This document shows positions 1 to 64,000 of a stretch of 64,000 nucleotides of DNA, piece after piece. A program made the translations under genes and the position numbers. Under the pieces are notes generated by a model. That model searched no databases and had not been told where the DNA came from. It saw only the letters and a list, made by a program, of their open reading frames with translations. Within the stretch, counting starts at the first letter, position 1; the number at the start of each line of letters is the position of its first letter. Where the stretch lies: NCBI RefSeq assembly GCF_988242995.1, contig NZ_OZ547043.1, one strand, 5' to 3'.

Positions 1-2361
<2,361 letters not shown>

Positions 2362-2388
2362 GTAACTACCGTCGCACGAACCAGGAAA

Positions 2389-2413
2389 GCCCGATAAGCG
2401 TTGCGCATCGGGC
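2389..2413. other. GC-rich stem-loop (GCCCGAT..ATCGGGC) between convergent ascB and higA-like gene; possible terminator or REP-like hairpin
   Basis: 7-bp perfect inverted repeat with 11-nt loop read directly; no clear U-tract. Confidence 0.3.
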
Positions 2414-2439
2414 AATCTTGGGTTTGGCATCAGTCAAAA

Positions 2440-2859
2440 TCAAAGAAACCATTCCGGCTTAACGCCAAATCGGGCTGAAAGTGCCTTAATGTGGGATATC
2501 GTCAGGGATCGTTGCCCAGACAAAATCTGACTGACCAGAGATTTAGAGCCGATTTCGTTCTTCAAATCCGCATAGGTCAAATTATGTTGATCAATCAGCG
2601 TACGAAGTAACGCCACGCCAACCGGCATTGCTGCAACGGCTTTGTCGAACTCTGCAAACTTTTCGTTATTGTTTTCATATTCTGCAATGCGGCTCGCCAG
2701 AAAGTCGATAAGTGGATTAGTATCATCTTCTTCAATCAAATATTCGACCAGTTCCAGTGCTTCACGATAATCATCTTCTGAGTCACTGCCTCCCAGAAAG
2801 GGGACTGCATTGACCAGTTCTCTTGTTGCTTTAACAGCGCGTGCAGCATTAGCAGTCAT
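2440..2859 (-). CDS. HigA-like antitoxin (Xre-type HTH DNA-binding protein)
   Basis: 139-aa ORF; C-terminal HTH (SLVSQILSGQRSLTISHIKALSARFG); resembles E. coli HigA/YgjM from memory; start overlaps upstream toxin stop by 4 bp. Confidence 0.75.
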   Translation of the reverse strand: MTANAARAVKATRELVNAVPFLGGSDSEDDYREALELVEYLIEEDDTNPLIDFLASRIAEYENNNEKFAEFDKAVAAMPVGVALLRTLIDQHNLTYADLKNEIGSKSLVSQILSGQRSLTISHIKALSARFGVKPEWFL

Positions 2860-3167
2860 TCTTTGTTCTCTCTGTAGTAACGTGTCAGTTTGTCATACTC
2901 GGCGTGATTAGTTATGTGCTTCACAAAGAACCGCTTATTAACAAAGTTTATGTAGGCAATAACCCTAAGATTGTTCCCGCCGACATCCAGAACGTACCAT
3001 TTATTGCGATATTTAAAATTGTCGAGGTTGGGAAACGCCGTTCGCATTTCTTCTGGCGTAGAAAAATCCGTTTCCTTAATAACCCGATACAATGAGTGTA
3101 GAGCCAGAGCGTCGTTAGGATATTTGCGCGCACACTCTTCAAATGGCGCTTTCGAAATGATGTGCAT
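2856..3167 (-). CDS. HigB-like toxin (RelE/ParE superfamily mRNA interferase)
   Basis: 103-aa ORF; translation MHIISKAPFEECARKYP...FPNLDNFKY...VGGNNLRV resembles E. coli HigB/YgjN; toxin-first order with 4-bp overlap to antitoxin is typical of higBA. Confidence 0.75.
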   Translation of the reverse strand: MHIISKAPFEECARKYPNDALALHSLYRVIKETDFSTPEEMRTAFPNLDNFKYRNKWYVLDVGGNNLRVIAYINFVNKRFFVKHITNHAEYDKLTRYYRENKE

Positions 3168-3248
3168 TTTAACTTCCTTATTAGCGCCTGAATGACTAAA
3201 CCTGGACTACCATTCCTTCGGATTTATTTTTCTATAGTAGTTGATCAC

Positions 3249-3277
3249 ACGGGTGTTCACAATATGTAAACACCCGT
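3249..3277. promoter_or_regulatory. Inverted repeat ACGGGTGT-N13-ACACCCGT upstream of higB-like gene; candidate operator or hairpin
   Basis: Perfect 8-bp arms read from sequence, in the 166-bp spacer between hycI stop and higB-like start. Confidence 0.3.
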
Positions 3278-3333
3278 CTACACGTCACAATTGCACGTCC
3301 AAATTCCAAAACGTGAACATGTTTGTCTACGAA

Positions 3334-3804
3334 CTACTCTTCTTCCACCGCTAACTGCGCGAATCCGCCGTTCCCTTCCCAGCCTTCCAGCCGTTGATAA
3401 ACGGTTTCTACCGCATCTTTAATCGGCTGGGTCATCGGGTAGTAAAAGCCGACGATATCCGGCTGGATGCCGAGAAAAATCACTTCGCCAATATCTTCTT
3501 TTAACTGGTCGATAAGGTAGTTCAGCGGCATGTTATGGGTAGTCATCATAAACATCTCGGCGATATCATCCGGGTCGATTATGCGGATCTCGCCGGGGTT
3601 TAGCCCCATATCCGTGGCGTCGACAATCAGCAGTCGCGTAGGGCGCAGTTCACGGATGGCGACGATGTCGTTTTCCGGTGCACTACCGCCGTCAATCACC
3701 ACCCAGTGACCTTTCGGCGCGGCGGCGCACTTTTCCGCCAGTAGCGGGCCTGCGCCATCATCGCCCATCATGCTATTGCCAACACAGAGTAAAACGTCAG
3801 TCAC
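3334..3804 (-). CDS. hycI: Hydrogenase 3 maturation endopeptidase
   Basis: 156-aa ORF; translation [20 protein letters not shown]... matches HycI. Confidence 0.95.
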   Translation of the reverse strand: MTDVLLCVGNSMMGDDGAGPLLAEKCAAAPKGHWVVIDGGSAPENDIVAIRELRPTRLLIVDATDMGLNPGEIRIIDPDDIAEMFMMTTHNMPLNYLIDQLKEDIGEVIFLGIQPDIVGFYYPMTQPIKDAVETVYQRLEGWEGNGGFAQLAVEEE

Positions 3805-4207
3805 GCAATCTCCTCACCATCAAATAGATGGCGTTTTCCTGATGAATATCATGCAGCATACTTAACAGCATTGTACTCCATTCCTTCTGCTGCGAAGTTT
3901 GCGCTGCCCGGGCTTTATCGAATGCGTTGGCCAGCATCGGCACATGGTTAATGTCGATGACGATCTCACCATATTTCGGCACGCCTTCCATTTTGCGGCG
4001 GGCTTCGCTGCCCGCCTCCAGAGTGGCAATCCATGCCAGATATTCATCCCACGGACAGGTGAGCGCCGCTTCCAGGCAATCGATAACCCCAAGGTGGTGA
4101 CCAATCGCCAGGCTGTAATAGACCACCTGCTGCGCCTCGGCGGGCGTGGCATCGTTCTCATCAATAAATTTACGGCTCAGTTGACTGAACACCACCTTTT
4201 CACTCAT
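3797..4207 (-). CDS. hycH: Formate hydrogenlyase maturation protein
   Basis: 136-aa ORF matching HycH; 8-bp overlap with hycI. Confidence 0.93.
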
Positions 4208-4971
4208 CGGATACGCGCCTCTTCAACAACATGATTCAGATGGCTGACAATCTCGTTCAGACGCGGATCGTTTTCCGCTTCCAGCCAGCGTGCAACCTGT
4301 TCTTCGCCCTGCCCTAACTGTGTCAGGAAGTCATCGGCAATCTGACGACCGTAACGATAACCTGCCAGGCGGCGTGCTTCGCGATCCACTTTCACGCGCA
4401 GCGGCTGCACCATATCGCCATGCAGGATCTCCGCCGGTTGTTCATCCTGCTCACCCGGCCCACGGGCGTGAATTTTCTGCTCCAGCAGGCCGAGCGCCAT
4501 TGCAAAGCCGTATAGCGTAGCGGCAGGCGTTGGCGGGCAGCCAGGGATGTAGACATCTACCGGGACGATTTTATCCGTACCGCCCCACACGCAGTAGAGA
4601 TCGTGGAAGATCCCGCCACTGTTACCGCAGGCACCGTAGGAGATACAGATTTTCGGGTCCGGCGCGGACTGCCACGCACGCAGCGCAGGGGATCGCATTG
4701 CACGGGTGACCGCGCCGGTAAACAGTAAAATATCCGCATGACGCGGTGAAGGAACGACTTTAATGCCGAAGCGTTCTGCATCAAACAGCGGCGAAAGCGT
4801 GGCGAAAATTTCGATTTCGCAGCCGTTGCAGCCGCCGCAGTCCACGCGGTAAACGTAGGCAGAACGTTTGATTTTTTTCAGTAACGACGCCTTCATGCTG
4901 GCGATGGATTCATCCACCGTCATCGGGACCGGAATGCCGTTGGCGTCACGGGGGCCTAATAAATTGCTCAT
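4204..4971 (-). CDS. hycG: Hydrogenase 3 small subunit (NuoB-like)
   Basis: 255-aa ORF; Fe-S cysteine motifs; synteny. Confidence 0.93.
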
Positions 4972-5513
4972 CAGATGGCCTCTTTCATATGGCGAGTCAG
5001 TTCAATACGGTCGGACGGCACCAGACATTTCTGGCGCTTACATTCCGGGCAAGTCTCAAAGCTTTCGCGGTGGTTTTCCGCGCGGCTGTCGCCGTTGTGC
5101 TTAAGCAGCGCAATGGCGTAGTCGATCTCTTTCTGAACGGCGAAAGGACGATTGCAGACGCGGCAGTTGCACAGCGCGAAGCGGGACTGTTGCAGGAAGT
5201 CTTCTTTCTTCCACACCGCCAGTTCGTACTCTTGCGACAGTTTGATCGCCGCCGTCGGGCAGACTTCTTCGCAGCGTCCACAGAAGATGCAGCGTCCAAG
5301 ATTGAACTCCCACGCAAGCTCTCCTGTGGCGAGGTCGGTTTCAACCGTTAAGGCGTTTGACGGGCAGGCATTGACGCAGGCCGCGCAGCCGATGCACTGC
5401 TGCGGGTTCTGCTCTGGCTTACCACGGAAGTTTTTATCAACCGCAATCGGCTCCAGCGGATAAGACGAGGTCGCCGTGCCGGTTTTGATGACTTTTTTGA
5501 TAAAGGTAAACAT
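4971..5513 (-). CDS. hycF: Formate hydrogenlyase iron-sulfur subunit (2x[4Fe-4S] ferredoxin-like)
   Basis: 180-aa ORF with CxxCxxCxxxCP motifs. Confidence 0.93.
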
Positions 5514-5522
5514 GGCGATTCC

Positions 5523-7232
5523 TTATTTCAGCGGCGAGTTTTTACGCTCAATGCTGTAACGCTCGAGTTCTTTGTACGGCACCACTTTGCTCTTCTTCTT
5601 ACGCACATCGACCACGGTCATGCGGTCGGTACAGGAGTAGCAAGGGTCCAGGCTACCGATAATCAGCGGCGCATCGGAAACGGTGTTGCCGCGCAGCATG
5701 TAGCGCAGGGTCGGCCAGTTCGCGTAGGTCGCCGCACGGCAGCGCCAGCGGTACAGCTTCTGGTTGTCGCCGGTCATGCTCCAGTGGATATCGTCGCCGC
5801 GCGGCGCTTCGGCAAAGCCCAGCGCGAAACGGTGCGGAATGTAGGTAAAGCCTTCCACCATCAGCGGGCCGCCCGGCAAGTTATCCAGACCGTAATCGAT
5901 CATATTCAGCGCGGTATAGACTTCGTTGATACGCACTTTCAGACGGGAAATAACGTCGCAGCCCTGCTCGCTGTGGACTTCCATTGGCAGCAGGCCATAA
6001 CCAACAAACGGGTGATCGGCACGGGTATCACGGGCGTGACCGCTGGCACGGACCATCGGGCCAACGTTACTGAAGTCGCGAGCGATTTCCGGATCCAGAC
6101 GACCAATGCCGACGGTGCGCTGTTCCATGTTCGGTGTGCTCAGCAGCACATCCACCAGCTCCTGCACTTCACGACGCATCTGCTGTGCCAGTTGACGGGT
6201 CTGGATCATGTCATCTTTCAGCAGATCGCGACGAATCCCGCCGATCAGGTTCAGGCCGTAGGTTTTACGTGCACCGGTAAGGATCTCTGCCATTTTCATG
6301 GAGGTTTCACGCACGCGGAAGAACTGCATAAAGCCGGAGTCGAAGCCGGTAAAGTGACAGGCGAGGCCGAGGTTGAGCAGATGCGAGTGCAGGCGTTCTA
6401 CCTCCAGCAGAATGGCGCGGATCATCTGCGCACGTTCTGGCACCTGAATACCCATCGCGTTTTCCACCGACGTGGTGTAGGCGGTGCTGTGAGCAAAGCC
6501 GCAGATCCCGCACACACGGTCAGAGAGGAAGGTCACTTCGTTGTAACCCATGCGGGTTTCCGCCAGTTTTTCCATGCCGCGATGGACATAGAACAGGCGG
6601 TAGTCGGCGTCGATAATGTTTTCGCCATCGACGAACAGACGGAAGTGACCCGGTTCGTCGGAAGTGACGTGCAGCGGACCAATCGGCACGACGTTGTTTT
6701 TCTTGTCGCCCAGTTCGTTGATGAACTCGTAGGTTTCAGCATCGGTAGTCGGTGCCGGACGTTGACGATAATCCATGCTGTCTTTACGCAGCGGATAAAG
6801 TTCATCCGGCCAGTCATCCGGCAGCACCAGACGACGTTCATCCGGCAGACCAACCGGAATCAAACCGTACATATCGCGCACTTCGCGCTCGCCCCACACC
6901 GCCGCCGGAACGCGCGGCGTCACGGACGGATACTCCGGTTTGTTGGCGTCAACTTCGACGCGAACCGTAATCCAACACTTAGTGCCCTTCTCCATCGACA
7001 GCACGTAGTAAACGGCGTAATGACCATTCAGTTTGCGTTCGTCGTTGCCAAACAGCACCGACAGCCAGCCACCCTGTTTGTAGTAAAGAAACTCCACTAC
7101 TTCCGGCAGATAGTTCACCTTTACGGTGACAGTCAGCTGATCTTTGGTCTGCCAGGCGTGGTCCAGCACGACGCCCGGAAATGCCTCATTCAGCGCGGCG
7201 AGATAATGTTGACCTAATTTTTCTTCAGACAT
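5523..7232 (-). CDS. hycE: Hydrogenase 3 large subunit (NiFe)
   Basis: ORF 5523..7253; start taken at MSEEKLGQHY (569 aa) matching HycE; NiFe large-subunit C-terminal DPCxxC motif. Confidence 0.93.
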   Translation of the reverse strand: MSEEKLGQHYLAALNEAFPGVVLDHAWQTKDQLTVTVKVNYLPEVVEFLYYKQGGWLSVLFGNDERKLNGHYAVYYVLSMEKGTKCWITVRVEVDANKPEYPSVTPRVPAAVWGEREVRDMYGLIPVGLPDERRLVLPDDWPDELYPLRKDSMDYRQRPAPTTDAETYEFINELGDKKNNVVPIGPLHVTSDEPGHFRLFVDGENIIDADYRLFYVHRGMEKLAETRMGYNEVTFLSDRVCGICGFAHSTAYTTSVENAMGIQVPERAQMIRAILLEVERLHSHLLNLGLACHFTGFDSGFMQFFRVRETSMKMAEILTGARKTYGLNLIGGIRRDLLKDDMIQTRQLAQQMRREVQELVDVLLSTPNMEQRTVGIGRLDPEIARDFSNVGPMVRASGHARDTRADHPFVGYGLLPMEVHSEQGCDVISRLKVRINEVYTALNMIDYGLDNLPGGPLMVEGFTYIPHRFALGFAEAPRGDDIHWSMTGDNQKLYRWRCRAATYANWPTLRYMLRGNTVSDAPLIIGSLDPCYSCTDRMTVVDVRKKKSKVVPYKELERYSIERKNSPLK

Positions 7233-7249
7233 GCTCAAACTCTCTTTAA

Positions 7250-8173
7250 TCACGCCGCCAGCAAGGAGACGAACGCTAAAAATGCAAAGCCAAACCCAGC
7301 CCAGGTAATGCGCGGAGTAATATCAAGACGTAGACGGGCCATGCTGTTTTCGAACAGCGCGATAACCAGGACGCCGACCACCAGTTTGACGATGGCAATC
7401 ACCAGCGCCAGCAGCAGTCCACCAGCGGTGAAGGTTTCCATTTGTCCCCACGGAATAAACACCCCGACGAACATCTGCAACACCACCAGCTGTTTCAGGC
7501 TGATACCCCATTTCATGACGCCAAAGCCGCTACCGCTGTATTCGGAGAGCGGACCTTCCTGCAACTCCTGCTCGGCTTCCGCCAGGTCGAACGGCAGTTT
7601 GCCCATTTCGATAAAAGTGGCGAACGCACAGGCACAAAGCGCCAGCACCAGCGGGATGCTCTGGCTCAGTGGCCAGTGATAAACGGTGTCGGTGATGTTG
7701 CTGATGTTGGTGGAACCGGCAACCTGTGCGGCGACCCACAGACCAAGCAGCAGCATCGGTTCGACCAGCACGCCAAGCATCGCTTCACGGCTCGCGCCGA
7801 TAGCGGTAAACGGGCTACCGGTATCCAGACCGGAAATGGCAAAGAAGAAACGCGCGATGGCAAAGAGATACAGCAAGGTGATCAAATCGCCCAGCTGCGG
7901 CAGCGGAGAACCAACGGTCACCACCGGCAGCGCAGTAGCGATAGTCAGCATGACGCCCACCATCACATACGGCGTCAGGCGGAACACCCAGCCGGAGGCA
8001 TCCGGGCCAACACTCTGGCGGCCCAGCAGTTTGATAATGTCGCGATACTCCTGCAACACGCCCGGCCCGCGACGGTTATGCAAGCGGGCGCGCGCCACGC
8101 GGGTTATACCGGAGAGCAGCGGCGCAACGGCAAATAACACCAGCGCCTGAATTAACGGATATAAAACACTCAT
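7250..8173 (-). CDS. hycD: Formate hydrogenlyase membrane subunit (NuoH-like)
   Basis: 307-aa polytopic membrane ORF; synteny. Confidence 0.92.
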   Translation of the reverse strand: MSVLYPLIQALVLFAVAPLLSGITRVARARLHNRRGPGVLQEYRDIIKLLGRQSVGPDASGWVFRLTPYVMVGVMLTIATALPVVTVGSPLPQLGDLITLLYLFAIARFFFAISGLDTGSPFTAIGASREAMLGVLVEPMLLLGLWVAAQVAGSTNISNITDTVYHWPLSQSIPLVLALCACAFATFIEMGKLPFDLAEAEQELQEGPLSEYSGSGFGVMKWGISLKQLVVLQMFVGVFIPWGQMETFTAGGLLLALVIAIVKLVVGVLVIALFENSMARLRLDITPRITWAGFGFAFLAFVSLLAA

Positions 8174-8175
8174 TC

Positions 8176-10002
8176 TCAGGCTCCTCGTGAAACAATAATC
8201 ACCACCAGTACCGCCAGTTCAACCAGCGCCATCCGGCGGAACAGCAACGCACTCCCCTCGCACTGCCAGCCCGGTACCAGCGACACCGGATTCAGCCATT
8301 TGCGCAGTTTCAGCACCGGCGCAAACGCCTGTTTCACCGGCATGGCAAAACCGTGAGCAGTAATCACCATTGATTTTTCATGGTCGTAGCCGCACACCCA
8401 GGCCGCGCCGCGGGAACGCGACGGCAAACGATCGCCTTTGCAAATCGCCATAATGATGAATGGCAGCAGCGGGCAGGCAATCAGCAGCAACGTGATCATG
8501 GGTTGAGAAACGGTGGTGTTAGCAGGCTCCAGCGGCAGAGGTACAGCAGCAGAGAGCATCGGCAGCAGCCACGGCGCAGCAACACCGCCAATTACGCAGC
8601 AAATCGCCAGTGCCACCACGCTTACGCTCATCAGGAGCGGCGCACTGGTGGCGTTTTCGGCTTCTTTGGTACGCGGCGCGCCGAGGAACGTGACGCCATA
8701 GACTTTCGCCATACACATCACCGCCAGCGCACCGGTAATTGCCAGACCCACTGCGAGCAGCGGCCCCAGCAGACGGGCAACAAACGCGCCACTATTGCTC
8801 AGTTTGAAGAAGGATTGATAGATAACCCATTCCCCGGCAAACCCGTTCAGCGGCGGCAACGCAGCCATTGCCATCAGCCCAACTAACATGGCGATGGAGA
8901 TAACCGGCATTTTCTTGCCAATACCACCGAGTTTTTCGATATCGCGATGACCGGTACGGAACCAGACGCTCCCCGCCCCGAGGAACAGTACGCTTTTGAA
9001 CAGGCTATGGTTAAGCAGATGGTACAGACCACCGACCAGGCCAAGAGCAATCAGCGCCGGTTGTTCGAGCGCGATACCCGTTACGCCAGCGCCCAGCCCC
9101 AGCAGGATAATGCCGATATTCTCCAGGGTGTGGTAAGCCAGCAGGCGCTGGATGTTGTGTTCCATCAACGCATACAGACCACCGACGAACGCGGTGATCA
9201 TGCCGAGCACCAGCAGCGCGATCCCCCACCACAGCGGTGCATTACCGCCCAGCAGCGACAGGGTTAAAATGCCCAGCAGGCCAATTTTCATGACTACCGT
9301 AGAAAACAACGCGGCAGCTGGCGCAGAGGCGTTAGCATGTGCCTGCGGCACCCAGCCGTGCAGCGGAATAATCCCGGCCAGCAGGCCAAAGCCAATCACA
9401 CCGAGCAGCCAGATATCGGAACCGAGCGGCAGCTGTTGCATACGCATATCCAGCAGGCGCAGATCCAGCGTGCCGTAACGCTGCCACAGCAGCCAGCAGG
9501 CAATCGCCAGCAGCAGAGTGCCAAGACGCCCCAGCGCAAACCACAGTTTGCCCTCTTTGCTGTTGCTGGTGAGGAACACCGCACACAGGGCCATGATTTC
9601 GGCCATTACCACGAACATGCCGAGGTTGCTGGCGATGACGGCACAGACGGCGGCAGCCATCAACATATTGATCTGCAAGCCGTTGCATTTCACCTGCGCG
9701 TGGCGATGCCAGTCAATGTTGTAGAGGCTGACAAACAGACCGCACAGGCCGAGCGTAATCAGCCAAATCGCGTTAAGCGGAGAGATTTGCACATCGTAGC
9801 TTACCAGCGACAGCGCACCGCTCACGCCAACCGCACCAGTCAGCACAGTGAAGCCCGCGGCTGCCGTATACAGGCTACCCACCGCGCCGCCAATTCCGGC
9901 TATCCAGCCACTCAGCGCCTTTTGAAAAGAAAAGAGAAATGCCAGAACAGCGGCGGCGGCAAACCACGCCACGCCACTATTGATCAGGGAAATTGCGCTC
10001 AT
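8176..10002 (-). CDS. hycC: Formate hydrogenlyase membrane subunit (NuoL/antiporter-like)
   Basis: 608-aa polytopic membrane ORF; synteny. Confidence 0.92.
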   Translation of the reverse strand: MSAISLINSGVAWFAAAAVLAFLFSFQKALSGWIAGIGGAVGSLYTAAAGFTVLTGAVGVSGALSLVSYDVQISPLNAIWLITLGLCGLFVSLYNIDWHRHAQVKCNGLQINMLMAAAVCAVIASNLGMFVVMAEIMALCAVFLTSNSKEGKLWFALGRLGTLLLAIACWLLWQRYGTLDLRLLDMRMQQLPLGSDIWLLGVIGFGLLAGIIPLHGWVPQAHANASAPAAALFSTVVMKIGLLGILTLSLLGGNAPLWWGIALLVLGMITAFVGGLYALMEHNIQRLLAYHTLENIGIILLGLGAGVTGIALEQPALIALGLVGGLYHLLNHSLFKSVLFLGAGSVWFRTGHRDIEKLGGIGKKMPVISIAMLVGLMAMAALPPLNGFAGEWVIYQSFFKLSNSGAFVARLLGPLLAVGLAITGALAVMCMAKVYGVTFLGAPRTKEAENATSAPLLMSVSVVALAICCVIGGVAAPWLLPMLSAAVPLPLEPANTTVSQPMITLLLIACPLLPFIIMAICKGDRLPSRSRGAAWVCGYDHEKSMVITAHGFAMPVKQAFAPVLKLRKWLNPVSLVPGWQCEGSALLFRRMALVELAVLVVIIVSRGA

Positions 10003-10610
10003 TTAGCCTCTCCACTTTGAGCCTGCTGAAACAAGGTGAGATCGCCAAAGTCCGTGTTAAAAGTCAGCTCACGCTTACGTTTGCTGACGCGGGCGATATC
10101 GGTGTTATCCACCAGATGCAGGGCTTTAGTCGGGCACATCCGCACGCAGGCCGGACCTTGTTCATCAAAGCTACAAAGGTCACATTTGACGGCGATCGCG
10201 CGAATACCTGGCACCCAGTCAAGCAATGTGCTGACACGCGCCGGAGCAGGCGGTGCCGGTGGCGCTTTCGGGGTATTGGCGTTTGCCGGAATATCCAGCG
10301 GACGGCTGCCGGAAAATTCAATTGCGCCAAACGGGCAGGCGATGCCGCACAGTTTGCAGCTTACGCACAGACTTTCATTCAACTGCACGGCCCCATCAAC
10401 GCGGGTGATGGCGTTAACCGGGCAAACCACCGCACAGGGCGCATCTTCACAGTGGTGACAGAGCTGCGGCGCAGATTCTTTTTCATTGAGCATCACTCGC
10501 AGGCGCGGCATTGATTGCAGGCCGTGCTGGCGATGCGTCTCTGAACAGGCGGCCTCACAGGTGTGGCAGCCGATACAGAGCGTGGAGTCAGCAATTACAA
10601 AACGATTCAC
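9999..10610 (-). CDS. hycB: Formate hydrogenlyase iron-sulfur subunit
   Basis: 203-aa ORF with four Cys clusters (CxxCxxCxxxC). Confidence 0.93.
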   Translation of the reverse strand: MNRFVIADSTLCIGCHTCEAACSETHRQHGLQSMPRLRVMLNEKESAPQLCHHCEDAPCAVVCPVNAITRVDGAVQLNESLCVSCKLCGIACPFGAIEFSGSRPLDIPANANTPKAPPAPPAPARVSTLLDWVPGIRAIAVKCDLCSFDEQGPACVRMCPTKALHLVDNTDIARVSKRKRELTFNTDFGDLTLFQQAQSGEAK

Positions 10611-10734
10611 CAGGCATTCCTCAGGTGATTGTCATTTTTGACGAAAACATGCCGATGAAATGTCATTTTCGACACTCATCGACACGCCCATCCCCAAACA
10701 GGCGTAACGCCTGCAAAACGGGCAAAGCCTCAGC

Positions 10735-11196
10735 TCATGCTGCCGGGCTTTGTCCCTTTACCAGTTGGCTTAAATTCACCGGCACATTGTTTTCAATGGC
10801 GGTGTATAAGCTGTCGTAAACGCCAGCGATTTTTTCGAGATAGTGTTCCAGAACCTGTTCGCGATCGCGGATGTTGACCTTGCCATCAATCATGCCGTCA
10901 ATGCTCAGTTGCGCCTGCGCAATCCGCTGTTTGTCTTCACCATCTTTTGTTTCGACGTAATACTCGATGGTGTGGCTGTTAAAGCCATCCGCCAGGGTGA
11001 CGTAAATGCGAAAATGTTCAAAAAGGACGAAACAGAGTTCTTTGTCCGGCGCGCAGCTCATGGCGTGATGCAGGCGCGCTTTCGATAACGTGATCCCCTG
11101 AACCAGCGAATTGCAGTAGATGTGCCACTGGTCCTGTAGGCGACGATGCCGCTGTGCGATGTAATCGGCTTTCTCGCTTATTTCCCAAATAGTCAT
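10735..11196 (-). CDS. hycA: Formate hydrogenlyase regulatory protein (FhlA antagonist)
   Basis: 153-aa ORF MTIWEISEKADYIAQRH... matches HycA. Confidence 0.93.
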   Translation of the reverse strand: MTIWEISEKADYIAQRHRRLQDQWHIYCNSLVQGITLSKARLHHAMSCAPDKELCFVLFEHFRIYVTLADGFNSHTIEYYVETKDGEDKQRIAQAQLSIDGMIDGKVNIRDREQVLEHYLEKIAGVYDSLYTAIENNVPVNLSQLVKGQSPAA

Positions 11197-11233
11197 TGTC
11201 AGGTTACCCGTTTAACAGAGATGCCAGCTTTAA

Positions 11234-11249
11234 GCATTTTCTGTGCCAA
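11234..11249 (-). promoter_or_regulatory. Candidate sigma-54 (-24/-12) promoter of the hyc operon
   Basis: Minus-strand TGGCAC-N5-ATGCT about 40 nt upstream of hycA ATG; hyc is known to be FhlA/sigma-54 dependent. Confidence 0.5.
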
Positions 11250-11361
11250 CTTTTAATTAATTGTTATTAAACAGATTTTTAAGATAAAGATGAATTTCGT
11301 CGCCGTGTCGACGTGTCATTTCGACATCATCGACATTATTCATCGCAGGGATAATCAACAC

Positions 11362-11377
11362 TGGCACAATTATTGCT
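11362..11377 (+). promoter_or_regulatory. Candidate sigma-54 (-24/-12) promoter of the hyp operon
   Basis: TGGCAC-N5-TTGCT about 30 nt upstream of hypA ATG. Confidence 0.55.
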
Positions 11378-11407
11378 TGTAGCTGGCAATAGTTAATGGG
11401 AGGCGAT

Positions 11408-11758
11408 ATGCACGAAATAACCCTCTGCCAACGGGCACTGGAATTGATCGAACAGCAGGCCGCAAAACACGGCGCAAAACGCGTAACTGGGGTCTGGCTC
11501 AAAATTGGCGCATTTTCTTGTGTCGAAACCAGCTCTCTTGCCTTTTGTTTTGATCTGGTTTGCCGCGGCAGCGTGGCGGAAGGTTGTAAACTGCACCTCG
11601 AAGAACAAGAGGCCGAATGCTGGTGTGAAACATGCCAACAGTATGTGACGCTACTGACCCAGCGCGTCCGCCGCTGTCCACAGTGTCATGGTGACATGCT
11701 ACAGATTGTGGCAGACGACGGTTTACAGATTCGGCGGATAGAAATAGACCAGGAGTGA
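11408..11758 (+). CDS. hypA: Hydrogenase nickel incorporation protein
   Basis: ORF 11396..11758; start taken at MHEITLCQRALE (116 aa); CxxC...CxxC zinc motif. Confidence 0.93.
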   Translation: MHEITLCQRALELIEQQAAKHGAKRVTGVWLKIGAFSCVETSSLAFCFDLVCRGSVAEGCKLHLEEQEAECWCETCQQYVTLLTQRVRRCPQCHGDMLQIVADDGLQIRRIEIDQE

Positions 11759-11761
11759 GCG

Positions 11762-12634
11762 ATGTGTACAACATGCGGTTGCGGTGAAGGCAACCTGTAT
11801 ATCGAGGGTGATGAACATAACCCTCATTCCGCGTTTCGTAGCGCGCCATTTGCCCCGGCGGCACGCCCGAAGATGAAAATCACCGGCATTAAAGCGCCTG
11901 AATTTACCCCCAGCCAGACTGATGAAGGCGACCTGCATTACGGTCATGGCGTAGCGGGCACACACGCGCCGGGCATGAGCCAGCGTCGAATGCTGGAAGT
12001 TGAAATTGACGTGCTGGACAAAAACAACCGTCTGGCTGAACGCAACCGCGCGCGCTTTGCTGCCCGCAAGCAACTGGTGCTCAACCTGGTTTCCAGCCCT
12101 GGTTCCGGTAAAACCACCCTGCTGACGGAAACCTTAATGCGCCTGAAAGACAGCGTTCCGTGCGCAGTTATTGAAGGCGACCAGCAAACCGTGAACGATG
12201 CCGCGCGCATTCGTGCTACCGGCACACCAGCGATTCAGGTGAACACCGGTAAAGGCTGCCATCTTGACGCACAGATGATTGCCGACGCCGCGCCGCGCCT
12301 GCCACTGGACGATAACGGTATTCTGTTTATCGAAAACGTCGGCAACCTCGTATGCCCGGCCAGCTTCGATCTCGGTGAAAAACACAAAGTGGCGGTGCTT
12401 TCCGTTACCGAAGGTGAAGACAAACCGCTGAAATATCCGCATATGTTTGCCGCAGCTTCGCTGATGCTGCTCAACAAAGTTGACTTGCTGCCGTATCTCA
12501 ACTTTGACGTTGAGAAGTGCATCGCCTGCGCCCGCGAAGTCAATCCAGAAATTGAAATCATCCTTATTTCCGCCACCAGCGGCGAAGGGATGGACCAGTG
12601 GCTGAACTGGCTGGAGACACAGCGATGTGCATAG
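11762..12634 (+). CDS. hypB: Hydrogenase maturation GTPase / nickel-binding protein
   Basis: 290-aa ORF; N-terminal CTTCGCGEG motif, P-loop GSGKTT. Confidence 0.93.
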
Positions 12635-12897
12635 GCGTTCCCGGCCAGATCCGCACCATTGACGGCAACCAGGCGAAAGTCGACGTCTGCGGCATTCAGC
12701 GCGACGTCGATTTAACGTTAGTCGGCAGCTGCGATGAAAACGGTCAGCCACGCGTGGGCCAGTGGGTACTGGTTCACGTTGGCTTTGCCATGAGCGTAAT
12801 TAATGAAGCCGAAGCGCGCGACACTCTCGACGCCTTACAAAACATGTTTGACGTTGAGCCGGATGTCGGTGCGCTGTTGTATGGCGAGGAAAAATAA
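12625..12897 (+). CDS. hypC: Hydrogenase maturation chaperone
   Basis: Start at [11 protein letters not shown] (90 aa), the conserved HypC N-terminus; 10-nt overlap with hypB. Confidence 0.92.
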
Positions 12898-14018
12898 TGC
12901 GTTTTGTTGATGAATATCGCTCGCCGGAACAGGTGATGCAGTTAATTGAGCATCTGCGCGAACGTGCTTCACATCTCTCTTACACCGCCGAACGCCCTCT
13001 GCGGATTATGGAAGTGTGCGGTGGTCATACCCACGCCATTTTTAAATTCGGCCTCGACCAGTTGCTGCCGGAAAACGTTGAGTTTATCCACGGTCCCGGT
13101 TGCCCGGTGTGTGTACTGCCGATGGGTAGAATCGACACCTGCGTGGAGATTGCCAGCCATCCGGAAGTCATCTTCTGTACCTTTGGCGACGCCATGCGCG
13201 TGCCGGGGAAACAGGGATCGCTGTTGCAGGCAAAAGCACGCGGTGCCGATGTGCGCATCGTTTACTCGCCGATGGATGCGTTGAAACTGGCGCAGGAGAA
13301 TCCAACCCGCAAAGTGGTGTTCTTCGGCTTAGGTTTTGAAACCACCATGCCGACGACGGCCATCACTCTGCAACAGGCGAAAGCGCGTGATGTGCAGAAT
13401 TTTTACTTCTTCTGCCAGCATATTACGCTTATCCCGACGCTGCGCAGTTTGCTGGAACAGCCGGATAACGGTATCGACGCGTTTCTTGCGCCCGGTCACG
13501 TTAGTATGGTTATCGGCACTGATGCCTATAATTTTATCGCCAGCGATTTTCATCGTCCGCTGGTGGTCGCTGGTTTCGAACCCCTTGATCTACTGCAAGG
13601 CGTGGTGATGCTGGTGGAGCAGAAAATAGCGGCCCACAGCAAGGTAGAGAATCAGTATCGTCGGGTGGTGCCGGATGCCGGTAACCTGCTGGCGCAACAG
13701 GCGATTGCCGATGTGTTCTGTGTCAACGGCGACAGCGAATGGCGCGGCTTAGGCGTGATTGAATCTTCTGGTGTACACCTGACGCCGGATTATCAACGAT
13801 TCGATGCCGAAGCGCATTTCCGCCCGGCACCGCAGCAGGTCTGCGATGACCCGCGTGCGCGTTGTGGCGAAGTATTAACGGGCAAATGTAAGCCGCATCA
13901 ATGCCCGCTATTTGGTAACACCTGTAATCCTCAAACCGCGTTTGGTGCGCTGATGGTTTCCTCCGAAGGAGCGTGCGCCGCGTGGTATCAGTATCGTCAG
14001 CAGGAGAGTGAAGCGTGA
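12897..14018 (+). CDS. hypD: Hydrogenase maturation factor
   Basis: 373-aa ORF; CGGHTH and CPVC motifs. Confidence 0.93.
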   Translation: MRFVDEYRSPEQVMQLIEHLRERASHLSYTAERPLRIMEVCGGHTHAIFKFGLDQLLPENVEFIHGPGCPVCVLPMGRIDTCVEIASHPEVIFCTFGDAMRVPGKQGSLLQAKARGADVRIVYSPMDALKLAQENPTRKVVFFGLGFETTMPTTAITLQQAKARDVQNFYFFCQHITLIPTLRSLLEQPDNGIDAFLAPGHVSMVIGTDAYNFIASDFHRPLVVAGFEPLDLLQGVVMLVEQKIAAHSKVENQYRRVVPDAGNLLAQQAIADVFCVNGDSEWRGLGVIESSGVHLTPDYQRFDAEAHFRPAPQQVCDDPRARCGEVLTGKCKPHQCPLFGNTCNPQTAFGALMVSSEGACAAWYQYRQQESEA

Positions 14019-15025
14019 ATAATATCCAACTCGCCCACGGCAGCGGCGGCCAGGCGATGCAGCAATTAATCAACAGCCTGTTTATGGAAGCCTTTGCCAA
14101 CCCGTGGCTGGCAGAGCAGGAAGATCAGGCCCGTCTTGATCTGGCGCAGCTGGTAGCGGAAGGCGACCGTCTGGCGTTCTCCACCGACAGTTACGTCATT
14201 GACCCGCTGTTCTTTCCTGGCGGTAATATCGGCAAGCTGGCGATTTGCGGCACAGCCAATGACGTTGCGGTCAGTGGCGCTATTCCGCGCTATCTCTCCT
14301 GTGGCTTTATCCTCGAAGAAGGATTGCCGATGGAGACACTGAAAGCCGTCGTGACCAGCATGGCAGAAACCGCCCGCGCGGCAGGCATTGCCATCGTCAC
14401 TGGCGATACTAAAGTGGTGCAGCGCGGCGCGGCAGATAAACTGTTTATCAACACCGCTGGCATGGGCGCAATTCCGGCGAATATTCACTGGGGCGCACAG
14501 ACGCTAACCGCAGGCGATGTATTGCTGGTTAGCGGTACACTCGGCGACCACGGGGCGACTATCCTTAACCTGCGTGAGCAGCTGGGGCTGGATGGCGAAC
14601 TGGTCAGCGACTGTGCGGTACTAACGCCGCTTATTCAGACGCTGCGTGACATTCCCGGCGTGAAAGCGCTGCGTGATGCCACCCGTGGTGGTGTGAACGC
14701 GGTAGTTCATGAGTTCGCGGCAGCCTGCGGTTGCGGTATTGAAATTTCAGAAGCGGCACTGCCGGTTAAACCTGCTGTGCGCGGCGTTTGCGAACTGCTG
14801 GGACTGGACGCCCTTAACTTTGCCAACGAAGGCAAACTGGTGATCGCCGTTGAACGCAACGCGGCAGAGCAAGTGCTGGCAGCGTTACATTCCCATCCAC
14901 TGGGAAAAGACGCGGCGCTGATTGGTGAAGTGGTGGAACGTAAAGGTGTTCGTCTTGCCGGTCTGTATGGCGTGAAACGAACCCTCGATCTACCGCACGC
15001 CGAACCGCTTCCGCGTATATGCTAA
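14015..15025 (+). CDS. hypE: Hydrogenase maturation carbamoyl dehydratase
   Basis: 336-aa ORF ending in the conserved PRIC C-terminus. Confidence 0.93.
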   Translation: MNNIQLAHGSGGQAMQQLINSLFMEAFANPWLAEQEDQARLDLAQLVAEGDRLAFSTDSYVIDPLFFPGGNIGKLAICGTANDVAVSGAIPRYLSCGFILEEGLPMETLKAVVTSMAETARAAGIAIVTGDTKVVQRGAADKLFINTAGMGAIPANIHWGAQTLTAGDVLLVSGTLGDHGATILNLREQLGLDGELVSDCAVLTPLIQTLRDIPGVKALRDATRGGVNAVVHEFAAACGCGIEISEAALPVKPAVRGVCELLGLDALNFANEGKLVIAVERNAAEQVLAALHSHPLGKDAALIGEVVERKGVRLAGLYGVKRTLDLPHAEPLPRIC

Positions 15026-15098
15026 TAAAATTCTAAATCTCCTATAGTTAGTCAATGACCTTTTGCACCGCTTTGCGGTGCTTTCCTGGAAGAACAAA

Positions 15099-17177
15099 AT
15101 GTCATATACACCGATGAGTGATCTCGGACAACAAGGGTTGTTCGACATCACTCGGACACTATTGCAGCAGCCCGATCTGGCCTCGCTGTGTGAGGCTCTT
15201 TCGCAACTGGTAAAGCGTTCTGCGCTCGCCGACAACGCGGCTATTGTGTTGTGGCAAGCGCAGACTCAACGTGCGTCTTATTACGCATCGCGTGAAAAAG
15301 ACACCCCCATTAAATATGAAGACGAAACTGTTCTGGCACACGGTCCGGTACGCAGCATTTTGTCGCGCCCTGATACGCTGCATTGCAGTTACGAAGAATT
15401 TTGTGAAACCTGGCCGCAGCTGGCCGCAGGTGGGCTATACCCCAAATTTGGTCACTATTGCCTGATGCCACTGGCGGCGGAAGGGCATATTTTTGGTGGC
15501 TGTGAATTTATTCGTTATGACGATCGCCCCTGGAGCGAAAAAGAGTTCAATCGTCTGCAAACATTTACGCAGATCGTTTCTGTCGTCACCGAACAAATCC
15601 AGAGCCGCGTCGTCAATAATGTCGACTATGAGTTGTTATGCCGGGAGCGCGATAACTTCCGCATCCTGGTTGCCATTACCAACGCGGTGCTTTCCCGCCT
15701 GGATATGGACGAACTGGTCAGCGAAGTCGCCAAAGAAATCCATTACTACTTCGACATTGACGATATCAGCATCGTCTTACGCAGCCACCGTAAAAACAAA
15801 CTCAACATCTACTCCACTCACTATCTTGATAAACAGCATCCCGCCCACGAACAGAGCGAAGTCGATGAAGCCGGAACCCTCACCGAACGCGTGTTCAAAA
15901 GCAAAGAGATGCTGCTGATTAATCTCCACGAGCGGGACGATTTAGCCCCCTATGAACGCATGTTGTTCGACACCTGGGGCAACCAGATTCAAACCTTGTG
16001 CCTGTTACCGCTGATGTCTGGCGACACCATGCTGGGCGTGCTGAAACTGGCGCAATGCGAAGAGAAAGTGTTTACCACTACCAATCTGAATTTACTGCGC
16101 CAGATTGCCGAACGTGTGGCAATCGCTGTCGATAACGCCCTCGCCTATCAGGAAATCCATCGTCTGAAAGAACGGCTGGTTGATGAAAACCTCGCCCTGA
16201 CCGAGCAGCTCAACAATGTTGATAGTGAATTTGGCGAGATTATTGGCCGCAGCGAAGCCATGTACAGCGTGCTTAAACAAGTTGAAATGGTGGCGCAAAG
16301 TGACAGTACCGTGCTGATCCTCGGTGAAACTGGCACGGGTAAAGAGCTGATTGCCCGTGCTATCCATAATCTCAGTGGGCGTAATAATCGCCGCATGGTC
16401 AAAATGAACTGCGCGGCGATGCCTGCCGGATTGCTGGAGAGCGATCTGTTTGGTCATGAGCGTGGGGCTTTTACCGGTGCCAGCGCCCAGCGTATCGGTC
16501 GTTTTGAACTGGCGGATAAAAGCTCCCTGTTCCTCGACGAAGTGGGCGATATGCCACTGGAGTTACAGCCGAAGTTGCTGCGTGTATTACAGGAACAGGA
16601 GTTTGAACGTCTCGGCAGCAACAAAATCATTCAGACGGACGTGCGTCTAATCGCCGCAACTAACCGCGATCTGAAAAAAATGGTCGCCGACCGTGAGTTC
16701 CGTAGCGATCTCTATTACCGCCTGAACGTATTCCCGATTCACCTGCCGCCACTACGCGAGCGTCCGGAAGATATTCCGCTGCTGGCGAAAGCCTTTACCT
16801 TCAAAATTGCCCGTCGTCTGGGGCGCAATATCGACAGCATTCCTGCCGAGACGCTGCGCACCTTGAGCAACATGGAGTGGCCGGGTAACGTACGCGAACT
16901 GGAAAACGTCATTGAGCGCGCGGTATTGCTAACACGCGGCAACGTGCTGCAGCTGTCATTGCCTGATATTGCTTTACCGGAGCCTGAAACGCCGCCTGCC
17001 GCAACGGTTGTCGCCCAGGAGGGCGAAGATGAATATCAGTTGATTGTTCGCGTGCTGAAAGAAACCAACGGCGTGGTTGCCGGGCCTAAAGGCGCTGCGC
17101 AACGTCTGGGGCTGAAACGCACGACTCTGCTGTCACGGATGAAGCGACTGGGAATTGATAAATCGGCATTGATTTAA
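15099..17177 (+). CDS. fhlA: Formate hydrogenlyase transcriptional activator (sigma-54-dependent enhancer-binding protein)
   Basis: ORF 15063..17177; start taken at MSYTPMSDLG (692 aa); AAA+ motifs GETGTGKE and GAFTGA. Confidence 0.93.
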   Translation: MSYTPMSDLGQQGLFDITRTLLQQPDLASLCEALSQLVKRSALADNAAIVLWQAQTQRASYYASREKDTPIKYEDETVLAHGPVRSILSRPDTLHCSYEEFCETWPQLAAGGLYPKFGHYCLMPLAAEGHIFGGCEFIRYDDRPWSEKEFNRLQTFTQIVSVVTEQIQSRVVNNVDYELLCRERDNFRILVAITNAVLSRLDMDELVSEVAKEIHYYFDIDDISIVLRSHRKNKLNIYSTHYLDKQHPAHEQSEVDEAGTLTERVFKSKEMLLINLHERDDLAPYERMLFDTWGNQIQTLCLLPLMSGDTMLGVLKLAQCEEKVFTTTNLNLLRQIAERVAIAVDNALAYQEIHRLKERLVDENLALTEQLNNVDSEFGEIIGRSEAMYSVLKQVEMVAQSDSTVLILGETGTGKELIARAIHNLSGRNNRRMVKMNCAAMPAGLLESDLFGHERGAFTGASAQRIGRFELADKSSLFLDEVGDMPLELQPKLLRVLQEQEFERLGSNKIIQTDVRLIAATNRDLKKMVADREFRSDLYYRLNVFPIHLPPLRERPEDIPLLAKAFTFKIARRLGRNIDSIPAETLRTLSNMEWPGNVRELENVIERAVLLTRGNVLQLSLPDIALPEPETPPAATVVAQEGEDEYQLIVRVLKETNGVVAGPKGAAQRLGLKRTTLLSRMKRLGIDKSALI

Positions 17178-17221
17178 CAGATGTGGTTATACTCGATCAA
17201 CATTCAATGAAAGGAGGCAGT

Positions 17222-17650
17222 ATGGCAGTTTCAGCAAGAAATCAATTAACCGGAACAGTTAGCGCAGTAGCAATGGGCGCTGTGAATGATGAAGTAGAAC
17301 TGACGCTGGCAGGTGGTGCAAAGCTGGTGGCAATTGTGACTCACAGCAGCCAGCAAGCGCTGGGTCTGGCGAAAGGGAAAGAAGCGATTGCCCTGATTAA
17401 AGCCCCGTGGGTAACGCTGGCAACGGAAGACTGTGGACTGAAATTCTCTGCTCGCAACCAGTTTGCTGGCAGCGTGTCGACAATCACCGAAGGAGCAGTG
17501 AACGCCACTGTCCATATCAAAACGGATGCGGGTTTTGAAATTGTGGCAGTGGTAACAAATGAAAGTCAGGATGAAATGAAACTCACCACTGGCTCGCGCG
17601 TTATTGCATTGATCAAAGCATCAGCCATCCTGATTGCCACCAAAGCGTAA
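17222..17650 (+). CDS. Molybdate/molybdenum-pterin-binding protein, tandem TOBE (Mop) domains
   Basis: ORF 17183..17650; start at ATG 17222 behind AAGGAGG; two repeated ~70-aa TOBE-like halves (ARNQLTGTV... / ARNQFAGSV...). Confidence 0.7.
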   Translation: MAVSARNQLTGTVSAVAMGAVNDEVELTLAGGAKLVAIVTHSSQQALGLAKGKEAIALIKAPWVTLATEDCGLKFSARNQFAGSVSTITEGAVNATVHIKTDAGFEIVAVVTNESQDEMKLTTGSRVIALIKASAILIATKA

Positions 17651-17661
17651 GCGCCTTATTT

Positions 17662-17698
17662 GCCGGAGAGTATGGCTCTCCGGCAGATTTATTTCTTT
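17662..17698. terminator. Bidirectional rho-independent terminator between mop-like gene and ygbA
   Basis: Hairpin GCCGGAGAG-TATGG-CTCTCCGGC followed by T-rich run; overlaps ygbA stop codon. Confidence 0.6.
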
Positions 17699-18033
17699 GG
17701 ACGATATTTTTCTGGCAACTCCGGCACCGGACGCTTGTCATCGATGAGATGACGCACGGTTAAGATCGGATGACGCCACAGCATTCGCGGCCCAGCCCAA
17801 CGCATAATCTGTTTCATCTCTTCACGCTTTGCAGGCTGGTAACAGTGCACCGGACACTGCTTACAGGCTGGTTTCTCTTCGCCGAACACACATTTATCCA
17901 GCCGCTTTTGCGCGTAAGTAAACAACGCCTCATAATGCTCCGGCTCCGCTGACGCCTGCGGGCATTTCGCTTGATAAAGATCGATCATTTTTTTAATCGT
18001 CAGTTTTTCACGAGAGATACGCTTGCCGGACAT
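17689..18033 (-). CDS. ygbA: Nitrosative-stress inducible protein YgbA
   Basis: 114-aa ORF MSGKRISREKLTIKKMIDLYQAKCP... with CxxC pairs, matching YgbA. Confidence 0.88.
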   Translation of the reverse strand: MSGKRISREKLTIKKMIDLYQAKCPQASAEPEHYEALFTYAQKRLDKCVFGEEKPACKQCPVHCYQPAKREEMKQIMRWAGPRMLWRHPILTVRHLIDDKRPVPELPEKYRPKK

Positions 18034-18050
18034 GCTGCCTCCATCTCATT

Positions 18051-18079
18051 AAGATGCATTTATATTACAACTTAATCTT
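18051..18079. promoter_or_regulatory. Candidate NsrR operator upstream of ygbA
   Basis: AAGATGCATTT half-site (perfect) plus a degenerate partner half, 18-46 nt upstream of ygbA ATG. Confidence 0.4.
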
Positions 18080-18319
18080 AAAGGGCACTATGACTCTAAA
18101 GAAGAAGGGTTAGCCAACCGATACAATTTTGCGTACTTGCTTCATAAGCATCACGCAAAAGCTGCAAAACAGCATCTTTCCCGGAATCACCATCAAGAAC
18201 TCGCCGTTCGCTTCTTCCCCTGAAATGATTAACTCCGGTATCATGTGCGCCTTATGTGATTACAACGAAAATAAAAACCATCACACCCCATTTAATATCA
18301 GGGAACCGGACATAACCCC

Positions 18320-20881
18320 ATGAGTGCAATAGAAAATTTCGATGCCCATACGCCCATGATGCAGCAATATCTCAAGCTGAAAGCCCAGCATCCCGAGATC
18401 CTGCTGTTTTACCGGATGGGTGATTTTTATGAACTGTTTTATGACGACGCAAAACGCGCGTCGCAACTGCTGGATATTTCACTGACCAAACGCGGTGCTT
18501 CGGCGGGAGAGCCGATCCCGATGGCGGGGATCCCCTACCATGCGGTGGAAAACTACCTCGCCAAACTGGTGAATCAGGGCGAGTCCGTTGCCATCTGCGA
18601 ACAAATTGGCGATCCGGCGACCAGCAAAGGTCCAGTTGAGCGCAAAGTTGTGCGTATCGTTACGCCAGGCACCATCAGCGATGAAGCCCTGTTACAAGAG
18701 CGCCAGGACAATCTGCTGGCGGCTATCTGGCAGGACAGTAAAGGTTTCGGCTACGCGACGCTGGATATCAGTTCCGGTCGTTTTCGCCTGAGCGAACCGG
18801 CTGACCGGGAAACGATGGCGGCAGAACTGCAACGCACTAATCCGGCGGAACTGCTATATGCAGAAGATTTTGCTGAGATGTCGCTGATTGAAGGTCGTCG
18901 CGGTCTGCGCCGTCGTCCGCTGTGGGAGTTTGAAATCGACACCGCGCGCCAGCAGTTGAATCTGCAATTTGGCACCCGCGATCTGGTCGGTTTTGGCGTC
19001 GAGAACGCGCCGCGCGGACTTTGTGCTGCCGGTTGTCTGTTGCAGTATGCGAAAGATACCCAACGTACGACTCTGCCGCATATTCGTTCTATCACTATGG
19101 AACGTGAGCAGGACAGCATCATTATGGATGCCGCGACGCGTCGTAACCTGGAAATTACCCAGAACCTGGCGGGCGGTGCGGAAAACACGCTGGCTTCAGT
19201 GCTCGACTGCACTGTAACGCCGATGGGTAGTCGTATGCTGAAACGCTGGCTGCATATGCCAGTGCGCGATACCCGCGTGTTGCTTGAGCGCCAGCAAACT
19301 ATTGGCGCATTGCAGGATTTCACCGCCGAGCTACAGCCGGTGCTGCGTCAGGTCGGCGACCTGGAACGTATTCTGGCGCGTCTGGCTTTACGAACTGCTC
19401 GCCCACGCGATCTGGCCCGTATGCGTCACGCTTTCCAGCAACTGCCGGAGCTGCGTGCGCAGTTAGAAAATGTCGATAGCGCTCCGGTACAGGCGCTACG
19501 TGAAAAAATGGGCGAGTTTGCCGAGCTGCGCGATCTGCTGGAGCGGGCAATCATCGACACACCGCCAGTGCTGGTACGCGACGGTGGTGTTATCGCATCG
19601 GGCTATAACGAAGAGCTGGATGAGTGGCGCGCGCTGGCTGACGGCGCGACCGATTATCTGGAGCGTCTGGAAGTCCGCGAGCGTGAACGTACTGGCCTGG
19701 ACACGCTGAAAGTCGGCTTTAACGCGGTTCATGGTTATTACATTCAGATCAGCCGTGGACAAAGCCATCTGGCACCCATCAACTACATGCGTCGCCAGAC
19801 GCTGAAAAACGCCGAGCGCTACATCATTCCAGAGCTAAAAGAGTACGAAGATAAAGTTCTCACCTCAAAAGGCAAAGCACTGGCACTGGAAAAACAACTT
19901 TATGAAGAGCTGTTCGACCTGCTGTTGCCGCATCTGGAAGCGTTGCAACAGAGCGCGAGCGCGCTGGCGGAACTTGATGTGCTGGTTAACCTGGCGGAAC
20001 GGGCCTATACCCTGAACTACACCTGCCCGACCTTCATTGATAAACCGGGTATTCGCATCACCGAAGGTCGCCATCCGGTGGTTGAACAGGTACTGAACGA
20101 GCCATTTATCGCCAACCCGCTGAACCTGTCGCCGCAGCGTCGCATGTTGATCATTACCGGTCCGAATATGGGCGGTAAAAGTACCTATATGCGCCAGACC
20201 GCACTGATTGCGCTGATGGCCTACATCGGCAGCTATGTACCGGCACAAAAAGTCGAGATTGGACCTATCGACCGTATCTTCACCCGCGTAGGGGCAGCGG
20301 ATGATCTGGCATCCGGGCGTTCAACCTTTATGGTGGAGATGACCGAAACCGCCAATATTCTGCATAACGCCACCGAGTACAGTCTGGTGCTGATGGATGA
20401 GATTGGGCGCGGGACGTCCACTTACGATGGTCTGTCGCTGGCGTGGGCGTGCGCGGAAAATCTGGCGAATAAGATTAAAGCGTTGACGTTGTTTGCCACC
20501 CACTATTTCGAGCTGACCCAGTTACCGGAGAAAATGGAAGGCGTCGCCAACGTGCATCTCGATGCACTGGAGCACGGCGACACCATTGCCTTTATGCACA
20601 GCGTGCAGGATGGCGCGGCGAGCAAAAGCTACGGCCTGGCGGTTGCAGCTCTGGCGGGCGTGCCAAAAGAGGTTATTAAGCGCGCACGGCAAAAACTGCG
20701 TGAGCTGGAAAGCATTTCGCCGAACGCCGCCGCGACACAGGTCGATGGCACGCAGATGTCGCTGCTTTCAGTGCCGGAAGAAACCTCGCCAGCGGTCGAA
20801 GCACTGGAAAATCTCGACCCGGATTCACTGACTCCGCGTCAGGCGCTGGAATGGATTTATCGCTTGAAGAGTCTGGTGTAA
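18320..20881 (+). CDS. mutS: DNA mismatch repair protein MutS
   Basis: 853-aa ORF; [25 protein letters not shown]...; Walker [10 protein letters not shown]. Confidence 0.97.
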
Positions 20882-20886
20882 TAACA

Positions 20887-20915
20887 ATTCCCGATAGTCT
20901 TTTGCTATCGGGAAT
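20887..20915 (+). terminator. Possible mutS terminator hairpin
   Basis: ATTCCCGATAG-N7-CTATCGGGAAT inverted repeat directly after the mutS stop; weak U-tract. Confidence 0.35.
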
Positions 20916-20986
20916 ATTAACGACAACTGACGAATCAAATAAAAACACCCTGTATAATAGGAAATCTTATTTTACAGGGTAAAACC

Positions 20987-21643
20987 ATGCCATCTACACG
21001 CTATCAAAAAATTAATGCCCATCACTATCGTTATATATGGGCCGTTGGTGATATTCATGGTGACTATCAATTATTACAATCCCGCTTACATCAACTCTCT
21101 TTTTGCCCTGAAACCGACTTACTTATTTCTGTCGGCGATAATATTGATCGTGGGCCGGAGAGTCTTAACGTGCTGCGCCTGCTAAACCAGCCCTGGTTTA
21201 CATCGGTTAAAGGCAACCATGAAGCGATGGCGCTTGATGCATTCGAAACTGGCGATGGAAATATGTGGCTTGCCAGCGGCGGCGACTGGTTCTTTGAATT
21301 AAATGAGACGGAACAACAAGAAGCAATAAATCTGTTGCTGAAATTTCATCGCCTTCCACATATTATTGAAATCACTAACGACATAATAAAATATGTCATC
21401 GCACATGCAGATTATCCAGGGAATGAATATCTCTTTGGCAAAGAAATAGCGGAGAGAGAACTACTCTGGCCTGTTGATCGTGTGCAGAAATCGCTTAATG
21501 GCGAGTTACAACAAATAAACGGCGCTGATTATTTTATATTTGGACATATGATGTTTGATAACATTCAGACGTTCGCAAACCAGATTTATATTGATACCGG
21601 ATCGCCGAAAAGCGGGCGGCTGTCATTTTATAAAATAAAGTAG
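20987..21643 (+). CDS. pphB: Serine/threonine protein phosphatase 2
   Basis: 218-aa ORF with GDIHG and GDNIDRG metallophosphatase motifs. Confidence 0.92.
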   Translation: MPSTRYQKINAHHYRYIWAVGDIHGDYQLLQSRLHQLSFCPETDLLISVGDNIDRGPESLNVLRLLNQPWFTSVKGNHEAMALDAFETGDGNMWLASGGDWFFELNETEQQEAINLLLKFHRLPHIIEITNDIIKYVIAHADYPGNEYLFGKEIAERELLWPVDRVQKSLNGELQQINGADYFIFGHMMFDNIQTFANQIYIDTGSPKSGRLSFYKIK

Positions 21644-21693
21644 TCTCATGCTTCTTCTGTGAAGCATGAGTAACCCGGTGTTATTGCAGGCCA

Positions 21694-22461
21694 TTATTCA
21701 TTTTTCGCTACCAGCAAAAAGAGATCCTGCTTCGCCAGCGCGCGACTGGCACTCTCCGGCAAACCGTCGTCTGTAATAATCTGATCAAACTCGCTTAATG
21801 GTAACGCCAGCCATGTCGCCACCTGACCATATTTCGTCGCATCACAGACCAAAACTCGCTGGCGGCTGGCACTGGCAATCGCCCGTTTCACCGTGACTTT
21901 ATCTTCCGCTGGCGTAGAAATCCCCCGCACACTCCATGACGATGCAGAAATAAAAGCCTGATCAATCATCAGGCTGCGCAGCATGGTCGCAGCGGCTTCC
22001 CCGACACAGGAACGGTTTTCCCGACACACTGCACCGCCAGTGTGAATAATTGTGCAATTACTGTTGTCGAGCAAGTAGTCCGCAATAACGAAATCGTTTG
22101 TGACCACAGTCAGTGACTCCATGTGAATCAGATGCTGTGCTATCGCTAGCGTGGTCGTTCCCGCATCCAGATAGATACAACTTCCCGGCTGAACAAGACT
22201 TGCCGCCAGCTTGCCAATAGCCGCTTTTTGCGTCATTGCCAGCGCAGTTTTTACCTGATGAGAAGGTTCATGCGCCACGCGTCCCGGAGACTGGACGCCT
22301 CCGGACACCAGCACAACAGCTCCCTGCTGCTCCAGTTTTTGTAAATCCCGACGAATGGTCATATGTGACACATTCATTCTGTCCGTTAGTTCAGCAATAC
22401 TGACAATGCCTTTTTCAGCTACCATCTCAAGGATGATTTGGCGACGCTCTACGGGTATCAA
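21694..22461 (-). CDS. ygbI: DeoR-family transcriptional regulator
   Basis: ORF 21694..22491; N-terminal HTH; likely TTG start at 22461 giving 255 aa. Confidence 0.85.
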   Translation of the reverse strand: MIPVERRQIILEMVAEKGIVSIAELTDRMNVSHMTIRRDLQKLEQQGAVVLVSGGVQSPGRVAHEPSHQVKTALAMTQKAAIGKLAASLVQPGSCIYLDAGTTTLAIAQHLIHMESLTVVTNDFVIADYLLDNSNCTIIHTGGAVCRENRSCVGEAAATMLRSLMIDQAFISASSWSVRGISTPAEDKVTVKRAIASASRQRVLVCDATKYGQVATWLALPLSEFDQIITDDGLPESASRALAKQDLFLLVAKNE

Positions 22462-22656
22462 CTTTTGCTCCTTCCTTTGTCCTGCTGACATTCTACGCTA
22501 TTTGCCTGCGAAACGTGCGCGGCGCAACTAACACTTAGTTCACATAAAATAACACACAATGTTAATTTATGTGAATCAGCTCACCATATCGTTATCTTCC
22601 AGCGCTTATATTCACAATATCAAACAAAATATCACTTAAATTAACAAGGAGAGCAG

Positions 22657-23565
22657 ATGAAAACGGGATCTGAGTTTCATGTCGGTATCGTTGGCTTAGG
22701 GTCAATGGGAATGGGAGCAGCACTGTCATGTGTCCGCGCAGGTCTTTCTACCTGGGGCGCAGACCTGAACAGCAATGCCTGCGCTACGTTGAAAGAGGCA
22801 GGTGCTTGCGGGGTTTCTGATAACGCCGCGACGTTTGCCGAAAAACTGGACGCTCTGCTGGTGCTGGTGGTCAATGCGGCCCAGGTTAAACAGGTGCTGT
22901 TTGGTGAAACAGGCGTTGCACAACATCTGAAACCCGGTACGGCAGTAATGGTTTCTTCCACTATCGCTAGTGCTGATGCGCAAGAAATTGCTACCGCTCT
23001 GGCTGGATTCGATCTGGAAATGCTGGATGCGCCAGTTTCTGGTGGTGCAGTAAAAGCCGCTAACGGTGAAATGACTGTCATGGCCTCCGGTAGCAATATT
23101 GCCTTTGAACGACTGGCACCCGTGCTGGAAGCCGTTGCCGGAAAAGTTTATCGCATAGGTGCAGAACCGGGACTAGGTTCGACCGTAAAAATTATTCACC
23201 AGTTGTTAGCGGGCGTACATATTGCTGCCGGAGCCGAAGCGATGGCACTTGCAGCCCGTGCGGGGATCCCGCTGGATGTGATGTATGACGTCGTGACCAA
23301 TGCCGCCGGAAATTCCTGGATGTTCGAAAACCGGATGCGTCATGTGGTGGATGGCGATTACACCCCGCATTCAGCCGTCGATATTTTTGTTAAGGATCTT
23401 GGTCTGGTTGCCGATACAGCCAAAGCCCTGCACTTCCCGCTGCCATTGGCCTCAACAGCATTGAATATGTTCACCAGCGCCAGTAACGCGGGTTACGGGA
23501 AAGAAGACGATAGCGCAGTTATCAAGATTTTCTCTGGCATCACTCTACCGGGAGCGAAATCATGA
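22657..23565 (+). CDS. ygbJ: NAD-dependent L-threonate dehydrogenase (3-hydroxyisobutyrate dehydrogenase family)
   Basis: 302-aa ORF; N-terminal Rossmann GxGxxG (IVGLGSMG). Confidence 0.88.
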   Translation: MKTGSEFHVGIVGLGSMGMGAALSCVRAGLSTWGADLNSNACATLKEAGACGVSDNAATFAEKLDALLVLVVNAAQVKQVLFGETGVAQHLKPGTAVMVSSTIASADAQEIATALAGFDLEMLDAPVSGGAVKAANGEMTVMASGSNIAFERLAPVLEAVAGKVYRIGAEPGLGSTVKIIHQLLAGVHIAAGAEAMALAARAGIPLDVMYDVVTNAAGNSWMFENRMRHVVDGDYTPHSAVDIFVKDLGLVADTAKALHFPLPLASTALNMFTSASNAGYGKEDDSAVIKIFSGITLPGAKS

Positions 23566-24824
23566 TCAAGATTGGCGTTATCGCCGATGATTTTACCGGC
23601 GCGACGGATATCGCCAGTTTTCTGGTGGAAAACGGTCTACCAACGGTACAAATTAACGGTGTTCCAACAGGTAAAATGCCGGAAGCAATCGACGCACTGG
23701 TGATCAGCCTGAAAACGCGTTCCTGTCCGGTTGTTGAAGCCACACAGCAATCGCTGGCGGCTCTGAGCTGGTTGCAACAGCAAGGTTGCAAACAGATCTA
23801 TTTCAAATACTGCTCTACTTTCGACAGTACGGCGAAAGGTAATATCGGCCCGGTTACCGATGCATTAATGGATGCTCTCGACACGCCGTTTACGGTCTTC
23901 TCTCCGGCCCTGCCGGTCAACGGACGTACGGTTTATCAGGGGTATTTGTTCGTAATGAATCAACTGCTGGCCGAATCTGGGATGCGCCATCACCCGGTAA
24001 ATCCCATGACCGACAGCTATCTTCCCCGTCTGGTTGAAGCGCAATCCACAGGGCGCTGCGGCGTCGTTTCGGCACATGTTTTCGAACAAGGTGTGGATGC
24101 CGTTCGTCAAGAGCTGGCTCGCTTACAGCAAGAGGGCTACCGCTACGCGGTGCTTGATGCGCTGACCGAACACCATCTGGAAATTCAGGGAGAAGCCTTG
24201 CGCGATGCCCCACTGGTAACGGGCGGTTCTGGTCTGGCGATTGGCCTTGCCCGGCAGTGGGCGCAAGAAAACGGTAACCAGGCTCGCAAAGCAGGGCATC
24301 CGCTCGCTGGGCGCGGCGTAGTGCTCTCCGGTTCATGCTCTCAAATGACCAACCGCCAGGTAGCACATTACCGTCAAATTGCACCAGCCCGTGAAGTTGA
24401 TGTGGCACGCTGCCTCTCAATTGAAACTCTGGCCGCTTATGCACACGAACTGGCAGAGTGGGTTCTGGGCCAGGAAAGTGTACTTGCTCCACTGGTTTTT
24501 GCCACCGCCAGCACTGACGCATTGGCAGCAATTCAACAGCAATACGGTGCACAAAAAGCCAGTCAGGCAGTAGAAACACTGTTTTCTCAACTAGCGGCGC
24601 GGTTAGCAGCGGAAGGCGTGACACGCTTTATTGTCGCAGGCGGTGAGACCTCCGGCGTAGTCACACAGAGCCTGGGAATAAAAGGGTTTCATATTGGCCC
24701 AACCATTTCTCCCGGCGTGCCGTGGGTAAACGCACTGGATAAACCTGTCTCACTCGCCCTTAAATCTGGCAACTTCGGTGATGAAGCCTTTTTTTCACGA
24801 GCCCAAAGAGAGTTTTTATCATGA
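23562..24824 (+). CDS. ygbK: 3-oxo-tetronate kinase (four-carbon acid sugar kinase family)
   Basis: 420-aa ORF overlapping ygbJ stop by 4 bp; synteny. Confidence 0.85.
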   Translation: MIKIGVIADDFTGATDIASFLVENGLPTVQINGVPTGKMPEAIDALVISLKTRSCPVVEATQQSLAALSWLQQQGCKQIYFKYCSTFDSTAKGNIGPVTDALMDALDTPFTVFSPALPVNGRTVYQGYLFVMNQLLAESGMRHHPVNPMTDSYLPRLVEAQSTGRCGVVSAHVFEQGVDAVRQELARLQQEGYRYAVLDALTEHHLEIQGEALRDAPLVTGGSGLAIGLARQWAQENGNQARKAGHPLAGRGVVLSGSCSQMTNRQVAHYRQIAPAREVDVARCLSIETLAAYAHELAEWVLGQESVLAPLVFATASTDALAAIQQQYGAQKASQAVETLFSQLAARLAAEGVTRFIVAGGETSGVVTQSLGIKGFHIGPTISPGVPWVNALDKPVSLALKSGNFGDEAFFSRAQREFLS

Positions 24825-25459
24825 GCGATTTCGCAAAAGTAGAGCCGTCTTTGCGAGAGGAGATGACGCGGATTGCCAGTTCATTCTTTCAGCGCGGCTA
24901 TGCAACCGGTTCGGCTGGCAATCTGTCGCTGCTTTTACCTGACGGGAATTTACTGGCGACACCGACAGGTTCATGCCTGGGCAATCTCGATCCGCAGCGG
25001 CTTTCCAAAGTCGCCGCGGATGGCGAATGGTTAAGTGGTGACAAACCCTCGAAAGAGGTGCTCTTTCATCTGGCGCTGTATCGCAACAATCCGCGCTGTA
25101 AAGCGGTGGTGCATTTGCACAGCACATGGTCGACGGCGCTTTCCTGCCTGCAAGGGCTGGACAGCAGCAACGTTATTCGTCCGTTCACACCATACGTGGT
25201 GATGCGGATGGGAAATATCCCGCTGGTGCCTTATTACCGACCGGGCGATAAACGCATCGCACAGGATCTGGCGGAACTGGCAGCAGACAATCAGGCTTTT
25301 TTACTGGCAAATCATGGCCCAGTGGTTTGCGGTGAAAGCCTGCAAGAAGCCGCCAACAATATGGAAGAGCTGGAGGAAACGGCAAAGCTGATTTTTATTC
25401 TCGGTGATCGCCCGATCCGTTATCTGACCGCAGGTGAAATTGCGGAATTAAGGAGTTAA
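24821..25459 (+). CDS. ygbL: 3-oxo-tetronate 4-phosphate decarboxylase (class II aldolase/adducin family)
   Basis: 212-aa ORF; synteny. Confidence 0.85.
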
Positions 25460-25463
25460 TGCA

Positions 25464-26240
25464 ATGCCTCGTTTTGCAGCTAATTTATCCATGATGTTCA
25501 CCGAAGTGCCTTTTATTGAACGCTTCGCCGCAGCGCGAAAAGCCGGGTTCGATGCTGTGGAATTTCTGTTTCCCTATGACTACTCCACCCTGCAAATCCA
25601 AAAGCAACTGGAGCAAAACCATCTGACACTGGCGCTGTTCAATACCGCTCCCGGAGATATTAATGCGGGGGAATGGGGATTATCCGCCCTTCCCGGACGT
25701 GAGCACGAAGCACACGCAGACATCGACCTGGCACTGGAATATGCATTGGCGCTCAATTGTGAACAAGTCCATGTGATGGCAGGCGTCGTGCCCGCTGGCG
25801 AAGATGCTGAACGGTACAGGGCAGTATTTATCGATAATCTCCGCTACGCTGCCGACCGCTTTGCGCCACACGGCAAGCGAATATTAGTTGAAGCACTCAG
25901 CCCCGGCGTTAAGCCTCATTATCTCTTCTCCAGCCAGTATCAGGCACTGGCTATTGTTGAAGAAGTTGCGCGAGATAACGTGTTTATTCAACTAGATACT
26001 TTTCATGCGCAAAAAGTAGATGGCAACCTGACGCATTTAATCCGCGACTACGCCGGGAAATATGCGCACGTACAAATTGCCGGACTACCTGATCGACATG
26101 AACCGGACGATGGAGAAATCAACTATCCGTGGCTGTTCCGTCTGTTCGATGAGGTGGGATATCAGGGCTGGATCGGTTGTGAATATAAACCTCGTGGCCT
26201 CACCGAAGAAGGGCTTGGCTGGTTTGACGCCTGGCGCTAA
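25464..26240 (+). CDS. ygbM: 2-oxo-tetronate isomerase (hydroxypyruvate isomerase-like TIM barrel)
   Basis: 258-aa ORF; synteny. Confidence 0.85.
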
Positions 26241-26328
26241 TTCGTTAAATCCCTAATTACAACGTACCCATACATCCCCCCATCTACGGATGGGGTAGGT
26301 TAACTATAACTTTCAGACAGGGTTTCCC

Positions 26329-27693
26329 ATGTCCACAATTACATTGTTATGCATTGCGTTAACTGGCGTAATCATGCTGTTGCTGCTGGTCATCAAGGCA
26401 AAGGTACAACCATTCGTTGCTCTGCTCCTCGTCAGCCTGTTAGTCGCACTTGCGGCGGGTATACCGGCGGGCGAAGTGGGTAAAGTGATGATCGCCGGGA
26501 TGGGCGGTGTGCTTGGTTCCGTCACTATTATTATTGGTCTGGGCGCTATGCTGGGGCGTATGATCGAACACTCTGGTGGTGCAGAGTCACTGGCTAATTA
26601 TTTCAGTCGCAAGTTAGGTGACAAACGAACTATCGCTGCGCTGACTCTGGCAGCGTTCTTCCTCGGTATTCCCGTCTTCTTTGATGTCGGCTTTATTATT
26701 CTTGCGCCAATCATTTACGGTTTTGCCAAGGTTGCCAAAATATCGCCACTCAAATTTGGCCTGCCTGTCGCTGGAATCATGCTAACTGTTCATGTGGCGG
26801 TACCGCCGCATCCAGGCCCTGTCGCCGCAGCGGGGTTACTCCACGCAGACATCGGCTGGCTAACCATCATCGGTATTGCGATTTCTATTCCCGTAGGGAT
26901 TGTTGGCTACTTTGCAGCGAAAATAATCAATAAGCGCCAATATGCGATGTCGGTGGAAGTACTGGAACAGATGCAACTGGCTCCGGCCAGTGAGGAAGGC
27001 GCGACAAAATTAAGCGATAAAATAAATCCACCGGGCGTCGCGCTGGTCACCTCGCTAATTGTTATTCCTATCGCGATTATCATGGCGGGTACGGTTTCCG
27101 CAACACTGATGCCGCCTTCGCATCCCCTGCTTGGTACGCTACAGCTGATCGGCTCACCAATGGTAGCTCTAATGATTGCGCTGGTACTGGCATTCTGGTT
27201 ATTGGCTTTACGTCGCGGCTGGAGCTTACAACACACCAGCGACATTATGGGCTCAGCCCTTCCCACTGCGGCGGTAGTGATTTTGGTTACTGGTGCTGGA
27301 GGGGTATTTGGCAAAGTGCTGGTGGAATCGGGCGTCGGCAAAGCCCTTGCCAACATGCTACAAATGATTGACCTGCCTCTGTTACCAGCCGCATTTATTA
27401 TTTCACTGGCGCTGCGTGCATCGCAGGGGTCAGCAACCGTAGCAATCCTGACAACCGGCGGGTTACTCTCAGAAGCGGTGATGGGATTGAATCCGATTCA
27501 GTGCGTATTGGTGACGCTGGCAGCCTGCTTTGGTGGGCTTGGCGCGTCACATATTAATGACTCAGGGTTCTGGATTGTGACCAAATATCTGGGGTTGTCG
27601 GTAGCAGACGGTCTGAAAACCTGGACAGTGTTAACGACCATTCTCGGTTTTACCGGATTCTTAATTACCTGGTGCGTATGGGCGGTAATTTGA
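26329..27693 (+). CDS. ygbN: GntP-family permease
   Basis: 454-aa polytopic membrane ORF; synteny. Confidence 0.87.
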   Translation: MSTITLLCIALTGVIMLLLLVIKAKVQPFVALLLVSLLVALAAGIPAGEVGKVMIAGMGGVLGSVTIIIGLGAMLGRMIEHSGGAESLANYFSRKLGDKRTIAALTLAAFFLGIPVFFDVGFIILAPIIYGFAKVAKISPLKFGLPVAGIMLTVHVAVPPHPGPVAAAGLLHADIGWLTIIGIAISIPVGIVGYFAAKIINKRQYAMSVEVLEQMQLAPASEEGATKLSDKINPPGVALVTSLIVIPIAIIMAGTVSATLMPPSHPLLGTLQLIGSPMVALMIALVLAFWLLALRRGWSLQHTSDIMGSALPTAAVVILVTGAGGVFGKVLVESGVGKALANMLQMIDLPLLPAAFIISLALRASQGSATVAILTTGGLLSEAVMGLNPIQCVLVTLAACFGGLGASHINDSGFWIVTKYLGLSVADGLKTWTVLTTILGFTGFLITWCVWAVI

Positions 27694-27700
27694 CCTTAAT

Positions 27701-27733
27701 AAAAAGGTCCGATGGGCATCGGACCTTTTATTT
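27701..27733. terminator. Bidirectional rho-independent terminator between ygbN and the convergent decarboxylase operon
   Basis: AAAAAGGTCCGATG-GG-CATCGGACCTTTTATTT: 10-bp perfect stem flanked by A-run and T-run. Confidence 0.7.
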
Positions 27734-27968
27734 AGCGCTTACCTTCCGCCAGCAGCGGCGGGATGCTCGGCACCATCGGCGCGTCATCAATATCTTTCTG
27801 CGTCATGCGGAACGCTTCGGGATAATGTTCGCGGCTAGTGCGGCGTAGCGGTTCGGTATCGCGCCAGGTATAAAGGCAATGCTGGCACTGGTAGACCGTC
27901 CAGACATCTTTCACCGGCGATTTCGCCATCACTTCAATCTGTTCATCGGCACAACGTGGACAAATCAT
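27732..27968 (-). CDS. ecdD: Small subunit of UbiD-type aromatic acid decarboxylase (BsdD/EcdD-like)
   Basis: 78-aa ORF with CPRC...CQHC zinc-ribbon-like motif; downstream of UbiD homolog. Confidence 0.7.
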   Translation of the reverse strand: MICPRCADEQIEVMAKSPVKDVWTVYQCQHCLYTWRDTEPLRRTSREHYPEAFRMTQKDIDDAPMVPSIPPLLAEGKR

Positions 27969-27978
27969 CTTGTTCTCC

Positions 27979-29406
27979 TTATTTACGTGCGGCCAGCATA
28001 GCAGTCAGTTTTTCAGCCCAGGCTTTGGTTTCCGGTAAATCCACCACCGGCTGGCTGTAGTGACCACGGTTGTCCGGGGCGACAGGCGTGGTGGCGTCGA
28101 TAATCAGCTTGTCGGTGATCCCCGCCGGGCTTGAGCCAGGGTCGAGTTCCAGCACGGACATATTTGGCAACTGCACCAGGTCGCCTGCCGGGTTCACTTT
28201 CGAGGAGAGCGCCCACATCACCTGCGGCAGGTTGAACGGATCAACGTCTTCATCGACCATAATCACCATCTTCACGTAGCCCAGACCGTGCGGCGTGGTC
28301 ATTGCACGCAGGCCCACCGCGCGGGCAAAGCCGCCGTAGCGTTTTTTGGTGGAGATAATCGCCAACAGGCCGTGGGTGTACATGGCGTTTACCGCCTGCA
28401 CTTCCGGGAACTCGGCTTTCAGTTGCTGATACAGCGGCACGCAGGTGGCAGGCCCCATCAGGTAGTCGATTTCGGTCCACGGCATACCAAGATAGAGCGA
28501 TTCGAAAATCGGTTTGGTACGGTAAGAGACTTTATCGATACGCACCACGGTCATGTTACGCCCGCCGGAGTAGTGACCGGTAAACTCACCGAACGGCCCT
28601 TCAATCTCACGTTTACGACTTTCGATAACCCCTTCGAGGATCACTTCCGAGCCCCACGGCACATCAAAACCGGTCAGCGGGGCGGTGGCGATCGGGTACG
28701 GGCTTTCGCGCAGCGCGCCCGCCATTTCGTACTCAGACTGATCGTATTTCAGCGGCGTGGCGCCCATCAGGATGATGATCGGATCGTTACCTAGGGTGAT
28801 GGCAATCGGCAGATCTTCACCGCGTTCTTCCGCTTTATGCAGATGCAGAGCGATATCGTGCATCGGCACCGGTTGCAGGCCGAGCTTACGTTTGCCCTTC
28901 ACTTCCATACGATAGATACCGACGTTCTGCTTGCCGAAGTTATCCGGGTCGAGCGGATCGCGGGAAACCACGCACGCTTTGTCGAGATAGAAACCGCCAT
29001 CGCCATCGTTTAAACGAAACAGCGGCAGGATATCGAACAGGTTGATCTCGTCGCCATCGACGGTGTTCTGCGCCCAGGCTGGATTGGCGCGGCGCTCCGG
29101 GGCAATCGGGAAGTTATCCCAGCGGCGGATAAACTCATCAATCTGCTTTTTGACCGGGGTGTTTGGCGGCAGGCCGAGGGAAATCGCGTGGTTCTGCCAG
29201 GAACCGATGGCATTCATCGCCACACGGGCATCGGTAAAGCCGCGAATATTGTCAAACCACAGCGCGGGCGCGCCGTCGCCGATACGCCCGGTGGCGTTAG
29301 CTGCTGCTGCCAGATCCGGTTCCGCGTTCACCTCTTCGCTGATTTTCAGTAACTGGCCGTGGTCATCAAGCGCCTGTAAAAAGCTGCGTAAATCATCAAA
29401 TGCCAT
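27979..29406 (-). CDS. ecdC: UbiD-family (prFMN-dependent) aromatic acid decarboxylase
   Basis: 475-aa ORF with UbiD-like length and translation; operon context with UbiX homolog. Confidence 0.8.
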   Translation of the reverse strand: MAFDDLRSFLQALDDHGQLLKISEEVNAEPDLAAAANATGRIGDGAPALWFDNIRGFTDARVAMNAIGSWQNHAISLGLPPNTPVKKQIDEFIRRWDNFPIAPERRANPAWAQNTVDGDEINLFDILPLFRLNDGDGGFYLDKACVVSRDPLDPDNFGKQNVGIYRMEVKGKRKLGLQPVPMHDIALHLHKAEERGEDLPIAITLGNDPIIILMGATPLKYDQSEYEMAGALRESPYPIATAPLTGFDVPWGSEVILEGVIESRKREIEGPFGEFTGHYSGGRNMTVVRIDKVSYRTKPIFESLYLGMPWTEIDYLMGPATCVPLYQQLKAEFPEVQAVNAMYTHGLLAIISTKKRYGGFARAVGLRAMTTPHGLGYVKMVIMVDEDVDPFNLPQVMWALSSKVNPAGDLVQLPNMSVLELDPGSSPAGITDKLIIDATTPVAPDNRGHYSQPVVDLPETKAWAEKLTAMLAARK

Positions 29407-29999
29407 TATTCATTCTCCTGAGAAAAATTCCGGACCTGCGGCAATCCTTGCCAGCGCCTGGCGTGGGGATGTTCGAGGCCAAATTGATCCAGCACGCGGG
29501 CTACCACGTGGTGGACAATGTCATCTACCGTTTCGGGATGGTTATAAAAGGCAGGCATCGGCGGCACCATCGCCACGCCCATGCGTGAAAGTGCGAGCAT
29601 ATTTTCGAGATGGATGGTGCTAAGCGGCATTTCACGCGGCACCAGCACTAGTTTGCGGCCTTCTTTGAGCACGACGTCCGCCGCGCGCCCTACCAGGCCA
29701 TCGGCGTAACCGACACGGATACCGGCGAGCGTTTTCATACTGCACGGAATAACGATCATGCCGTCGGTACGAAAGGAACCTGAGGAGATGGTCGCCGCCT
29801 GATCCGCCGGGTTATGACTGAAGTCTGCGAGGGCAGCAACATCGCGAGCGCTGTAAGGCGTTTCCAGTTCAATGGTGGTTTTCGCCCACTTCGACATCAC
29901 CAGATGAGTCTCGACATTCGGCATCTCCCGCAGCGCTTGCAGTAATGCCACCCCAAGAGGCGCACCGGTAGCCCCTGTCATCCCGACGATCAGTCTCAT
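29406..29999 (-). CDS. ecdB: UbiX/Pad1-family flavin prenyltransferase
   Basis: 197-aa ORF MRLIVGMTGATGAPLGVALLQAL... typical of UbiX/Pad1. Confidence 0.82.
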   Translation of the reverse strand: MRLIVGMTGATGAPLGVALLQALREMPNVETHLVMSKWAKTTIELETPYSARDVAALADFSHNPADQAATISSGSFRTDGMIVIPCSMKTLAGIRVGYADGLVGRAADVVLKEGRKLVLVPREMPLSTIHLENMLALSRMGVAMVPPMPAFYNHPETVDDIVHHVVARVLDQFGLEHPHARRWQGLPQVRNFSQENE

Positions 30000-30016
30000 T
30001 GTTTATTCTCTTAATT

Positions 30017-30030
30017 GTTCGTATACGAAC
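30017..30030. promoter_or_regulatory. Perfect 14-bp palindrome GTTCGTATACGAAC in divergent promoter region; candidate MarR-family operator
   Basis: Read directly; lies between ecdB start (29999) and the MarR-like gene start. Confidence 0.4.
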
Positions 30031-30107
30031 GTTATTATTAAAATACGCCTCTGTTTTCATCGCGGCAAGCACTGAAAAGTAACAACATCTTCTTCGTCAC
30101 TGAAAAA

Positions 30108-30122
30108 CCGCTATGATAGCGG
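30108..30122. promoter_or_regulatory. Inverted repeat CCGCTAT-G-ATAGCGG; second candidate operator
   Basis: 7-bp perfect arms around one central base, about 25 bp upstream of the MarR-like start. Confidence 0.3.
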
Positions 30123-30145
30123 CAGATAGTTTGCCCGGAGTTTAC

Positions 30146-30553
30146 ATGGCGTTACGAAATAAAGCGTTCCATCAGTTACGACAGCTTTTTCAGCAGCACA
30201 CGGCTCGCTGGCAGCACGAGTTACCTGACCTCACCAAACCACAGTACGCGGTGATGCGCGCCATTGCTGATAAGCCTGGTATCGAACAGGTGGCACTGAT
30301 AGAAGCAGCAGTCAGCACCAAAGCAACGCTGGCAGAAATGTTGGCAAGAATGGAAAATCGTGGCTTAGTCAGACGTGAACATGACGCCGCTGACAAGCGG
30401 CGTCGCTTTGTCTGGCTGACTGCCGAAGGAGAAAAGGTACTTGCTGCGGCGATCCCCATTGGTGACAGTGTGGATGAGGAATTTTTGGGGCGTTTGAGTG
30501 CAGAAGAGAAGGAGCTGTTTATGCAGTTGGTGCGCAAGATGATGAGCAAATAG
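30146..30553 (+). CDS. MarR/SlyA-family transcriptional regulator
   Basis: ORF 30113..30553; start taken at ATG 30146 behind GGAG; winged-helix region; divergent from decarboxylase operon. Confidence 0.75.
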   Translation: MALRNKAFHQLRQLFQQHTARWQHELPDLTKPQYAVMRAIADKPGIEQVALIEAAVSTKATLAEMLARMENRGLVRREHDAADKRRRFVWLTAEGEKVLAAAIPIGDSVDEEFLGRLSAEEKELFMQLVRKMMSK

Positions 30554-30620
30554 GATGCTGATTGCCGGGTAGGACGCTGACGAGTCTTATCCAGGCGACA
30601 AAACACACCGACTTCCCAAA

Positions 30621-30657
30621 CAAAAGAAAAAGGCCAGCCTCGCTTGAGACTGGCCTT
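30621..30657 (-). terminator. rpoS rho-independent terminator
   Basis: Minus strand AAGGCCAG-loop-CTGGCCTT followed by TTTTTCTTTTGTTT, directly downstream of rpoS stop. Confidence 0.6.
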
Positions 30658-30673
30658 TCTGACAGATGCTTAC

Positions 30674-31665
30674 TTACTCGCGGAACAGCGCTTCGATATT
30701 CAGCCCCTGCGTTTGCAGGATTTCGCGCAAACGGCGCAGGCCTTCAACCTGAATCTGGCGAACACGTTCACGGGTGAGGCCAATTTCACGACCTACATCT
30801 TCCAGTGTTGCCGCTTCGTACCCCAGCAAACCGAATCGACGTGCCAGTACTTCACGCTGTTTGGCGTTCAGCTCGAACAGCCATTTGACGATGCTCTGCT
30901 TCATATCGTCATCTTGCGTGGTATCTTCCGGACCGTTCTCTTTTTCATCGGCCAGGATGTCCAGCAACGCTTTTTCGGAATCACCACCCAGCGGGGTGTC
31001 TACCGAGGTAATGCGCTCGTTAAGACGAAGCATACGGCTGACGTCATCAACTGGCTTATCCAGTTGCTCTGCGATCTCTTCCGCACTTGGTTCGTGGTCC
31101 AGTTTATGGGACAACTCGCGTGCGGTTCGCAGGTAAACGTTCAGCTCCTTTACGATGTGAATCGGCAAACGAATAGTACGGGTTTGGTTCATAATCGCCC
31201 GTTCGATCGTCTGGCGAATCCACCAGGTTGCGTATGTTGAGAAGCGGAAACCACGTTCCGGGTCAAACTTCTCTACCGCGCGGATCAGCCCCAGGTTGCC
31301 CTCTTCGATCAGGTCCAGCAACGCCAGACCACGATTGCCATAACGGCGGGCAATTTTTACCACCAGACGCAAGTTACTCTCGATCATCCGGCGGCGGGAG
31401 GCAACATCTCCACGCAGTGCGCGACGCGCAAAATAAACTTCTTCTTCGGCCGTTAACAGTGGTGAATAACAATCTCACCAAGGTAAAGCTGAGTCGCGTC
31501 CAACACACGCTGTGTGGCTCCCTGCGATAACAGTTCCTCTTCGGCCAAATCGTTATCACTGGGTTCCTCTTCTACTAAGGCCTTTTCGTCAAAAACCTCA
31601 ACTCCGTTCTCATCAAATTCCGCATCTTCATTTAAATCATGAACTTTCAGCGTATTCTGACTCAT
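30674..31665 (-). pseudogene. rpoS: RNA polymerase sigma factor RpoS (sigma-S), disrupted by a -1 frameshift
   Basis: N-terminal [17 protein letters not shown]...LYLGEI reads in ORF 31453..31701 and stops after IVIHHC; the rest ([10 protein letters not shown]...ALFRE) is ORF 30674..31387 in another frame; span is 992 nt, not a multiple of 3. Confidence 0.8.
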
Positions 31666-31727
31666 AAGGTGGCTCCTACCCGTGATCCCTTGACGGAACA
31701 TTCAAGCAAAAGCCTGGTTCCGCCGAT

Positions 31728-32867
31728 TTATCGCTGCGGCAAATAACGCAGCGGGTTTACGGATTTCCCCTTGTAACGAATTTCAAAATGCAAGCGTGTT
31801 GAACTGGTTCCGGTGCTACCCATGGTTGCTATTTTTTGCCCCGCCTTCACTTCTTGTTGTTCCCGGACCAGCATTGTGTCGTTATGGGCGTAGGCACTCA
31901 GGTAATCATCATTATGTTTGATGATAATCAGATTACCGTAGCCGCGCAGCGCGTTACCGGCATAAACAACGCGGCCATCTGCGGTCGCGATAATTGCCTG
32001 TCCTTTGCTGCCTGCGATATCAATCCCCTTGTTGCCCCCCTCAGAAGCGCCAAAGGTTTCGATCACTTTGCCCTCAGTCGGCCAGCGCCAGGTGGAGATA
32101 GGCGTACTGGTTGATGTACTGCTGACAGTCGGCTCGGTTGTGCTTGCTGTTGGTACCGTTACAGGCGCTGTGACCGTGGTCGCAGTTGGCTTGTTGTTCG
32201 GCAACATTTTGTTAGCACTCTGTTCACCCGAAGACTCAGAATACGTAATTGTCGGTTGCGAAGCAACAGCAACGGTGGAATTTTGTGCAGGCTTGATCAC
32301 AACTCCTTGCTCTGCTGCATCGGCCTGGGTAATGGCATTTCCGCCAGTGATTGGCGTACCGGAAGCATTACCCACCTGTAAGGTCTGACCGACGTTCAGC
32401 GCGTATGGTGCCTGAATATTGTTGCGCTGAGCAAGGTCACGGAAATCGTTGCCAGTAATCCAGGCGATATAGAAAAGTGTGTCGCCTTTTTTCACGGTAT
32501 AGGTACTGCCGCTATAACTGCCTTTCGGAATGTTCCCATACTGACGGTTGTAGACGATGCGTCCGTTTTCCATCTGTACCGGCTGCTGAGCTACTGGCTG
32601 CACCGGCTGGATTTGCGGTTGTTGAGTTGCCTGAATTTGTGGCTGCTGTACCGGCTGAATTTGCGGTTGCTGAGCTGTAGACGTCGTCCCCATTTTCGGC
32701 GGCGGCGTAATCAACATACCAGAATTGGTATTTGCAGGCGCATTGCCATTAACGGAGCTGACCGGGGCCGGTGGATTTGAAGTGTCAGAACAGCCTGCCA
32801 GCCATAGCGAAACCAGTGACAAAGCCGCAATGCGGCGAACGGTGAATTTTGGGCTTCCCGCGCTCAT
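31728..32867 (-). CDS. nlpD: Murein hydrolase activator lipoprotein NlpD (LysM + LytM domains)
   Basis: 379-aa ORF with lipobox LAGC and Q/P-rich repeat region. Confidence 0.95.
32606..32677. repeat. Three imperfect ~24-bp tandem repeats inside nlpD encoding QQPQIQ(P/A)V repeats
   Basis: Repeated CTGAATTTGCGGTTGCTGAG-like units read from sequence. Confidence 0.6.
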
Positions 32868-33005
32868 TTATCCCCCAGGAAAAATTGGTTAATAACCAGT
32901 GACATAATTACCGTGCAAGGCACCATACTGAACACTGGAAAAGATGTTCCGATACGCTGACCTGCGGCAAAATAACCAGGAAAAATCCAGGTATTTCCTC
33001 ACGTT

Positions 33006-34367
<1,362 letters not shown>

Positions 34368-34387
<20 letters not shown>

Positions 34388-35417
34388 AATCACCTGTTGT
34401 GTTGATAAGTTCCCTGACAACGCTGGTTGCAAAACTTCCCGCCGGAAGCCAGAAACGGATTTCTACGGTGACGTCATCCCACCAGTTCCAGCTTAATTGT
34501 TGCGGATACAGCAGCATCGCTCTGCGCGCGGCTTCAACTTTTTCGCGCACCAGTAAGGCTTGTAATTCAGTTTCTGCGGCGACAGCTGCTTGTTCGAATG
34601 CCAACGCTTCACGCTGAGTTCCCCATTCGCCACTGCCCGGCAATGCGGCGGTTATCATCAGCTCTTTATCGTTGACGCGACGCTGTAATTCCGCCAGTTC
34701 TTCGGTGGTTGCGACAAACCAGCTACCACGTCCGGCTAATTGTAGCGCATCGCCGTCAACAACTTGATTAACGTCTGCTTTTTTGAGGCGCTCAGCAACA
34801 ATCTGATTAAACAACGCACTGCGGGCTGCCGACAACCAAAAACTCCGTTTATTGCGATCGCGCACCGGAGTATTGGTTTGCGCCCAGCGCAGCGCGCCCT
34901 GCAAGTTGCTACCGCCAATCCCAAAACGTTGGGCACCGAAGTAGTTCGGTACACCTTTTACGCAAATATCGATCAGACGTTGTTCAACGTCATCGCGATT
35001 GCTCACTTCGCGCAGAACCAGGGTAAAGGCGTTACCTTTCAGCGCGCCTAAACGCAGCTTGCGCTTGTGCCGCGCATACTCCAGCACCTGGCAGCCTTCC
35101 AGTTGAAAGGCGCTCAGATCGGGCATTTCCTTGCCCGGCACGCGAGCGCATAACCACTGTTCCGTAACAGCATGTTTGTCTTTTTGCCCAGCGAAGCTGA
35201 CTTCACGGGAATGAATTTTCAGGAATTTCGCCAGTGCATCCGCCACAAAACGGGTATTGCAGCCGTTTTTGAGGATTCTAACCAGAATATGCTCACCTTC
35301 ACCATCAGGCTCAAAGCCCAAATCTTCCACCACCACAAAGTCTTCCGGATTGGCTTTCAGCAGCCCGGTGCCTTGCGGTTTACCGTGGAGGTAAGTGAGA
35401 TTATCAAACTCAATCAT
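34368..35417 (-). CDS. truD: tRNA pseudouridine(13) synthase
   Basis: 349-aa ORF; synteny between surE and ispF. Confidence 0.92.
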
Positions 35418-35893
35418 TTTGTTGCCTTAATGAGTAGCGCCACCGCTTCACAGGCAATCCCTTCCCCACGTCCGGTAAATCCAAGTTTTTCCGTAGTAGT
35501 GGCTTTCACGTTAACATCATCCATATGGCAGCCGAGATCTTCGGCAATAAACACGCGCATTTGTGGAATGTGCGGCAACATCTTCGGTGCCTGAGCGATG
35601 ATAGTGACATCGACGTTGCCCAGGGTATAACCCTTCGCCTGAATACGACGCCAGGCTTCGCGTAGCAGCTCGCGGCTGTCAGCACCTTTAAATGCCGGAT
35701 CGGTATCCGGGAACAGTTTGCCGATATCCCCCAGCGCCGCCGCGCCAAGCAATGCATCGGTCAACGCATGGAGCGCCACGTCGCCATCAGAATGCGCCAG
35801 CAATCCTTTTTCGTAAGGAATGCGTACGCCACCAATGATAATTGGGCCTTCACCGCCAAAGGCGTGTACGTCAAAACCGTGTCCAATTCGCAT
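35414..35893 (-). CDS. ispF: 2-C-methyl-D-erythritol 2,4-cyclodiphosphate synthase
   Basis: 159-aa [17 protein letters not shown]... matches IspF. Confidence 0.95.
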
Positions 35894-36603
35894 TATGTAT
35901 TCTCCTGATGGATGGTTCGGGTGAGGTAAAACTCGGCCAGTGCCAAATCTTCCGGGCGCGTGACTTTAATGTTATCCGCGCGGCCTTCGACCAACTGCGG
36001 ATGAAATCCGCAATATTCCAGCGCCGAGGCTTCGTCGGTAATGGTAGCGCCTTCATTTAGAGCGCGCATCAGGCAGTCATGTAACAGCTCACGAGGGAAA
36101 AATTGCGGCGTCAGCGCGTGCCATAAGCCGTTGCGATCAACGGTATGAGCAATGGCATTTTTGCCCGGTTCGGCACGTTTCATCGTATCGCGCACTGGTG
36201 CGGCGAGGATCCCCCCCGTGCGGCTGGTTTCGCTCAACGCCAACAATCGCGCGAGGTCATCCTGATGCAGACAAGGACGAGCGGCGTCATGCACCAATAC
36301 CCACTGCGCGTCGCCAGCGGCTTTCAGACCTGCCAGCACCGAATCGGCACGCTCATCACCGCCATCTACAACGGTGATTTGCGGATGATTCGCCAGAGGA
36401 AGTTGTGCAAAACGGCTATCGCCAGGACTTATGGCAATGACGACATGTTTCACCCGGGGGTGCGCCAGCAGCGCATGCACCGAGTGTTCAAGAATGGTTT
36501 GATTACCGATTGAGAGATATTGCTTAGGACATTCCGTTTGCATTCGACGGCCAAATCCGGCCGCCGGAACCACGGCGCAAACATCCAAATGAGTGGTTGC
36601 CAT
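35893..36603 (-). CDS. ispD: 2-C-methyl-D-erythritol 4-phosphate cytidylyltransferase
   Basis: 236-aa ORF with PAAGFGRRM motif. Confidence 0.95.
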
Positions 36604-36621
36604 GTTAATTCCTGGGCTGAT

Positions 36622-36933
36622 TTATCGATTGTTTTGCCCCGCAGACTGTGCGCGCTTCGACGCGTCAGGCACCAGACGATAAAAAGTTTCGCCCGGCCTG
36701 GTCATGCTGAGTTCATTACGCGCACGCTCTTCGAGCGCCTCCTGGCCGCCATTGAGATCGTCAATTTCGGCAAAAAGTTGATCGTTTCGCGCTTTAAGTT
36801 TCGCGTTTGTAGCTTGCTGTGCCGCCACATCATCATTGACGCGGGTATAGTCATGTATACCGTTCTTACCGAACCACAGCGAATACTGTAGCCAGACCAG
36901 AATAGCCAGCAACAGCAGCGTTAGTTTACCCAT
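36622..36933 (-). CDS. ftsB: Cell division protein FtsB
   Basis: 103-aa ORF, N-terminal TM segment plus coiled coil. Confidence 0.93.
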
Positions 36934-37126
36934 CCTGCCCCCTGAAAAACGGCATCTTCATCCCATGCATCCGAAGACGACTCTACATCCTCTGTTGGGG
37001 ATACCGCGACAACGCGGGCAAATGTACCACATTTGTCCATTGTTACGTATACCCAGGGCGTGCAGAACATAATCTCATTATTAGTTACGGTTTGAATTAT
37101 GAACAGAGGAGACAAGAAAGTACAAA

Positions 37127-37450
37127 TTAGCCCAGTAGCCACATAAACAGTGCGCCAAACATAATGCCTACTGTCATCAGGGTGAAAACAATACTGTAGC
37201 GTAGCTTTCCGTCCATCAATGAATGCAGCGCAATCCCCACCACTACCGCGACAGGCATCAGTGCCAGAAAGAAAGGCCAGGTGTAGATAAAGAAGAACAG
37301 CGTGTTAGAGCCATAAATCAACATCGGCATCGCCAGCGCAAATAACCAGGAGATAAAACCGACCACGGCACCAGGCAGTGACCATGTGGTTTCTTCATCC
37401 TCAGTAAGGCTGTCGTTATTTGTTAGTGTAATGTTATGGCTATTACGCAT
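37127..37450 (-). CDS. ygbE: Inner membrane protein YgbE
   Basis: 107-aa hydrophobic ORF; synteny. Confidence 0.85.
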   Translation of the reverse strand: MRNSHNITLTNNDSLTEDEETTWSLPGAVVGFISWLFALAMPMLIYGSNTLFFFIYTWPFFLALMPVAVVVGIALHSLMDGKLRYSIVFTLMTVGIMFGALFMWLLG

Positions 37451-37499
37451 ATTTGATCCTGTTACTTTGACGAACCGGGCATGGAAACCCGGTGGTGTC

Positions 37500-38105
37500 T
37501 CAGGATCTGATAATATCGTTCTGTCTCAACAGATCTAATAATTGCTGTACCAAATTTGTTACTAATTGTTCACCATTGAGATGAATTTCTGCCGATTCAG
37601 GCGCTTCGTAAACGGAATCTATTCCCGTAAAGTTGCGCAGTTCACCGGCACGCGCTTTCTTATATAAGCCTTTTGGATCGCGGGCTTCGCAAATCGCCAG
37701 CGGCGTATCGACAAACACTTCGATAAAGCGCCCTTCTCCTACGCGTTCACGAACCATCTGGCGTTCGGCGCGGTGTGGCGAGATAAATGCGGTCAGCACC
37801 ACCAGTCCGGCTTCAACCATCAAATTCGCCACTTCACCGACGCGACGGATATTCTCTTTACGATCGGCATCGCTAAAACCGAGATCGCTGCATAATCCGT
37901 GGCGAACATTGTCGCCATCCAGCAGATACGTACTGACGCCGAGTTTATGTAACGCCTCCTCCAGCGCCCCGGCGACCGTTGATTTACCGGACCCGGAGAG
38001 GCCGGTAAACCACAGCACTACACCACGATGACCGTGGTGTAGCTCGCGTTGTTGTACAGTGACTGGATGGCTATGCCAGACGACGTTTTCGTCATGCAGC
38101 GCCAT
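37500..38105 (-). CDS. cysC: Adenylylsulfate (APS) kinase
   Basis: 201-aa ORF with P-loop GLSGSGKST. Confidence 0.95.
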
Positions 38106-39532
38106 TATTTATCCCCCAGTAAATCGCGCGCGCCCCAGTGTGGAAAGTGGCGGCGAACCAGGGCATTCAATTCCAGTTCGAATGCACTGAATTCAGATGG
38201 CGCAGTAGTTGCCTGGCTAACTGGCTCGTGCACCATACCGGCACCTACGGTCACATTACTCAGGCGATCGATAAAAATCAGCCCACCGGTAACCGGGTTT
38301 TGCTGATAACGATCTAACACCAGTGGCTCGTCAAAAGTGAGATCCACCAGGCCGATGCCGTTCAGCGGCAGGTTTTCAACTTCGCGTTGGGTAAGGTTAT
38401 TAATATCAACCTGATAACGAATGCCATCAACACGAGCACGCGTCTTCTTACCGGCAATTTTGATGTCGTAACTCTGGCCTGGGGAAAGCGGCTGTTCCGC
38501 CATCCATACCACATCCACCGACGCGCTCTGCACAGCCGGTAACGCTTCGTCTGCCGCCAGCAGCAGATCGCCACGGCTGATGTCGATCTCATCCGTCAGC
38601 ACCAGGGTGATCGCTTCTCCGGCAAAGGCTTCTTCGCGATCGCCATCAAAAGTCACGATCCGCGCGACGTTTGATTCCACACCAGAGGGCAGCACTTTTA
38701 CACGTTGCCCGACTTCCACGCGACCGGATGCCAGCGTTCCGGCGTAACCACGAAAATCGAGATTCGGGCGGTTAACATACTGCACCGGGAAGCGCATTGG
38801 CTGGGCATCCACCACTCGCTGCATCTCCACGGTTTCCAGCACTTCGAGCAATGTTGGACCGCTGTACCACGGCATACTTTCACTTTGCGAAGCCACGTTG
38901 TCACCTTCCAGTGCGGAGAGCGGCACAAAGCGGATATCCAGATTACCCGGCAGCTGCCCGGCAAAGGTCAAATAATCTTCACGAATACGGGTGAACGTCT
39001 CTTCACTGTAATCCACCAGATCCATTTTGTTGATCGCCACGACCAGATGTTTGATCCCCAACAGTGTGGAGATAAAACTGTGACGACGGGTTTGATCGAG
39101 CACGCCTTTACGGGCATCGATCAGTAAGATCGCCAGTTCACATGTCGATGCGCCAGTCGCCATATTGCGGGTGTACTGCTCGTGCCCTGGGGTGTCGGCG
39201 ATAATAAATTTACGCTTCTCGGTAGAGAAATAACGGTAAGCCACGTCAATGGTGATGCCCTGTTCGCGCTCAGCTTGCAGGCCGTCCACCAGCAGTGCCA
39301 GATCCAGTTTTTCGCCCTGGGTGCCGTGACGTTTACTGTCGTTATGCAGCGATGAGAGCTGATCTTCGTAGATTTGGCGGGTATCGTGCAGCAGGCGACC
39401 AATCAGGGTACTTTTGCCGTCATCGACGCTACCACAGGTCAGAAAACGCAGCAGGCTTTTATGTTGTTGCGCAATCATCCAGGCTTCGACGCCGCCTTCA
39501 TTGGCGATTTGTTGTGCAAGTGCGGTGTTCAT
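38105..39532 (-). CDS. cysN: Sulfate adenylyltransferase subunit 1 (GTPase)
   Basis: 475-aa ORF with GTP-binding motifs GSVDDGKST and DTPGH. Confidence 0.95.
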
Positions 39533-39533
39533 C

Positions 39534-40442
39534 TTAAAAATACCCCTGACGTTTTTTCAGCTCCATAGACCCCGCCTGGTCGCGGTCAATCACGCGGCCC
39601 TGACGTTCACTGGTGGTGGAAACCAGCATCTCTTCGATGATTTCCGGCAGTGTTTGTGCATTTGACTCCACCGCACCGGTCAGCGGCCAGCAGCCCAGCG
39701 TACGGAAACGCACCATCCGTTTTTTAATCACTTCGCCCGGTTGCAGGTCGATACGGTTGTCATCAATCATCATCAACATACCGTCGCGTTCCAGAACCGG
39801 TCGTTCCGCAGCGAGATACAGCGGAACAATGTCGATATTTTCCAGCCAGATGTATTGCCAGATATCCTGCTCGGTCCAGTTAGAGAGCGGGAAGACGCGA
39901 ATGCTTTCGCCTTTGTTAATTTGCCCGTTGTAGTTGTGCCACAGCTCCGGGCGCTGATTTTTCGGATCCCAGCGATGGAAGCGGTCACGGAAAGAGTAGA
40001 TTCGCTCTTTAGCGCGGGATTTCTCTTCGTCGCGGCGTGCACCACCGAAGGCGGCATCAAAACCGTATTTATTCAGCGCCTGTTTCAGGCCTTCAGTTTT
40101 CATAATATCGGTATGTTTCGCGCTGCCATGAACGAATGGATTAATCCCCATCGCCACGCCTTCCGGGTTTTTATGCACCAGCAGCTCGCAGCCGTAGGCT
40201 TTAGCCGTACGATCGCGGAACTCATACATCTCGCGGAATTTCCAGCCGGTATCGACATGCAGCAACGGGAAAGGCAGCGTACCTGGATAAAACGCCTTGC
40301 GCGCCAGATGCAGCATGACGCTGGAATCTTTACCGATAGAGTAGAGCATCACCGGATTTGAGAATTCTGCCGCCACCTCGCGAATAATGTGGATGCTTTC
40401 CGCCTCCAGTTGCCGCAGGTGAGTAAGTCGTATTTGATCCAT
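39534..40442 (-). CDS. cysD: Sulfate adenylyltransferase subunit 2
   Basis: 302-aa [30 protein letters not shown]... matches CysD. Confidence 0.95.
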
Positions 40443-40693
40443 AACCGTTCCTTTGCAATACCGCTATTTTCTTGCCATCAGATGTTTCGACTATAGGGAG
40501 CGTAAGAGAACGAATGAAATTACCAATTAGAATGAGTAGTTCCTTAACGGAATAACGATTTGGCAAAGCTAATATCAAAAAGTGCTTAAGGCACCGGATT
40601 TCGGGCGTTTAGGAAGATTTGAAATTGTTTTAGCGCAGCGGCAGTTTCATACTATGGCGGTAAAAAAATTTGCATGGTATTTAAGGACTCACT

Positions 40694-41731
40694 ATGTTTT
40701 CCGCATTGCGCCACCGTACCGCTGCCCTGGCGCTCGGCGTATGCTTTATTCTCCCCGTACACGCCTCGTCACCTAAACCTGGCGATTTTGCTAATACTCA
40801 GGCACGACATATTGCTACTTTCTTTCCGGGACGCATGACCGGAACTCCTGCAGAAATGTTATCTGCCGATTATATTCGCCAACAGTTTCAGCAAATGGGT
40901 TATCGCAGTGATATTCGGACATTTAATAGTCGGTATATTTATACCGCCCGCGATAATCGCAAGAGCTGGCATAACGTGACGGGAAGTACGGTGATTGCCG
41001 CTCATGAAGGCAAAGCGCCGCAGCAGATCATCATTATGGCGCATCTGGATACATACGCCCCGCTGAGCGATGCTGACGCCGATGCCAATCTCGGCGGGCT
41101 GACGTTACAAGGAATGGATGATAACGCCGCAGGTTTAGGTGTCATGCTGGAACTGGCAGAACGCCTGAAAAATACGCCTACCGAGTATGGTATTCGATTT
41201 GTGGCGACCAGTGGTGAAGAGGAAGGGAAATTAGGTGCTGAGAATTTACTCAAGCGGATGAGTGACACCGAAAAGAAAAATACGCTGCTGGTGATTAATC
41301 TCGATAACTTAATTGTTGGCGATAAATTGTATTTCAACAGCGGTGTAAAAACCCCTGAAGCAGTAAGGAAATTAACGCGCGACAGGGCGCTGGCAATTGC
41401 GCGTAGTCATGGAATTGCCGCAACGACCAATCCGGGTTTGAATAAAAATTATCCGAAGGGTACTGGCTGTTGTAATGACGCCGAAGTTTTCGACAAAGCC
41501 GGTATTGCCGTACTTTCGGTAGAAGCAACAAATTGGAATCTTGGGAATAAGGATGGTTATCAGCAACGCGCAAAAACAGCTGCATTCCCTGCGGGAAATA
41601 GCTGGCATGACGTAAGACTGGATAATCAACAACATATTGATAAGGCACTTCCTGGAAGAATAGAACGTCGCTGCCGTGACGTTATGCGGATAATGCTACC
41701 TCTGGTGAAGGAGTTGGCGAAGGCGTCTTGA
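40694..41731 (+). CDS. iap: Alkaline phosphatase isozyme conversion aminopeptidase (M28 family)
   Basis: 345-aa ORF with signal peptide; position adjacent to CRISPR array as in E. coli. Confidence 0.92.
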   Translation: MFSALRHRTAALALGVCFILPVHASSPKPGDFANTQARHIATFFPGRMTGTPAEMLSADYIRQQFQQMGYRSDIRTFNSRYIYTARDNRKSWHNVTGSTVIAAHEGKAPQQIIIMAHLDTYAPLSDADADANLGGLTLQGMDDNAAGLGVMLELAERLKNTPTEYGIRFVATSGEEEGKLGAENLLKRMSDTEKKNTLLVINLDNLIVGDKLYFNSGVKTPEAVRKLTRDRALAIARSHGIAATTNPGLNKNYPKGTGCCNDAEVFDKAGIAVLSVEATNWNLGNKDGYQQRAKTAAFPAGNSWHDVRLDNQQHIDKALPGRIERRCRDVMRIMLPLVKELAKAS

Positions 41732-41812
41732 TGGGTTTGAAAATGAGAGCTGGGAGTTCTACCGCAGGGGCGGGGAATTCTAAGTGATATCCATCATCGC
41801 ATCCAGTGCGTC

Positions 41813-43000
41813 CGGTTTATCCCCGCTGACGCGGGGAACACGCTTTTCCCCACGCGTCCAGATCTTCGACTGGCGGTTTATCCCCGCTGGCGCGGGGAAC
41901 ACTCATTAAATTGTTTTTCCCGATCCCAGCTCTGCGGTTTATCCCCGCTGGCGCGGGGAACACCTGGAGCGCAGAAAGTTTGATATCGAAAATGCCGGTT
42001 TATCCCCGCTGGCGCGGGGAACACAGTTAACAACCCGCGCCGAACAAGCCCGACAACGGTTTATCCCCGCTGGCGCGGGGAACACCAGGTTCGTAAAGGT
42101 GAACACGGCACGACGGCCGGTTTATCCCCGCTGGCGCGGGGAACACGCGTCGCCATTCTATTAGCTTTTCCTCATCACCGGTTTATCCCCGCTGGCGCGG
42201 GGAACACCCGACAATCTCCGCCTCCAGTCGGTCGACCTGCGGTTTATCCCCGCTGGCGCGGGGAACACTGTGCCCGACTGCGTGCCGCGTCGAGCGCCTG
42301 CGGTTTATCCCCGCTGGCGCGGGGAACACTTCGCCGCCATCATCCTGTGGTGCCAGTTGACCGGTTTATCCCCGCTGGCGCGGGGAACACATACCGCAGC
42401 AAATTACGGTTCCAGAAACGCGCGGTTTATCCCCGCTGGCGCGGGGAACACTGACACGTTAAACGGTGCGTTGTCGTCGCTGTCGGTTTATCCCCGCTGG
42501 CGCGGGGAACACCCTGCCGCCCCCTTTAGCCCATATGGGGGCGGCGGTTTATCCCCGCTGGCGCGGGGAACACTTCAACATTACGAAACGGGATCACGCC
42601 GCTGACGGTTTATCCCCGCTGGCGCGGGGAACACCGGCTCCGCGTCGACATAAAAGTCCTCGGGATCGGTTTATCCCCGCTGGCGCGGGGAACACATATT
42701 TCGCCCCGTCACGCTGAATCAGCCAGCCGGTTTATCCCCGCTGGCGCGGGGAACACTCGCTTTTAAAGCGCCGGAGGAAAGTAAGCTCCGGTTTATCCCC
42801 GCTGGCGCGGGGAACACTAGCATAAATTACCCGATCAGATCGCGGACATCGGTTTATCCCCGCTGGCGCGGGGAACACTCGATCAAAAATTTACAACCAA
42901 AGGCTTCAACCGGTTTATCCCCGCTGGCGCGGGGAACACTCCCCGGTATCAGAAATAATTCCCTGCTCGATCGGTTTATCCCCGCTGGCGCGGGGAACAC
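41813..43000 (-). CRISPR. Type I-E CRISPR array: 20 repeats of 29 bp, 19 spacers of 32 bp, period 61 bp; transcribed from the cas2-proximal leader
   Basis: Repeat CGGTTTATCCCCGCTGGCGCGGGGAACAC at 41813, 41874, ... 42972; leader-distal repeat is degenerate (CTGACG instead of CTGGCG). Confidence 0.98.
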
Positions 43001-43096
43001 ACTAAGCATACATAACTGTTTTTAAACAAATTTATTCCGCATCAACAATCTACCAACTAAATTAAAACATTTCCTTATTTTTAAAGAACAGATAAC
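43001..43096 (-). promoter_or_regulatory. CRISPR leader (AT-rich, between cas2 and first repeat)
   Basis: AT-rich 96-bp spacer between cas2 stop and leader-proximal repeat. Confidence 0.8.
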
Positions 43097-44306
<1,210 letters not shown>

Positions 44307-44310
<4 letters not shown>

Positions 44311-44957
44311 GCCTCTGCTCCGGGTTTGATCAGCATCAGACCACAGCCGAACGCGCGGCTTTTGCCATACCCCTGACTGAGACGTTGCAGAAATAACCCG
44401 GGATCGGTGACCGTAAGCATCCCCGTATAATCCACGCTACTGAACTGGATCAGTTGCCGGGAGTTTTCCCGCCACAGTTGCTGTTGTCGGTAGGCATCAA
44501 CCGAGGTATCCAGCAGTGTAAAACCGCTTCTCTCCCCCTGCGCTGCCAGCCAGTCCAGCGCCGCCTGTTGTTGATGCAACCAGACATCACTTCCTTCCGC
44601 CTGCCCCCTCACCTGCCGTTTCGCCTCCATCAGCAGATCGTGGCGCTTGCCCGCTTTACAGATTGTTGGATTCGCCCGCAGGTTGAAACAAAGTTGTTGT
44701 CCGGTACGCAGCTCGGGCACAAATGACCGGCATTCGATGGTGAACGTTTCACTTTCCGCCGGGCGTTCCTGCGACAGGACAAAAAAGCGAAACGCCCCCT
44801 GGAGTTCTTCCCGACGATAAAGAAATTGCCTTTCTTTGCCGCCAGGAAAAAGATCCCACAGCCACTGATGCATTACATATTCACCGCGATCCACCAAATG
44901 CAGCAACTGCGCAGGCGAAAGCTGGCCGGTATGTAAGGTTATTCTTGAGAGGTACAT
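44307..44957 (-). CDS. cas6e: Cas6e (CasE/Cse3) crRNA endoribonuclease
   Basis: ORF 44307..45095; start taken at ATG 44957 (MYLSRITLHTGQ...) behind AAGGAGG; position between cas5 and cas1. Confidence 0.85.
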
Positions 44958-45685
44958 GGTTCCTCCTTGCTGAGCCACGGCCCCTGATTGATGGTGCGTT
45001 CCCCAAACAGCCACTGCTGACGATTTAAAGGAACATCCCGGCGACGTAATATTTTGCTCGCGACCAGGCCGTCGTGTTCCCCTTCCCACCAGCATTCATC
45101 CTGAAGTTTCGGGAGTGAGACTTTCAGTTCGCGGAAACTATCCTGATACTGTTGGTATGCGTTACGTAAGACATCAGACGCGTTGCCTTCGAGCAGTAAC
45201 GGCGCAAGTGGTAACGCCAGCGGATGACTTTTTCGCCCCAGATAAAGCGGAAAAACCGGATGACGTAAACCGTCCTGCAACTGTTCAAGCCTGTAAGGCG
45301 CATCGGGGGTTGTTGCCACCGCCACCATCCACCAGGCATCGGTGTAGTAGTCGCGCCGGGAGATAATCGCGCTCAGAAGTTCAGGGGCGCTCAACTCTTC
45401 GCGACGGCTGAAATAACGCGCTTTACGCACCTCTTTTGGCATCTGGACCGTGTGATAATCCCGTGCCCAGCGCGGGTTACGGCTGGCGCAAACCACCAGT
45501 GAATAGTGGCGGTTAAACGCGTTTAATCGTTCGGTATCATCACGCCGAATCCCTACCCCGGCAGCCAGCAGCCCCAGCAATGCTGAGCGCGAAGGCAGTT
45601 CATGGGTATGACGCACTTCGCCGGGGGCATCGACGCCCCAGGATGCCATTGGCCCATGAAGCTGAAAAATCAAATATTGGCTCAT
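44939..45685 (-). CDS. cas5: Cas5e (CasD) Cascade subunit
   Basis: 248-aa ORF MSQYLIFQLHGPMASWG..., typical Cas5e N-terminus; operon position. Confidence 0.85.
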   Translation of the reverse strand: MSQYLIFQLHGPMASWGVDAPGEVRHTHELPSRSALLGLLAAGVGIRRDDTERLNAFNRHYSLVVCASRNPRWARDYHTVQMPKEVRKARYFSRREELSAPELLSAIISRRDYYTDAWWMVAVATTPDAPYRLEQLQDGLRHPVFPLYLGRKSHPLALPLAPLLLEGNASDVLRNAYQQYQDSFRELKVSLPKLQDECWWEGEHDGLVASKILRRRDVPLNRQQWLFGERTINQGPWLSKEEPCTSQE

Positions 45686-45695
45686 TAGCCGCCCC

Positions 45696-46751
45696 TTACG
45701 CGCAGATAAAGTCCAGCACGTCCTTCATGCTTCCCTGTTTGTTCATCACGTCAAAGCTTGCGCATTCGGTCTTCTGTTCATAGACCGTATTCATATTTTC
45801 GCGAAGCGTTGTAATACGCTGCACCGCCACATCTAACTGCCGGGTGCCATTAATGGGTTCATAGAAAGCCGCCGCCAGAGAGCGTGGTTGTTCAGTGCCT
45901 TTTTCTGCCAGCGCCCAGGAGGCGTAGGCACGGCTGGCAAAGCTGTTCTGTTTGCCGGTTGGGGAGACTTTAAGTGCGGCTTCTGTAAAGGCGCGCAAGG
46001 TCTGATTAGCTAACGCTTCGTCACCGCCGAGGTTTTCGACCAGCAGATCTTTATCGATGCAGATATAGGTGTAGAACAGCGCAGAACCGAATCCGGTTTC
46101 ACCAAGATGCCCGGCACCGGCATCTTCAGAAGCCTGGCGCAAATCATCAACGGCGGTGAAAAAATCATCTTCGACAATCGTTTCACTGACACCAAATGCA
46201 TGCGCGACCTGGCAGGCGGCTTCAACATTAAATTCGGGTTTATTCGCCAGCATACGACCAAACATAGCGATATCTACCGCCATGCGATCTTTACGTAACA
46301 ACGCGAGATCTTCCTCTTTTGGCGCGCGCTTTTCTTCGGCCAGTTGATGGGCCAGCGCTTTTACGGCGTCAAATTCTGCCGGGCTGATATGGACTAGCTG
46401 TTCAGTTTCGGCGTTAGTGAGCGGATCTTTTGGTTTTTTGTCGTTTTTAGCTTTCCCAAGATAATCCGCAATTTTTGCCGCCCATTCGATGGCTTTTTTC
46501 TCTTCGATGCCTTTCTCAATCAGGATAGTTGCCGCCTCACGCGCAATACGCCCACTGCGAATACCAATATGGCCCGCCAGTGCCTGTTCAAAAAGTGCAG
46601 AAGTGCGCCACGCACGTTTCAGACTTTGTGAGGAAACGCGCAGACGCGTTGCTCCACCCAGTACCACAGTTTTTGGCGCACCGGTGTCATCACGGTTAAG
46701 GTTGGCAGCAGGGTAAGCGGTTAACAAATGAAGCTGAATAAATGTCGTCAT
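45696..46751 (-). CDS. cas7: Cas7e (CasC) Cascade backbone subunit
   Basis: 351-aa ORF; operon position between cse2 and cas5. Confidence 0.85.
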   Translation of the reverse strand: MTTFIQLHLLTAYPAANLNRDDTGAPKTVVLGGATRLRVSSQSLKRAWRTSALFEQALAGHIGIRSGRIAREAATILIEKGIEEKKAIEWAAKIADYLGKAKNDKKPKDPLTNAETEQLVHISPAEFDAVKALAHQLAEEKRAPKEEDLALLRKDRMAVDIAMFGRMLANKPEFNVEAACQVAHAFGVSETIVEDDFFTAVDDLRQASEDAGAGHLGETGFGSALFYTYICIDKDLLVENLGGDEALANQTLRAFTEAALKVSPTGKQNSFASRAYASWALAEKGTEQPRSLAAAFYEPINGTRQLDVAVQRITTLRENMNTVYEQKTECASFDVMNKQGSMKDVLDFICA

Positions 46752-46765
46752 GAGATAGTCCTTTA

Positions 46766-47302
46766 TTAATTTTGTTCGTTATCGGCGTCGCCAGCCTGGT
46801 AATATTCCAGCGCCCAGCGGATACGGATAAATTCTGTTGGCCGCTGCTGGCGGCGGTGATGATTGAGCAGGTCGTCGCTCTCCTGGCACCAGCGGAAAAT
46901 ATCGTCTGCCAAAGAGATAAGATTGACGGAACCATTTAATAATTTGACCGCGCGACGTAACTGACGCAGTAAATCATCAGGCGTTTTTACTGCCGACAGG
47001 CGAGTAAAACGCCCCTCCGACATTACCGCCGCCAGCTGCGCGGCAAAAGGCTGCCGTTCATCAATAGCTTTAACATTGGCGCTAACTGCGGCGACCAGCG
47101 CCAGTGCGGTAAAACGCCACTCTTGTGCTTCAATTTTCCACAAAGTGTGGGTCTGCATCAGCAGAGAACGAAACCCTTCTGACAGACAAACATCATTAAC
47201 CGTTGTGCTACGCCGCAGACTGGCACGATTGCCGCGTTTTTCCTGCAACTCTTCGTGCCATTTACGCAGCGTGGCTTTGTGCTCCTCTTTTACAATACTC
47301 AT
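46766..47302 (-). CDS. cse2: Cse2 (CasB) Cascade small subunit
   Basis: 178-aa ORF; operon position; 4-bp overlap with cse1 stop. Confidence 0.8.
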   Translation of the reverse strand: MSIVKEEHKATLRKWHEELQEKRGNRASLRRSTTVNDVCLSEGFRSLLMQTHTLWKIEAQEWRFTALALVAAVSANVKAIDERQPFAAQLAAVMSEGRFTRLSAVKTPDDLLRQLRRAVKLLNGSVNLISLADDIFRWCQESDDLLNHHRRQQRPTEFIRIRWALEYYQAGDADNEQN

Positions 47303-48867
47303 TCAGCAGCCTCCTGCTTTTTCTCCCTGGCGGCTTTAGCATTTTGCTTCTCCGCCGATGTTGTAAAATATTTCTTGCGCGCGGTCATGACGCGTTTCAA
47401 ATCAACGGGCTCATATGGATTGGTGAAGACACGCTCGTCAAAATCCTGACGCGCGAATAACCAAATTTCCTTTTGCCATTTGCTGAGTAATTCATCCGCA
47501 TCCTGACCTTCTTCAATGTGGCGCACTAACCTCAGGAAGCGATGCTGAGTTTTGTTCCAGAAGTCGATATCCACAAAACTGAAATCACCCCGTGCACCTT
47601 TTGGATCGGAGAACCACGCTTCTTTCAATGCACTCCGTAACAGACTCAGAATCCGTGAAGCCGTTTGCGCAGCCAGCCGCAGCTTCGGTATCTGGCCTTC
47701 TTTTTTATCGAGCAGCAGCGGAAAATGGTGTTCGTACCAACAGCGCGCTTTCATGTTGTCAAAATCATAACCAAATCCCCACAGGCCCACTTTTGCCTGC
47801 TTGAGACTGCTGGCATTAAAGAGTTTCACCACCAGCGCGGGAAGTTCCGTATTGTTTTCTGATTTACCCGTTTCGATAAGGCCTAACCAGTCGCGCCAGA
47901 TTAAACCGCCTGGTTGTGGTTTGACCGAGTAAAACTCGCCGCCCTCTTTAAGGGGTACACGGTAAGGCGTTAAGGGATGCTGCCACATGGCATAATTCGC
48001 GCCGTAATTTTTGGTCGTCATCAGGCTCAGGAGCGCGTCGTTCTGCTCGCCGCAAATATCGCAGTTGCCGACTGTCGTGGTATTAAAATCAATACGAATA
48101 CGCCGCGGCATTCCCCAGTACGCCTGGAGTTTATTAACCTGATCATCGGTTACCACCGCACCGGCCAGTTCGCTGGTACGCGTCGGGCCAAGCCAGGGGA
48201 AAACCAGATCGTCAAATTTTTTGGGTAGCGGTAAGTCGGCTTCGTCCTGCGGCATCACATTGAGCCACAGTTTGCGCCACAAGGGCGTTTGTTGATTGCC
48301 CTGATATTCCTGTAATTCAATCAGAGTGGTCATCGGCCCACCGCCGCGTAAACCGGTGCGGTAGCCTTTACCACCTGACGGCGCATTTAACTGTAGGGAG
48401 AACAGAGCTAACGCAGAACAATGTGGGCAAAGGTATTCCGTTACACCACGCTTGATAAAGTGGTCTTTATTAAACTTCGTTGTTTGAGCGCCGGGAATCT
48501 CAGGCAGTAGCGAAGCGACCTGAACTTTATCTCCTGTGAGCGCCTCGAAATCCTGCATAAATGAAGGGGAATCTGGCCCAAACTGGAAAGCGTGTTCTAA
48601 GGACAGCAATGCTTCCCGTAGCTTTTCAGATTCCAGTCCGTCTTCCCAGATATCATCCCAACGACGATGATCTTTTGGCGCAAAGCTGGTTTGTAGTAGC
48701 CCCAGCAAAAACTGCCATGCCGCTCCCTGGAGATCTGCCCGTGGCGCAGCAATATCGACAACATTTTCATCCGCCAGATCGACAGGCGCCAGTTTGCCTG
48801 TCGTTCCGTCTTTATAACGAACGGGCAACCACGGGGTTGTCAGAAGTGAAAACGAGTTCATACGCAT
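47299..48867 (-). CDS. cse1: Cse1 (CasA) Cascade large subunit
   Basis: 522-aa ORF first downstream of cas3; strongly divergent from the K-12 CasA I recall. Confidence 0.8.
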   Translation of the reverse strand: MRMNSFSLLTTPWLPVRYKDGTTGKLAPVDLADENVVDIAAPRADLQGAAWQFLLGLLQTSFAPKDHRRWDDIWEDGLESEKLREALLSLEHAFQFGPDSPSFMQDFEALTGDKVQVASLLPEIPGAQTTKFNKDHFIKRGVTEYLCPHCSALALFSLQLNAPSGGKGYRTGLRGGGPMTTLIELQEYQGNQQTPLWRKLWLNVMPQDEADLPLPKKFDDLVFPWLGPTRTSELAGAVVTDDQVNKLQAYWGMPRRIRIDFNTTTVGNCDICGEQNDALLSLMTTKNYGANYAMWQHPLTPYRVPLKEGGEFYSVKPQPGGLIWRDWLGLIETGKSENNTELPALVVKLFNASSLKQAKVGLWGFGYDFDNMKARCWYEHHFPLLLDKKEGQIPKLRLAAQTASRILSLLRSALKEAWFSDPKGARGDFSFVDIDFWNKTQHRFLRLVRHIEEGQDADELLSKWQKEIWLFARQDFDERVFTNPYEPVDLKRVMTARKKYFTTSAEKQNAKAAREKKQEAAE

Positions 48868-48958
48868 CCTCTCGTAAAAAAGACCATCCTAGGTCGGTTG
48901 TCCATCATTCCATCCTTTTCGGTGTATCAACTATTCAGAGAGCCCTGTCGCAGGCATC

Positions 48959-51658
48959 TCAACCAACCTTGCCAGTCAATCCTTCCATAGCCGAATACCC
49001 GCAACTTTCGTCATCGGTAACTAAAATCACGTTTGCCATCTCCGGATCTTTCCGCTGTTCAATGCACCACTGCCTGAACGCTTCCCCTTCCAGTAAAGAA
49101 AACTCATCCCGATGTTTTTTCCACCAGCTTCGACGCACTCTGACAACGCTCATTTCCCATGCGTGAGCACCGTTGGCATAAGGCTTCACCACACTGGCAA
49201 TACAGGTAGCCAGCCACAGGGAAACAGACTCCTCCGCCAGACGTGTCGACAGCTTTTCCGGAAGGTAATCGTTGATATTGGCGGCATAGCCAGGCCTGAA
49301 GTTCAGCACAAACTTTTTAGCCATTGCGCGATCGCAGTAATATTTGCCCACTTGCTCCTGCTCGCTGCGGGCAAATCCTTCCGGCATTACCACGTCCTCA
49401 CCGTAGACTGATTCAATAAGAAGGCGGGCTGCGTGTGGCATTTGAATAGCGCCTTGCTCACGCAGTACACGCTGCGTCAGCCAGATTCGTCCATGATCGG
49501 GATAGACATATGCACTGTTACGCATGGCACTGCCGAACCATTCGTCACCTGGAGCGTCGTCCCAGACGGGGGCCAGAATCAGCAATTCAGGAGGGGAACG
49601 CTCGTCTTTTCCGTCACGCTTTAACTGACCATTAATATCGCGGATATGCCGCTGTAATCGCCCCGCTCGCTGGATCAGCAAATCAACAGGGGCCAGGTCG
49701 GAAATCATTTCGTCCATATCGCAATCAACGCTCGACTCTAAGACCTGAGTACAAATGAGGACTTTTCCGGCACGCTGTGAGCTATCTTCTTTACCGAAGC
49801 GTGCCAGCGTTTCCGTTTCAATTCGCTGGCGATCGCTAAAAGCAAAGCGGCTATGAAACAGAGAAAGGCTGGAAGCAGGAATGACGCCGCGGGCAAGCAA
49901 CTGACGATAAACCTTAATAGCGTCATCGACAGAATTCCGGATCCAGGCGATGCATTTCCCCTGACTTACTGCCGATTCGATACGCGCAATACATTCTTGT
50001 TCGCTATGAAGCCAACCCACGCTCACGCTACGCTCAACGTCTTTGCGCGTCGCTACCCGGTGTGAATGCACATCGGATTTCGTAACGTGCGTCAGCCAGG
50101 GGTAATCATCCTTTTCCAGGAACGGAGCTTCTTGCTGGCCCTCTGTACCACGCGCAAAGGCAGCAACGAGTTTGTCGCACTGCTGTTGAGATAACGTGGC
50201 AGAAAGCAAAATGACGCTGTTTCCGCCACGCGCCTGCCGCTCGATCAGCCCTTCAAGAATGCATGACATGTAAGCGTCACAGGCATGGATCTCATCAGCC
50301 AGCAGGATTTTGTTACTCAGTCCCAGAAGCCGCAGATTATTATGTTTGAACGGCATCACAGCCATCATCGCCTGATCCAGCGTGCCGACGCCAATTTCAG
50401 CCAGTAGCGCCTTCTTGTTACTGTCGGCAAACCAGGCCGCACATCCCTGACTGAACGTTTGTTCATCCGGTTCTTCTGACCCGACTAAATCACCGGACCA
50501 GAGTGATTCATTAAAGCGGTCCATTAATGTTCGGGCACTGTGTGCCAGCACCAGGCTGGGGCGGGACTCTGGCGAATAGAAAGCAAGCCAGGTTTTGACC
50601 AGTCGATCGTACATGGCATTGGCCGTTGCCATTGTTGGCAGGCCAAAAAACAAACCCTGCGCTTTACCCGCAGCCATCAACCTGTGCGCCAGGATAAGCG
50701 CCGCTTCCGTTTTACCTGCGCCAGTCACATCTTCCAGAATAAATAACTGTGGCCCTGGCTGGCTGATATCCAGATCCAGCACCTTTTGCTGTAACGGTGT
50801 CGGATTCTCAATAAAAGGAAACAGCGTATTAATTCCGGTGAAAGGCGCGACTTTTGCTTTTAGAGGAAAGACGGTTAAGGCGTTTTGAGCCTGAACTAAA
50901 GTTTTCTGCCAGTAACCTTTATTATCCATTGGGTGTGCGACGCGTGGAAAAAATCGCGTTGACGAACCCGTCCAGTCTGCGAGCACGACGGTTGCAGAGA
51001 TATACCAGGAAAGGTGTTTTATAAGTTCAATGCCCTCATCATCATCCCAGAATGCGGGGATCTCTATGAGCGGAAACAGTGGTTTGATTTCAAGAAGAAA
51101 ATCTCGCGCGGCAGCTTTGTCTTCAGGCAGAAAATTATCCAGTTCATCAATACGGTCAGGCGGGCGACCATGATGCCCGGTAGTTATGGGCATCCACATC
51201 GCTATTACACGTGTAAGTTTGCGGGGAGAGAGTGAAGAGGAAGGAAGTAACTCCTGACATTCACTTAAATAATGATGCCACAACCAGTAGCCCAGCGTTG
51301 AATGAGAGATTTTTTCGTAATTTTTTCTAGCACCTTCCGGAACCCTGAGTTTCGGGTGCAGGTAAAGTTGCTGAAATGAGCGGGCAAATTTACCAGTATC
51401 GTGCCAGCACAACAACCAGGCGAAAAATTGAGCCGCCTGTTCCTTGTCAGAAATCTCTAATTGACGAAAATAGTCAGCCAGTCCGAAGCAATTGCTTTTA
51501 ACCATTAAATAGCCCATCGCGGCTACATCCAGCGAATGCCAGCAAAGAAGGTGATAGTCGTCGCCCCCGTCTTTCTCGCCGCGTCGGGTTTTTCCCCAGA
51601 AATCAAAAAAAGTCACAATATTTTTATCCTTCAGTAAACTTAAAGGATATTTACGCAT
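48959..51658 (-). CDS. cas3: Cas3 nuclease/helicase (HD domain + SF2 helicase)
   Basis: 899-aa ORF; N-terminal HD region (HSLDVA, WHDTGK), helicase motifs GAGKTEAA and DEIH. Confidence 0.93.
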   Translation of the reverse strand: MRKYPLSLLKDKNIVTFFDFWGKTRRGEKDGGDDYHLLCWHSLDVAAMGYLMVKSNCFGLADYFRQLEISDKEQAAQFFAWLLCWHDTGKFARSFQQLYLHPKLRVPEGARKNYEKISHSTLGYWLWHHYLSECQELLPSSSLSPRKLTRVIAMWMPITTGHHGRPPDRIDELDNFLPEDKAAARDFLLEIKPLFPLIEIPAFWDDDEGIELIKHLSWYISATVVLADWTGSSTRFFPRVAHPMDNKGYWQKTLVQAQNALTVFPLKAKVAPFTGINTLFPFIENPTPLQQKVLDLDISQPGPQLFILEDVTGAGKTEAALILAHRLMAAGKAQGLFFGLPTMATANAMYDRLVKTWLAFYSPESRPSLVLAHSARTLMDRFNESLWSGDLVGSEEPDEQTFSQGCAAWFADSNKKALLAEIGVGTLDQAMMAVMPFKHNNLRLLGLSNKILLADEIHACDAYMSCILEGLIERQARGGNSVILLSATLSQQQCDKLVAAFARGTEGQQEAPFLEKDDYPWLTHVTKSDVHSHRVATRKDVERSVSVGWLHSEQECIARIESAVSQGKCIAWIRNSVDDAIKVYRQLLARGVIPASSLSLFHSRFAFSDRQRIETETLARFGKEDSSQRAGKVLICTQVLESSVDCDMDEMISDLAPVDLLIQRAGRLQRHIRDINGQLKRDGKDERSPPELLILAPVWDDAPGDEWFGSAMRNSAYVYPDHGRIWLTQRVLREQGAIQMPHAARLLIESVYGEDVVMPEGFARSEQEQVGKYYCDRAMAKKFVLNFRPGYAANINDYLPEKLSTRLAEESVSLWLATCIASVVKPYANGAHAWEMSVVRVRRSWWKKHRDEFSLLEGEAFRQWCIEQRKDPEMANVILVTDDESCGYSAMEGLTGKVG

Positions 51659-51825
51659 ATATTAAAAATTATCTGTGATATATATCGTTCAATAAAATAT
51701 TTACATTATGAATAATCAAATAATTTTCATCAGTAATATATATGAATAATAAACATAGGCATAATATTCACATAAACAATATAAATTAAAAAAGGGTGCA
51801 GGAGACCAAACCATCACAATTCAAT

Positions 51826-51847
51826 ACGCGGGGTTTTACCCCCGCGT
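51826..51847 (-). other. GC-rich hairpin immediately downstream of hok-like ORF; possible terminator or mRNA 3' fold-back element
   Basis: ACGCGGGG-TTTTAC-CCCCGCGT, 8-bp perfect stem. Confidence 0.35.
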
Positions 51848-51852
51848 GGTGG

Positions 51853-52005
51853 CTACTTCTTCGATTCGTAAGCGAGAACTGCCTTAAACTCCATACCACG
51901 TTCTCTGATACTCAACTCACACAACGAGTCGCCTACCATCAGCGTGAATCCCAGTACTGTACAACACAGTACGATGATTGCCACAAGGGCATATTTTGTC
52001 AGCAT
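51853..52005 (-). CDS. Hok/Gef-family type I toxin (small membrane peptide, HokE-like)
   Basis: 50-codon ORF absent from ORF track: [50 protein letters not shown]; GGGAGG RBS; TM helix plus conserved Cys; resembles Hok peptides from memory. Confidence 0.65.
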
Positions 52006-52270
52006 GTCTTGCCTCCCTGCAAAGAAGAGACTAACATTCGAATTGCTTAGGTTCGAACGCTGGCCTCAGGTTGATAGAAATATCGCCTGGGGCTTTTGTC
52101 CATCTGGAACCTCGCGAATGCTTAACGCCAGACAGCCTCAAGCACCCAACGCCATTCTATACTTGATAATTCTTCCAGCGGCGTTCACGTTTAAAATCAG
52201 GAATGCTGCTCGCAAAATAAAAACGCCCCCATCTTTTCAGACAGAGACGTTTATTAAGCGGTACGATATT

Positions 52271-53005
52271 TTACCCTTCGTGCAGCCCACATTCCCTTTT
52301 TAAGCCAAAGAAACGCGTTTCTTCTTCCGCCATGCCGGGTTCCCATTTACGGGTTGTATGGGTATCACCGACGGATAAATATCCTTCGTCCCATAATGGA
52401 TGATATTTCAGGCCATGTTTTTGCAGATACTGATATATCGTTCGGTTATCCCAGTCGATAATCGGCAGCACTTTAAATACGCCACGCTGAATTGCCAGCA
52501 CCGGTAAATTGGCGCGACTGCCGGATTGTTCGCGGCGCAGGCCAGCAAACCACGTTTGCGCATTCAGTTCTTTCAGCGCCCGGTTCATCGGTTCGACTTT
52601 GTTGATGTCATTGTACTTTTCAATGCCTTCAACACCCTGCTCCCACAGTTTGCCGTAGCGCGCTTCCTGCCAGGCGGCGCTTTCGGTAGCGCGGTACACT
52701 TTCAGGTTGAGCTTGAGTTTGTCCGTTAACTCGTCAATAAAGCGGTAGGTTTCCGGGAACAGATAACCCGTATCGGTCAGGATCACCGGGATATCCGGGT
52801 GAATCTGATTCACCAGATGCAGGCTCACCGCCGCCTGAATGCCGAAACTGGAAGAAAGTACATATTCACCGGGCAGATTATCCAGCGCCCAGGCAACGCG
52901 GCCTTCAGCATCCAGTTTTTCCAGTTCGGCGTTAGTTTCTGCCAGCGCCAGAATGCGATCTACCTTCGGCAGTTCGTTCAGGGCGTTTAGATCGAGTTTG
53001 GACAT
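52271..53005 (-). CDS. cysH: Phosphoadenosine phosphosulfate (PAPS) reductase
   Basis: ORF 52271..53158; start taken at [14 protein letters not shown] (244 aa); C-terminal ECGLH motif. Confidence 0.95.
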
Positions 53006-53026
53006 AGATTCCTCACTGTTTGCCTT

Positions 53027-53062
53027 GCCTGATGCGACGCTCACGCGTCTTATCAGGCCTAC
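53027..53062. repeat. REP (repetitive extragenic palindromic) element between cysI and cysH
   Basis: GCCTGATGCGACGCTCACGCGTCTTATCAGGCCTAC matches the E. coli REP consensus family. Confidence 0.75.
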
Positions 53063-53078
53063 AAGACCGGGCTGATGG

Positions 53079-54791
53079 TTAATCCCACAAATCGCGCGCC
53101 GGATCGAGCACCGGGCGAATGATGCCCGCACGCACCGTAAAGTCGCCGAAGCCTTCACCCGCTTCGCGCTCTTTCGCCCAGCGCCCTATCAGTTCATCAA
53201 GCGACGCCAGGATTTCCGGCTCGGTGATGTTTTCTTTATACATCCGTGGGATACGTGTCCCAATGCGGTTGCCGCCAAGATGCAGGTTGTAGCGACCCGG
53301 CGCTTTACCCACCAGGCCCACTTCCGCCAGCATCGCGCGACCACAACCGTTCGGGCAGCCTGTTACACGCATCACGATATGCTCATCGCTGACACCATGT
53401 TTCGCCATTAAATTATCGATGTTGTCGATAAAAGACGGCAGGAAACGCTCGGCTTCGGCCATCGCCAGCGGGCAAGTCGGGAATGACACGCAGGCCATTG
53501 AGTTTTCACGCTGCGGCGTGACGGCATTCATTAACCCGCTCTCTTTGGCGATCTTCTCGATCTTCGCTTTCTCGCTTTCCGGCACACCGGCGATGATCAG
53601 ATTCTGGTTCGCCGTAATGCGGAAATCACCTTTGTGGATCTTCGCGATCTCCAGCAGGCCAGTTTTCAGCGGACGCCCCGGATAATCAAGGATGCGACCA
53701 TTTTCGATAAACAGCGTCAGGTGCCAGTTATCATCAATGCCCTTAACCCAACCAATACGATCGCCGCGTCCGGTAAACTCATACGGACGGATCGGTTCAA
53801 ATTTGATCCCCGCGCGACGCTCCACTTCCGCTTTAAACGTCTCAACCCCCACGCGCTCCAGCGTGTATTTGGTTTTGGCATTTTTACGATCGGTACGGTT
53901 ACCCCAGTCGCGCTGAGTCGTCACGACGGCTTCTGCCACCGCCAGCGTATGCTCCAGCGGCAGATAACCAAACTCACTCGCCGTGCGGGCGTAGGTTTTC
54001 TTGTTGCCGTGCTCGATGGAAAGCCCACCGCCCACCAGCAGGTTAAAGCCCACCAGCTTGCCGTTTTCGGCGATCGCCACGAAGTTCATGTCGTTGGCGT
54101 GCAGATCGATATCGTTCTGCGGCGGGATCACTACCGTGGTTTTGAATTTACGCGGCAAATAAGTCTGACCGAGGATCGGTTCTTCATCGGTGGTGGCGAC
54201 TTTTTCCTGATCGAGCCAGATCTCCGCATACGCGCGGGTACGCGGCAGCAGATGTTCAGATATTTTCTTCGCCCATTCATAGGATTCCGCGTGCAGCTGC
54301 GACTCGTAAGGGTTCGAGGTACAGAGTACGTTACGGTTCATGTCGTTGGCGGTAGCCAGCGCATCAAGACCGACTGAGTGCAGCATCTGGTGCACCGGTT
54401 TGACGTTCTTTTTCAGAATGCCATGGAACTGGAACGTCTGGCGGTTGGTCAGGCGAATGCTGCCATAAATGGTGTTTTCACCGGCAAATTTATCGATCGC
54501 CTGCCACTGTTTGGTGGTAATCACCCCACCCGGCAGACGACAGCGCAACAGCATTGCATGACGTGGCTCCAGCTTCTGTTCAGCACGTTCAGCGCGGATG
54601 TCGCGGTCATCCTGCTGATACATGCCGTGGAAGCGGATCAGCAGGAAGTTGTCGCCCTTAAAACCACCGGTCAGACCGTCGTTTAAATCTTCCGCAATGG
54701 TGCCGCGCAGGTAGTTGCTTTCAAGCTTCATGCGCTCGGCGTCTGTCAGTTTTCCTTCGACCACTAAAGGCCCTGGATGTTTTTCGCTCAT
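53079..54791 (-). CDS. cysI: Sulfite reductase (NADPH) hemoprotein beta subunit
   Basis: 570-aa ORF; siroheme/Fe-S cysteine cluster region; synteny. Confidence 0.95.
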
Positions 54792-56590
54792 TAGTAGACA
54801 TCTCGCTGATAACGGCGCTCTACGCGCAGCTCACTTAAAAATTCATCCGCCGCTTCGGTGTCCATGCCACCAAATTCGGCAATCACTTCCAGAAGTGCCT
54901 GCTCAACGTCTTTCGCCATGCGATTAGCGTCGCCGCAGACATAAATGTGGGCACCGTCATTGATCCAGCGCCACAGCTCCGCGCCCTGTTCGCGCAGTTT
55001 GTCTTGTACATAAACTTTTTCTTTTTGGTCGCGCGACCAGGCAAGATCGATGCGGCTCAATACGCCTTCTTTCACGTAGCGCTGCCACTCCACCTGGTAG
55101 AGGAAATCTTCCGTAAAGTGTGGGTTGCCAAAGAATAGCCAGTTTTTACCCGGCGCTTCGTCGGCAGCACGCTGCTGCATAAAGGCACGGAACGGCGCGA
55201 TGCCGGTGCCAGGGCCAATCATGATCACCGGGGTTTCCGGGTTAGCGGGCAGGCGGAAGTTGTCGTTATGTTCGATAAAGACGCGGACTTCACCCTCTTC
55301 TTCCACACGATCCGCGAGGAAGCTGGAGGCACCACCGGCACGGGCGCGGCCTTCCACGTCGTAACGCACCACACCAACGGTAACGTGCACTTCGTTCTCG
55401 ACTTCCGCCTGCGAGGAGGCGATGGAATACAGGCGCGGGGTCAGCGGGCGCAACAGATTAATCAGCGCTTCGGCATCCAGTTGCGCCGGAGAGAAACGCA
55501 CCATGTCGACAATCGGCGTGGTCGCGGCGTAATGCTGTAACTTCGCTTTATCGCCCACCAGCGGCAGCAGCGTTTCGCTGCGGGTAAGCGTGGCATAGTT
55601 CTCAACAATGTTGGCGGTGTTGACGGTCAGTTCGAAGTGCCACTGTAGCGCTTCGTTCAGCGGCAGGGTTTTGCCGTCAACGGTGACAGTTTCATCGCCT
55701 TTCAGCCACAGCAGTTCGACAAGTTCTTTCACCAGTGCCGGATCGTTCTGATACCAGACGCCCAGCGCGTCACCCGGCTGGTAACGCAGGCCCGAGTCAC
55801 CTAAGTCAATTTCGATATGGCGAACGTCTTTTTCAGAGTTACGCCCGGTAATTTTCTGGTTAACAGAGAGGCTCGCCACCAGCGGCGCGTCTTTGCTGTA
55901 CGGGCTGGTGTGGATTTCATTTACCGCGCCAGTAGCGACGGATTGCGAAGGTGCCGCGACAGGCGCACGCGATTTAAGCGCATCAACCACGCGGGCGCGC
56001 CACTCGCTGGCAGCGGCCTGATATTCAACATCGGCATCGACACGGTCGAGCAGGCGTTCACCGCCCAGTTCCGCCAGCTTACTGTCAAAATCTTTCCCGG
56101 ACTGGCAGAAAAATTCATAAGAGCTATCGCCGAGGCTAAACACGGCAAACGCGGTGTTTTCCAGCTTTGGCGCTTTTTTGGAGAACAGGAACTTATGCAG
56201 CGCGACGGCTTCTTCCGGCGGTTCCCCTTCCCCTTGCGTTGACGTCACCACGATGAGCAGTTTTTCGCTGGCGATTTGTTTGAATTTATAGTCGCCCGCG
56301 TTCACCAGCTTAACGTTCAGTTTTGCCGCTAATAAATCATCGCGTAATGCTTCAGCAACCCGGCGCGCATTGCCGGTTTGCGAAGCGGAGATAATAGTTA
56401 TACCCGGCATTTCTGCGGCGGGCGCTGGCGTCGCTGCAAGCGCAGCAGGCTGCTGGTTGAGCACGCCCCAGAAATAGCCAGAAACCCAGGCAAGCTGGGT
56501 GGGAGTTAAATCGGTCGTGGCCGCCTGAAGGCGTGCCAGTTGCTCCGGGTTCAACGGAAGCAACGCGGAAGGTGGGACCTGTGTCGTCAT
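54791..56590 (-). CDS. cysJ: Sulfite reductase (NADPH) flavoprotein alpha subunit
   Basis: 599-aa ORF with flavodoxin-like and FAD/NADPH-binding regions. Confidence 0.95.
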
Positions 56591-56905
56591 GCGTCGTTAT
56601 GTTCCAGTAAGCAAAGCTGTTTCTGCGCCCTGTCAGCGCCCATAAAACAGAAGAGAAGGTAAGGTTAACGGGGTGAACGGTGTGGATTAAAGACGGGATA
56701 GCGATAACTAATAACCAAATCGACTAACCTGTTTTAGCAATAGTCTTTAACAACAAAATAGATTAACCAACCCAATGAAAAACAAATGAATTTAGCCAAT
56801 CATTAAGATAAATCAGCGATTTTGCGCAACAAAGTCGTTTTAGATAATGCGAAAAAACAGCCTTTCCGGTACTCTACGGCGGTTTTATCGTCCTGTAGAG
56901 AAATT

Positions 56906-57271
56906 ATGATGTCCACCACGTTATTTAAAGATTTCACCTTCGAAGCCGCTCACCGCTTACCACACGTCCCGGAAGGGCATAAATGTGGTCGCCTGCACGG
57001 ACATTCCTTTATGGTGCGACTGGAAATTACCGGGGAAGTCGATCCGCATACGGGCTGGATTATCGATTTCGCTGAACTGAAAGCGGCATTTAAACCAACC
57101 TATGATCGCCTCGATCACTATTATCTCAATGATATTCCTGGCCTGGAAAACCCGACCAGCGAGGTTTTAGCAAAATGGATTTGGGATCAGGTTAAACCGG
57201 TTGTTCCGCTGTTAAGTGCGGTTATGGTGAAAGAAACCTGCACCGCAGGTTGCATCTATCGCGGCGAATGA
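56906..57271 (+). CDS. queD: 6-carboxy-5,6,7,8-tetrahydropterin synthase
   Basis: ORF 56822..57271; start taken at [19 protein letters not shown] (121 aa); zinc ligands CGRLHGHSF. Confidence 0.9.
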
Positions 57272-57348
57272 TAAGAGTGTGTCGGCGGTCAATTTCCCTT
57301 AAGTAACGCCATGTTAGGGTGTTGTGTTCTGGATATCTGGGGCATGAC

Positions 57349-58620
57349 ATGGAAGACGACTGCGACATTATTATTATTGGTGCGGGTATAGCAGGCACCG
57401 CTTGTGCTTTACGCTGCGCGCGGGCAGGTTTGTCCGTTCTGTTACTGGAACGCGCTGAAATCCCCGGCAGCAAAAATCTTTCCGGCGGGCGTTTATACAC
57501 CCATGCGCTCGCGGAACTCCTCCCGCAATTTCATCTGACCGCGCCTCTTGAACGACGCATCACTCACGAAAGCCTTTCTCTGCTAACGCCGGATGGCGCA
57601 ACGACGTTTTCCAGCTTACAGCCCGGCGGTGAATCCTGGAGTGTATTACGTGCACGGTTCGATCCGTGGCTGGTTGCCGAAGCCGAAAAAGAAGGTGTCG
57701 AATGCATCCCTGGTGCGACGGTGGATGCGCTGTATGAAGAAAACGGCAGGGTGTGTGGTGTCATTTGTGGTGACGATATTCTCCGCGCCCGTTATGTGGT
57801 GCTGGCAGAAGGTGCCAACAGCGTCCTGGCTGAACGTCACGGGTTAGTGACTCGTCCTGCTGGCGAAGCGATGGCGTTGGGGATCAAAGAAGTGCTGTCG
57901 CTGGAAACATCCGCTATTGAAGAACGTTTTCATCTGGAGAATAACGAAGGCGCAGCGTTGCTGTTCAGCGGCGGGATCTGTGATGACTTACCCGGCGGCG
58001 CATTTCTTTATACTAATCAACAAACGCTCTCGTTAGGGATTGTTTGCCCGCTCTCTTCCCTTACGCAAAGTCGTGTTCCGGCAAGCGAGCTGCTGGCTCG
58101 CTTTAAAACGCATCCGGCAGTGCGCCCGCTTATCAAAAACACGGAATCACTGGAGTATGGTGCGCATCTGGTGCCAGAAGGTGGCTTGCACAGTATGCCG
58201 GTGCAATACGCCGGTAACGGCTGGCTGCTGCTGGGCGATGCGTTGCGCAGTTGCGTCAATACCGGAATTTCCGTGCGCGGCATGGATATGGCGCTAACTG
58301 GCGCGCAGGCGGCGGCACAAACGCTGATAAGCGCCTGCCAGCACCGCGAGCCGCAAAATCTGTTTCCGCTTTATCATCACAACGTCGAGCGCAGCCTGCT
58401 ATGGGATGTTCTACAACGTTATCAGCATGTTCCGGCGCTTTTGCAACGCCCTGGATGGTACCGTGCGTGGCCTGCGTTAATGCAGGATATTTCCCGCGAT
58501 TTATGGGATCAGGGTGATAAACCTGTTCCACCGCTGCGCCAGTTATTCTGGCGTCATTTACGTCGTCACGGCCTGTGGCATCTGGCGGGCGATGTTATCA
58601 GGAGTCTGCGATGTCTGTAG
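57349..58620 (+). CDS. ygcN: FixC-like electron-transfer flavoprotein-quinone oxidoreductase
   Basis: Start at MEDDCDIIIIGAGIAG (FAD-binding GxGxxG), 423 aa. Confidence 0.88.
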   Translation: MEDDCDIIIIGAGIAGTACALRCARAGLSVLLLERAEIPGSKNLSGGRLYTHALAELLPQFHLTAPLERRITHESLSLLTPDGATTFSSLQPGGESWSVLRARFDPWLVAEAEKEGVECIPGATVDALYEENGRVCGVICGDDILRARYVVLAEGANSVLAERHGLVTRPAGEAMALGIKEVLSLETSAIEERFHLENNEGAALLFSGGICDDLPGGAFLYTNQQTLSLGIVCPLSSLTQSRVPASELLARFKTHPAVRPLIKNTESLEYGAHLVPEGGLHSMPVQYAGNGWLLLGDALRSCVNTGISVRGMDMALTGAQAAAQTLISACQHREPQNLFPLYHHNVERSLLWDVLQRYQHVPALLQRPGWYRAWPALMQDISRDLWDQGDKPVPPLRQLFWRHLRRHGLWHLAGDVIRSLRCL

Positions 58621-58871
58621 CCCGTAATCTCTGGCGCGTTGCCGATGCGCCGCACATTGTTCCGGCTGACTCCGTTGAGCGCCAGACGGTACAACGGTTG
58701 ATTAACGCTTGTCCGGCTGGTCTTTTTTCGCTCACACCGGAAGGTGACTTACGCGTTGATTATCGCGGCTGCCTGGAGTGTGGCACCTGCCGTTTGCTGT
58801 GCGACGAATCAACACTACAACAGTGGCGCTATCCGCCTTCCGGATTCGGCATCACCTACCGTTTTGGATAA
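58611..58871 (+). CDS. ygcO: FixX-like ferredoxin
   Basis: Start at MSVARNLWRV (86 aa); Cys cluster CLECGTC; 10-nt overlap with ygcN. Confidence 0.85.
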   Translation: MSVARNLWRVADAPHIVPADSVERQTVQRLINACPAGLFSLTPEGDLRVDYRGCLECGTCRLLCDESTLQQWRYPPSGFGITYRFG

Positions 58872-58887
58872 ATAATAAGGATAATTT

Positions 58888-59463
58888 ATGCCCCTCTTAC
58901 ACCTGCTCCGCCAGAATCCGGTGATTGCTGCCGTTAAAGATAATGCCAGCCTGCAACTGGCAATCGACTCTGAATGCCAGTTTATTTCCGTGTTGTACGG
59001 CAATATCTGCACCATTAGTCAAATCGTTAAAAAGATTAAAAATGCCGGAAAATATGCTTTTATTCATGTTGATTTGCTGGAAGGCGCGTCAAATAAAGAA
59101 GTGGTGATTCAGTTTTTGAAACTGGTGACTGAGGCGGACGGCATTATCAGTACCAAAGCCTCAATGTTGAAAGCGGCAAGAGCGGAAGGTTTTTTCTGTA
59201 TTCATCGCCTGTTTATTGTTGATTCAATTTCGTTTCACAACATTGATAAGCAAGTTGCGCAATCGAATCCGGATTGTATTGAGATCCTGCCAGGCTGTAT
59301 GCCTAAAGTGCTGGGCTGGGTGACGGAGAAAATCCGCCAACCGCTGATTGCCGGCGGGCTGGTGTGCGATGAAGAAGATGCGCGTAATGCGATTAACGCA
59401 GGTGTCGTGGCGCTTTCCACCACAAATACCGGGGTCTGGACGCTAGCGAAAAAATTGCTTTGA
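58888..59463 (+). CDS. ygcP: GlpP-like glycerol-3-phosphate-responsive antiterminator family protein
   Basis: 191-aa ORF; synteny. Confidence 0.82.
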   Translation: MPLLHLLRQNPVIAAVKDNASLQLAIDSECQFISVLYGNICTISQIVKKIKNAGKYAFIHVDLLEGASNKEVVIQFLKLVTEADGIISTKASMLKAARAEGFFCIHRLFIVDSISFHNIDKQVAQSNPDCIEILPGCMPKVLGWVTEKIRQPLIAGGLVCDEEDARNAINAGVVALSTTNTGVWTLAKKLL

Positions 59464-59487
59464 CGGGATAATCGTAACGAATTGAAT

Positions 59488-59565
59488 TTGTGTGATTTGT
59501 AGGCTGCACGCCACATCCGACATTCAGCGCCTGATGCGACGCTTGACGCGTCTTATCAGGCTTAC
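59488..59565. repeat. REP/BIME element between ygcP and ygcQ
   Basis: GCCTGATGCGACGCTTGACGCGTCTTATCAGGCTTAC at 59529-59565, preceded by a partial inverted REP-like unit. Confidence 0.65.
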
Positions 59566-59609
59566 AAGTCCCCAAGCCAGAACCGTAGGCAGGATCATCC
59601 GGCAGCACG

Positions 59610-60470
59610 TTATTGGCAATCTGCGTGAATGGTTGTCACCAGTGCCTCCAGCACCGCTTTCCAGTCATCAACCACGCCAACATCTGCCTGTGAAAATACC
59701 GCTGCACTGGCGTCATGATTAATCGCCACCACAAACTTGCTATTGCGTACGCCCGCCATTAACGCTGCTGCGCCGGAAGCGCCAACGACAATACACACCT
59801 CAGGTGCCAGCAGATGTCCAGAAATACCAATCACTTTTTCGGCATCAACGCCACCATTCATCACTCGTGCCCGACTGTAGCCCACTTCGGCTCCCAGCTT
59901 TTCTGCCAGCATAGCGATTTCCTGGTTATCTGCCTCTCCGCCCTGCCCCACCACCAGCACCCGTCTGGCCTCAGCTAATGGGTCACGGGTAACATTTTTC
60001 AGATCCTCTGTGCTAACCAGCCAGTCGGGAAGCGCGCCGGGGACAATGTTCAGTTGCTGCATACCAGAGGGCAATGTGGCGTTTTTCACTGCTCCCGCCT
60101 GGCGGGCAAGGGAAAGGCATAGCGGGCGTTTTTCTGTTTGCAGCGTCGCCGTTAGCGCATTTCCCCAGTGGGATTTGCGCACGCTTACGGTTGAAATATC
60201 TAACGAAGTCACCTGGCAGATGCTTGCACCATGTAAACGCCAGGCCAGCCGGGTCGACAGTTCATCACCAAACGTTCCCGGCGGAAAGAGAACAACGTCC
60301 GCTGGCGTTCGCTGCCACTGTTCCACCAGCGCATCCAGCACCTGTTCCGCCACTACGGGCTGAGGTTCAATCTGCCAGTGTGCCAGGGTACAACCGCTGA
60401 AATCCTGTTCTGCCAGCCAGCTCGCTATTGCGGCATTCTCCTGATTTATTGTCACAATTGCGATATTCAT
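59610..60470 (-). CDS. ygcQ: Electron transfer flavoprotein alpha subunit (FixB-like)
   Basis: ORF 59610..60503; start taken at MNIAIVTINQ (286 aa). Confidence 0.87.
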   Translation of the reverse strand: MNIAIVTINQENAAIASWLAEQDFSGCTLAHWQIEPQPVVAEQVLDALVEQWQRTPADVVLFPPGTFGDELSTRLAWRLHGASICQVTSLDISTVSVRKSHWGNALTATLQTEKRPLCLSLARQAGAVKNATLPSGMQQLNIVPGALPDWLVSTEDLKNVTRDPLAEARRVLVVGQGGEADNQEIAMLAEKLGAEVGYSRARVMNGGVDAEKVIGISGHLLAPEVCIVVGASGAAALMAGVRNSKFVVAINHDASAAVFSQADVGVVDDWKAVLEALVTTIHADCQ

Positions 60471-61246
60471 GGCTGCATCCTTTGGCGTAAATAGTCCTGC
60501 CATAGCTTTTGCGCTTTTTCTGCTACCGTTTGCCCATCAATCAGCGTCGCTCCGCGTTGTTGCTCTGCTCTTGCCAGTTGCAGACACTGCATCGCTGGCG
60601 ATTCGGCAGCAACAGTTTTACGGATAATTGCTGCTTTCCCCGCCGCCATTCGCTGACGCATTCCCGGTACTGGCAAGGCCACTTCACCGCACTGACGCAC
60701 GGCAATCACCGCAGGCAAGCGAACCCGGCAACAGCGCAGCCCGTTTTCAGTACGCTGTTCGAGGGTGATAAACAGCGCGTCGAGAGTGAAACGCTCCACC
60801 TGGGTGAAGCAGGGCCAGCCCAGCATTTCCGCCAGCAAAAATGGCGTTTGCCCATTCTGCCCTTCGCTGCTTTGGCAGCCGGTAATTATCAGATCCAGCG
60901 GATTCTGACGCTGCCATTCGGCAATATGGCGAGCGACAAATTCCGGCGCAAAGCGCAGATCTGCCGCCGTCTCCAGTAATACAGCTTCCTCAAACCCAAG
61001 AGCCATGAGATAGCGCAGCCAGTGCAACGCCCGTTCATCCCCCATGCTCAACGCGGTTAAAGACATCGACGTACCGTTTTTTCTCTGCGTCAACAGCAGC
61101 GCGGCGGCAGCCTGTTCATCAGCACCGAGTAAACTTCGCAGAAGCGAAACATCCGGTCCGCTATTACCCTGAGCCGCCGCCTGCCACTCTTTTTCCGCCA
61201 GCATTCCGGCATCCGGTTCGGCTTTAAACGCTAACAGAATGTTCAT
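60467..61246 (-). CDS. ygcR: Electron transfer flavoprotein beta subunit (FixA-like)
   Basis: ORF 60467..61252; start at MNILLAFKAEPD (259 aa); 4-bp overlap with ygcQ. Confidence 0.87.
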   Translation of the reverse strand: MNILLAFKAEPDAGMLAEKEWQAAAQGNSGPDVSLLRSLLGADEQAAAALLLTQRKNGTSMSLTALSMGDERALHWLRYLMALGFEEAVLLETAADLRFAPEFVARHIAEWQRQNPLDLIITGCQSSEGQNGQTPFLLAEMLGWPCFTQVERFTLDALFITLEQRTENGLRCCRVRLPAVIAVRQCGEVALPVPGMRQRMAAGKAAIIRKTVAAESPAMQCLQLARAEQQRGATLIDGQTVAEKAQKLWQDYLRQRMQP

Positions 61247-62561
61247 TCGCACCTCCTACATTTCCCGCCGCCACCAGCGGGAGTGCTTTGGTTTCTGGTG
61301 CCCATAGCCAGGTCACGACAAAACCAACCAACAACACTGCCGCCAGGAGCAATAAGGTGACTTGCATTCCCCACTGCGCCAGCACCCACGGCAGCAGGCC
61401 AGTACTTACCGCCGCCCCCAACCGACTCATGGCGGTGGCAAAACCGACGCCCAGCGAGCGAATGTCAGTAGGAAAACTTTCCGCAGGCAAAATGCCCACC
61501 AGATTACTGACTGCCGAAATGGTGGTGCTGAAGAGAACAAAAAGCAGCAGCGTTAATGAACTGCCGGAAGGCAAACAGGCCATCACTACCAGCGTTGCCG
61601 CCAGCAGCAAAAAACTTCCCAGCAAAAATTTGCGATGTGCCAGCAGGTGCGTCAGAACTAATCCCAGCAGCGCGCCAACAATTAACAACGCATTAAGCAT
61701 CAGGCTGGCGGTCAGCGCATCTTCCAGACCAATAGTTTGGGCAATGGTAGGCAGCCAGGTATAAATCACAAACCATGGGATTACGAGGCAGACAAAGAAG
61801 ACGCTGTTAAACGCCGTGCGCCGCCAGTAGCGCGAAGAGAACAAGGTTTTGATGTGTTTATGGGTCGCCGTTGCCACTTCATCGCCCAGTAAAACATGGG
61901 GACCAAAATAGCGATGCACGATAGCGTGAGCTTCTGCAAAACGCCCCTGGCGCAGTAGCCAGCGTGGCGATTCTGGCGTTCCCCAGCGTAATAACGTAAT
62001 CAACAACGCGGGCAGAGCTGCCGATGCCAGCAGCCAGCGCCAGGCCTCCGGGCTTTCGCTAATAAAGTGATGTCCGGCAATACTTGCCAGCACATAGCCT
62101 ACGGTCCACACCACACTGAATGCGCCCAGCAAAATACCGCGATGGCGGCGCGGGGAAAATTCAGCCAGCAAGGTGTGACCGACTGAGTAATCGCCTCCCA
62201 GACCAATGCCGATCAAAATGCGTAGTCCAATAAGATGCTCTGGCGTGGTGGCAAAAAATTGCAAGAACGAAGCGAGCGTAATCAGCAAAAAGCTGAAGGT
62301 GAAGATTTTTTGCCGACCAATATAGTCGGAGATCCACCCCAAAACCAGGCTACCGATAAACAGGCCAAGTAGCGCCGAGCCGCCAATCATTCCCGCCATA
62401 AACGGCGTCAGTTGCATGGCGGGCGTAAGCTGAATAATGGCGTAACCAATGACGCCGAGAACATAACCGTCGGTCAGGTGCGCGCCGAAAGTGAGCGCAG
62501 CAATTCGACAGTGAAAACGGTTAAGCGGTAAATCATCCATTCGCACCGGTGAAGTGTTCAT
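61224..62561 (-). CDS. ygcS: MFS transporter
   Basis: ORF 61224..62633; start taken at MNTSPVRMDD (445 aa); polytopic membrane protein. Confidence 0.85.
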   Translation of the reverse strand: MNTSPVRMDDLPLNRFHCRIAALTFGAHLTDGYVLGVIGYAIIQLTPAMQLTPFMAGMIGGSALLGLFIGSLVLGWISDYIGRQKIFTFSFLLITLASFLQFFATTPEHLIGLRILIGIGLGGDYSVGHTLLAEFSPRRHRGILLGAFSVVWTVGYVLASIAGHHFISESPEAWRWLLASAALPALLITLLRWGTPESPRWLLRQGRFAEAHAIVHRYFGPHVLLGDEVATATHKHIKTLFSSRYWRRTAFNSVFFVCLVIPWFVIYTWLPTIAQTIGLEDALTASLMLNALLIVGALLGLVLTHLLAHRKFLLGSFLLLAATLVVMACLPSGSSLTLLLFVLFSTTISAVSNLVGILPAESFPTDIRSLGVGFATAMSRLGAAVSTGLLPWVLAQWGMQVTLLLLAAVLLVGFVVTWLWAPETKALPLVAAGNVGGANEHSVSV

Positions 62562-62654
62562 CTTTACCCCTTCATTGTCCGGTAATAAGAACGGCTTCTC
62601 GCCTGAGAAGCCGAAAAGGCAACGCTCCGTCATCGCGGAACGCTGCCTGACACA

Positions 62655-64000
62655 TTATTTTTCAATCGGATAGATAGTACCCGTATTCATAATGCCGTTA
62701 GGATCGAACTGCTTTTTCAGCCCTTCCAGCAACGCCCACGCGCTGCCGTGTTCCAGCTTGCTCCAGTGAACGCGATGTTTACCAATGCCGTGGTGGTGCA
62801 CCATCGAACCACCGAGGCGAATGGTTTCTTCGCAGATGATTTTGTTGAGCGGATTGTGGTACTTGTCGATTTCCTCTTCCGGCTTACAGTCAACGACGTT
62901 GTAGTCGTAGACGAAGTACATGTTGGTGCCGTTCTGGTAGCTATGAGAGGAGTGACCGCCCAGCATGGTGATGTCGTCGGCGTGCGGGAACTCGGTACGA
63001 ATACGGTTAATAACGCTTTCGTAGATTTCGTGGATGCAGCTCCAGCAGCCGGACACTTCGGTGGTAAAGCCCATGTTGCCGGTTTTGAGGATCTGCACAC
63101 GTTCAGCGGCCACTTTATCCGGCCCCCAGTTCAGGTGATTAAACCAGGTTTCGATCAGCTTGCTGTCCACTCGCTGGCATTGCGGGTAACGTGCCACGAT
63201 TTCCGCAATCCCTTCGCCTGTCGCCTTCGCAATGCGAGGGTTGCCTTCAGCCATAAAGATCAGCACACATTTACCATCGGCAAAATGGGTGAAGTGTTGG
63301 GTGCCATCTTCAGCGTCATACAAACGAGCGATCGACGGACGATACCCTTCCACCATGATTTCACGCAGGATGTTGAAGCCGGTTTTCATGTCTTCCAGGA
63401 TATAGCCGTAGAAGAGGTTGTTTTCCGGGGTGAACTTAAAGATTTTCACAGTTACTTCAGTGATATAGCACAATGCACCTTCGTTGCCGATGATGATGTG
63501 ACGAATGTCCGGGCCTGCCGCGCGGCGTGGTACGTTTTTAATGCGTGTTACGGTGCCATCAGCCAATACTGCTTCCAGACCAACGACCATATCTTCGATT
63601 GCGCCGTAGAGTGTGGAGAACTGCCCGATACTGCGGGTTGCTACCAGGCCGCCCATCTGCGCCAGCGGCTTTGACTGCGGAGAATGCCCCGTGGTGTAAC
63701 CTTTTTCACGCAACGCGTTTTCCAGCACTTCCAGCAGAACTCCGCATTGCGCCGTGGCCTGCATATTCTCAATATCAATATTAATGATTTGATTCATGGC
63801 AGAGCCGTCGAGCACCACCGAGTTTTCCACAACGGTTTCCAGCCCACCTTCGGTAGCGGAAGCACCGGTACGCGGCACACCGTTAATTTTGTGCGCATTC
63901 ATAAAATTCAGCACACGGGATACTTGTTCTGTGGAACCGAGTTTTACGACCGCTGCCGGAATCGGCAAAGTATAAATGCCATGAATATCCGGAAATTTGC
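62655..64000 (-). CDS. ygcU: FAD-linked oxidoreductase, C-terminal part; 5' end lies beyond the window
   Basis: Open frame from 62655 to the window edge; FAD-binding oxidase-like translation; synteny. Confidence 0.85.
   Translation of the reverse strand, partial: KFPDIHGIYTLPIPAAVVKLGSTEQVSRVLNFMNAHKINGVPRTGASATEGGLETVVENSVVLDGSAMNQIINIDIENMQATAQCGVLLEVLENALREKGYTTGHSPQSKPLAQMGGLVATRSIGQFSTLYGAIEDMVVGLEAVLADGTVTRIKNVPRRAAGPDIRHIIIGNEGALCYITEVTVKIFKFTPENNLFYGYILEDMKTGFNILREIMVEGYRPSIARLYDAEDGTQHFTHFADGKCVLIFMAEGNPRIAKATGEGIAEIVARYPQCQRVDSKLIETWFNHLNWGPDKVAAERVQILKTGNMGFTTEVSGCWSCIHEIYESVINRIRTEFPHADDITMLGGHSSHSYQNGTNMYFVYDYNVVDCKPEEEIDKYHNPLNKIICEETIRLGGSMVHHHGIGKHRVHWSKLEHGSAWALLEGLKKQFDPNGIMNTGTIYPIEK

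Follow-up and report, generated by a model that had tools for sequence, protein, structure and literature searches.

The window analysed here is a 64-kb stretch of contig NZ_OZ547043.1, which matches E. coli 19KM1831 (NZ_CP151026.1) at 100% identity. On its minus strand, the interval between ascB and hycI holds two ORFs of 103 and 139 aa, both with ATG starts (Table 1). An earlier note on this DNA had described two overlapping minus-strand ORFs, toxin first, sharing a 4-bp ATGA, and the ORF listing and the sequence match that description exactly. As is typical of the HigBA family, ORF order and ATGA overlap give a single operon layout in which the toxin gene precedes the antitoxin gene. The overlap of the higB stop with the higA start implies translational coupling.

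Table 1. Features in and around the ascB–hycI interval (window coordinates)
Feature	Position	Strand	Basis or remark
ascB	stop at 2361		convergent to higA
Hairpin GCCCGAT...ATCGGGC	2381..2421	.	between convergent ascB and higA; repeat search
higA-family antitoxin/repressor gene (WP_000126294.1)	2440..2859	-	ORF call, HTH_3, PDB match
ATGA overlap (4 bp), higB stop/higA start	2856..2859	-	read from sequence and ORF coordinates
higB-family toxin gene (RefSeq WP_000547555.1)	2856..3167	-	ORF call, Pfam, PDB match, RefSeq annotation
Spacer, hycI stop to higB start	3168..3333	-	no intrinsic terminator predicted
Shine-Dalgarno-like AAGGAAG	3173..3179	-	ends 5 nt before higB ATG; read from sequence
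Promoter-like site: -35 TTGTGA (3257-3262), 17-nt spacer, -10 TACTAT (3234-3239)	3234..3262	-	read from sequence
Extended palindrome ACGGGTGTTTACA-TAT-TGTGAACACCCGT	3249..3277	.	13-nt arms, 3-nt spacer, 92% complementary; repeat search
Putative HigA operator core GTTTACA-TAT-TGTGAAC (minus-strand reading)	3255..3271	.	sole copy in module
hycI	3334..3804		co-directional with higBA

The 103-aa protein matches the Pfam family HigB_toxin (PF09907; E = 4.6e-23, model positions 4–73 of 74), and in a PDB search its residues 1–100 align with the solved K-12 HigB (5IFG_A, E = 7.4e-22). PF09907 was the only family reported by the Pfam scan of the toxin, with no match to PF05015, and an NCBIfam search of the same protein returned no family. 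In the 139-aa protein, residues 85–138 match HTH_3 (Pfam, E = 7.9e-9) and residues 9–138 align with the solved K-12 HigA (5IFG_B, E = 2.5e-35). These matches give the layout characteristic of the family, an N-terminal toxin-binding and dimerization domain followed by a C-terminal Xre-type HTH, whose recognition stretch reads GSKSLVSQILSGQRSLT. The only NCBIfam match of the antitoxin was at chance level (16.9 bits against a cut-off of 156). The pair had been proposed to be HigB/HigA-like, with a family search of the 103-aa ORF as the check, and these results bear this out: the toxin has significant HigB-family matches, and the antitoxin combines an HTH with homology to K-12 HigA. RefSeq annotation already calls the pair HigB/HigA family; the module is an unremarkable representative of a well-known family, and its existence is not new. 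A literature search found no published experiments on the ascB–hycI module.

Upstream of higB, the promoter palindrome typical of the family is represented by one putative site, GTTTACA-TAT-TGTGAAC, which occurs once in the window against 0.02 occurrences expected. As RNA, the longer palindrome around it would form a GC-rich 13-bp hairpin (−21.5 kcal/mol, z = −4.3) that is not followed by a U-tract. The right arm of the operator forms the −35 element of the promoter-like site, which matches the position of TTGTAA-17-TATAGT in relatives. Given that a consensus promoter scan of the higB leader reported no minus-strand promoter, the higBA promoter is a candidate read by eye and from the alignment to relatives. 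An Rfam search of positions 2200–3500 returned nothing at E ≤ 1.

Almost every relative has the same operator design, GTTnnCA-N3-TGnnAAC, upstream. Across about 50 loci of other genera and elements there are usually two such sites, ending about 50–57 and 12–19 nt before the toxin ATG, and the sehAB promoter of Salmonella contains two palindromes that are bound by SehB (PMC7160566). In contrast, the E. coli ascB–hycI copies have one operator, located 87–92 nt from the ATG (87 in the window) behind about 40 extra nt of leader. Given this single and more distant site, regulation of the module may be weak or altered. The central dinucleotide of the half-site co-varies with the recognition stretch of the antitoxin: SLVSQ is found with GTT[T/C]ACA, SNVSN with GTTTTCA, SMVSR with GTTGCCA and KKSLVSR with GTTTCCA. 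The design rule and the HTH stretch together may offer a simple predictor of which HigA could cross-regulate which modules.

Taken together, these features make it very probable that the ascB–hycI pair is an intact type II toxin–antitoxin operon of the HigBA family (PF09907 with a K-12-type HigA) with its own putative operator. Following the solved K-12 complex and published SehB work, a HigA dimer would bind the toxin via its N-terminal domain and, through the C-terminal HTH, would occupy the operator and repress the operon; loss of HigA would then free a growth-arresting toxin. We infer in this way the toxicity, neutralization, operator binding and target of the module.

Relatives and probable target of the toxin

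For the toxin, identity is 57.3% to Salmonella SehA and 38.8% to K-12 HigB; for the antitoxin, it is 46.7% to K-12 HigA and 44.6% to SehB. The K-12 values agree with the earlier remark that the proteins resemble but differ from K-12 HigB/HigA. The eight residues required for SehA toxicity (Y53, D61, H88, Y91, K93, T95, Y97 and Y98; list taken from PMC12817084 and its preprint) are all identical and at the same positions in the window toxin, whereas K-12 HigB keeps four of them and differs at N61, F93, V97 and H98. Judged by sequence, K-12 HigBA is not the closest studied relative of the module; Salmonella SehA/SehB and a clade carried by plasmids and phages are closer.

The likeness to SehA/SehB (STM4031/STM4030.S) extends to the Pfam family, the 103-aa toxin, the toxin-first overlapping gene pair, the two-domain antitoxin layout and the 7-3-7 palindrome design of the sehAB operator. 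The two modules differ in the recognition stretch (SNVSN in SehB, SLVSQ in the window), the half-site (GTTTTCA versus GTTTACA), the number of operators (two versus one) and the locus (fdhE–yiiD versus ascB–hycI). With toxins 57% and antitoxins 45% identical, and with operator, recognition stretch and locus all different, the pair does not qualify as an orthologue of sehAB. K-12 HigB/HigA (YgjN/YgjM; PDB 5IFG and 6KML, with 5YCL from Shigella) aligns over its full length and shares gene order, gene overlap and operator design (GTTGCCA-ATC-TGGCAAC in K-12), but differs in operator bases, recognition stretch and locus, which in K-12 is fadH–rlmG. The CFT073 ΔhigBA mutant of Norton & Mulvey 2012 was considered as a test of the ascB–hycI module and rejected, since its primers match the fadH–rlmG locus.

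The closest sequences outside E. coli are plasmid-borne higBA modules such as WP_011251285.1/WP_011251286.1 (IncFIB/IncHI1B). At 67–79% identity, the window toxin has counterparts on prophages, on phage-like contigs and on plasmids of Klebsiella, Enterobacter and Leclercia, the plasmids numbering in the hundreds, and a plasmid survey found a relative on 1,041 plasmids, 531 of them at 60–80% identity. These plasmid, prophage and phage-like modules also have a 139-aa antitoxin, in most cases with an identical GSKSLVSQILSGQRSLT stretch, and an operator of the type GTT[T/C]ACA-N3-TGT[A/G]AAC. They differ in being located on mobile elements and in usually having a pair of operators, at 18 and 56 nt from the ATG, whereas in E. 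coli the module occupies a fixed chromosomal site and has one operator. Relatives are also carried by Cronobacter phage JK004 and by 14 IMG/VR contigs, and genes for Cro/YdaS-like and HTH regulators occur in the regions around the Salmonella prophage copies. An origin as a stabilizing (addiction) module is suggested by the carriers of the nearest relatives, which in Enterobacterales are large plasmids, prophages and phage-like contigs.

Two systems of similar name are more distant. HigB/HigA of Proteus vulgaris Rts1 goes by the same name, has the toxin gene first and is alike in its RelE superfamily fold, but a survey table places its toxin in PF05015, as opposed to PF09907 here. Rts1 HigB and SehA are about 25% identical (PMC12817084), and the domains of Rts1 HigA are in the opposite order (PMC7160566). 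The tad-ata "higBA" of IncC plasmids, whose closest characterized relative is the Acinetobacter pAB120 HigBA (PMC8265657), was rejected as a relative because its gene sizes (351 and 303 bp) differ.

SehA has recently been reported, in work from one laboratory, to be an RNase III inhibitor and not an mRNA cutter; the study found no endoribonuclease activity, and the conserved RelE-type active site is absent (PMC12817084). With moderate confidence, we regard the SehA target as the most likely one for the window toxin also, given 57% identity and eight of eight SehA residues against 39% and four of eight for K-12 HigB. Alternatively, the toxin of the same operon could act as K-12 HigB/YgjN does, entering the ribosomal A site and cleaving translated mRNA, with RNase III not being the target. 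The two toxins share a Pfam family, the window toxin aligns end to end with the sequence of the solved K-12 structure, in vivo cleavage by K-12 HigB is confined to translated mRNA (PMC2814082), and an mBio 2025 survey lists PF09907 under ribosome-dependent mRNA degradation. This mode of action is possible, yet we hold it to be the less probable one, considering the low identity to K-12 HigB, its divergence at four positions that the window toxin retains, a C-terminal helix that is almost identical to that of SehA, and the properties reported for SehA itself. E. coli Nissle 1917 carries the module, with a higB 98.1% identical to that of the window, and carriers of this type would be convenient for asking whether the SehA mechanism extends beyond Salmonella.

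Read-through from the hyc operon

The module is co-directional with hyc, and hycI ends 166 nt upstream of higB. The earlier note had raised possible read-through from this operon, and the point stands: no intrinsic terminator was predicted from hycI to higB, so read-through is possible. The hairpin between the convergent ascB and higA (−22.3 kcal/mol, z = −2.1 in RNA folding) is common to K-12, where hycI directly precedes it, and is likely to be a two-way terminator for ascB and higA.

Given that the hairpin that follows hycI in K-12 sits downstream of higA in the window, higBA could be mainly a passenger of hyc, with read-through from hycI in fermentative, formate-induced conditions tying toxin and antitoxin levels to anaerobiosis. 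Strains that keep only the antitoxin gene fit this proposal, since the higBA promoter is deleted in them, which leaves transcription from upstream as the only evident origin of higA mRNA. On balance, the proposal is rather doubtful. A promoter-like site and an operator belong to the module itself, so that hyc read-through is not needed for expression; the hairpin of −21.5 kcal/mol between hycI and higB could impede read-through; and co-transcription of higB and higA does not by itself free the toxin.

Erosion of the locus in E. coli and the fate of lone antitoxins

Among 5,426 complete E. coli genomes, higB was found in 1,091 (about a fifth) and higA in 2,508, and about 1,417 genomes, about a quarter, carry higA without higB. 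The earlier note had described the pair as a paralogous, strain-variable module that occupies a gap with no gene in K-12, and had suggested a presence/absence comparison across E. coli. The comparison reveals a variable locus with intact, antitoxin-only and deleted states, in line with the strain-variable part of that description. A co-resident paralogue is not present, as fadH–rlmG, the higBA site of K-12, is empty in this strain. K-12 does lack the window segment ~2434–3331. At least four independent deletion types exist at the locus, with their junctions mapped, and the "empty" ascB–hycI spacer of K-12 is a deletion scar, not a site that was never occupied. In the antitoxin-only strains, the deletion has also removed the module's own promoter.

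In the most likely history, the module belongs to an old E. coli islet adjoining hycI, with the gene order orf253-higB-higA, which several independent deletions have eroded, the toxin being lost first. The 253-aa gene orf253 is found next to E. coli copies only and never beside relatives in other genera; given this and the absence of any Pfam, PHROG or PADLOC match, it was rejected as a third component of the module. A simple orf253 deletion as the origin of the window type is not supported either, as the segment 3171–3331 of the hycI–higB spacer is only about 60% like the equivalent region in orf253-carrying strains; no plasmid source was found for this segment.

The two genes differ in how they have changed. 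Between the window and an APEC strain, higA has 10 synonymous and no non-synonymous codon differences, two antitoxin-only strains compared with each other have 9 and none, and the HigA protein is identical across lineages, a pattern that speaks for selection on higA. For higB, 7 synonymous and 4 non-synonymous differences were counted, relatively more amino acid change than in higA. Together with its loss in 80% of the genomes, this is what one would expect if selection for the toxin were weak or absent.

One could hence see in higBA a decaying relic with no current role, whose toxin is weak or unexpressed and which is kept only since prior loss of the antitoxin would do harm. The frequency of higB loss, the number of independent deletion types, the greater change in higB and the decay of the second operator of the relatives are all in keeping with this, as is the mild toxicity of SehA in E. 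coli (De la Cruz 2013), a weak point given that the paper was retracted. Nevertheless, it is unlikely as a description of the intact module. All 1,091 higB copies have at least 80% gene coverage and 95–100% identity, and among the matches listed, every copy is annotated as a toxin gene and none as a pseudogene. Moreover, the window toxin retains every SehA-critical residue, and the operator, the −35 and −10 elements and the Shine-Dalgarno sequence are all intact.

The pair, or the lone antitoxin, might instead serve in conflicts with mobile elements, either by abortive infection against phages or through chromosomal HigA neutralizing and repressing the 67–79% identical higBA of incoming plasmids and prophages. 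A defence role is suggested by PADLOC matches of the toxin to PD-Lambda-2_A (E = 1.2e-15) and of the N-terminal part of HigA to PD-Lambda-2_B (2.4e-14). PD-λ-2 (Vassallo et al. 2022) is an experimentally validated defence system whose first gene is of the HigB_toxin family and whose second gene starts with a HigA-like domain (PMC9519451). The window toxin thus resembles the first PD-λ-2 component, but PD-λ-2B bears a peptidase domain at its C terminus, this protein is the toxic one, and defence requires a third gene (PMC9519451). The 139-aa HigA covers only positions 9–115 of the 402-position profile, Pfam detected no peptidase domain in it, and downstream of higA there are only the hairpin and the convergent ascB. 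With neither a third gene nor a peptidase domain, the module is not PD-λ-2.

As for HigA acting on incoming modules, the mobile relatives have the operator type of E. coli HigA and a recognition stretch that is identical to its own or nearly so, and some of them lie in prophage regions with regulator genes or on phage-like contigs. In addition, about a quarter of the genomes hold an intact higA without higB, and the HigA protein does not vary across lineages. However, lone antitoxins are expected from toxin-first decay alone, with no benefit needed; cross-neutralization would have to operate at just 71–74% antitoxin identity; and the antitoxin-only strains have lost the module's own promoter. 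On the whole, a role in mobile-element conflict is improbable.

Highly doubtful is the combined proposal that the toxin is a SehA-type RNase III inhibitor and that, separately, the toxin-less HigA provides chromosomal immunity against related incoming higBA. A lone HigA would then neutralize and repress the higBA of incoming Klebsiella- or Enterobacter-type plasmids, phage-like elements and prophages. If this were true, whether a given E. coli lineage carries higA would have a bearing on which mobile elements can establish addiction there. Since intact, antitoxin-only and deleted states are found at a single fixed site across the 5,426 genomes, the locus is a naturally occurring setting in which to study whether the retention of lone antitoxins serves a purpose.

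Anatomy and family of the module

The earlier note had described two minus-strand ORFs, toxin (103 aa) first and antitoxin (139 aa) second, with an ATGA overlap, and the ORF listing and the sequence agree with this exactly, the stop codon of the toxin ORF overlapping the start codon of the antitoxin ORF. The assignment to the HigB/RelE families also stands, as the 103-aa protein significantly matched Pfam HigB_toxin PF09907 (E=4.6e-23) and the solved K-12 HigB (5IFG_A, aligned to residues 1–100, E=7.4e-22). The 139-aa protein carries HTH_3 at its C-terminus (E=7.9e-9), and the solved K-12 HigA (5IFG_B) aligned to its residues 9–138 (E=2.5e-35). An NCBIfam search of both proteins returned nothing useful, and an Rfam search of the module region gave no match. 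The chromosome of E. coli 19KM1831, a rectal isolate from a dog in Switzerland, matches the window at 100% identity; RefSeq calls the toxin there 'HigB family toxin' (WP_000547555.1) and the antitoxin 'HigA family antitoxin' (WP_000126294.1). The two genes form a genuine toxin-antitoxin module, intact and belonging to a known family; public annotation already names it, and its family and anatomy are settled. The overall interpretation of the earlier note is supported, with refinements regarding the closest relatives, a scar in K-12 and the lack of a co-resident paralogue.

Features of the ascB-hycI interval (window coordinates)
Feature	Position	Strand	Remarks
ascB	ends 2361	plus	
Hairpin downstream of higA	2381-2421		-22.3 kcal/mol; directly after hycI in K-12
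Antitoxin ORF (139 aa)	2440..2859	minus	ORF listing
Toxin ORF (103 aa)	2856..3167	minus	ORF listing
Shine-Dalgarno sequence AAGGAAG	3173-3179		good match; preceded by ~40 extra leader nt
Promoter-like site	3234-3262		leader alignment; -35 TTGTGA 3257-3262, 17-nt spacer, -10 TACTAT 3234-3239
Palindrome, 13-nt arms	3249-3277		repeat search
Palindrome core GTTTACA-TAT-TGTGAAC, putative HigA operator	3255-3271		1 occurrence in 64 kb vs 0.02 expected
hycI	3334..3804	minus	

A literature search found no publications on the ascB-hycI module. The CFT073 'ΔhigBA' strain of Norton & Mulvey was considered as a mutant of this module and rejected, its primers matching the fadH-rlmG locus. An AIEC survey, which does not list ascB-hycI, recorded higA alone at fadH-rlmG in two strains, CFT073 and NRG857c. 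The earliest paper on SehAB (PMC3868539) is flagged as retracted and was left out of the evidence base.

Relatives, distribution and deletion history

The proteins had been described as related to but distinct from K-12 HigB/HigA, and identities of 38.8% (toxin) and 46.7% (antitoxin) bear this out. The corresponding values are 57.3 and 44.6% for Salmonella SehA/SehB (taken from an S. Infantis contig annotated with LT2 tags STM4031/STM4030), 67–69 and 71% for Salmonella prophage copies, and 76.7 and 74% for Cronobacter phage JK004. Among the 170 relatives returned by the protein search, those closest to the module, E. coli aside, come from Klebsiella aerogenes, Kosakonia, Cronobacter and Mixta (76–78%). 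When each species was represented by a single genome, a scan yielded 53 loci across Enterobacterales, with Leclercia closest (80%) and none in other Escherichia species. Relatives occur on 1,041 records of the plasmid collection (531 of them at 60–80% identity); Klebsiella accounts for most of the records (653), and an IncFIB/IncHI1B plasmid is an example carrier. In PLSDB, record NZ_CP134663.1 is listed as a plasmid but is an E. coli chromosome of 4.9 Mb. Relatives are also present on 14 IMG/VR viral contigs, several of 84–104 kb. The phage collection includes a Salmonella Infantis whole-genome contig (AFYI01000005.1). Given these plasmid, viral-contig and prophage occurrences, the clade is carried chiefly by mobile elements; in E. 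coli, its member sits in the chromosome at a fixed position. The Salmonella enterica prophage copies (L010, L011, L012 and L013, ~3400–5700) lie in regions that contain genes for Cro/YdaS-like and HTH regulators; prophages often have accessory genes at such positions.

Across 5,426 complete E. coli genomes, higB is present in 1,091 (20.1%), always chromosomal, in single copy and 95–100% identical, and higA in 2,508 (46.2%). Assuming that all higB carriers also have higA, about 1,417 genomes (26%) encode higA without higB; about 2,918 (54%) have neither. The toxin is carried by Nissle 1917 and by some strains of O145 and O111, UTI89 and EC958 (ST131) have the antitoxin-only state, and O157:H7 and K-12 have neither gene. 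Of the earlier proposal of a paralogous, strain-variable module, the variability is thus upheld by the presence/absence comparison, but not a co-resident paralogue: in 19KM1831 the fadH-rlmG interval (L085 12957–13075) lacks canonical higBA, the gap being 117 bp, and so the modules at the two sites are alternatives within the species rather than co-resident paralogues in this genome. Nearby, the ygjK-fadH interval of 19KM1831 contains an additional hypothetical gene (513 aa), and ygjJ is a pseudogene in this strain.

In many strains a 253-aa gene, here orf253, lies between hycI and higB (WP_001026446.1 in APEC E19057, L004 3077–3838). A full-length copy is present in 1,463 genomes, and the proteins encoded by different alleles diverge by as much as 16%; the N-terminus is signal-peptide-like, there was no match in Pfam, PHROG or PADLOC, and orf253 was never found beside higBA in the relatives' loci of other genera. 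The gene is missing from the window, whose arrangement (higBA without orf253) occurs in 380 genomes. The window leader and hycI spacer (3171–3331) are only ~60% like those of orf253-carrying strains, whereas gene identity is ~96%; for the ~35 nt that follow the stop of hycI, none of the sequences compared gave a match, and no plasmid source was found.

K-12 has no gene in this gap, and sequence comparison with the window (2434–3331) settles the gap as a double-deletion scar (L002 1653–1720, within the 158-bp ascB-hycI spacer), because orf253 codons ~2–7 run, at a shared GGGATGT microhomology, into the final ~4 codons and stop codon of that gene, and the spacer continues straight into CTGATGCCAAA, which in carrier strains lies just beyond the higA stop codon. 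In the UTI89 type, a truncated orf253 (first ~60 codons) is fused to the final ~25 nt of higB; in the L725 type, orf253 is kept, with the junction 35 nt past its stop, followed by 23 nt of filler and then the final ~25 nt of higB. Both types have lost the promoter/operator and retain the higA translation start. UTI89, L725, APEC E19057, an O145 strain and the window strain all share one HigA protein sequence, although their genes show 6–11 synonymous differences. Between two antitoxin-only strains, higA shows 9 synonymous and 0 non-synonymous differences, and between the window and the APEC strain higB shows 7 and 4, respectively, in a small sample in which some differences may pre-date the deletions. 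The lone antitoxin may have a role of its own.

Strain GmF052 (L009 1–2330) has a complete orf253-higB-higA islet and lacks the whole asc operon; between hydN and higA there is, in its place, a hypothetical gene of 142 aa. Directly after ascB, K-12 (L002 1563–1607) and the APEC strain carry what is presumably a REP-like element (GCCGGATGCGGCGTGAACGCCTTATCCGGCC), which is absent from the window (2362–2370).

Mode of action of the toxin

Studies are available for two PF09907 toxins. K-12 HigB (YgjN) cleaves only translated mRNA in vivo (PMC2814082), and SehA was reported in 2026 in NAR to be devoid of endoribonuclease activity and to inhibit RNase III (PMC12817084). SehA toxicity requires Y53, D61, H88, Y91, K93, T95, Y97 and Y98 (PMC12817084 and preprint), most of them on the C-terminal helix (PMC12817084). 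In the alignment, the window toxin has all eight at the same positions, and its C-terminal segment (HAEYDKLTRYYRENKE) is near-identical to that of SehA (HAEYDKLTAYYRGNKE). Since only four of the eight are present in K-12 HigB, which has N61, F93, V97 and H98 in place of the others, we rate a SehA-like action, at roughly even chances, somewhat above cleavage of translated mRNA as by K-12 HigB, which we regard as a tentative alternative. The module was also considered as a member of PD-λ-2, whose first gene is matched by the toxin (1.2e-15) and the start of whose second gene is matched by the N-terminal part of the antitoxin (2.4e-14), and was rejected as a member; it is a relative, which lacks both the peptidase fusion and the third gene that PD-λ-2 also requires (PMC9519451).

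Putative operator, promoter and read-through

The palindrome core resembles GTTGCCA-ATC-TGGCAAC of the K-12 higBA promoter, which has a second, imperfect copy, and GTTTTCA-ACT-TGAAAAC, present twice in the sehAB promoter; SehB is reported to bind two palindromes over the -35 and -10 boxes (PMC7160566). Two GTTnnCA-N3-TGnnAAC sites, ending ~50–57 and 12–19 nt before the toxin start codon, were found in nearly all of the ~50 loci surveyed, and their central dinucleotide tracks the antitoxin recognition stretch. The stretch GSKSLVSQILSG(Q/K)RSLT accompanies the half-site GTT[T/C]ACA in the window's clade (>25 loci), GSKSNVSNILNGRR(A/S)LT accompanies GTTTTCA in the SehB clade (10 loci), GSKSMVSRVLSGKRKLT is paired with GTTGCCA in K-12 and GKKSLVSRILNGQRTLT with GTTTCCA in 2 loci. 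It is mainly this co-variation that points to the palindrome as a putative HigA operator.

In the usual leader of the relatives, the right arm of the first site forms the -35 box TTGTAA, followed after 17 nt by TATAGT, with the second site directly after the -10 box. Since a consensus promoter scan of the module leader did not report the promoter-like site of the window, we treat it as a putative promoter on the basis of the leader alignment. Compared with four relatives' loci (L017, L024, L026 and L028, 3960–4000), window positions 3168–3233 show a decayed second operator and a gain of ~40 nt of leader.

Read-through from the hyc operon, raised in the earlier note, appears plausible, because terminator prediction gave no intrinsic terminator from the stop of hycI to higB, and the hairpin that follows hycI in K-12 lies here downstream of higA. 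However, such a transcript would contain a 13-bp hairpin from the operator palindrome (-21.5 kcal/mol, z=-4.3), with no U-tract.

Follow-up and report, generated by a model that had tools for sequence, protein, structure and literature searches.

The 17 bp at positions 3255-3271 of the 64-kb stretch of DNA that we analyzed (hereafter the window) are very probably the operator, O1, of the adjacent HigB/HigA-type operon, an autorepression site that sits within a larger inverted repeat at 3249-3277. Sequence comparison establishes that the site carries an operator motif conserved across the family, where it stands with respect to promoter-like hexamers, and that this antitoxin has the recognition helix that goes with this type of half-site. 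An earlier note on this DNA had proposed that the palindromes upstream of the toxin gene could be the autoregulatory operator of the toxin-antitoxin pair, a terminator of the hyc operon, or both. The operator reading is strongly supported for the inner 17 bp, on the evidence of a position weight matrix (PWM), the family motif, and the helix match, and does not extend to the outer arms, ACGGGTGT and ACACCCGT. Antitoxin autorepression through a promoter palindrome is textbook and ordinary for toxin-antitoxin pairs, and this site stands out only by the loss of a second operator, O2, and by the unexplained lengthening of its palindrome into a long hairpin. For a chromosomal pair that had been uncharacterized, the analysis names a specific 17-bp operator open to testing, along with a likely -35 element.

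Results

The operator lies in a spacer (3168..3333, minus strand) that holds the toxin-antitoxin promoter, operator, and leader. With the last base of the hycI stop at 3334 and the first base of the toxin ATG at 3167 on the minus strand, this spacer has the 166-bp size and the position previously given for it. The bordering gene hycI (3334..3804, minus strand, a 156-aa ORF) is the last of the hyc operon (formate hydrogenlyase); a profile search identified it (TIGR00142, 227 bits; PF01750), and it is annotated as hycI in identical E. coli records. On the other side, a minus-strand gene (2856..3167) encodes a 103-aa HigB-family toxin (PF09907, 82 bits) with 170 homologues found, most of equal length. 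It overlaps, toxin first, a further minus-strand ORF (2440..2859) for a 139-aa HigA-type antitoxin with a C-terminal HTH_3 domain (PF01381), a predicted operator-binding repressor. The HigA structures of K-12 and Shigella were the only PDB matches of this antitoxin (5IFG/6IRP, E 2.5e-35), and the pair is a paralogue of K-12 HigB/HigA, with 46% identity of the antitoxin to K-12 HigA and 39% identity of the toxin to K-12 HigB. A Shine-Dalgarno sequence, AAGGAAG (3173..3179, minus strand), can be read 5 nt 5' of the toxin ATG and is shared by the ABWA45 variant described below. Positions 2300-3400 are 100% identical to E. coli strain 19KM1831. An Rfam scan of 2300-3900 at E<=1 gave no match, and a literature search on this ascB-hycI toxin-antitoxin pair found no paper. 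The plus-strand gene ascB converges on the pair and ends at 2361. Between the convergent ascB and antitoxin stops lies a REP-like hairpin, GCCCGATAAGCGTTGCGCATCGGGC (2389-2413), which folds at about -27 kcal/mol (z -2.8 to -3.7), is found at the same place in K-12, and is likely a shared transcript-end structure for ascB and the hyc/higBA strand.

The inverted repeat first reported in the spacer, with 8-bp arms ACGGGTGT (3249-3256) and ACACCCGT (3270-3277) set 13 nt apart, is present and proves to be larger than described. A repeat search returned 13-nt arms at 3249-3261 and 3265-3277, 92% complementary across a 3-nt gap, and the single mismatch, C3258/A3268, becomes a G.U pair in the minus-strand RNA, where the extended repeat (3249..3277) forms a 13-bp stem. 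The 64 kb contain 62 perfect inverted repeats with 8-nt arms and loops of at most 20 nt, a frequency of about 0.16 expected per 166 bp; 13-nt-arm repeats with at most one mismatch occur at only about six places, a rarity that makes the palindrome at 3249-3277 unusual. The core operator O1 (3255..3271, minus strand; GTTTACATATTGTGAAC on the gene strand) forms its inner part and consists of two 7-nt half-sites, GTTTACA and TGTGAAC, which flank a 3-nt centre, TAT, and match at six of seven pairs. We predict that it is a site for an antitoxin dimer.

Several comparisons single out this core. We built a symmetric PWM from the operator sites of the closest other genera, with zero E. coli sequence among the training sites, the lowest of which scored 17.8 bits; across the 64 kb, positions 3255-3271 scored 28.3 bits, against 7.6 for the runner-up and a window mean of -55. 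The consensus GTTYACANNNTGTRAAC has one exact match in the window, which is O1, and an estimate from pattern specificity puts the chance expectation for the exact family motif at about 2.5e-6 per 166 bp. MAFFT aligned the window site with O1 of the relatives, and outside E. coli the 17-bp operator is the sole DNA-level similarity of the spacer. Within E. coli, the ABWA45 variant of the locus (L001) carries an extra 253-aa hypothetical gene (L001 3577-4338) between higB and hycI. Its coding region is about 97% identical to that of the window, whereas the sequences upstream of higB are not alignable; apart from the Shine-Dalgarno region, the two spacers have nothing in common but a 19-bp island, GTGTTTACATATTGTGAAC (minus strand), which is the inner part of the palindrome at 3249-3277. 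ABWA45 has thus kept the same 19-bp core despite a non-alignable spacer. These observations bear on the suggestion that the two palindromes arose by chance in an AT-rich spacer, or are sites for an unrelated regulator such as CRP or FNR, and have no role in regulating the toxin-antitoxin pair. Short palindromes are indeed common in the 64-kb window and TGTGA-like pentamers can be picked out by eye in the region, but an exact family motif of such low expectation at the homologous promoter position leaves this suggestion hardly any credibility, and a by-eye check found no full CRP (TGTGA-N6-TCACA) or FNR (TTGAT-N4-ATCAA) site.

The family to which O1 belongs was defined by aligning 20 toxin homologues and retrieving 80 homologous loci from a collection with one genome per species. 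A layout recurs upstream of the toxin in these HigB PF09907/HTH-antitoxin operons: O1, a 17-bp GTT-N11-AAC site of 7-3-7 structure, contains a -35-like hexamer; 17 bp further on comes the -10 (TATAGT or TATCAT), followed at once by a second palindrome, O2, and, 15-20 nt later, by the start codon. At least one GTT-N11-AAC site lies within 120 bp of the start at 79 of the 80 loci, and control segments of the same loci contained a site in 5 cases only. Two sites, spaced 38 bp or 28-29 bp apart, occur at 58 of the 80 loci and a single site at about 21, so that O2 is common, not universal. Among the closest genera (Leclercia, Yokenella, Kluyvera, Pluralibacter, Mangrovibacter, Citrobacter, Pantoea, Photorhabdus, and Xenorhabdus) the site is GTTYACATATTGTRAAC, an exact match to the window core.

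The proteins point the same way. We extracted the downstream antitoxin at every locus (L005-L084) and compared it with the upstream 120 bp, and across the 80 loci the recognition helix and the half-site covary, forming at least six classes of helix and half-site. The helix GSKSLVSQILSG goes with the half-site GTTYACA; G(S/A)KS(L/T)VSMIL with GTTCACA / TGTGAAC (ATTCACA in some); GDKTMVSKVLNG and GSKSLVSKILNG with GTTGAC; GSKGNVSKILNG with GTTTCCA; GSKSNVSNILNG with GTTTTCA; and the K-12 helix, GSKSMVSRVLSG, with GTTGCCA. The window antitoxin has a helix (EIGSKSLVSQILSGQRSLT, of class GSKSLVSQILSG) that does not differ from those found with GTTYACA...TGTRAAC operators. We regard this correspondence as a candidate specificity code for K-12-type HigA antitoxins, one that could predict cross-talk or insulation among paralogous HigBA systems, whether chromosomal, plasmid-borne, or carried by prophages.

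The core also occupies a promoter-like position. A -35-like hexamer, TTGTGA (3257..3262, minus strand), lies inside the right half-site of O1, at the position taken by TTGTAA or TTGTGA in the relatives, 17 bp before their -10. In the window, a candidate -10, TACTAT (3234..3239, minus strand), follows TTGTGA after 17 bp and brings the promoter to 8/12 matches overall. TATAGA (3231-3236) overlaps it and is the positional homologue of the relatives' TATAGT; here it stands 20 bp from the -35, and on account of this spacing we rejected TTGTGA-20-TATAGA as the main promoter. We favor TTGTGA-17-TACTAT as the probable promoter. In ABWA45, TTGTGA-17-TATAGT makes a 9/12 promoter. A consensus promoter scan at 9/12 found no site on the minus strand of the window's spacer, so the window promoter would be weak or shifted. 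A family motif with a matching helix and a -35-like TTGTGA placed 17 bp from TACTAT together lead us to read the core as the antitoxin operator O1.

What the window lacks is a second operator. The position of O2 in the relatives, directly after the -10, corresponds approximately to 3213..3230 (minus strand), which has decayed beyond recognition: the alignments did not reveal O2 there, and the PWM found no other site in the window. In ABWA45 (L001 ~3420-3480, minus strand), the sequence after TATAGT aligns with the O2, leader, and start codon of L005/L012/L016 (1920-2006), with the right half of O2 (TGTAAAC) deleted, and the old start context, GCAGATG, survives about 40 nt upstream of the present ATG. 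The surviving start context indicates that both E. coli forms gained a new leader and Shine-Dalgarno sequence, and the absence of O2 in the window together with its half-deletion in ABWA45 indicates that both have a single operator and a longer leader. The alignments accordingly describe an O2 that has decayed in E. coli, leaving the window with O1 alone and a leader that has gained about 40 nt. Without O2, control of the operon may be leaky, or the promoter itself may have decayed in part.

The spacer also varies within E. coli. Five haplotypes with about 15 variable columns, too few for a test of constraint on core versus flank, include one core change against about 1.5 expected. That change, TGTGAAC to TATGAAC in EFF60 (L087), falls within both operator and -35, and EFF60 and 7/2 (L088) have TATAGG in place of TATAGA at the -10-like position, which suggests drift of promoter and operator among some E. 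coli carriers. The substitution in the core counts against the operator reading, as do the weak promoter match, the missing O2, and the outer arms considered below. In strain N96, the outer arm ACCCGT is changed to ACTCGT.

The second feature to which attention had been drawn, the perfect 8-bp palindrome AACATGTT, is present at 3316-3323. The window contains 179 perfect 8-bp palindromes, or 0.46 expected per 166 bp, and AACATGTT alone is therefore not above chance. It overlaps the GTTCAC half-site of a degenerate operator-like sequence, GTTCACGTTTTGGAATT (3302..3318, minus strand), whose left half is good, whose right half is poor, and which is probably non-functional. Could AACATGTT and its surroundings (3302-3323) nevertheless be a second, upstream operator that cooperates with O1? 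Two operators are the rule in most relatives, the left half-site GTTCAC is intact, and GTTCACGTTTTGGAATT ranks sixth among the 64,000 positions scored by the PWM. Its score of -0.5 bits, however, falls far below the 17.8 bits of the lowest training site, and strain N96 carries AACATATT in place of AACATGTT. The location is also at odds with the family layout: 3302-3323 precedes both the promoter and, by 47 bp, O1, whereas the second site of the relatives lies 28-38 bp downstream, after the -10. An upstream operator here is accordingly very unlikely, and the claim of operator function for AACATGTT falls; we judge it to be a chance palindrome, at most a decayed half-site. Between O1 and AACATGTT we also observed an imperfect tandem direct repeat of 13 nt (3281-3306; CACGTCACAATTG / CACGTCCAAATTC, 77% identity), with no counterpart found in the relatives and hence possibly due to chance.

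Outside the core, the palindrome at 3249-3277 continues into outer 6-bp arms (ACGGGT/ACCCGT) that are specific to the E. coli lineage of the window and missing in ABWA45 and most relatives; 70 of 102 relatives' sites wholly lack an extension. These arms are a lineage-specific extension of unproven significance, and operator function does not explain them. The hairpin might act in RNA. Read-through from hycI into higB is possible, and on such a transcript the hairpin could serve, as its sole or an added role, as a terminator, as a pause or roadblock, or as a stabilizer of the hyc mRNA 3' end. The minus-strand RNA over 3249-3277 folds into a perfect 13-bp stem of -21.3 kcal/mol (z -6.4) that none of 200 shuffles equaled. 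It lies 56 nt after the hycI stop, with no other terminator-like site between hycI and higB, and its outer 6 bp, which the operator does not require, pair perfectly, a match that would arise by chance about once in 4096. Like an intrinsic terminator, it joins a G+C-containing 13-bp stem to a 3-nt loop soon after the last gene of an operon. Unlike one, it lacks the defining U/T tract, which is absent after the stem on both strands (minus tail GUGAUCAACUACUAUAG, plus tail CUACACGUCAC), and a terminator scan of 3100-3400 flagged no terminator-like site in the spacer. In ABWA45 the corresponding hairpin is weak (-6.8 kcal/mol, z -0.5). A canonical intrinsic terminator of the hyc operon is not supported, given the missing U-run, the empty scan, and the weak ABWA45 hairpin. 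Quasi-palindrome template-switch mutation, moreover, could create an outer-arm extension neutrally. We therefore consider an RNA-level role in the window, of whichever kind, improbable, if somewhat less so than the upstream operator discussed above.

A further argument for such a role comes from another clade. In Burkholderiales loci L038-L048 (~1941-1971), a single operator lies within a palindrome with 14-bp arms whose 7-bp outer parts differ between species and stay complementary (GGCAGAA/TTCTGCC, GGCGGAA/TTCCGCC, GGAAGAA/TTCTTCC, GGCCGGA/TCCGGCC). The sample is small: among 9 sequences, four pairs are changed on both sides, a number reached in 23 of 500 shuffles, and these amount to 7 cells, a value reached in 1 of 500. 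The element follows a co-directional 418-aa gene and precedes a T-rich tail, TATCCTTTTA, and in L038 it was flagged both as promoter-like (TTGACA-17-TATCCT) and as terminator-like. From the arm changes and the double flag, the coincidence of operator and terminator looks real in this clade, as judged from its sequences. The suggestion that a palindrome could be "both" thus appears borne out in Burkholderiales L038 by the two flags and is not demonstrable in the window. One could imagine a general route in which a single operator that follows a co-directional gene is lengthened into a dual-function hairpin, an operator/promoter in DNA and a terminator/insulator in read-through RNA; the window and the Burkholderiales would both fit, and we offer this as a speculation with low odds, slightly lower than those of an RNA-level role in the window itself. 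Were it true, a 13-bp hairpin without a U-tract would attenuate or shape hyc read-through into higBA, and higBA expression would be linked to anaerobic formate hydrogenlyase transcription.

The pair has a patchy distribution. In the arrangement of the window, the whole pair occurs in 343-380 of 5426 complete E. coli genomes, and the spacer occurs as a single copy per genome in 343 of the 5426. About 7% of complete E. coli genomes, EPEC E2348/69 among them, therefore carry a previously uncharacterized toxin-antitoxin pair. RS571 has lost the toxin and retains remnants of the 253-aa gene (L003 1586-1771), while in K-12 and MC4100 both the pair and the 253-aa gene are gone, with short remnants of the two ends of that gene (L002 1160-1215 in the K-12 type) and REP-like sequence left behind. 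Because K-12 keeps only these end pieces, its "empty" ascB-hycI spacer looks like a deletion product, not the ancestral state. Plasmids commonly carry the family as well (746 records, mostly Klebsiella), and so do the immunity regions of Salmonella prophages. Similarity in searches of phage and plasmid DNA was confined to the coding region and stopped before the spacer, so these matches carry no information on the origin of the spacer. As a separate observation, close homologues in Salmonella enterica (L089, 1400-2230; L091, 2030-3230) lie in prophage-like immunity regions, adjoin CI-like, Cro/YdaS-like, and YdaT genes, and have the promoter layout O1/-10/O2.

Discussion

Our findings suggest a simple scheme for the control of this operon. 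The 139-aa antitoxin, with or without bound toxin, would attach to O1 as a dimer through its C-terminal helix-turn-helix and recognize two 7-bp half-sites, GTTTACA and GTTCACA, with 3 bp between them. Bound to 3255-3271, the dimer would cover the -35-like TTGTGA (3262..3257), and as this hexamer is contained in the right half-site, the bound protein should keep RNA polymerase out and so hold the operon repressed by negative autoregulation. Antitoxin binding, repression and its strength, and the start site are predictions that we infer from the features of the locus, and so is the choice of -10, for which TACTAT (17 bp) and TATAGA (20 bp) are the candidates.

The closest comparison is with orthologous, uncharacterized operons of Leclercia, Yokenella, Kluyvera, Mangrovibacter, Pantoea, Photorhabdus, and Xenorhabdus, whose toxins are 63-80% identical to that of the window. 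In the enterobacterial genera their recognition helices are identical to the window's, and those of Photorhabdus and Xenorhabdus are nearly so. In most of these operons O1 and O2 are spaced by 38 bp and the ATG follows O2 after about 15-20 nt, while in Pantoea and Mixta the site adjacent to the start codon is the only one; the window, in contrast, has O1 alone, at -104, with extended outer arms.

Among systems that have been studied, HigB-HigA of Proteus vulgaris Rts1 has a toxin that presumably belongs to another Pfam family (PF05015), and we take its operator sequence to be unrelated to that of the window. The logic of regulation is nonetheless the same, in that HigA dimers bind two inverted repeats over the -35 and -10 elements (PMC12266136), the O1 and O2 operators of Schureck 2019 as that study is cited in PMC7160566. 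The P. vulgaris antitoxin differs from the window's in its opposite domain order, with the DNA-binding domain N-terminal (PMC7160566). Salmonella Typhimurium SehA-SehB is a HigBA-like pair of the window's own subfamily, in which an antitoxin dimer is reported to repress through two palindromes over -35 and -10 (PMC7160566). Part of the primary evidence on SehA-SehB is in a paper, PMC3868539, that reports like binding of -35/-10 palindromes and autorepression; it has been retracted, and we give it little weight. We had considered P0030 and P0048 as the studied sehAB promoter and rejected them, as they are prophage-borne Salmonella paralogues with the O1/-10/O2 layout.

Within the same subfamily, dimers of HigA and SehB are reported to bind palindromes over the -35 and -10 boxes and to auto-repress (PMC7160566), and operator studies of K-12 HigA are represented by Yang 2016 and Xu 2019, in the form in which PMC7160566 cites them. 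K-12 HigB-HigA (YgjN-YgjM) is the studied system that most invites comparison with the window. Both have a PF09907 toxin and toxin-first gene order, both antitoxins combine an N-terminal dimerization domain with a C-terminal HTH, and both have a 17-bp GTT-N11-AAC palindrome, which in K-12 (GTTGCCAATCTGGCAAC) overlaps the -35 and in the window a -35-like hexamer. K-12 higBA adds a second, weaker site, ATTGCCAATTTGTCAAC (5/7 pairs), directly after its -10, TATCAT, where the window has none. The two also differ in half-site (GTTYACA in the window, GTTGCCA in K-12) and, together with it, in recognition helix (SLVSQILSG in the window, SMVSRVLSG in K-12), and the window operon is set apart by a leader of about 60 nt and by its own chromosomal locus, between ascB and hycI.

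Follow-up and report, generated by a model that had tools for sequence, protein, structure and literature searches.

Divergent sigma-54 promoters and predicted FhlA sites in the hycA-hypA intergenic region of an Escherichia coli chromosome

The 211-bp intergenic region between hycA and hypA contains two back-to-back sigma-54 promoters, one directed at each gene. We analyzed this region within a stretch of 64,000 nucleotides, referred to here as the window. The locus is almost certainly the classical E. coli formate regulon control region, with divergent sigma-54 promoters and FhlA as the activator. Such divergent hyc/hyp promoters have been known since the early 1990s, and the region is the textbook switch that controls hydrogen production by fermenting E. 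coli; the identification itself is of little consequence except for correct annotation. Comparison of 80 species yielded a clean phylogenetic footprint, covering both promoters, the IHF-like site and two clusters of predicted FhlA sites, which could aid the engineering of hyc/hyp expression or the modelling of enhancer geometry.

The window derives from an E. coli chromosome. The 1.3-kb stretch around the promoter pair is 100% identical to that of strain Z1323HEC0462 and is found in 5425 of 5426 complete E. coli genomes, where the genes are annotated as hycB, hycA, hypA and hypB. At the head of the hyc operon, hycA (10735–11196, minus strand) matches the Pfam family HycA_repressor with an E-value of 1e-90, in agreement with the RefSeq annotation; its product is an antagonist of FhlA. 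On the other side, hypA (11408–11758, plus strand) opens the hypABCDE-fhlA operon and was assigned from Pfam HypA and the RefSeq annotation. Its ATG at 11408 aligns with the annotated K-12 start and is supported by a conserved Shine-Dalgarno sequence (GGGAGG, 11398–11403, plus strand); GGAGGC upstream of hypA is invariant, or nearly so, in an alignment of the intergenic region from 22 genera. The reading frames of hycA–hycI and hypA–hypE are all open and intact in the window, and their lengths equal what we take to be the sizes of the K-12 genes. The last gene of the hyp operon, fhlA (15099–17177, plus strand), encodes a protein of 692 residues with GAF, Sigma54_activat, AAA_lid_14 and HTH_8 domains, which is identical to K-12 FhlA at 689 of the 692 positions (99.6%; substitutions D109A, V625A and L640Q). 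According to the first-pass annotation, the gene for the cognate activator, FhlA, lies downstream, and an intact fhlA gene bears this out.

The hyp promoter, TGGCACAATTATTGCT, reads TGGCAC-AATTA-TTGCT at 11362–11377 on the plus strand. The hyc promoter reads TGGCAC-AGAAA-ATGCT at 11233–11248 on the minus strand (AGCATTTTCTGTGCCA on the plus strand, TGGCACAGAAAATGCT on the minus strand). Both were identified by direct reading of the sequence, a pattern scan and PWMs. The element facing hypA lies exactly where it had first been placed; the motif facing hycA had also been read correctly, with coordinates (11234–11249) that were one base off. Compared with the frame TGGCAC-N5-TTGCW (GG at -24, GC at -12), the hyp site has no mismatches, and the hyc site, in which an A replaces the first T of TTGC, still matches. 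The pattern TGGCAC-N5-WTGCT occurs twice in the 64-kb window, at these two sites only, where shuffled sequences lead one to expect 0.10 occurrences. A 17-nt sigma-54 PWM derived from 132 ChIP-seq sites, with hycA, hypA and hycC left out (Bonocora et al. 2015, PMC4591121), ranks the two promoters first and second among ∼128,000 positions, with scores of 20.3 and 17.7 bits and 13.7 bits for the next site. The same ranking was obtained with the independent Barrios matrix of 186 promoters (printed in PMC7658346). Agreement between the two matrices supports the earlier reading of both motifs as -24/-12 elements.

From the promoter geometry, transcription is predicted to start at ∼11388 for hyp, 20 nt before the hypA ATG, and at ∼11222 for hyc, 26 nt before the hycA ATG. 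Both distances equal those listed for K-12, where the two promoters are flagged in EcoCyc; the comparison with K-12 transcription starts proposed in the first-pass annotation was made indirectly, through this flag. The two promoters (11222–11248 and 11362–11388) also form a 27-nt inverted repeat with 78% complementarity, which runs past the -12 elements to a common AGCTGGCA at the predicted starts. We attach no function to this extended similarity, as the extension is not conserved outside Escherichia.

The K-12 hycA and hypA promoters (hycAp and hypAp in EcoCyc, the divergent NtrA-dependent pair of the hydrogenase-3 cluster) are the closest comparison, sharing the locus, gene order, start-codon distances, enhancer core and hycA-hycB spacer with the window. 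The hypAp element is identical to its counterpart here, and hycAp (TTGGCACAAAAAATGCT) has identical cores and differs in a single spacer base (position 11241, G in the window and A in K-12 on the promoter strand, giving AGAAA versus AAAAA). Altogether, the intergenic region differs from that of MG1655 by five single-base changes, none of which falls in a -24 or -12 core; besides the change in the hyc spacer, another affects the variable central part of the IHF-like core described below. A 53-mer carrying the hyc promoter allele of the window has an identical copy in 1815 of 5398 complete E. coli records, and the allele is also present in E. albertii and E. whittamii. This allele is a common polymorphism, and the polymorphisms of the strain look neutral. 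The view that the wiring of the formate regulon is intact in this strain holds for hyc, hyp, fhlA and the cis elements; rpoN, fdhF, hydN-hypF and the ihf genes are located outside the window.

A scan of species-representative genomes for HycA yielded 80 loci from at least 15 genera of Enterobacteriaceae, including Escherichia, Salmonella, Citrobacter, Enterobacter, Klebsiella, Raoultella, Kluyvera, Kosakonia, Lelliottia, Pseudocitrobacter, Pseudescherichia and Superficieibacter, among others. All 80 loci have hycB-hycA divergent from hypA, and all 80 retain both promoters. The site directed at hyp scores 17.2–20.0 bits and lies 28–34 nt before the hypA ATG (42 nt at one locus), and the site directed at hyc scores 14.1–18.2 bits, 34–37 nt before the hycA ATG. 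The promoters persist while HycA identity drops to 63% across these loci, which indicates that the promoter cores are under selection. In the alignment from 22 genera, the intergenic region resolves into a series of footprints: the hycA leader, the hyc -12 and -24 cores, an IHF-like block, an enhancer core, and the hyp -24 and -12 cores followed by the Shine-Dalgarno sequence.

The enhancer between the promoters is a quasi-palindrome at 11289–11344, predicted from an FhlA matrix, inverted arms and conservation. Its core, GACGTGTCATTTCGACATCATCGACAT (11310–11336), is kept across the 22 genera with the consensus GAC(R)TGTCATTTCG(W)CA...TCG(W)CAT, and is flanked by inverted arms at 11289–11302 and 11331–11344 (inverted repeat I8). 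The center of the enhancer lies upstream of both predicted starts, at a distance of ∼95 nt for hyc and ∼71 nt for hyp. A second predicted cluster occupies 10630–10692 in the spacer between hycA and hycB, where the FhlA matrix, a direct repeat and conservation coincide. It consists of TGTCATTTTTGACG (10630–10643), TGTCATTTTCGACA (10661–10674) and tandem TCGACAC repeats extending to 10692; the direct repeat (D2) has two copies 31 bp apart. Within this 124-bp spacer, GTCATTTTTGACG is invariant in the 22 genera and TCGACAC...TCGACAC is nearly so. These spacer sites are the best-conserved non-coding sequences of the region and include its longest invariant non-coding block, so that the cluster is at least as well conserved as the central enhancer.

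The three best matches to the FhlA matrix in the window fall in these two clusters, at 10661–10674 (17.5 bits), 11322–11335 (16.2 bits) and 10630–10643 (12.2 bits). As the matrix, printed in PMC7658346, was built from 13 characterized sites of this kind, the scan is circular and serves to locate the sites. A 16-nt FhlA consensus, CATTTCGTACGAAATG, attributed to Leonhartsberger et al. 2000 (PMC4987338), does not discriminate them; with up to 5 mismatches, it has 14 matches in the window, compared with ∼23 expected. The phylogenetic footprints support both clusters independently of the matrix, and we conclude from the sequence comparison that the FhlA sites probably form two clusters, one between the promoters and one in the spacer. 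The first-pass annotation, which expected the activating sites between the promoters, had thus anticipated the first cluster (11289–11344) and missed the second (10630–10692).

A candidate IHF site (11254–11285, minus strand) lies in the stretch that separates the hyc -24 element from the enhancer. Its core, TAACAATTAATTA (11254–11266), has one mismatch to WATCAANNNNTTR and is accompanied by an A/T-rich tract on its 5′ side. The core match alone is not significant, as the IHF consensus has 54 matches in the window compared with 45 expected. The case for this site is instead based on conservation and on published IHF dependence, the activation of both hyc and hyp by IHF having been stated previously (PMC2636881). 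A TTAA-N4-TTGAT block adjoining the hyc -24 element is conserved in the 22 genera, and the minus-strand core is a perfect AATCAA-N4-TTA (WATCAANNNNTTR) in most genera, with one mismatch in E. coli.

These elements are consistent with the following scheme. RNA polymerase containing sigma-54 would wait as a closed complex on both back-to-back -24/-12 promoters, one serving hycABCDEFGHI (hydrogenase 3) and the other hypABCDE-fhlA (hydrogenase maturation and the activator). FhlA activated by formate would bind the clusters of TGTC/GACA-type sites in the central enhancer and the hycA-hycB spacer, reach the polymerase through DNA looping and open the promoters by ATP hydrolysis. Looping on the hyc side may be helped by an IHF-induced bend adjoining the -24 element. 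Since fhlA belongs to the hyp operon and hycA heads the hyc operon, the region would combine positive with negative feedback. We infer the looping geometry, the assignment of enhancer clusters to promoters and activity in this strain; sigma-54 occupancy and the dependence on sigma-54 and FhlA are likely to apply here by analogy with K-12 and Salmonella, from whose literature they are taken.

The spacing of the elements was compared across genera of Enterobacteriaceae with the invariant TGTCAT of the enhancer as the anchor, measuring the distances to the TGG of the hyc and hyp promoters. Only certain distances occur. The hyc -24 element lies 44–45, 55–58 or 66–67 nt from the enhancer core, and the enhancer core lies 46–48 or 57–59 nt from the hyp -24 element. 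The distance from promoter to promoter is 92, 102–103 or 112–116 nt, with most genera at 112–116. Where one side is a step shorter, the other is often a step longer. Escherichia and Enterobacter (66–67 plus 48 nt), compared with Kluyvera and Klebsiella (56–58 plus 57–59 nt), have an equal total reached by opposite one-step shifts. The steps of ∼10–11 bp suggest that helical phase is conserved, a pattern that is suggestive only, as it reflects few independent events (perhaps five) and one pair of loci falls outside the scheme. Dependence on the face of the helix is well known for other sigma-54 promoters; for hyc/hyp, we found no published description of this phasing pattern. A single helically phased nucleoprotein structure might lock together the two promoters, the bend made by IHF and the complex of FhlA, an idea drawn from spacing that we put forward tentatively and regard as rather unlikely. 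If it were true, helical phasing together with the invariant spacer sites would allow the operon-internal cluster to take part in the same structure.

The division of labor between the two clusters could also differ from this scheme. The central enhancer might serve mainly hyc, with hyp, and possibly hyc too, driven chiefly by the sites in the hycA-hycB spacer over a distance of ∼700 bp; a single shared enhancer between the promoters would then be wrong in mechanism. The spacer contains both the best FhlA-matrix match in the window (17.5 bits) and the longest non-coding block that is invariant in the 22 genera. Leonhartsberger et al. are also said to have obtained, in 2000, an FhlA footprint at a site between hycA and hycB; a full-text search found no mention of an FhlA site there, the primary footprinting papers being outside the reach of that search. 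Furthermore, at ∼71 nt from the predicted hyp start, the central enhancer counts as close compared with the usual 70–150 nt (PMC3844500). However, the interval between the central enhancer and the hyp -24 element is tightly constrained across genera (46–48 or 57–59 nt), which favors use of the central enhancer by the hyp promoter as well. Between the spacer and both promoters lies hycA, a gene that differs in length from genus to genus. We therefore consider control of hyp chiefly from the spacer to be a credible alternative, although a somewhat improbable one.

Published data on the orthologous promoters agree with the preferred reading, that of two functional sigma-54 promoters activated by FhlA, and with the earlier statement that this is known biology. 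In sigma-54 ChIP-seq of MG1655, both promoters coincide with peaks, OS27 (hycA) with a fold above threshold of 91 and OS28 (hypA) with 201; OS28 has the highest PSSM score in the ChIP-seq table (14.09), and the promoters of both peaks carry the EcoCyc flag for experimental confirmation (PMC4591121). The same study states that hypA transcription is activated by FhlA and found the K-12 hyc and hyp promoters occupied by sigma-54 even in aerobic minimal medium (PMC4591121). The hyc/hyp spacer was also recovered as a target of the sigma-54 holoenzyme by genomic SELEX (PMC8743547). According to the K-12 literature, anaerobic induction of hyc and hyp by formate needs fhlA and rpoN. The orthologues in Salmonella LT2, TGGCAT-N5-ATGCT and TGGCAT-N5-TTGCT, are bound by sigma-54 in ChIP-chip experiments (PMC3844500), and the promoter-to-promoter distance there is 114 nt, as in the window. 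A promiscuous activator raises hyc 26-fold and hyp 5.6-fold in Salmonella, in a sigma-54-dependent manner (PMC3844500).

Occupancy by sigma-54 need not imply much transcription, and the two operons could in principle be expressed from other promoters, such as an FNR-dependent start inside hypA. Most of the 135 K-12 ChIP-seq sites are not known promoters (PMC4591121), Salmonella has internal transcription starts within hypA and hypD (PMC3293720), and FNR activation of hyp-fhlA has been described (PMC7658346). Nevertheless, both promoters are marked as experimentally confirmed in EcoCyc, Salmonella hyc and hyp respond to sigma-54 and an activator, and the position and sequence of both elements are kept in all 80 species, directly upstream of Shine-Dalgarno sequences and start codons. 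An internal FNR promoter would, moreover, supplement the sigma-54 promoter, not replace it, and a search of hypA for an FNR box (TTGAT-N4-ATCAA, up to 3 mismatches) found none. It is thus highly improbable that the two elements are largely silent.

It is scarcely credible that both motifs match a short consensus by chance. A lone site this strong is not rare, being present in 23 of 100 simulated 64-kb windows (≥17.7 bits). The two sites in the window, however, rank first and second and form a divergent pair, each member being properly positioned ahead of a gene of the same regulon. For a divergent pair ∼114 bp apart, with each member 30–36 nt before a start codon, the simulated-site rate gives an estimated expectation of ∼1e-4 per window. 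Chance is refuted by conservation in 80 species and sigma-54 binding in K-12.

The other FhlA-dependent promoters, those of fdhF, hydN-hypF and hyfA (OS41, OS26 and OS23), are built along similar lines. Each has a -24/-12 element 20–41 nt upstream of the gene and clusters of TGTC/GACA or GTCA/TGAC-type repeats ∼80–140 nt further upstream. These promoters are unidirectional, however, and among this group only hyc/hyp is divergent with a second cluster inside an operon. The zraP/zraSR promoters (OS38 and OS39), controlled by ZraR, likewise form a back-to-back sigma-54 pair under one self-regulating enhancer-binding protein (PMC4987338), but have a different activator, a different signal (zinc, sensed by a two-component system) and a different enhancer sequence.

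Two weaker sigma-54-like sites lie within hyc genes. The third-best PWM site in the window, GTGGCACATCTACTGCA (11112–11128, minus strand), is located within hycA in the orientation of that gene and scores 13.7–15.0 bits. We rejected it as an internal promoter, since it encodes the conserved residues W-H-I-Y-C and its -12 GC is lost through a synonymous TGC to TGT change in 19 of 80 species; the sequence comparison suggests that it is probably a by-product of coding. The other site, GTGGCGCGTTTGTTGCC (8776–8792, minus strand), lies inside hycC and is identical to IS31, a weak intragenic sigma-54 ChIP-seq site of K-12.

Downstream of the hyp operon, the ∼470 bp between the fhlA stop codon and ygbA (17178–17660) are absent from K-12. 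This stretch contains an ORF (17222–17650, plus strand) for a protein of 142 residues with two TOBE (molybdate-binding Mop-type) domains, and 1892 of the 5426 complete E. coli genomes have this stretch with its TOBE gene. Expression of formate hydrogenlyase responds to molybdate, which makes the position of the gene, immediately after fhlA, worthy of note. The number of these genomes is close to that of the records with the hyc promoter allele of the window (1892 and 1815, respectively), which suggests that the allele and the TOBE gene mark the same lineages.

Follow-up and report, generated by a model that had tools for sequence, protein, structure and literature searches.

In the stretch of DNA analysed here (64,000 nucleotides of contig NZ_OZ547043.1, RefSeq assembly GCF_988242995.1, hereafter the window), the interval between fhlA and ygbA is occupied by a mop/modG-like gene (hereafter mop), an intact open reading frame of 142 amino acids with an AAGGAGG ribosome-binding site 4 nt 5' of its ATG, as the original prediction had announced when it pointed to a frame of this length with a strong ribosome-binding site (Table 1). 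A longer reading of 155 amino acids, from a GTG at 17183, is also available; the ATG start is the one used by RefSeq and by all orthologues. The protein, in which Trp63 and Cys71 are present, is RefSeq WP_000301062.1, and the identical accession is found in strains GF60 and E2348/69. The immediate upstream neighbour of mop is fhlA, the gene that in K-12 closes the hyp-fhlA cluster. In the NCBI pipeline fhlA is given the symbol "flhA" and the product name "formate hydrogenlyase transcriptional activator FlhA", which collides with the flagellar flhA. Further downstream, a 44-aa open reading frame on the minus strand between ygbA and mutS (18110-18244) corresponds to the RefSeq hypothetical protein WP_000611938.1 in GF60, and has a 59-aa version in EC590 (K-12-like).

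Table 1. Features of the fhlA–ygbA interval, with positions in the window.
Feature	Position	Strand	Evidence or remark
fhlA (formate hydrogenlyase transcriptional activator)	15099..17177	+	100% protein match to RefSeq FhlA of strain GF60
fhlA-mop spacer, 44 nt	17178..17221	+	Holds the two conserved elements of the next two lines
TATACT, –10-like	17188..17193	+	Conserved
AAGGAGG, ribosome-binding site	17211..17217	+	Conserved
mop/modG-like gene (CFT073 c3292; WP_000301062.1)	17222..17650	+	ATG to stop codon; Pfam, NCBIfam, 1H9J homology, AlphaFold2, dN/dS
Mop domain 1, residues 1-68	17222..17425	+	Ligand residues (Table 2) mapped from Tub (9BEB) via alignments
Mop domain 2, residues 74-142	17441..17647	+	Ligand residues (Table 2) mapped likewise from Tub
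Intrinsic terminator hairpin, 14-bp stem and U-rich tail	17658..17688	+	Terminator scan, fold, junction alignment
Segment absent from K-12/O157 (about 5 nt, TGCAA, there instead)	17179..17659	none	Junction comparison
ygbA (nitrous oxide-stimulated promoter family protein), convergent	17689..18033	–	114 aa, ends ...RPKK

The gene is already known, being catalogued as c3292 of CFT073, and its polymorphism has been published (PMC4209514, PMC7232297); the primer TAACCGGAACAGTTAGCGC used by Ewers 2014 (PMC4209514) is identical to window positions 17247-17265. That study is the only relevant paper in the searchable literature in which c3292 appears by name, and no experimental work on enterobacterial mop/c3292 was found there. 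In this sense the original prediction correctly spotted a gene that is ordinary and already catalogued. What is added here is the direction of the polymorphism, which is a loss and not a gain, an exact family assignment in which neither domain has lost any ligand site, the conservation of the place in the operon and a set of label corrections.

With regard to transcription, the fhlA-mop spacer has no significant RNA structure (fold z = +0.2) and a terminator scan found none within it, while mop is followed by a strong terminator (fold –28.5 kcal/mol, z = –4.6) that reaches up to the stop codon of ygbA, which runs convergently. Given a short spacer lacking a terminator, a conserved place after hyp-fhlA and a terminator after the gene, co-transcription with hyp-fhlA is the simplest model, and mop is probably transcribed together with these genes. 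No consensus sigma-70 promoter was found in 16700-18350. A GG(C/T)TATA(C/A)T motif is kept about 28 nt 5' of the ATG in Escherichia, Citrobacter, Kluyvera and Pluralibacter, and is preceded by a hairpin in the spacers of Lelliottia and Enterobacter soli. In the window the –10-like TATACT is accompanied by no recognisable –35 element; mop may have a promoter of its own in addition. No sequence resembling a ModE operator (TAYAT-N7-TAYAT) lies near mop, the window holding seven such sites vs 5.5 expected by chance, with the nearest at 20222, and an Rfam scan of 16800-18400 at E <= 1 returned no family, thus no Moco riboswitch or known sRNA.

Domain architecture, fold and oxyanion sites

The two tandem TOBE/Mop domains that had been proposed from a visible internal duplication (ARNQLTGTVS/ARNQFAGSVS) were recovered by a Pfam search, in which TOBE (PF03459) matches the protein twice (E 8.8e-35, 119 bits vs a cut-off of 22.3), as well as by NCBIfam TIGR00638 "Mop", which also matches twice (E 4.1e-42, 142 bits vs a cut-off of 55), and 30 of 70 residues are identical between the two halves at an offset of 72. 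The same Pfam search gave no helix-turn-helix, and the protein has no other DNA-binding, ATPase or interaction domain. Homology to the ModG protein of Azotobacter vinelandii (1H9J) extends over the whole chain, residues 1-140 of the mop protein aligning with 4-143 (E 5e-33, about 48-49% identity, 49% in the MAFFT alignment); E. coli ModE is matched far less well, through its C-terminal di-Mop half (E about 1e-15). An AlphaFold2 model of the single chain, built from a 32-sequence alignment (pLDDT 96.5, pTM 0.88), has as its top PDB matches in Foldseek the ModG structures 1H9J/1H9K/1H9M (TM 0.94-0.95, rmsd 1.3 A). For the best of these, 1H9J, TM is 0.95/0.93 and rmsd 1.3 A along the entire chain, at 48% identity; the second-best structural match is the di-Mop domain of ModE (TM about 0.89).

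Two tandem Mop/TOBE domains in about 140 amino acids, full-length homology to ModG, a di-Mop fold (two intertwined OB-like beta barrels) and ligand residues in both domains are features of a ModG-type molbindin, and all four were found; the single-domain architecture of Mop and Tub (one domain, about 70 aa) is not that of the mop protein, which carries two domains in one chain, although it would be expected to work as they do. Because the match to the ModE equivalog model is confined to the C-terminal half and neither a helix-turn-helix nor an ATPase domain accompanies it, the mop protein is, as judged from its sequence and its predicted fold, a stand-alone cytoplasmic molbindin of the ModG type with two fused Mop/TOBE domains. 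ABC ATPases of the ModC/WtpC type were considered too and rejected, only the C-terminal 60-70 profile positions being matched, with 26-49 bits vs cut-offs of 285-440.

In Tub, the type-1 oxyanion sites are formed by the backbone of Ala20-Val21-Asn22, and the type-2 sites by Ser4, Arg6, Lys60 and Ala61 of one chain together with Ser40 of the adjoining chain, and both have been likened to those of ModG, Mop and ModE (PMC11980592). These positions were transferred from Tub (PMC11980592) to the mop protein by aligning each half to Tub, MopII and ModG, and a complete set was found in either domain (Table 2). In an alignment of 32 sequences that includes ModG, conservation in every mapped ligand column is complete or reaches at least 90%, and the equivalent positions that are lost from Mop domain 2 of E. 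coli ModE are kept in both domains of the mop protein. Between the two domains, Cys71 (codon 17432-17434), in the linker TEDCGLKF, is nearly invariant in the enterobacterial orthologues and absent from A. vinelandii ModG (SSGYRL).

Table 2. Ligand residues of the mop protein as mapped from Tub.
Element	Domain 1	Domain 2
Ser/Arg element	S4, R6	S76, R78
A-V-N loop	A20-V21-N22	A92-V93-N94
Thr (Ser40 in Tub)	T40	T112
Lys-Ala element	K60-A61	K132-A133

Existing labels are generic or misleading. RefSeq uses "TOBE domain-containing protein" or "molybdopterin-binding protein", some JGI records have "molybdate transport system regulatory protein", and in the SPI-1 paper of Lerminiaux et al., 2020 (PMC7232297) the same gene is mislabelled "modE"; however, the family binds molybdate, not molybdopterin, and the protein is not ModE. 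For annotation, the value of the present assignment is that mop would be named a ModG-type molybdate/tungstate binder, neither a "molybdopterin-binding protein" nor "modE".

Distribution, synteny and deletion in K-12/O157

The gene had been predicted to be strain-variable, and this holds: among the 5,426 complete genomes of E. coli, a full-length copy, always single and chromosomal, is carried by 1,889 (~35%), and a partial copy occurs in only three of the 5,426, i.e., the gene is full length in 1,889 of the 1,892 genomes that have any of it. According to named strains and two papers, on which the distribution among E. coli lineages is based, mop is retained in the B2 strains CFT073, ATCC 25922, APEC O18 and E2348/69, and it is also found in IAI39, E. 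albertii and E. fergusonii. The long fhlA-mutS amplicon has been said to be exclusive to the o454-nlpD "pattern III" (B2), and E2348/69 has been given as 1,208 bp (PMC4209514, Table 1). Both entries are contradicted by the present data, since the window has a layout of the pattern IV type (ygbN, vdcC/kpdC, vdcB/kpdB, rpoS and nlpD, in 26329-32867), yet mop is present, and since E2348/69 carries an identical Mop protein (28025-28453 in the extracted locus). Two published statements on mop need adjusting, namely its restriction to "pattern III" and its insertion as an "island".

Several observations were made on these two genomes in passing. In the window, rpoS (30674-31665, minus strand) has a 1-nt deletion in codon 66 (lesion at about 31468-31472, GAGATTGGTTATTCA -> GAGATTGTTATTCA), after which the product would read ...LGEIVIHHC* with the remainder of RpoS out of frame; as read from the sequence, it is a null allele. 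The rpoS of E2348/69 is likewise annotated as frameshifted, but it is wild-type at the site of the window's lesion, and the two lesions are therefore independent. E2348/69 (3173-13970 in the extracted locus) has several IS elements and a HigB toxin-antitoxin pair between norW and hycI, and its hyc-hyp-fhlA-mop cluster is intact; its hypF is a pseudogene with an internal stop, which would be expected to make this reference EPEC strain hydrogenase-deficient. Identity between the window and E2348/69 is 97.0% over 36.8 kb, window 15000-25000 finds no match better than 98.7% among the 5,426 complete genomes of E. coli, and 651 bp around mop are 100% identical to strain GF60. In keeping with its closeness to mutS, this 10-kb stretch has a mosaic appearance, and its source lineage seems to be sparsely sampled.

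In a synteny survey of 49 loci, with one genome per species, mop directly follows fhlA in 36 and directly follows hypE in three more (Phytobacter, Kosakonia sp. S29), where fhlA does not adjoin. These 39 hyp/fhlA-linked loci all belong to Enterobacteriaceae and include E. albertii, a cryptic Escherichia clade, Citrobacter, Klebsiella, Raoultella, Kluyvera, Pluralibacter, Enterobacter, Yokenella, Lelliottia and Kosakonia. The spacer between fhlA and mop measures 36-56 nt in most genera, with GGAGG and the GG(C/T)TATA(C/A)T motif kept. Elsewhere the orthologue stands in other surroundings, i.e., on the dapA-gcvR-bcp/perM side in Serratia, beside an aldehyde dehydrogenase and an alginate lyase in Cedecea, and beside a HAD hydrolase and an amino-acid permease in Edwardsiella, and no functional neighbour recurs among these three genera. 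Given these unrelated contexts, as well as that of some Salmonella, the link between mop and hyp/fhlA is specific to the family and not universal. The Salmonella enterica orthologue (6001-6429 and 4025-4453 in two extracted loci) is 89% identical and lies away from fhlA, flanked on one side by a YdgH/BhsA-TetR-DUF417-msrQ/msrP-like block and on the other by CaiF/GrlA-like and fimbrial usher genes, with an IS21 IstB fragment adjoining in one contig; this location suggests relocation or re-acquisition. The fhlA-mutS interval of Salmonella holds SPI-1 (PMC7232297).

When the window is compared with 44 orthologues, mop gives dN/dS values of 0.03-0.09; taken species pair by species pair, neither its dS nor its dN/dS stands apart from the values for hypD, hypE, fhlA and mutS. 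The GC content of mop is 0.50 vs 0.53 in the window, and its GC3 is 0.47 vs 0.55-0.62 in the neighbours. The matching dS, the low dN/dS and the near-native GC argue for vertical inheritance together with the hyp-fhlA cluster under purifying selection. From these comparisons of sequence and gene order, mop is ancestral in Enterobacteriaceae, with its place at the 3' end of hyp-fhlA.

The original prediction held that K-12 lacks a gene at this position, which is the case: in MG1655 (NC_000913.3) fhlA (b2731) runs to 2856416 and ygbA (b2732) begins at 2856453, leaving 36 bp and no gene between them, and K-12 and O157:H7 have one identical fhlA-ygbA junction in common. Within the 36-bp spacer there is a hairpin, ATTGCCGGACAG...CTGTCCGGCATACT, which is nearly the same as the hairpin directly after mop in Citrobacter amalonaticus and, from the junction read by eye and by local alignment, homologous to the terminator in the window. 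As the mop-side terminator is retained in the K-12 spacer, the K-12 state is a clean deletion of mop; read from these junctions, the K-12/O157 state is derived, by gene loss and not by gain. What had been called an "extra" gene thus turns out, from the comparative genomics of the fhlA-ygbA interval, to be ancestral across Enterobacteriaceae, with K-12/O157 carrying a derived deletion that keeps the old terminator. The net difference in size of the region, about 466 bp when the 9-nt longer ygbA of K-12 is counted, agrees with the fhlA-mutS amplicons of 1,673 bp in CFT073 vs 1,208 bp in MG1655 (Ewers 2014, PMC4209514). At the end points of the deletion, neither clear direct repeats nor microhomology could be discerned, and the boundaries hold no mobile-element genes. 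The C-terminus of YgbA is tied to the indel, being ...RPKK* (114 aa; window 17689-17700) in genomes with mop and in most other genera, and ...RPKKPHE* (117 aa) in K-12/O157; by this comparison ...KK* is the common state and the ...KKPHE* of K-12 the derived one. In this classic polymorphic region, fhlA-mutS-rpoS, K-12 is thus the odd one out among Enterobacteriaceae for mop.

Proposed function and relation to known molbindins

We consider it highly probable that mop encodes a ModG-type molbindin, ancestral after hypABCDE-fhlA and deleted in the K-12/O157 lineage, which most likely serves as a molybdenum/tungsten buffer for formate dehydrogenase-H (FDH-H). The formate hydrogenlyase complex (FHL) contains the Mo-bisMGD selenoenzyme FDH-H, and tungstate acts via the molybdenum-cofactor pathway. 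Since full expression of FHL and fdhF moreover requires molybdate and ModE (Pinske 2011, PMC3149613), it would make sense for a molybdate buffer to be produced alongside the FHL maturation proteins. A link to the molybdo-selenoenzyme pathway (FDH-H/FHL) had been raised in the original prediction, and it appears plausible, the more so with the conserved operon position. In the mechanism that we propose, mop would be transcribed by read-through from fhlA, possibly also from TATACT, up to the strong terminator shared with the convergent ygbA. By analogy with known molbindins, three di-Mop chains would form a trimer that is a pseudo-hexamer of Mop domains, and could bind up to eight molybdate or tungstate oxyanions, two of them bound on the threefold axis through the backbone of the G-A-V-N loops and six in the interfaces between subunits through the motifs S-A-R-N, V-T-x-x-S and I-K-A. 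While the FHL regulon is on, the protein would buffer or store molybdate for the Mo-bisMGD of FDH-H and would soak up tungstate. The buffering role is likely as judged from gene position; on the other hand, K-12 makes active FHL without mop, which is therefore dispensable under laboratory conditions.

The main rival to storage is a regulatory role, in which the protein, molybdate-loaded or empty, would act on a partner. This could be FhlA, the TOBE domain of ModC, or ModE, whose repression of modABC would be relieved as the two proteins compete for molybdate. FHL expression or molybdenum uptake would thus be tied to the availability of molybdenum. The conserved place beside the regulator gene fhlA would fit such a role, as would the molybdate dependence of FHL expression (PMC3149613), the term "molybdate homeostasis regulator" applied to ModG (PMC11980592) and the nearly invariant linker Cys71, absent from ModG. 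However, the protein has no DNA-binding or interaction domain, mop follows hypE with no adjoining fhlA in Phytobacter and Kosakonia sp. S29 and stands alone in Serratia, Edwardsiella and Cedecea, and the molybdate-dependent control of FHL is kept in K-12, which lacks mop; in addition, all eight storage-type ligand sites appear to be retained, which favours bulk binding. On balance, we regard a mainly regulatory function as unlikely.

Far less probable still, and largely refuted, is the reading of mop as a strain-specific accessory gene gained horizontally, the "extra gene" or "island" of earlier accounts. It could appeal to the fhlA/-/mutS interval as a known hot spot for island acquisition (PMC7232297), to a presence in only 35% of E. 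coli genomes, to the somewhat lower GC3 and to the Salmonella copy elsewhere beside an IS21 fragment. Against this, the same position is occupied in E. albertii, the cryptic Escherichia clade, Citrobacter, Klebsiella, Raoultella, Kluyvera, Enterobacter, Kosakonia and others, the dS of mop lies in the range of the flanking core genes in each species pair, mobile-element genes or repeats were not found at the boundaries, and the K-12 spacer keeps the mop-side terminator. A decaying, non-functional remnant heading for loss, to which we give an equally slight chance, would agree with the loss of mop from about 65% of E. coli genomes, with its absence from the fhlA locus in Salmonella and with a truncated 125-aa form recorded in one E. 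albertii protein (P0119); it is rejected, given that nearly every E. coli genome having any mop has it at full length, that dN/dS is as low as for hypD, hypE and fhlA, that the ligand residues are invariant or at least 90% conserved and that the strong ribosome-binding site is conserved. Finally, a ModE-type transcription factor (implied by the labels in PMC7232297 and some JGI records), suggested by the 88 bits of the NF007957 equivalog model and by the rank of the ModE di-Mop domain among the structural matches, is refuted by domain content and has practically no chance of being right, as the profile is matched only in its C-terminal di-Mop half (positions 124-261 of 263), at 88 bits vs an equivalog cut-off of 369, in a protein of 142 aa (ModE, about 262 aa) that has no N-terminal helix-turn-helix and, unlike ModE, keeps the ligand residues of its second Mop domain.

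A molbindin that buffers molybdate and tungstate is thus the reading that we prefer. A more specific proposal, which we put forward as a speculation with a small chance of being correct, is that the Enterobacteriaceae molbindin is a dedicated part of the FHL regulon, made with hyp-fhlA, which gates molybdate and excludes tungstate for the FDH-H cofactor, or feeds molybdenum status to ModE or FhlA, and that its loss in K-12 rewired molybdenum control. If so, B2 ExPEC, E. albertii, Citrobacter and Klebsiella would differ from K-12 in hydrogen and formate metabolism under molybdenum limitation and in tungstate sensitivity. The practical value of the finding is modest: about a third of sequenced E. 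coli, including most B2 of the ExPEC type, have a predicted cytoplasmic molybdenum/tungsten buffer that is missing in K-12, and its presence could alter FDH-H/FHL activity when molybdate is scarce, as well as responses to tungstate.

Among known systems, CFT073 c3292 (WP_000301062.1) is the same gene and has nothing structurally different. With the single-domain molbindins (C. pasteurianum MopII, 1GUG; S. ovata Mop, 1FR3; E. limosum Tub, 9BEB) each half of the mop protein can be aligned along some 66 residues (E about 1e-9), and the ligand positions are the same; those proteins, of about 70 aa and one domain, are homo-hexamers with eight oxyanion sites, whereas in mop the domains are fused and three chains would build the same assembly. 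The C-terminal di-Mop domain of E. coli ModE (1H9R/1H9S, 1B9M, 1O7L) has the same fold (TM about 0.89, 34-36% identity), and its domain 1 has the SARNQ, T-x-x-S and KAPWV ligand motifs in common with domain 1 of mop; on the other hand, ModE possesses an N-terminal DNA-binding half that is missing in the mop protein, and its domain 2 is without ligand residues (ADNQ, PVNEA, FNAD), while mop retains both sets. The closest relative with a solved structure is ModG of A. vinelandii (1H9J/1H9K/1H9M), a di-Mop cytoplasmic molybdate-binding protein of the same length class (145 aa vs 142 aa in mop) and the same two-domain architecture, which by alignment shares with mop all type-1 and type-2 ligand positions in both domains and differs in the linker, where the Cys71 conserved in mop is missing. 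As far as the reference titles quoted in PMC11980592 indicate, modG lies in the mod locus of A. vinelandii and is regulated by ModE; mop, by contrast, stands after hyp-fhlA and is followed by ygbA, with no adjoining mod genes and no ModE-operator-like site nearby. Moreover, the mop host, unlike A. vinelandii, does not fix nitrogen, and any client of the mop protein would be FDH-H or another Mo-bisMGD enzyme, not nitrogenase.

Follow-up and report, generated by a model that had tools for sequence, protein, structure and literature searches.

The ygbA-mutS locus

The window (the whole 64-kb stretch of DNA analysed here) is E. coli sequence, and its positions 17150-18400 (1251 bp) are 100% identical to strain GF60 and are matched by 5420 of 5426 complete E. 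coli genomes. Positions 18034-18319 correspond exactly to the 286-bp intergenic region between the divergently oriented genes ygbA and mutS. The gene nsrR itself lies outside the window and is present, at full length and at least 95% identity, in 5425 of the 5426 complete E. coli genomes. The features to which we refer below are the following.

17689-18033, minus strand: ygbA coding sequence, the regulated gene (ORF of 114 aa; PGAP annotation; Pfam PF11756 YgbA_NO, E = 5e-41)
18038-18042, minus strand: ygbA Shine-Dalgarno sequence GGAGG, read off the sequence and GGAGG-like in many orthologues
18051-18061, minus strand: promoter-proximal NsrR half-site, AAGATGCATTT on the plus strand and AAATGCATCTT in the ygbA sense, the same as both halves of the ytfE operator
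18055 +/- 2 nt, minus strand: predicted ygbA transcription start, derived from the position of the -10 hexamer, implying a 5' UTR of ~22 nt and an operator that extends from about -18 to +5
18062, minus strand: central spacer base of the 11-1-11 repeat, also the last T of the putative -10 hexamer in the ygbA sense
18062-18067, minus strand: putative ygbA -10 hexamer TAATAT (site positions 7-12 in the ygbA sense), from cross-species conservation
18063-18073, minus strand: promoter-distal, degenerate NsrR half-site, TATTACAACTT on the plus strand and AAGTTGTAATA in the ygbA sense
18085-18090, minus strand: putative weak ygbA -35 hexamer TAGTGC (general form nTGnnn in the species compared), separated from the -10 hexamer by 17 bp, from conservation
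18239-18244 (-10) and 18246-18251 (start), plus strand: mutS -10 hexamer TATCAT and transcription start, the start mapped from K-12 data
18320-20881, plus strand: mutS (ORF; PGAP annotation)

An Rfam scan of positions 17600-18500 at E <= 1 found no structured RNA, and terminator-like hairpins numbered 3 in the region scanned, compared to 0.8 expected. On the far side of ygbA, between fhlA and ygbA, the window carries an additional gene (17222-17650, plus strand) for a 142-aa double-TOBE (molybdopterin-binding, Mop-like) protein (Pfam PF03459, E = 9e-35), which was named a modE-like regulator by Lerminiaux et al. (2020). This gene is missing in K-12, where the gap between fhlA and ygbA is 36 bp; in E. 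coli it is carried by about 1888 of 5420 genomes, and among loci from other species by 13 of 80; where it is present, the C-terminus of YgbA is 3 aa shorter (114 vs 117 aa). A strong terminator-like hairpin (17658-17688), with a 14-pair stem followed by a T-run, lies exactly between the double-TOBE gene, which ends at 17650, and the stop codon of ygbA at 17689. Since the two genes are convergent, this hairpin may serve as a bidirectional terminator for both.

A 23-bp NsrR-type inverted repeat lies upstream of ygbA

The first-pass annotation had proposed a perfect NsrR half-site with a degenerate partner, 18-46 nt upstream of the ygbA start. The perfect half was readily confirmed: AAGATGCATTT at 18051-18061 (plus strand) starts 18 nt upstream of the ygbA ATG (18033, minus strand) and agrees with the half-site consensus AAnATGCATTT at 11/11 positions. 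It is the single exact copy on both strands of the 64 kb, with 0.06 expected and at least one copy in 6 of 100 dinucleotide shuffles, whereas the number of copies with at most one mismatch (3 found vs 1.7 expected in the window) was unremarkable. The degenerate partner was likewise present. After a 1-bp spacer, TATTACAACTT at 18063-18073 has as its reverse complement AAGTTGTAATA, which agrees with the proximal half at 7/11 positions. Together the two halves form a 23-bp inverted repeat of 11-1-11 architecture (18051-18073) that covers 18-40 nt upstream of the ygbA ATG; the near boundary of 18 nt was therefore correct and the far boundary of 46 nt was not.

We scored the window with a palindromic weight matrix built from 16 distinct ChIP-seq-positive CFT073 23-mers (Mehta et al., 2015, Table 4), from which ygbA was excluded; the training sites had themselves been picked with a palindromic matrix. 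The 23-mer at 18051-18073 ranked first among all sites on the two strands of the window, with 23.6 bits against the window background and 22.4 bits against a uniform background, compared to 17.1 bits for the runner-up in the window and 15.7 bits for the best of 40 window shuffles. It outscored 14 of the 16 training sites, and its proximal half (18051-18061) was the top half-site weight-matrix match in the window (15.9 bits). A scan of this kind with the NsrR motif was the check that the first-pass annotation had suggested, and it put the proposed site at the top of the window.

The runner-up lies in the hycA-hycB intergenic region at 10646-10668, 36-58 nt upstream of hycB, and its sequence, AACATGCCGATGAAATGTCATTT, is that of the published CFT073 'hycB' NsrR site in reverse complement; this site is a member of the training set, so its matrix score (~17 bits) is circular. 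In CFT073 the hycB site was among the strongest ChIP-seq peaks (Mehta et al., 2015). The same 64 kb thus holds a second site that is likewise NsrR-type and 11-1-11, but unlike ygbA, hycB falls under NO: its expression decreases, not increases, under NO-generating conditions in the CFT073 study of NsrR and NO.

The repeat is the published ygbA NsrR operator

The repeat at 18051-18073 is the already described NsrR operator of ygbA, and as such a known feature. Mehta et al. (2015, Table 4) give AAGGTGCATTTATATTACAACTT as the predicted CFT073 ygbA NsrR site, from which the window 23-mer differs solely by a G to A change at position 4. The window operator shares its locus, its position relative to ygbA and its 23-bp 11-1-11 architecture with the ygbA NsrR site of K-12 and CFT073, and the differences are allelic only: it agrees with the CFT073 site at 22/23 bases (position 4 is A in the window and G in CFT073) and with the K-12 allele at 21/23 (positions 7 and 20 are C and A in the window and both T in K-12).

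The statement of the first-pass annotation that ygbA is a known NsrR-regulated, NO-responsive gene is supported by this published CFT073 site and by the wider record. Regulation of ygbA by NsrR is attributed to Bodenmiller and Spiro (2006), and binding of the K-12 ygbA promoter in ChIP-chip to Partridge et al. (2009), both as cited by Mehta et al. (2015). Rodionov et al. (2005) noted ygbA as an NsrR target via a personal communication, and in a Salmonella Typhimurium nsrR mutant ygbA mRNA was up 31.8-fold. In CFT073, ygbA was among the most induced genes under nitrate/NO-generating conditions; ChIP-seq in the same strain gave no peak at ygbA, which the authors regarded as a probable false negative (Mehta et al., 2015).

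We also compared the operator within Escherichia, where it occurs as four alleles that vary only at plus-strand positions 4 (A/G), 7 (C/T) and 20 (A/T). The motif has some of its lowest information content at positions 4 and 20, position 7 alternates only between its two accepted bases, C and T, and all four alleles scored 20.5-22.4 bits with the matrix; the window, K-12 and CFT073 alleles are predicted from their sequences to be of equivalent affinity. The window allele, which O157:H7 and E. whittamii also have, was present in 681 of the 5426 complete genomes, and the K-12 allele in 2111. The CFT073-type allele occurs in about 1090 genomes, an approximate count drawn from gapped 97% matches only, as the flanks differ in that lineage. 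Among eight Escherichia sequences, 13% of operator positions were variable, compared to 35% of those in either flank and 42% of mid-intergenic positions.

The operator is conserved upstream of ygbA across species

For a phylogenetic footprint we sampled one genome per species, giving 80 ygbA loci from Enterobacteriaceae and relatives and 66 unique site sequences; the 80 species share descent, and the counts below are therefore not independent events. The best matrix match in the 300 nt upstream of ygbA lay 12-22 nt before the ATG in 80/80 loci, most commonly at a distance of 18 nt (33 loci), and in 79 of the 80 this promoter site was also the best match of the full 3.3-kb locus. The orthologous sites had a median score of 18.9 bits and reached at least 12 bits in 76 of the 80 loci. 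Over the 80 species, information content averaged 1.40 bits per position within the site, compared to 0.24 in the upstream and 0.38 in the downstream flank. The ygbA-sense consensus of the orthologous sites is AAggtGTAttATaaATGCAtCTT, in which the proximal core ATGCAnCTT is near-invariant over the 66 unique sites, as are the outer AA (positions 1-2) and the G (position 6) of the distal half (65-66/66).

One of the sampled loci, L083 (CACSKA010000005.1), is labelled Chryseobacterium sp. 18061 and shows an Enterobacteriaceae-type fhlA-ygbA arrangement, a YgbA that is 82% identical, and an intact NsrR site. The locus is very similar to L053 (Citrobacter sp. 18056), which comes from the same study, and the assembly is probably mislabelled or contaminated.

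The degenerate half-site seems to serve also as the ygbA -10 hexamer

Site positions 7-12, in the ygbA sense, read TAnnnT in 66/66 unique orthologous sites and TAnnAT in 65/66, with TATTAT, TAAAAT, TAGAAT, TAATAT and others as hexamer variants. These bases depart from those of the NsrR training set. Position 7 is T in 66/66 ygbA sites, whereas it is C in 19 and T in 10 of the 32 training half-orientations; position 11 is A in 65/66 ygbA sites vs T in 28/32 training half-orientations; and position 12, the spacer, is T in 66/66 ygbA sites vs A/C/G/T = 7/9/9/7 in training. TAnnnT occurred at these positions in only 2 of the 32 training half-orientations. Positions 7, 11 and 12 all fit a sigma-70 -10 hexamer and are not accounted for by the preference of NsrR. 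Furthermore, a ttG motif (G at 1.5 bits) is conserved at -17 to -15 from the start of the site in a flank that is otherwise unconserved. On the basis of the conserved TAnnAT and the ttG 17 bp upstream, we assigned a -10 hexamer to 18062-18067 and a weak -35 hexamer to 18085-18090.

A simple sigma-70 consensus scan reported no promoter in the region, and the E. coli -35 sequence assigned here, TAGTGC, is a poor one. Our full-text literature search returned no experimental ygbA start site, and the SMRT-Cappable-seq supplement lists the mutS start only. Judged by the conserved positions, the operator probably overlaps the ygbA -10 hexamer and start site, and the distal half appears to be degenerate because it doubles as the -10 hexamer. 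The ytfE operator AAGATGCATTTAAAATGCATCTT, the strongest site of the E. coli genome, provides a comparison: its proximal half is identical to that of ygbA and its 11-1-11 spacing is the same, but it is a near-perfect palindrome, whereas the distal half of ygbA is held instead to TAnnAT, which we interpret as the embedded -10.

The off-consensus bases of the inner distal half, with A instead of T at position 11, also allow a different reading, in which NsrR contacts the perfect proximal 11-bp half only and the partner is just the -10 region without protein contact; evidence cited by Mehta et al. (2015) indicates that a single 11-bp motif can serve as an NsrR site. However, the AA...G of the distal half (positions 1, 2 and 6) precedes the -10 hexamer, in a stretch on which a sigma-70 promoter makes no strong demand, and yet these bases are conserved in 65-66 of the 66 sites and mirror proximal positions 22, 23 and 18 (TT, C). 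In addition, the score of the full 23-mer falls in the upper range of the ChIP-positive sites. We therefore consider contact with the proximal half alone unlikely. The near-invariance of the outer AA...G, outside the hexamer and mirroring the proximal half, argues that both halves contact NsrR.

The operator follows ygbA and not mutS

The first-pass annotation had also pointed out that the site shares its intergenic region with the mutS promoter. The mutS start was placed 69 nt before the ATG by K-12 SMRT-Cappable-seq (coordinate 2857024, equal to window position 18251), and Chen and Gottesman (2017) used a 74-nt mutS leader (start at window position 18246). Positions 18216-18251, which span the mutS -10 hexamer and start, were invariant in the eight Escherichia sequences. 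The operator centre at 18062 is thus 184-189 bp upstream of the mutS start. Of the 80 species, no more than 24 have mutS within 1.5 kb of ygbA, while the distance between operator and ygbA is kept in all; in other genera, sitABCD and SPI-1 stand between ygbA and mutS.

It could be supposed that in Escherichia NsrR acts from the ygbA operator on the divergent mutS promoter as well, for instance by promoter interference or DNA topology, which would link NO stress to mismatch repair; if this were true, nitric oxide would tune mismatch-repair capacity and mutation rate. Both promoters do lie within one 286-bp intergenic region, but the operator centre is 184-189 bp from the mutS start, and the spacing of the operator is constant relative to ygbA whether or not mutS is nearby. 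Moreover, mutS is nowhere mentioned in the main text of the CFT073 study of NsrR and NO, and the known control of mutS is post-transcriptional, through Hfq, ArcZ and SdsR (Chen and Gottesman, 2017). We regard such an effect on mutS as very improbable. That the operator follows ygbA irrespective of the upstream gene argues against a regulatory meaning of the shared ygbA-mutS region, which looks like a matter of Escherichia genome organisation in which proximity is incidental and a regulatory link to mutS is unsupported. The remark on the shared region is thus true in the geographical sense only, with the mutS start some 180-200 bp away and adjacency in 24 of 80 species.

We made several further observations in the mutS-proximal part of the region. 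The mutS leader (18252-18319; 12% variable across Escherichia) contains the published Hfq-binding (AAN)3 motif AATAAAAAC at window positions 18270-18278, -50 to -42, exactly like K-12. PGAP annotates a 44-aa 'hypothetical protein' at 18110-18244 (minus strand), whose ATG is the complement of the CAT in the mutS -10 hexamer TATCAT. This ORF has no Pfam match, is absent from the MG1655 reference annotation, and shows Escherichia substitutions spread evenly over codon positions 1/2/3 (43, 32, 45); it is probably not a gene. Finally, at 18161-18173 the variable mid-intergenic part has a weak hairpin of the terminator type on the minus strand, the ygbA strand, with GCTGTTTTGCAGC running into TTTTGCG. 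From its sequence and position it could stop leftward read-through ahead of the ygbA promoter, or it could be due to chance.

The least probable reading of all is that an AT-rich core promoter happens to look like an NsrR site: AT-rich promoter DNA does yield more matrix matches, 2000 shuffles of the 300-nt upstream regions (median 2.3 bits, 99th percentile 11.8) reached a maximum of 18.5 bits, a separate set of 80 upstream-region shuffles gave one outlier at 20.3 bits, and the exact 11-mer arose in 6% of window shuffles, but 12 bits were reached by only 0.9% of shuffles vs 76/80 real loci, the ATGCAnCTT half downstream of the -10, for which a promoter has no need, is near-invariant over 80 species while its flanks are randomised, and NsrR regulation of ygbA is reported for Salmonella and, second-hand, for E. 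coli. Chance resemblance is effectively refuted by the conservation data.

Discussion

NsrR is a [4Fe-4S] repressor of the Rrf2 family, whose cluster is nitrosylated by NO. We conclude with high confidence that the 23-bp repeat at 18051-18073 is the NsrR operator at the ygbA promoter, with both halves probably bound by a dimer, acting on ygbA only and probably by promoter occlusion. This conclusion draws on the identity with the published site, the strength of the motif and its conservation across species, and on the K-12, CFT073 and Salmonella literature for repression and the response to NO.

In the mechanism that we propose, an NsrR dimer would sit on both halves of the operator, of which the proximal one is a perfect match to the consensus. 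The distal half would retain the outer, NsrR-specific AA...G, while its inner bases and the spacer would serve as the ygbA -10 hexamer TAATAT. Given an operator at about -18 to +5, repression would occur by promoter occlusion, with bound NsrR covering this interval and blocking RNA polymerase. Once NO had nitrosylated its cluster, NsrR would be released and ygbA transcribed. The site would act on ygbA alone, mutS being an incidental upstream neighbour in Escherichia.

To the known operator our analysis makes modest, descriptive additions, namely the overlap of the degenerate half with the putative -10 hexamer and the breadth of conservation. The ygbA promoter of this strain is predicted to be intact, NO-responsive and of the ordinary type, which matters chiefly for correct annotation. 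Altogether, the operator goes along with ygbA across the Enterobacteriaceae, whatever the upstream neighbour of the gene.

Follow-up and report, generated by a model that had tools for sequence, protein, structure and literature searches.

Gene content and flanks of the ygb cluster

Positions 21694 to 27693 of the window (the whole 64,000-nucleotide stretch of DNA analysed) run from the stop codon of ygbI to that of ygbN and hold six genes: one minus-strand gene for a DeoR-family regulator and, divergent from it, five plus-strand genes. One flank consists of mutS and pphB and the other of vdc/ecdDCB, a MarR-family gene and rpoS, with hairpins just beyond both ends of the cluster:

21645..21670: candidate terminator hairpin, a terminator-like site where pphB and ygbI converge (-18.7 kcal/mol, z = -3.7)
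21694..22461, minus strand: ygbI, DeoR-family repressor, 255 aa, start codon TTG at 22461-22459
22657..23565, plus strand: ltnD (ygbJ), L-threonate 2-dehydrogenase, 302 aa (NF043037, 473 bits against a cut-off of 350)
23562..24824, plus strand: otnK (ygbK), 3-oxo-tetronate kinase of the DUF1537 family, 420 aa, intact (NF043035, 599 bits against a cut-off of 350)
24821..25459, plus strand: otnC (ygbL), decarboxylase of class II aldolase fold (NF043034, 333 bits against a cut-off of 250)
25464..26240, plus strand: otnI (ygbM), 2-oxo-tetronate isomerase, a xylose isomerase-like TIM barrel, 258 aa (NF043033, 396 bits against a cut-off of 325)
26329..27693, plus strand: ygbN, GntP-family permease, 454 aa (NF007332, 828 bits against a cut-off of 524)
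27702..27729: hairpin, its 12-bp stem bordered by runs of A and T, in the gap where ygbN and the decarboxylase D subunit gene converge

All six proteins match their own NCBIfam equivalog models end to end, with scores above the curated cut-offs, and the Pfam architectures concur. The 6-kb cluster is also 95-99.8% identical to the annotated ygbI-ygbN loci of 4576 complete E. coli genomes, and these near-identical loci, together with the full-length family matches, mark the cluster as real coding sequence rather than a product of chance. An earlier note, made from the letters of the window, had described a minus-strand DeoR-family regulator divergent from genes for a dehydrogenase, a kinase, a class II aldolase-like decarboxylase, an isomerase and a GntP permease; ORF positions, NCBIfam and Pfam agree with that description, and in the homology check that it called for, which asked whether the ORFs belonged to unrelated families, all six were placed in the expected families above the equivalog cut-offs. 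An Rfam scan of positions 20000-32000 found no known RNA family.

The domains and motifs of the individual proteins fit these assignments. YgbI combines an N-terminal HTH_DeoR domain (PF08220) with a C-terminal DeoRC sensor domain (PF00455). LtnD has the beta-hydroxyacid dehydrogenase fold (the NAD_binding_2 domain together with NAD_binding_11), with the Rossmann GxGxxG motif present as GLGSMG at residue 13 and the catalytic-lysine motif GSTVK at 174. OtnK, which aligns to positions 1-417 of the 418 in NF043035, consists of SBD_N (PF07005) and NBD_C (PF17042) domains, carries the N-terminal DDxTG motif as DDFTG at residue 9 and the C-terminal SGNFG at 402, and scores far under the cut-offs of the D-threonate kinase and OiaK models. 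OtnC is an Aldolase_II protein with HLH at residue 98 and NHG at 164, the histidines of which we take to be equivalent to the metal-binding zinc ligands of FucA in the class II aldolase fold; against the FucA models themselves it reaches just 82-104 bits, where the cut-offs are 250-400. OtnI belongs to AP_endonuc_2 (PF01261). For each of the four enzymes there is a solved structure that is close or near-identical: 3G0O is the closest to LtnD (E=9e-149), 3DQQ and 1YZY match OtnK, 6VOP matches OtnC (E=1e-138) and 1K77, named 'hypothetical protein YgbM', matches OtnI (E=1e-178). YgbN is a GntP_permease (PF02447, 515 bits) over its full length, and its substrate would be the four-carbon sugar acid that the operon breaks down. 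A further NCBIfam model, NF007441, outscores NF043033 on OtnI; it represents the same protein family under a mistaken name.

The plus-strand genes are closely packed. ATGA overlaps of 4 nt each join ltnD to otnK and otnK to otnC, and otnC and otnI are 4 nt apart, which suggests that these four genes form a single translationally coupled transcript. The hairpin at 21645..21670 is likely a terminator, and that at 27702..27729 (-17.1 kcal/mol, z = -5.3, with none of 200 shuffles equally stable) is likely a bidirectional one. Another hairpin, in the 88-nt spacer between otnI and ygbN, was rejected as a terminator, its stability being no better than that of shuffled sequences (z = -0.7).

Translation start of ygbI and the divergent intergenic region

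A 195-bp intergenic region separates ygbI from ltnD, and three features are associated with it and with the start of ygbI:

22468..22477, minus strand: Shine-Dalgarno sequence AAGGAAGGAG, read off the sequence, 6 nt upstream of the ygbI TTG
22539..22575: candidate YgbI operator, an inverted repeat whose 16-nt arms are separated by 5 nt (TTCACATAAAATAACA / TGTTAATTTATGTGAA)
22632..22646, plus strand: third candidate operator half-site TCACTTAAATTAACA, in direct and inverted repeat with the others and abutting the ltnD ribosome-binding site

The mechanical ORF of ygbI spans 21694..22491 on the minus strand and encodes 265 aa from its first ATG, at 22491, raising the alternative that translation begins there. 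No start codon of the ORF comes earlier than that ATG, and every E. coli copy examined has it in frame, but it is not preceded by a Shine-Dalgarno sequence; AAGGAAGGAG instead falls before the TTG, within the putative extension, and its GGAG core is unchanged in Salmonella and in the Citrobacter-type copy. The match to NF040890 (481 bits, cut-off 400) covers model positions 1-253 of 253 and spans residues 11 to 263 of the 265-aa product, and the PGAP annotation of ygbI is 768 nt long in strains MEW, F11 and K-12. In Salmonella, an in-frame TAA lies 18 nt before the TTG and there is no other start; in the Citrobacter-type gene the upstream ATG, 31 nt away, is out of frame; and the Mannheimia homologue has an ATG at the codon aligned to the TTG, its protein beginning M-IPIERQQ. 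The 265-aa form thus merits almost no credence, and the ATG at 22491 is very probably unused. The TTG start, which the earlier note had considered probable, is well supported by comparison of sequences, through the Shine-Dalgarno sequence, PGAP, NCBIfam and three other genera. A 'ygbI' found beside blaSHV-12 on plasmids was rejected as an orthologue for this comparison, given its 57% identity and different context.

The palindrome at 22539..22575 is retained in Salmonella, the Citrobacter-type copy, E. albertii and Mannheimia, with changes between genera that are symmetric across its arms. When representative genomes of 100,044 species were searched for it, four of the six matches lay between ygbI and ltnD; the remaining two, in Prochlorococcus and Staphylococcus shinii, had no ygb genes nearby and were treated as chance. 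The half-site motif occurs three times in the 64 kb of the window, where 0.38 copies would be expected, always in the ygbI-ltnD intergenic region, and the third half-site is retained in Salmonella and the Citrobacter-type copy. The palindrome overlaps a promoter-like site for ygbI (22575..22546, minus strand) from a consensus scan in which shuffled sequence gave at least as many sites and the ltnD promoter was not located. Published work in K-12 bears on the same region: ChIP-exo identified one YgbI site, between ygbI and ygbJ, and deletion of ygbI de-repressed ygbJKLMN (PMC8464067), while ygbI mutations arising in laboratory evolution raised ygbJKLMN expression (PMC6452873). The YgbI operator is therefore likely to comprise the 16-5-16 palindrome together with the third half-site, beside the ribosome-binding site of ltnD; this provides a concrete candidate operator sequence for YgbI binding work. 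YgbI, translated from the TTG, would repress both the operon and its own gene through this operator.

Proposed pathway, distribution and alternative readings

As summarised in PMC12540250 and PMC12994016, both of which cite Zhang et al. 2016, the L-threonate pathway has four steps, catalysed by LtnD, OtnI, OtnK and OtnC and ending in dihydroxyacetone phosphate (DHAP); these enzyme steps were demonstrated by experiment in other bacteria. The corresponding steps are assigned to the window's proteins at the level of equivalog families. On this basis, YgbN would import the acid as a proton symporter; LtnD would oxidise C2 of L-threonate with NAD(P)+ to give 2-oxo-tetronate; OtnI would isomerise this to 3-oxo-tetronate; OtnK would phosphorylate the latter at C4 with ATP; and OtnC would decarboxylate the OtnK product to DHAP and CO2. 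Expression of ygbN may be a continuation of the ltnD-otnI transcript across the 88-nt spacer, which lacks a significant terminator. A literature search, in which Zhang et al. 2016 was represented by the papers citing it, found no report of E. coli growth on L-threonate or direct assay of an E. coli enzyme.

The earlier note had assigned the cluster to an L-threonate/D-erythronate pathway. Genes for the common trunk of the pathway and for entry from L-threonate are indeed present, but the D-erythronate entry enzyme is missing from the cluster: the spacer between otnI and ygbN contains no gene for denD (D-erythronate 2-dehydrogenase, NF043036), and Salmonella denD DNA has no match, at the sensitivity of blastn, in 5426 complete E. 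coli genomes. As denD is absent, only the L-threonate entry step is encoded and use of D-erythronate is not expected.

The note had also placed the cluster in the mutS-rpoS variable region and held it to be absent from some E. coli. Both statements are borne out. The cluster lies between mutS-pphB and rpoS, a region for which patterns I-IV have been described in E. coli (Ewers et al. 2014, PMC4209514), and the window has the long 'pattern IV', consisting of mutS, pphB, the ygb cluster, hydroxyarylic acid decarboxylase BCD, a MarR-family gene and rpoS; at least 80% of an 11.9-kb query for this long form is shared by 1588 of the 5426 complete genomes. The ygb cluster itself is present with at least 80% query coverage in 4576 of these genomes and has no match in 824, with pphB directly abutting the gene for the hydroxyarylic acid decarboxylase D subunit in 806, as in O157:H7. 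Outside E. coli, Salmonella, E. albertii and Citrobacter-type plasmids also carry the ygb gene set beside ygbI, and the Mannheimia locus includes a divergent ltnD-ygbI pair.

Two alternative accounts of function were weighed. The enzymes may be as annotated while their physiological substrate is another C4 acid, for example tartrate or a compound derived from it, such that L-threonate would be only a family-level label. The K-12 ygbI-mutant phenotypes reported involve L-tartrate and meso-tartrate and not L-threonate, with deletion of ygbI permitting growth on L-tartrate (PMC8464067) and ygbI mutations having arisen in both meso-tartrate evolution lines (PMC6452873), and the E. coli cluster lacks denD and has a GntP permease unlike that of Salmonella. 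However, all four enzymes exceed the L-threonate-pathway equivalog cut-offs and share 79-86% identity with their Salmonella counterparts; the tartrate study's own authors favour a likely promiscuous activity (PMC6452873); and growth on tartrate requires removal of the repressor, which indicates that tartrate is not an inducer. A tartrate-type physiological substrate consequently appears improbable. It is more improbable still that the cluster is a cryptic, decaying remnant with no remaining function in E. coli. Its absence from 824 genomes, its partial removal by IS1 in strain TUM9757, the otnK frameshift of the K-12 lineage and its tight repression in K-12 (PMC8464067) would all fit such decay, but at least 80% of it is retained at 95-99.8% identity in 4576 genomes, the six ORFs of the window are full-length relative to their models, gene order, operator and start codon are kept in other genera, and the K-12 frameshift allele is present in only 370 of 4580 genomes, which among the matches listed are mostly laboratory strains.

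The preferred reading, held with considerable confidence, is thus that 21694..27693 is the ygbI / ltnD-otnK-otnC-otnI-ygbN locus of E. coli, in which a repressor controls an operon that converts L-threonate to DHAP. A broader conjecture, which we regard as unlikely, would be that the E. coli-type cluster, without denD and with its distinct permease YgbN, has diverged toward another C4 acid (tartrate, for example), and that a YgbI oligomer bound to the three half-sites covers the ribosome-binding site of ltnD as well as the two divergent promoters. The cluster in the window is an intact, ordinary copy of the already described E. coli L-threonate operon; the locus, the pathway, the repressor and the patchy E. 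coli distribution are all published, and the relevance of the present analysis beyond correct annotation is small.

Comparison with known systems

The same enzyme families and reaction order make up the pathway of Zhang et al. 2016, as far as the papers citing that work relate it; its D-erythronate branch needs DenD, which the window's cluster lacks. The mutS-rpoS patterns of Ewers et al. 2014 correspond to the present counts, all four forms having been recovered with no substantive difference.

In Salmonella enterica, the cluster encodes the same four enzymes and a YgbI that is 86% identical, and has in common with the window the divergent arrangement, the palindrome, the ygbI TTG start and the mutS-rpoS neighbourhood. 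Its order, ygbI / ltnD-otnK-otnC-otnI-denD-permease, differs in the additional denD (the S. diarizonae DenD scores 449 bits against NF043036), and its GntP-family permease, at 498 aa and 31-34% identity to YgbN, is not orthologous. The Salmonella module is also inverted relative to mutS, unlike that of the window.

The closest parallel compared here is K-12, where ygbI-ygbJKLMN (b2735-b2740) occupies the same locus in the same order and orientation, the proteins other than OtnK are 98.6-99.6% identical, and the intergenic region differs by 4 substitutions in 195 nt (98% identity), palindrome and third half-site being the same. K-12 lacks the decarboxylase/MarR module that follows ygbN in the window. 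It also lacks 1 nt, corresponding to base 24710 of the window, a deletion which shortens OtnK to 388 aa with loss of SGNFG, whereas otnK in the window is intact, and which opens a 91-nt gap before ygbL; a literature search for a described ygbK frameshift returned nothing relevant. The split into ygbJK and ygbLM operons in K-12-based resources rests on the gap made by this K-12-specific frameshift; the same lesion in otnK makes K-12 ill-suited to an L-threonate growth test.

Gene content and predicted function of the ygbI-ygbN cluster

ORF calling in the window placed the six ORFs of the ygbI-ygbN cluster exactly where the earlier note had positioned them, and each encodes a full-length match to an NCBIfam equivalog above its curated cut-off, in accordance with the families originally assigned. 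The cluster itself is confirmed, and the interpretation attached to it is supported with a caveat concerning denD; the essentials are already published.

Features of the cluster and its flanks
18320-20881: mutS, flank on the ygbI side
20987-21643: pphB, flank on the ygbI side
21694-22491, minus strand: ygbI (mechanical ORF); DeoR-family repressor YgbI model, 481 bits against a cut-off of 400
22657-23565, plus strand: ygbJ/ltnD; L-threonate dehydrogenase model, 473 bits against 350
23562-24824, plus strand: ygbK/otnK; 3-oxo-tetronate kinase model, 599 bits against 350
24821-25459, plus strand: ygbL/otnC; NCBIfam equivalog, 333 bits against 250
25464-26240, plus strand: ygbM/otnI; 2-oxo-tetronate isomerase model, 396 bits against 325
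26329-27693, plus strand: ygbN; GntP transporter model, 828 bits against 524
27732-29999, minus strand: hydroxyarylic-acid decarboxylase D, C and B subunit genes, flank on the ygbN side

Pfam searches found the architectures HTH_DeoR + DeoRC in YgbI, NAD_binding_2 + NAD_binding_11 in LtnD and SBD_N + NBD_C in OtnK, with single Aldolase_II, AP_endonuc_2 and GntP_permease domains in OtnC, OtnI and YgbN respectively. Diagnostic motifs are present in the cluster's proteins, and solved structures exist for the same or closely related proteins in the case of all four enzymes. The ltnD/otnK and otnK/otnC junctions are ATGA overlaps, while gaps of 4 nt and 88 nt separate otnC from otnI and otnI from ygbN. 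The ltnD-ygbN unit is closed by a strong hairpin flanked by A and T runs (27702-27729; z = -5.3 against shuffles), and a second lies between pphB and ygbI (z = -3.7). The family NF007441 (PRK09989), to which OtnI belongs, is named 'HPr family phosphocarrier protein', a label PGAP has spread to thousands of genomes; this is a misnomer, as the 258 aa product is a xylose-isomerase-like TIM barrel (PF01261, PDB 1K77) whose score clears the OtnI cut-off as well.

In the predicted pathway, LtnD would oxidise L-threonate to 2-oxo-tetronate, OtnI would isomerise this to 3-oxo-tetronate, OtnK would phosphorylate the latter to the 4-phosphate and OtnC would decarboxylate the product, yielding DHAP and CO2. 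These four steps follow the accounts in PMC12540250 and PMC12994016, each of which cites Zhang et al. 2016; the enzyme activities have been shown elsewhere, and for the window's cluster we infer them together with the permease substrate and the inducer. Another compound, such as tartrate, is a conceivable physiological substrate instead of L-threonate, given the phenotypes of K-12 ygbI mutants, but these require removal of the repressor, and the authors themselves call the activity promiscuous.

Start codon and candidate operator of ygbI

The first start codon of the ygbI ORF is an ATG (22491), 30 nt upstream of a TTG at 22461; a TTG start had been suggested. Inspection of the sequence 5' of the ATG revealed nothing resembling a ribosome-binding site; the Shine-Dalgarno sequence AAGGAAGGAG (22477-22468) lies 6 nt upstream of the TTG. 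PGAP annotates ygbI as 768 nt (255 aa) in every genome inspected, and the family model aligns only from residue 11 onwards when the long ORF is used. Translation from the ATG is made very unlikely by the frames and stops found in other genera: Salmonella ygbI has an in-frame TAA 18 nt upstream of the homologous TTG and no alternative start, and in the Citrobacter-type gene the upstream ATG, 31 nt away, is out of frame, with an in-frame TGA between. A Mannheimia homologue (53% identical) has ATG-ATT-CCT (M-I-P-I-E-R) at the aligned codon. Comparison therefore supports the TTG start, as far as sequence can settle it.

The ygbI-ltnD intergenic region contains a palindrome (22539-22575) of 16 nt arms and a 5 nt spacer, and a third half-site (22632-22646) adjoining the ltnD Shine-Dalgarno sequence. 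With up to two mismatches permitted, the 64 kb window has three copies of the half-site TCACWTAAAWTAACA, all within this intergenic region, against 0.38 expected. Both the palindrome and the third half-site are retained in the Salmonella and Citrobacter-type copies, the palindrome differing at symmetric positions of both arms. When a relaxed pattern was searched in 100,044 species, one genome each, four of the six matches fell between ygbI and ltnD: in E. albertii, S. diarizonae, Mannheimia and an E. coli-like contig in an Oscillospiraceae MAG. In K-12, ChIP-exo mapped YgbI binding to just one site, located between ygbI and ygbJ and overlapping RNA polymerase binding, and deletion of ygbI de-repressed ygbJKLMN (PMC8464067). 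The palindrome is a candidate YgbI operator that would agree with this site, and a promoter-like site within it fits reported ygbI autoregulation.

The other two matches are unrelated. The one in Staphylococcus shinii (L014 928-962) has arms TCACATAAAATAACA ... TGTTAATTTATGTGA identical to those in E. coli and sits a short distance 3' of a NUDIX/acetyltransferase-like gene; the 2.3 kb locus contains no ygb homologue, and the match is probably a chance occurrence in an AT-rich genome. The MAG contig (RKCM01000024.1, 9.3 kb), encoding YgbI 98.8% and LtnD 100% identical to the window's, belongs to E. coli and was wrongly binned with a Firmicutes MAG.

Distribution in E. coli and the K-12 otnK frameshift

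The cluster lies in the mutS-rpoS variable region, as the earlier note had claimed, with mutS and pphB on one side and, on the other, the decarboxylase genes, a divergent MarR-family gene and then rpoS: the long form, 'pattern IV' of PMC4209514. The 2.9 kb decarboxylase/MarR module 3' of ygbN (27732-30553) is absent from K-12 and kept in O157:H7. An 11.9 kb query from mutS to rpoS recovered all four published architectures: ygb with decarboxylase genes (1588 genomes), ygb alone (K-12 type), ygb with an MBL-fold hydrolase and flavodoxin (B2 type), and decarboxylase genes but no ygb (O157:H7 and others).

At least 80% of the 6 kb cluster is present in 4576 of 5426 complete E. coli genomes, at 95-99.8% identity. 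The anticipated absence from some E. coli is borne out by 824 genomes without any match, and in 806 genomes a junction probe found pphB and the decarboxylase D subunit gene directly adjacent. Because the cluster also occurs in this region in Salmonella, and in E. albertii (on a contig too short to show the flanks), its absence would most simply represent loss. That it is a decaying remnant is unlikely, since its genes are intact and full-length in about 84% of genomes and it is conserved across genera. Other losses are occasional: TUM9757 (L002 7248-8909) has an independent, IS-associated deletion in which an IS1A element takes the place of pphB, ygbI-ygbM and most of the region preceding the final 909 nt of ygbN, which alone are left. 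Two cluster-less genomes (L003 2345-2384, L004 3232-3272) have a 40 nt pphB-decarboxylase spacer with its own GC-rich hairpin, GCCGGGTA...TACCCGGC; simply fusing the window's flanks (21644-21693 and 27694-27731) would not yield this spacer, and such junctions differ between lineages by up to around 12%. In the B2 strain F11 (L005 1688-2343), pphB is annotated as frameshifted.

Alignment with K-12 MG1655 (L015 5070-5150) showed that this strain is missing a single T in otnK, corresponding to window position 24710. Its product ends ...ISPACRG* at 388 aa, without 36 conserved C-terminal residues, including SGNFG, that complete the window's intact 420 aa protein. This exact allele occurs in 370 of the 4580 genomes with the gene, all others having the extra base; among five listed examples, four are laboratory strains or derivatives of such strains. 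The frameshift opens a 91 nt gap 5' of ygbL, which explains why K-12-based resources split ygbJK from ygbLM, and likewise accounts for the transcript spanning ygbK-ygbL in an RNA-seq study (PMC4168707); no paper mentioning the frameshift was found. With otnK frameshifted, K-12 is the wrong strain for the proposed L-threonate growth test, and interpretation of tartrate phenotypes in its ygbI mutants is complicated.

Comparison with plasmid, paralogous and Salmonella copies

A complete Citrobacter-type ygbI-ltnD-otnK-otnC-otnI-GntP cluster is carried by a Citrobacter portucalensis plasmid (L008 3771-9795), and the type occurs in around 26 plasmid records from Citrobacter, Enterobacter, Klebsiella and E. 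coli. The proteins of this type share 81-92% identity with those of the window. The DeoR-family gene adjoining blaSHV-12 (L006 4001-4762; around 1100 records), often named 'ygbI' in the resistance-plasmid literature, is a paralogue, its product being only 57% identical to YgbI and its context different.

The Salmonella Senftenberg cluster (L007 2726-9765) occupies the same mutS-rpoS region as the window's, but is inverted; the record is labelled a 728 kb 'plasmid', yet contains mutS, rpoS and other chromosomal genes. The Salmonella operon has denD between otnI and the permease gene, a position at which the window has only 88 nt. With the DenD model, the S. diarizonae copy reaches 449 bits, and Salmonella denD DNA has no match in any complete E. 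coli genome. The window's cluster therefore encodes only the common trunk and the step by which L-threonate enters it: of the L-threonate/D-erythronate pathway originally proposed, these parts stand and the D-erythronate entry does not. The enzymes are 79-86% identical between the two systems, whereas YgbN is only 31-34% identical to the Salmonella transporter, in Senftenberg a non-orthologous 498 aa GntP-family permease.
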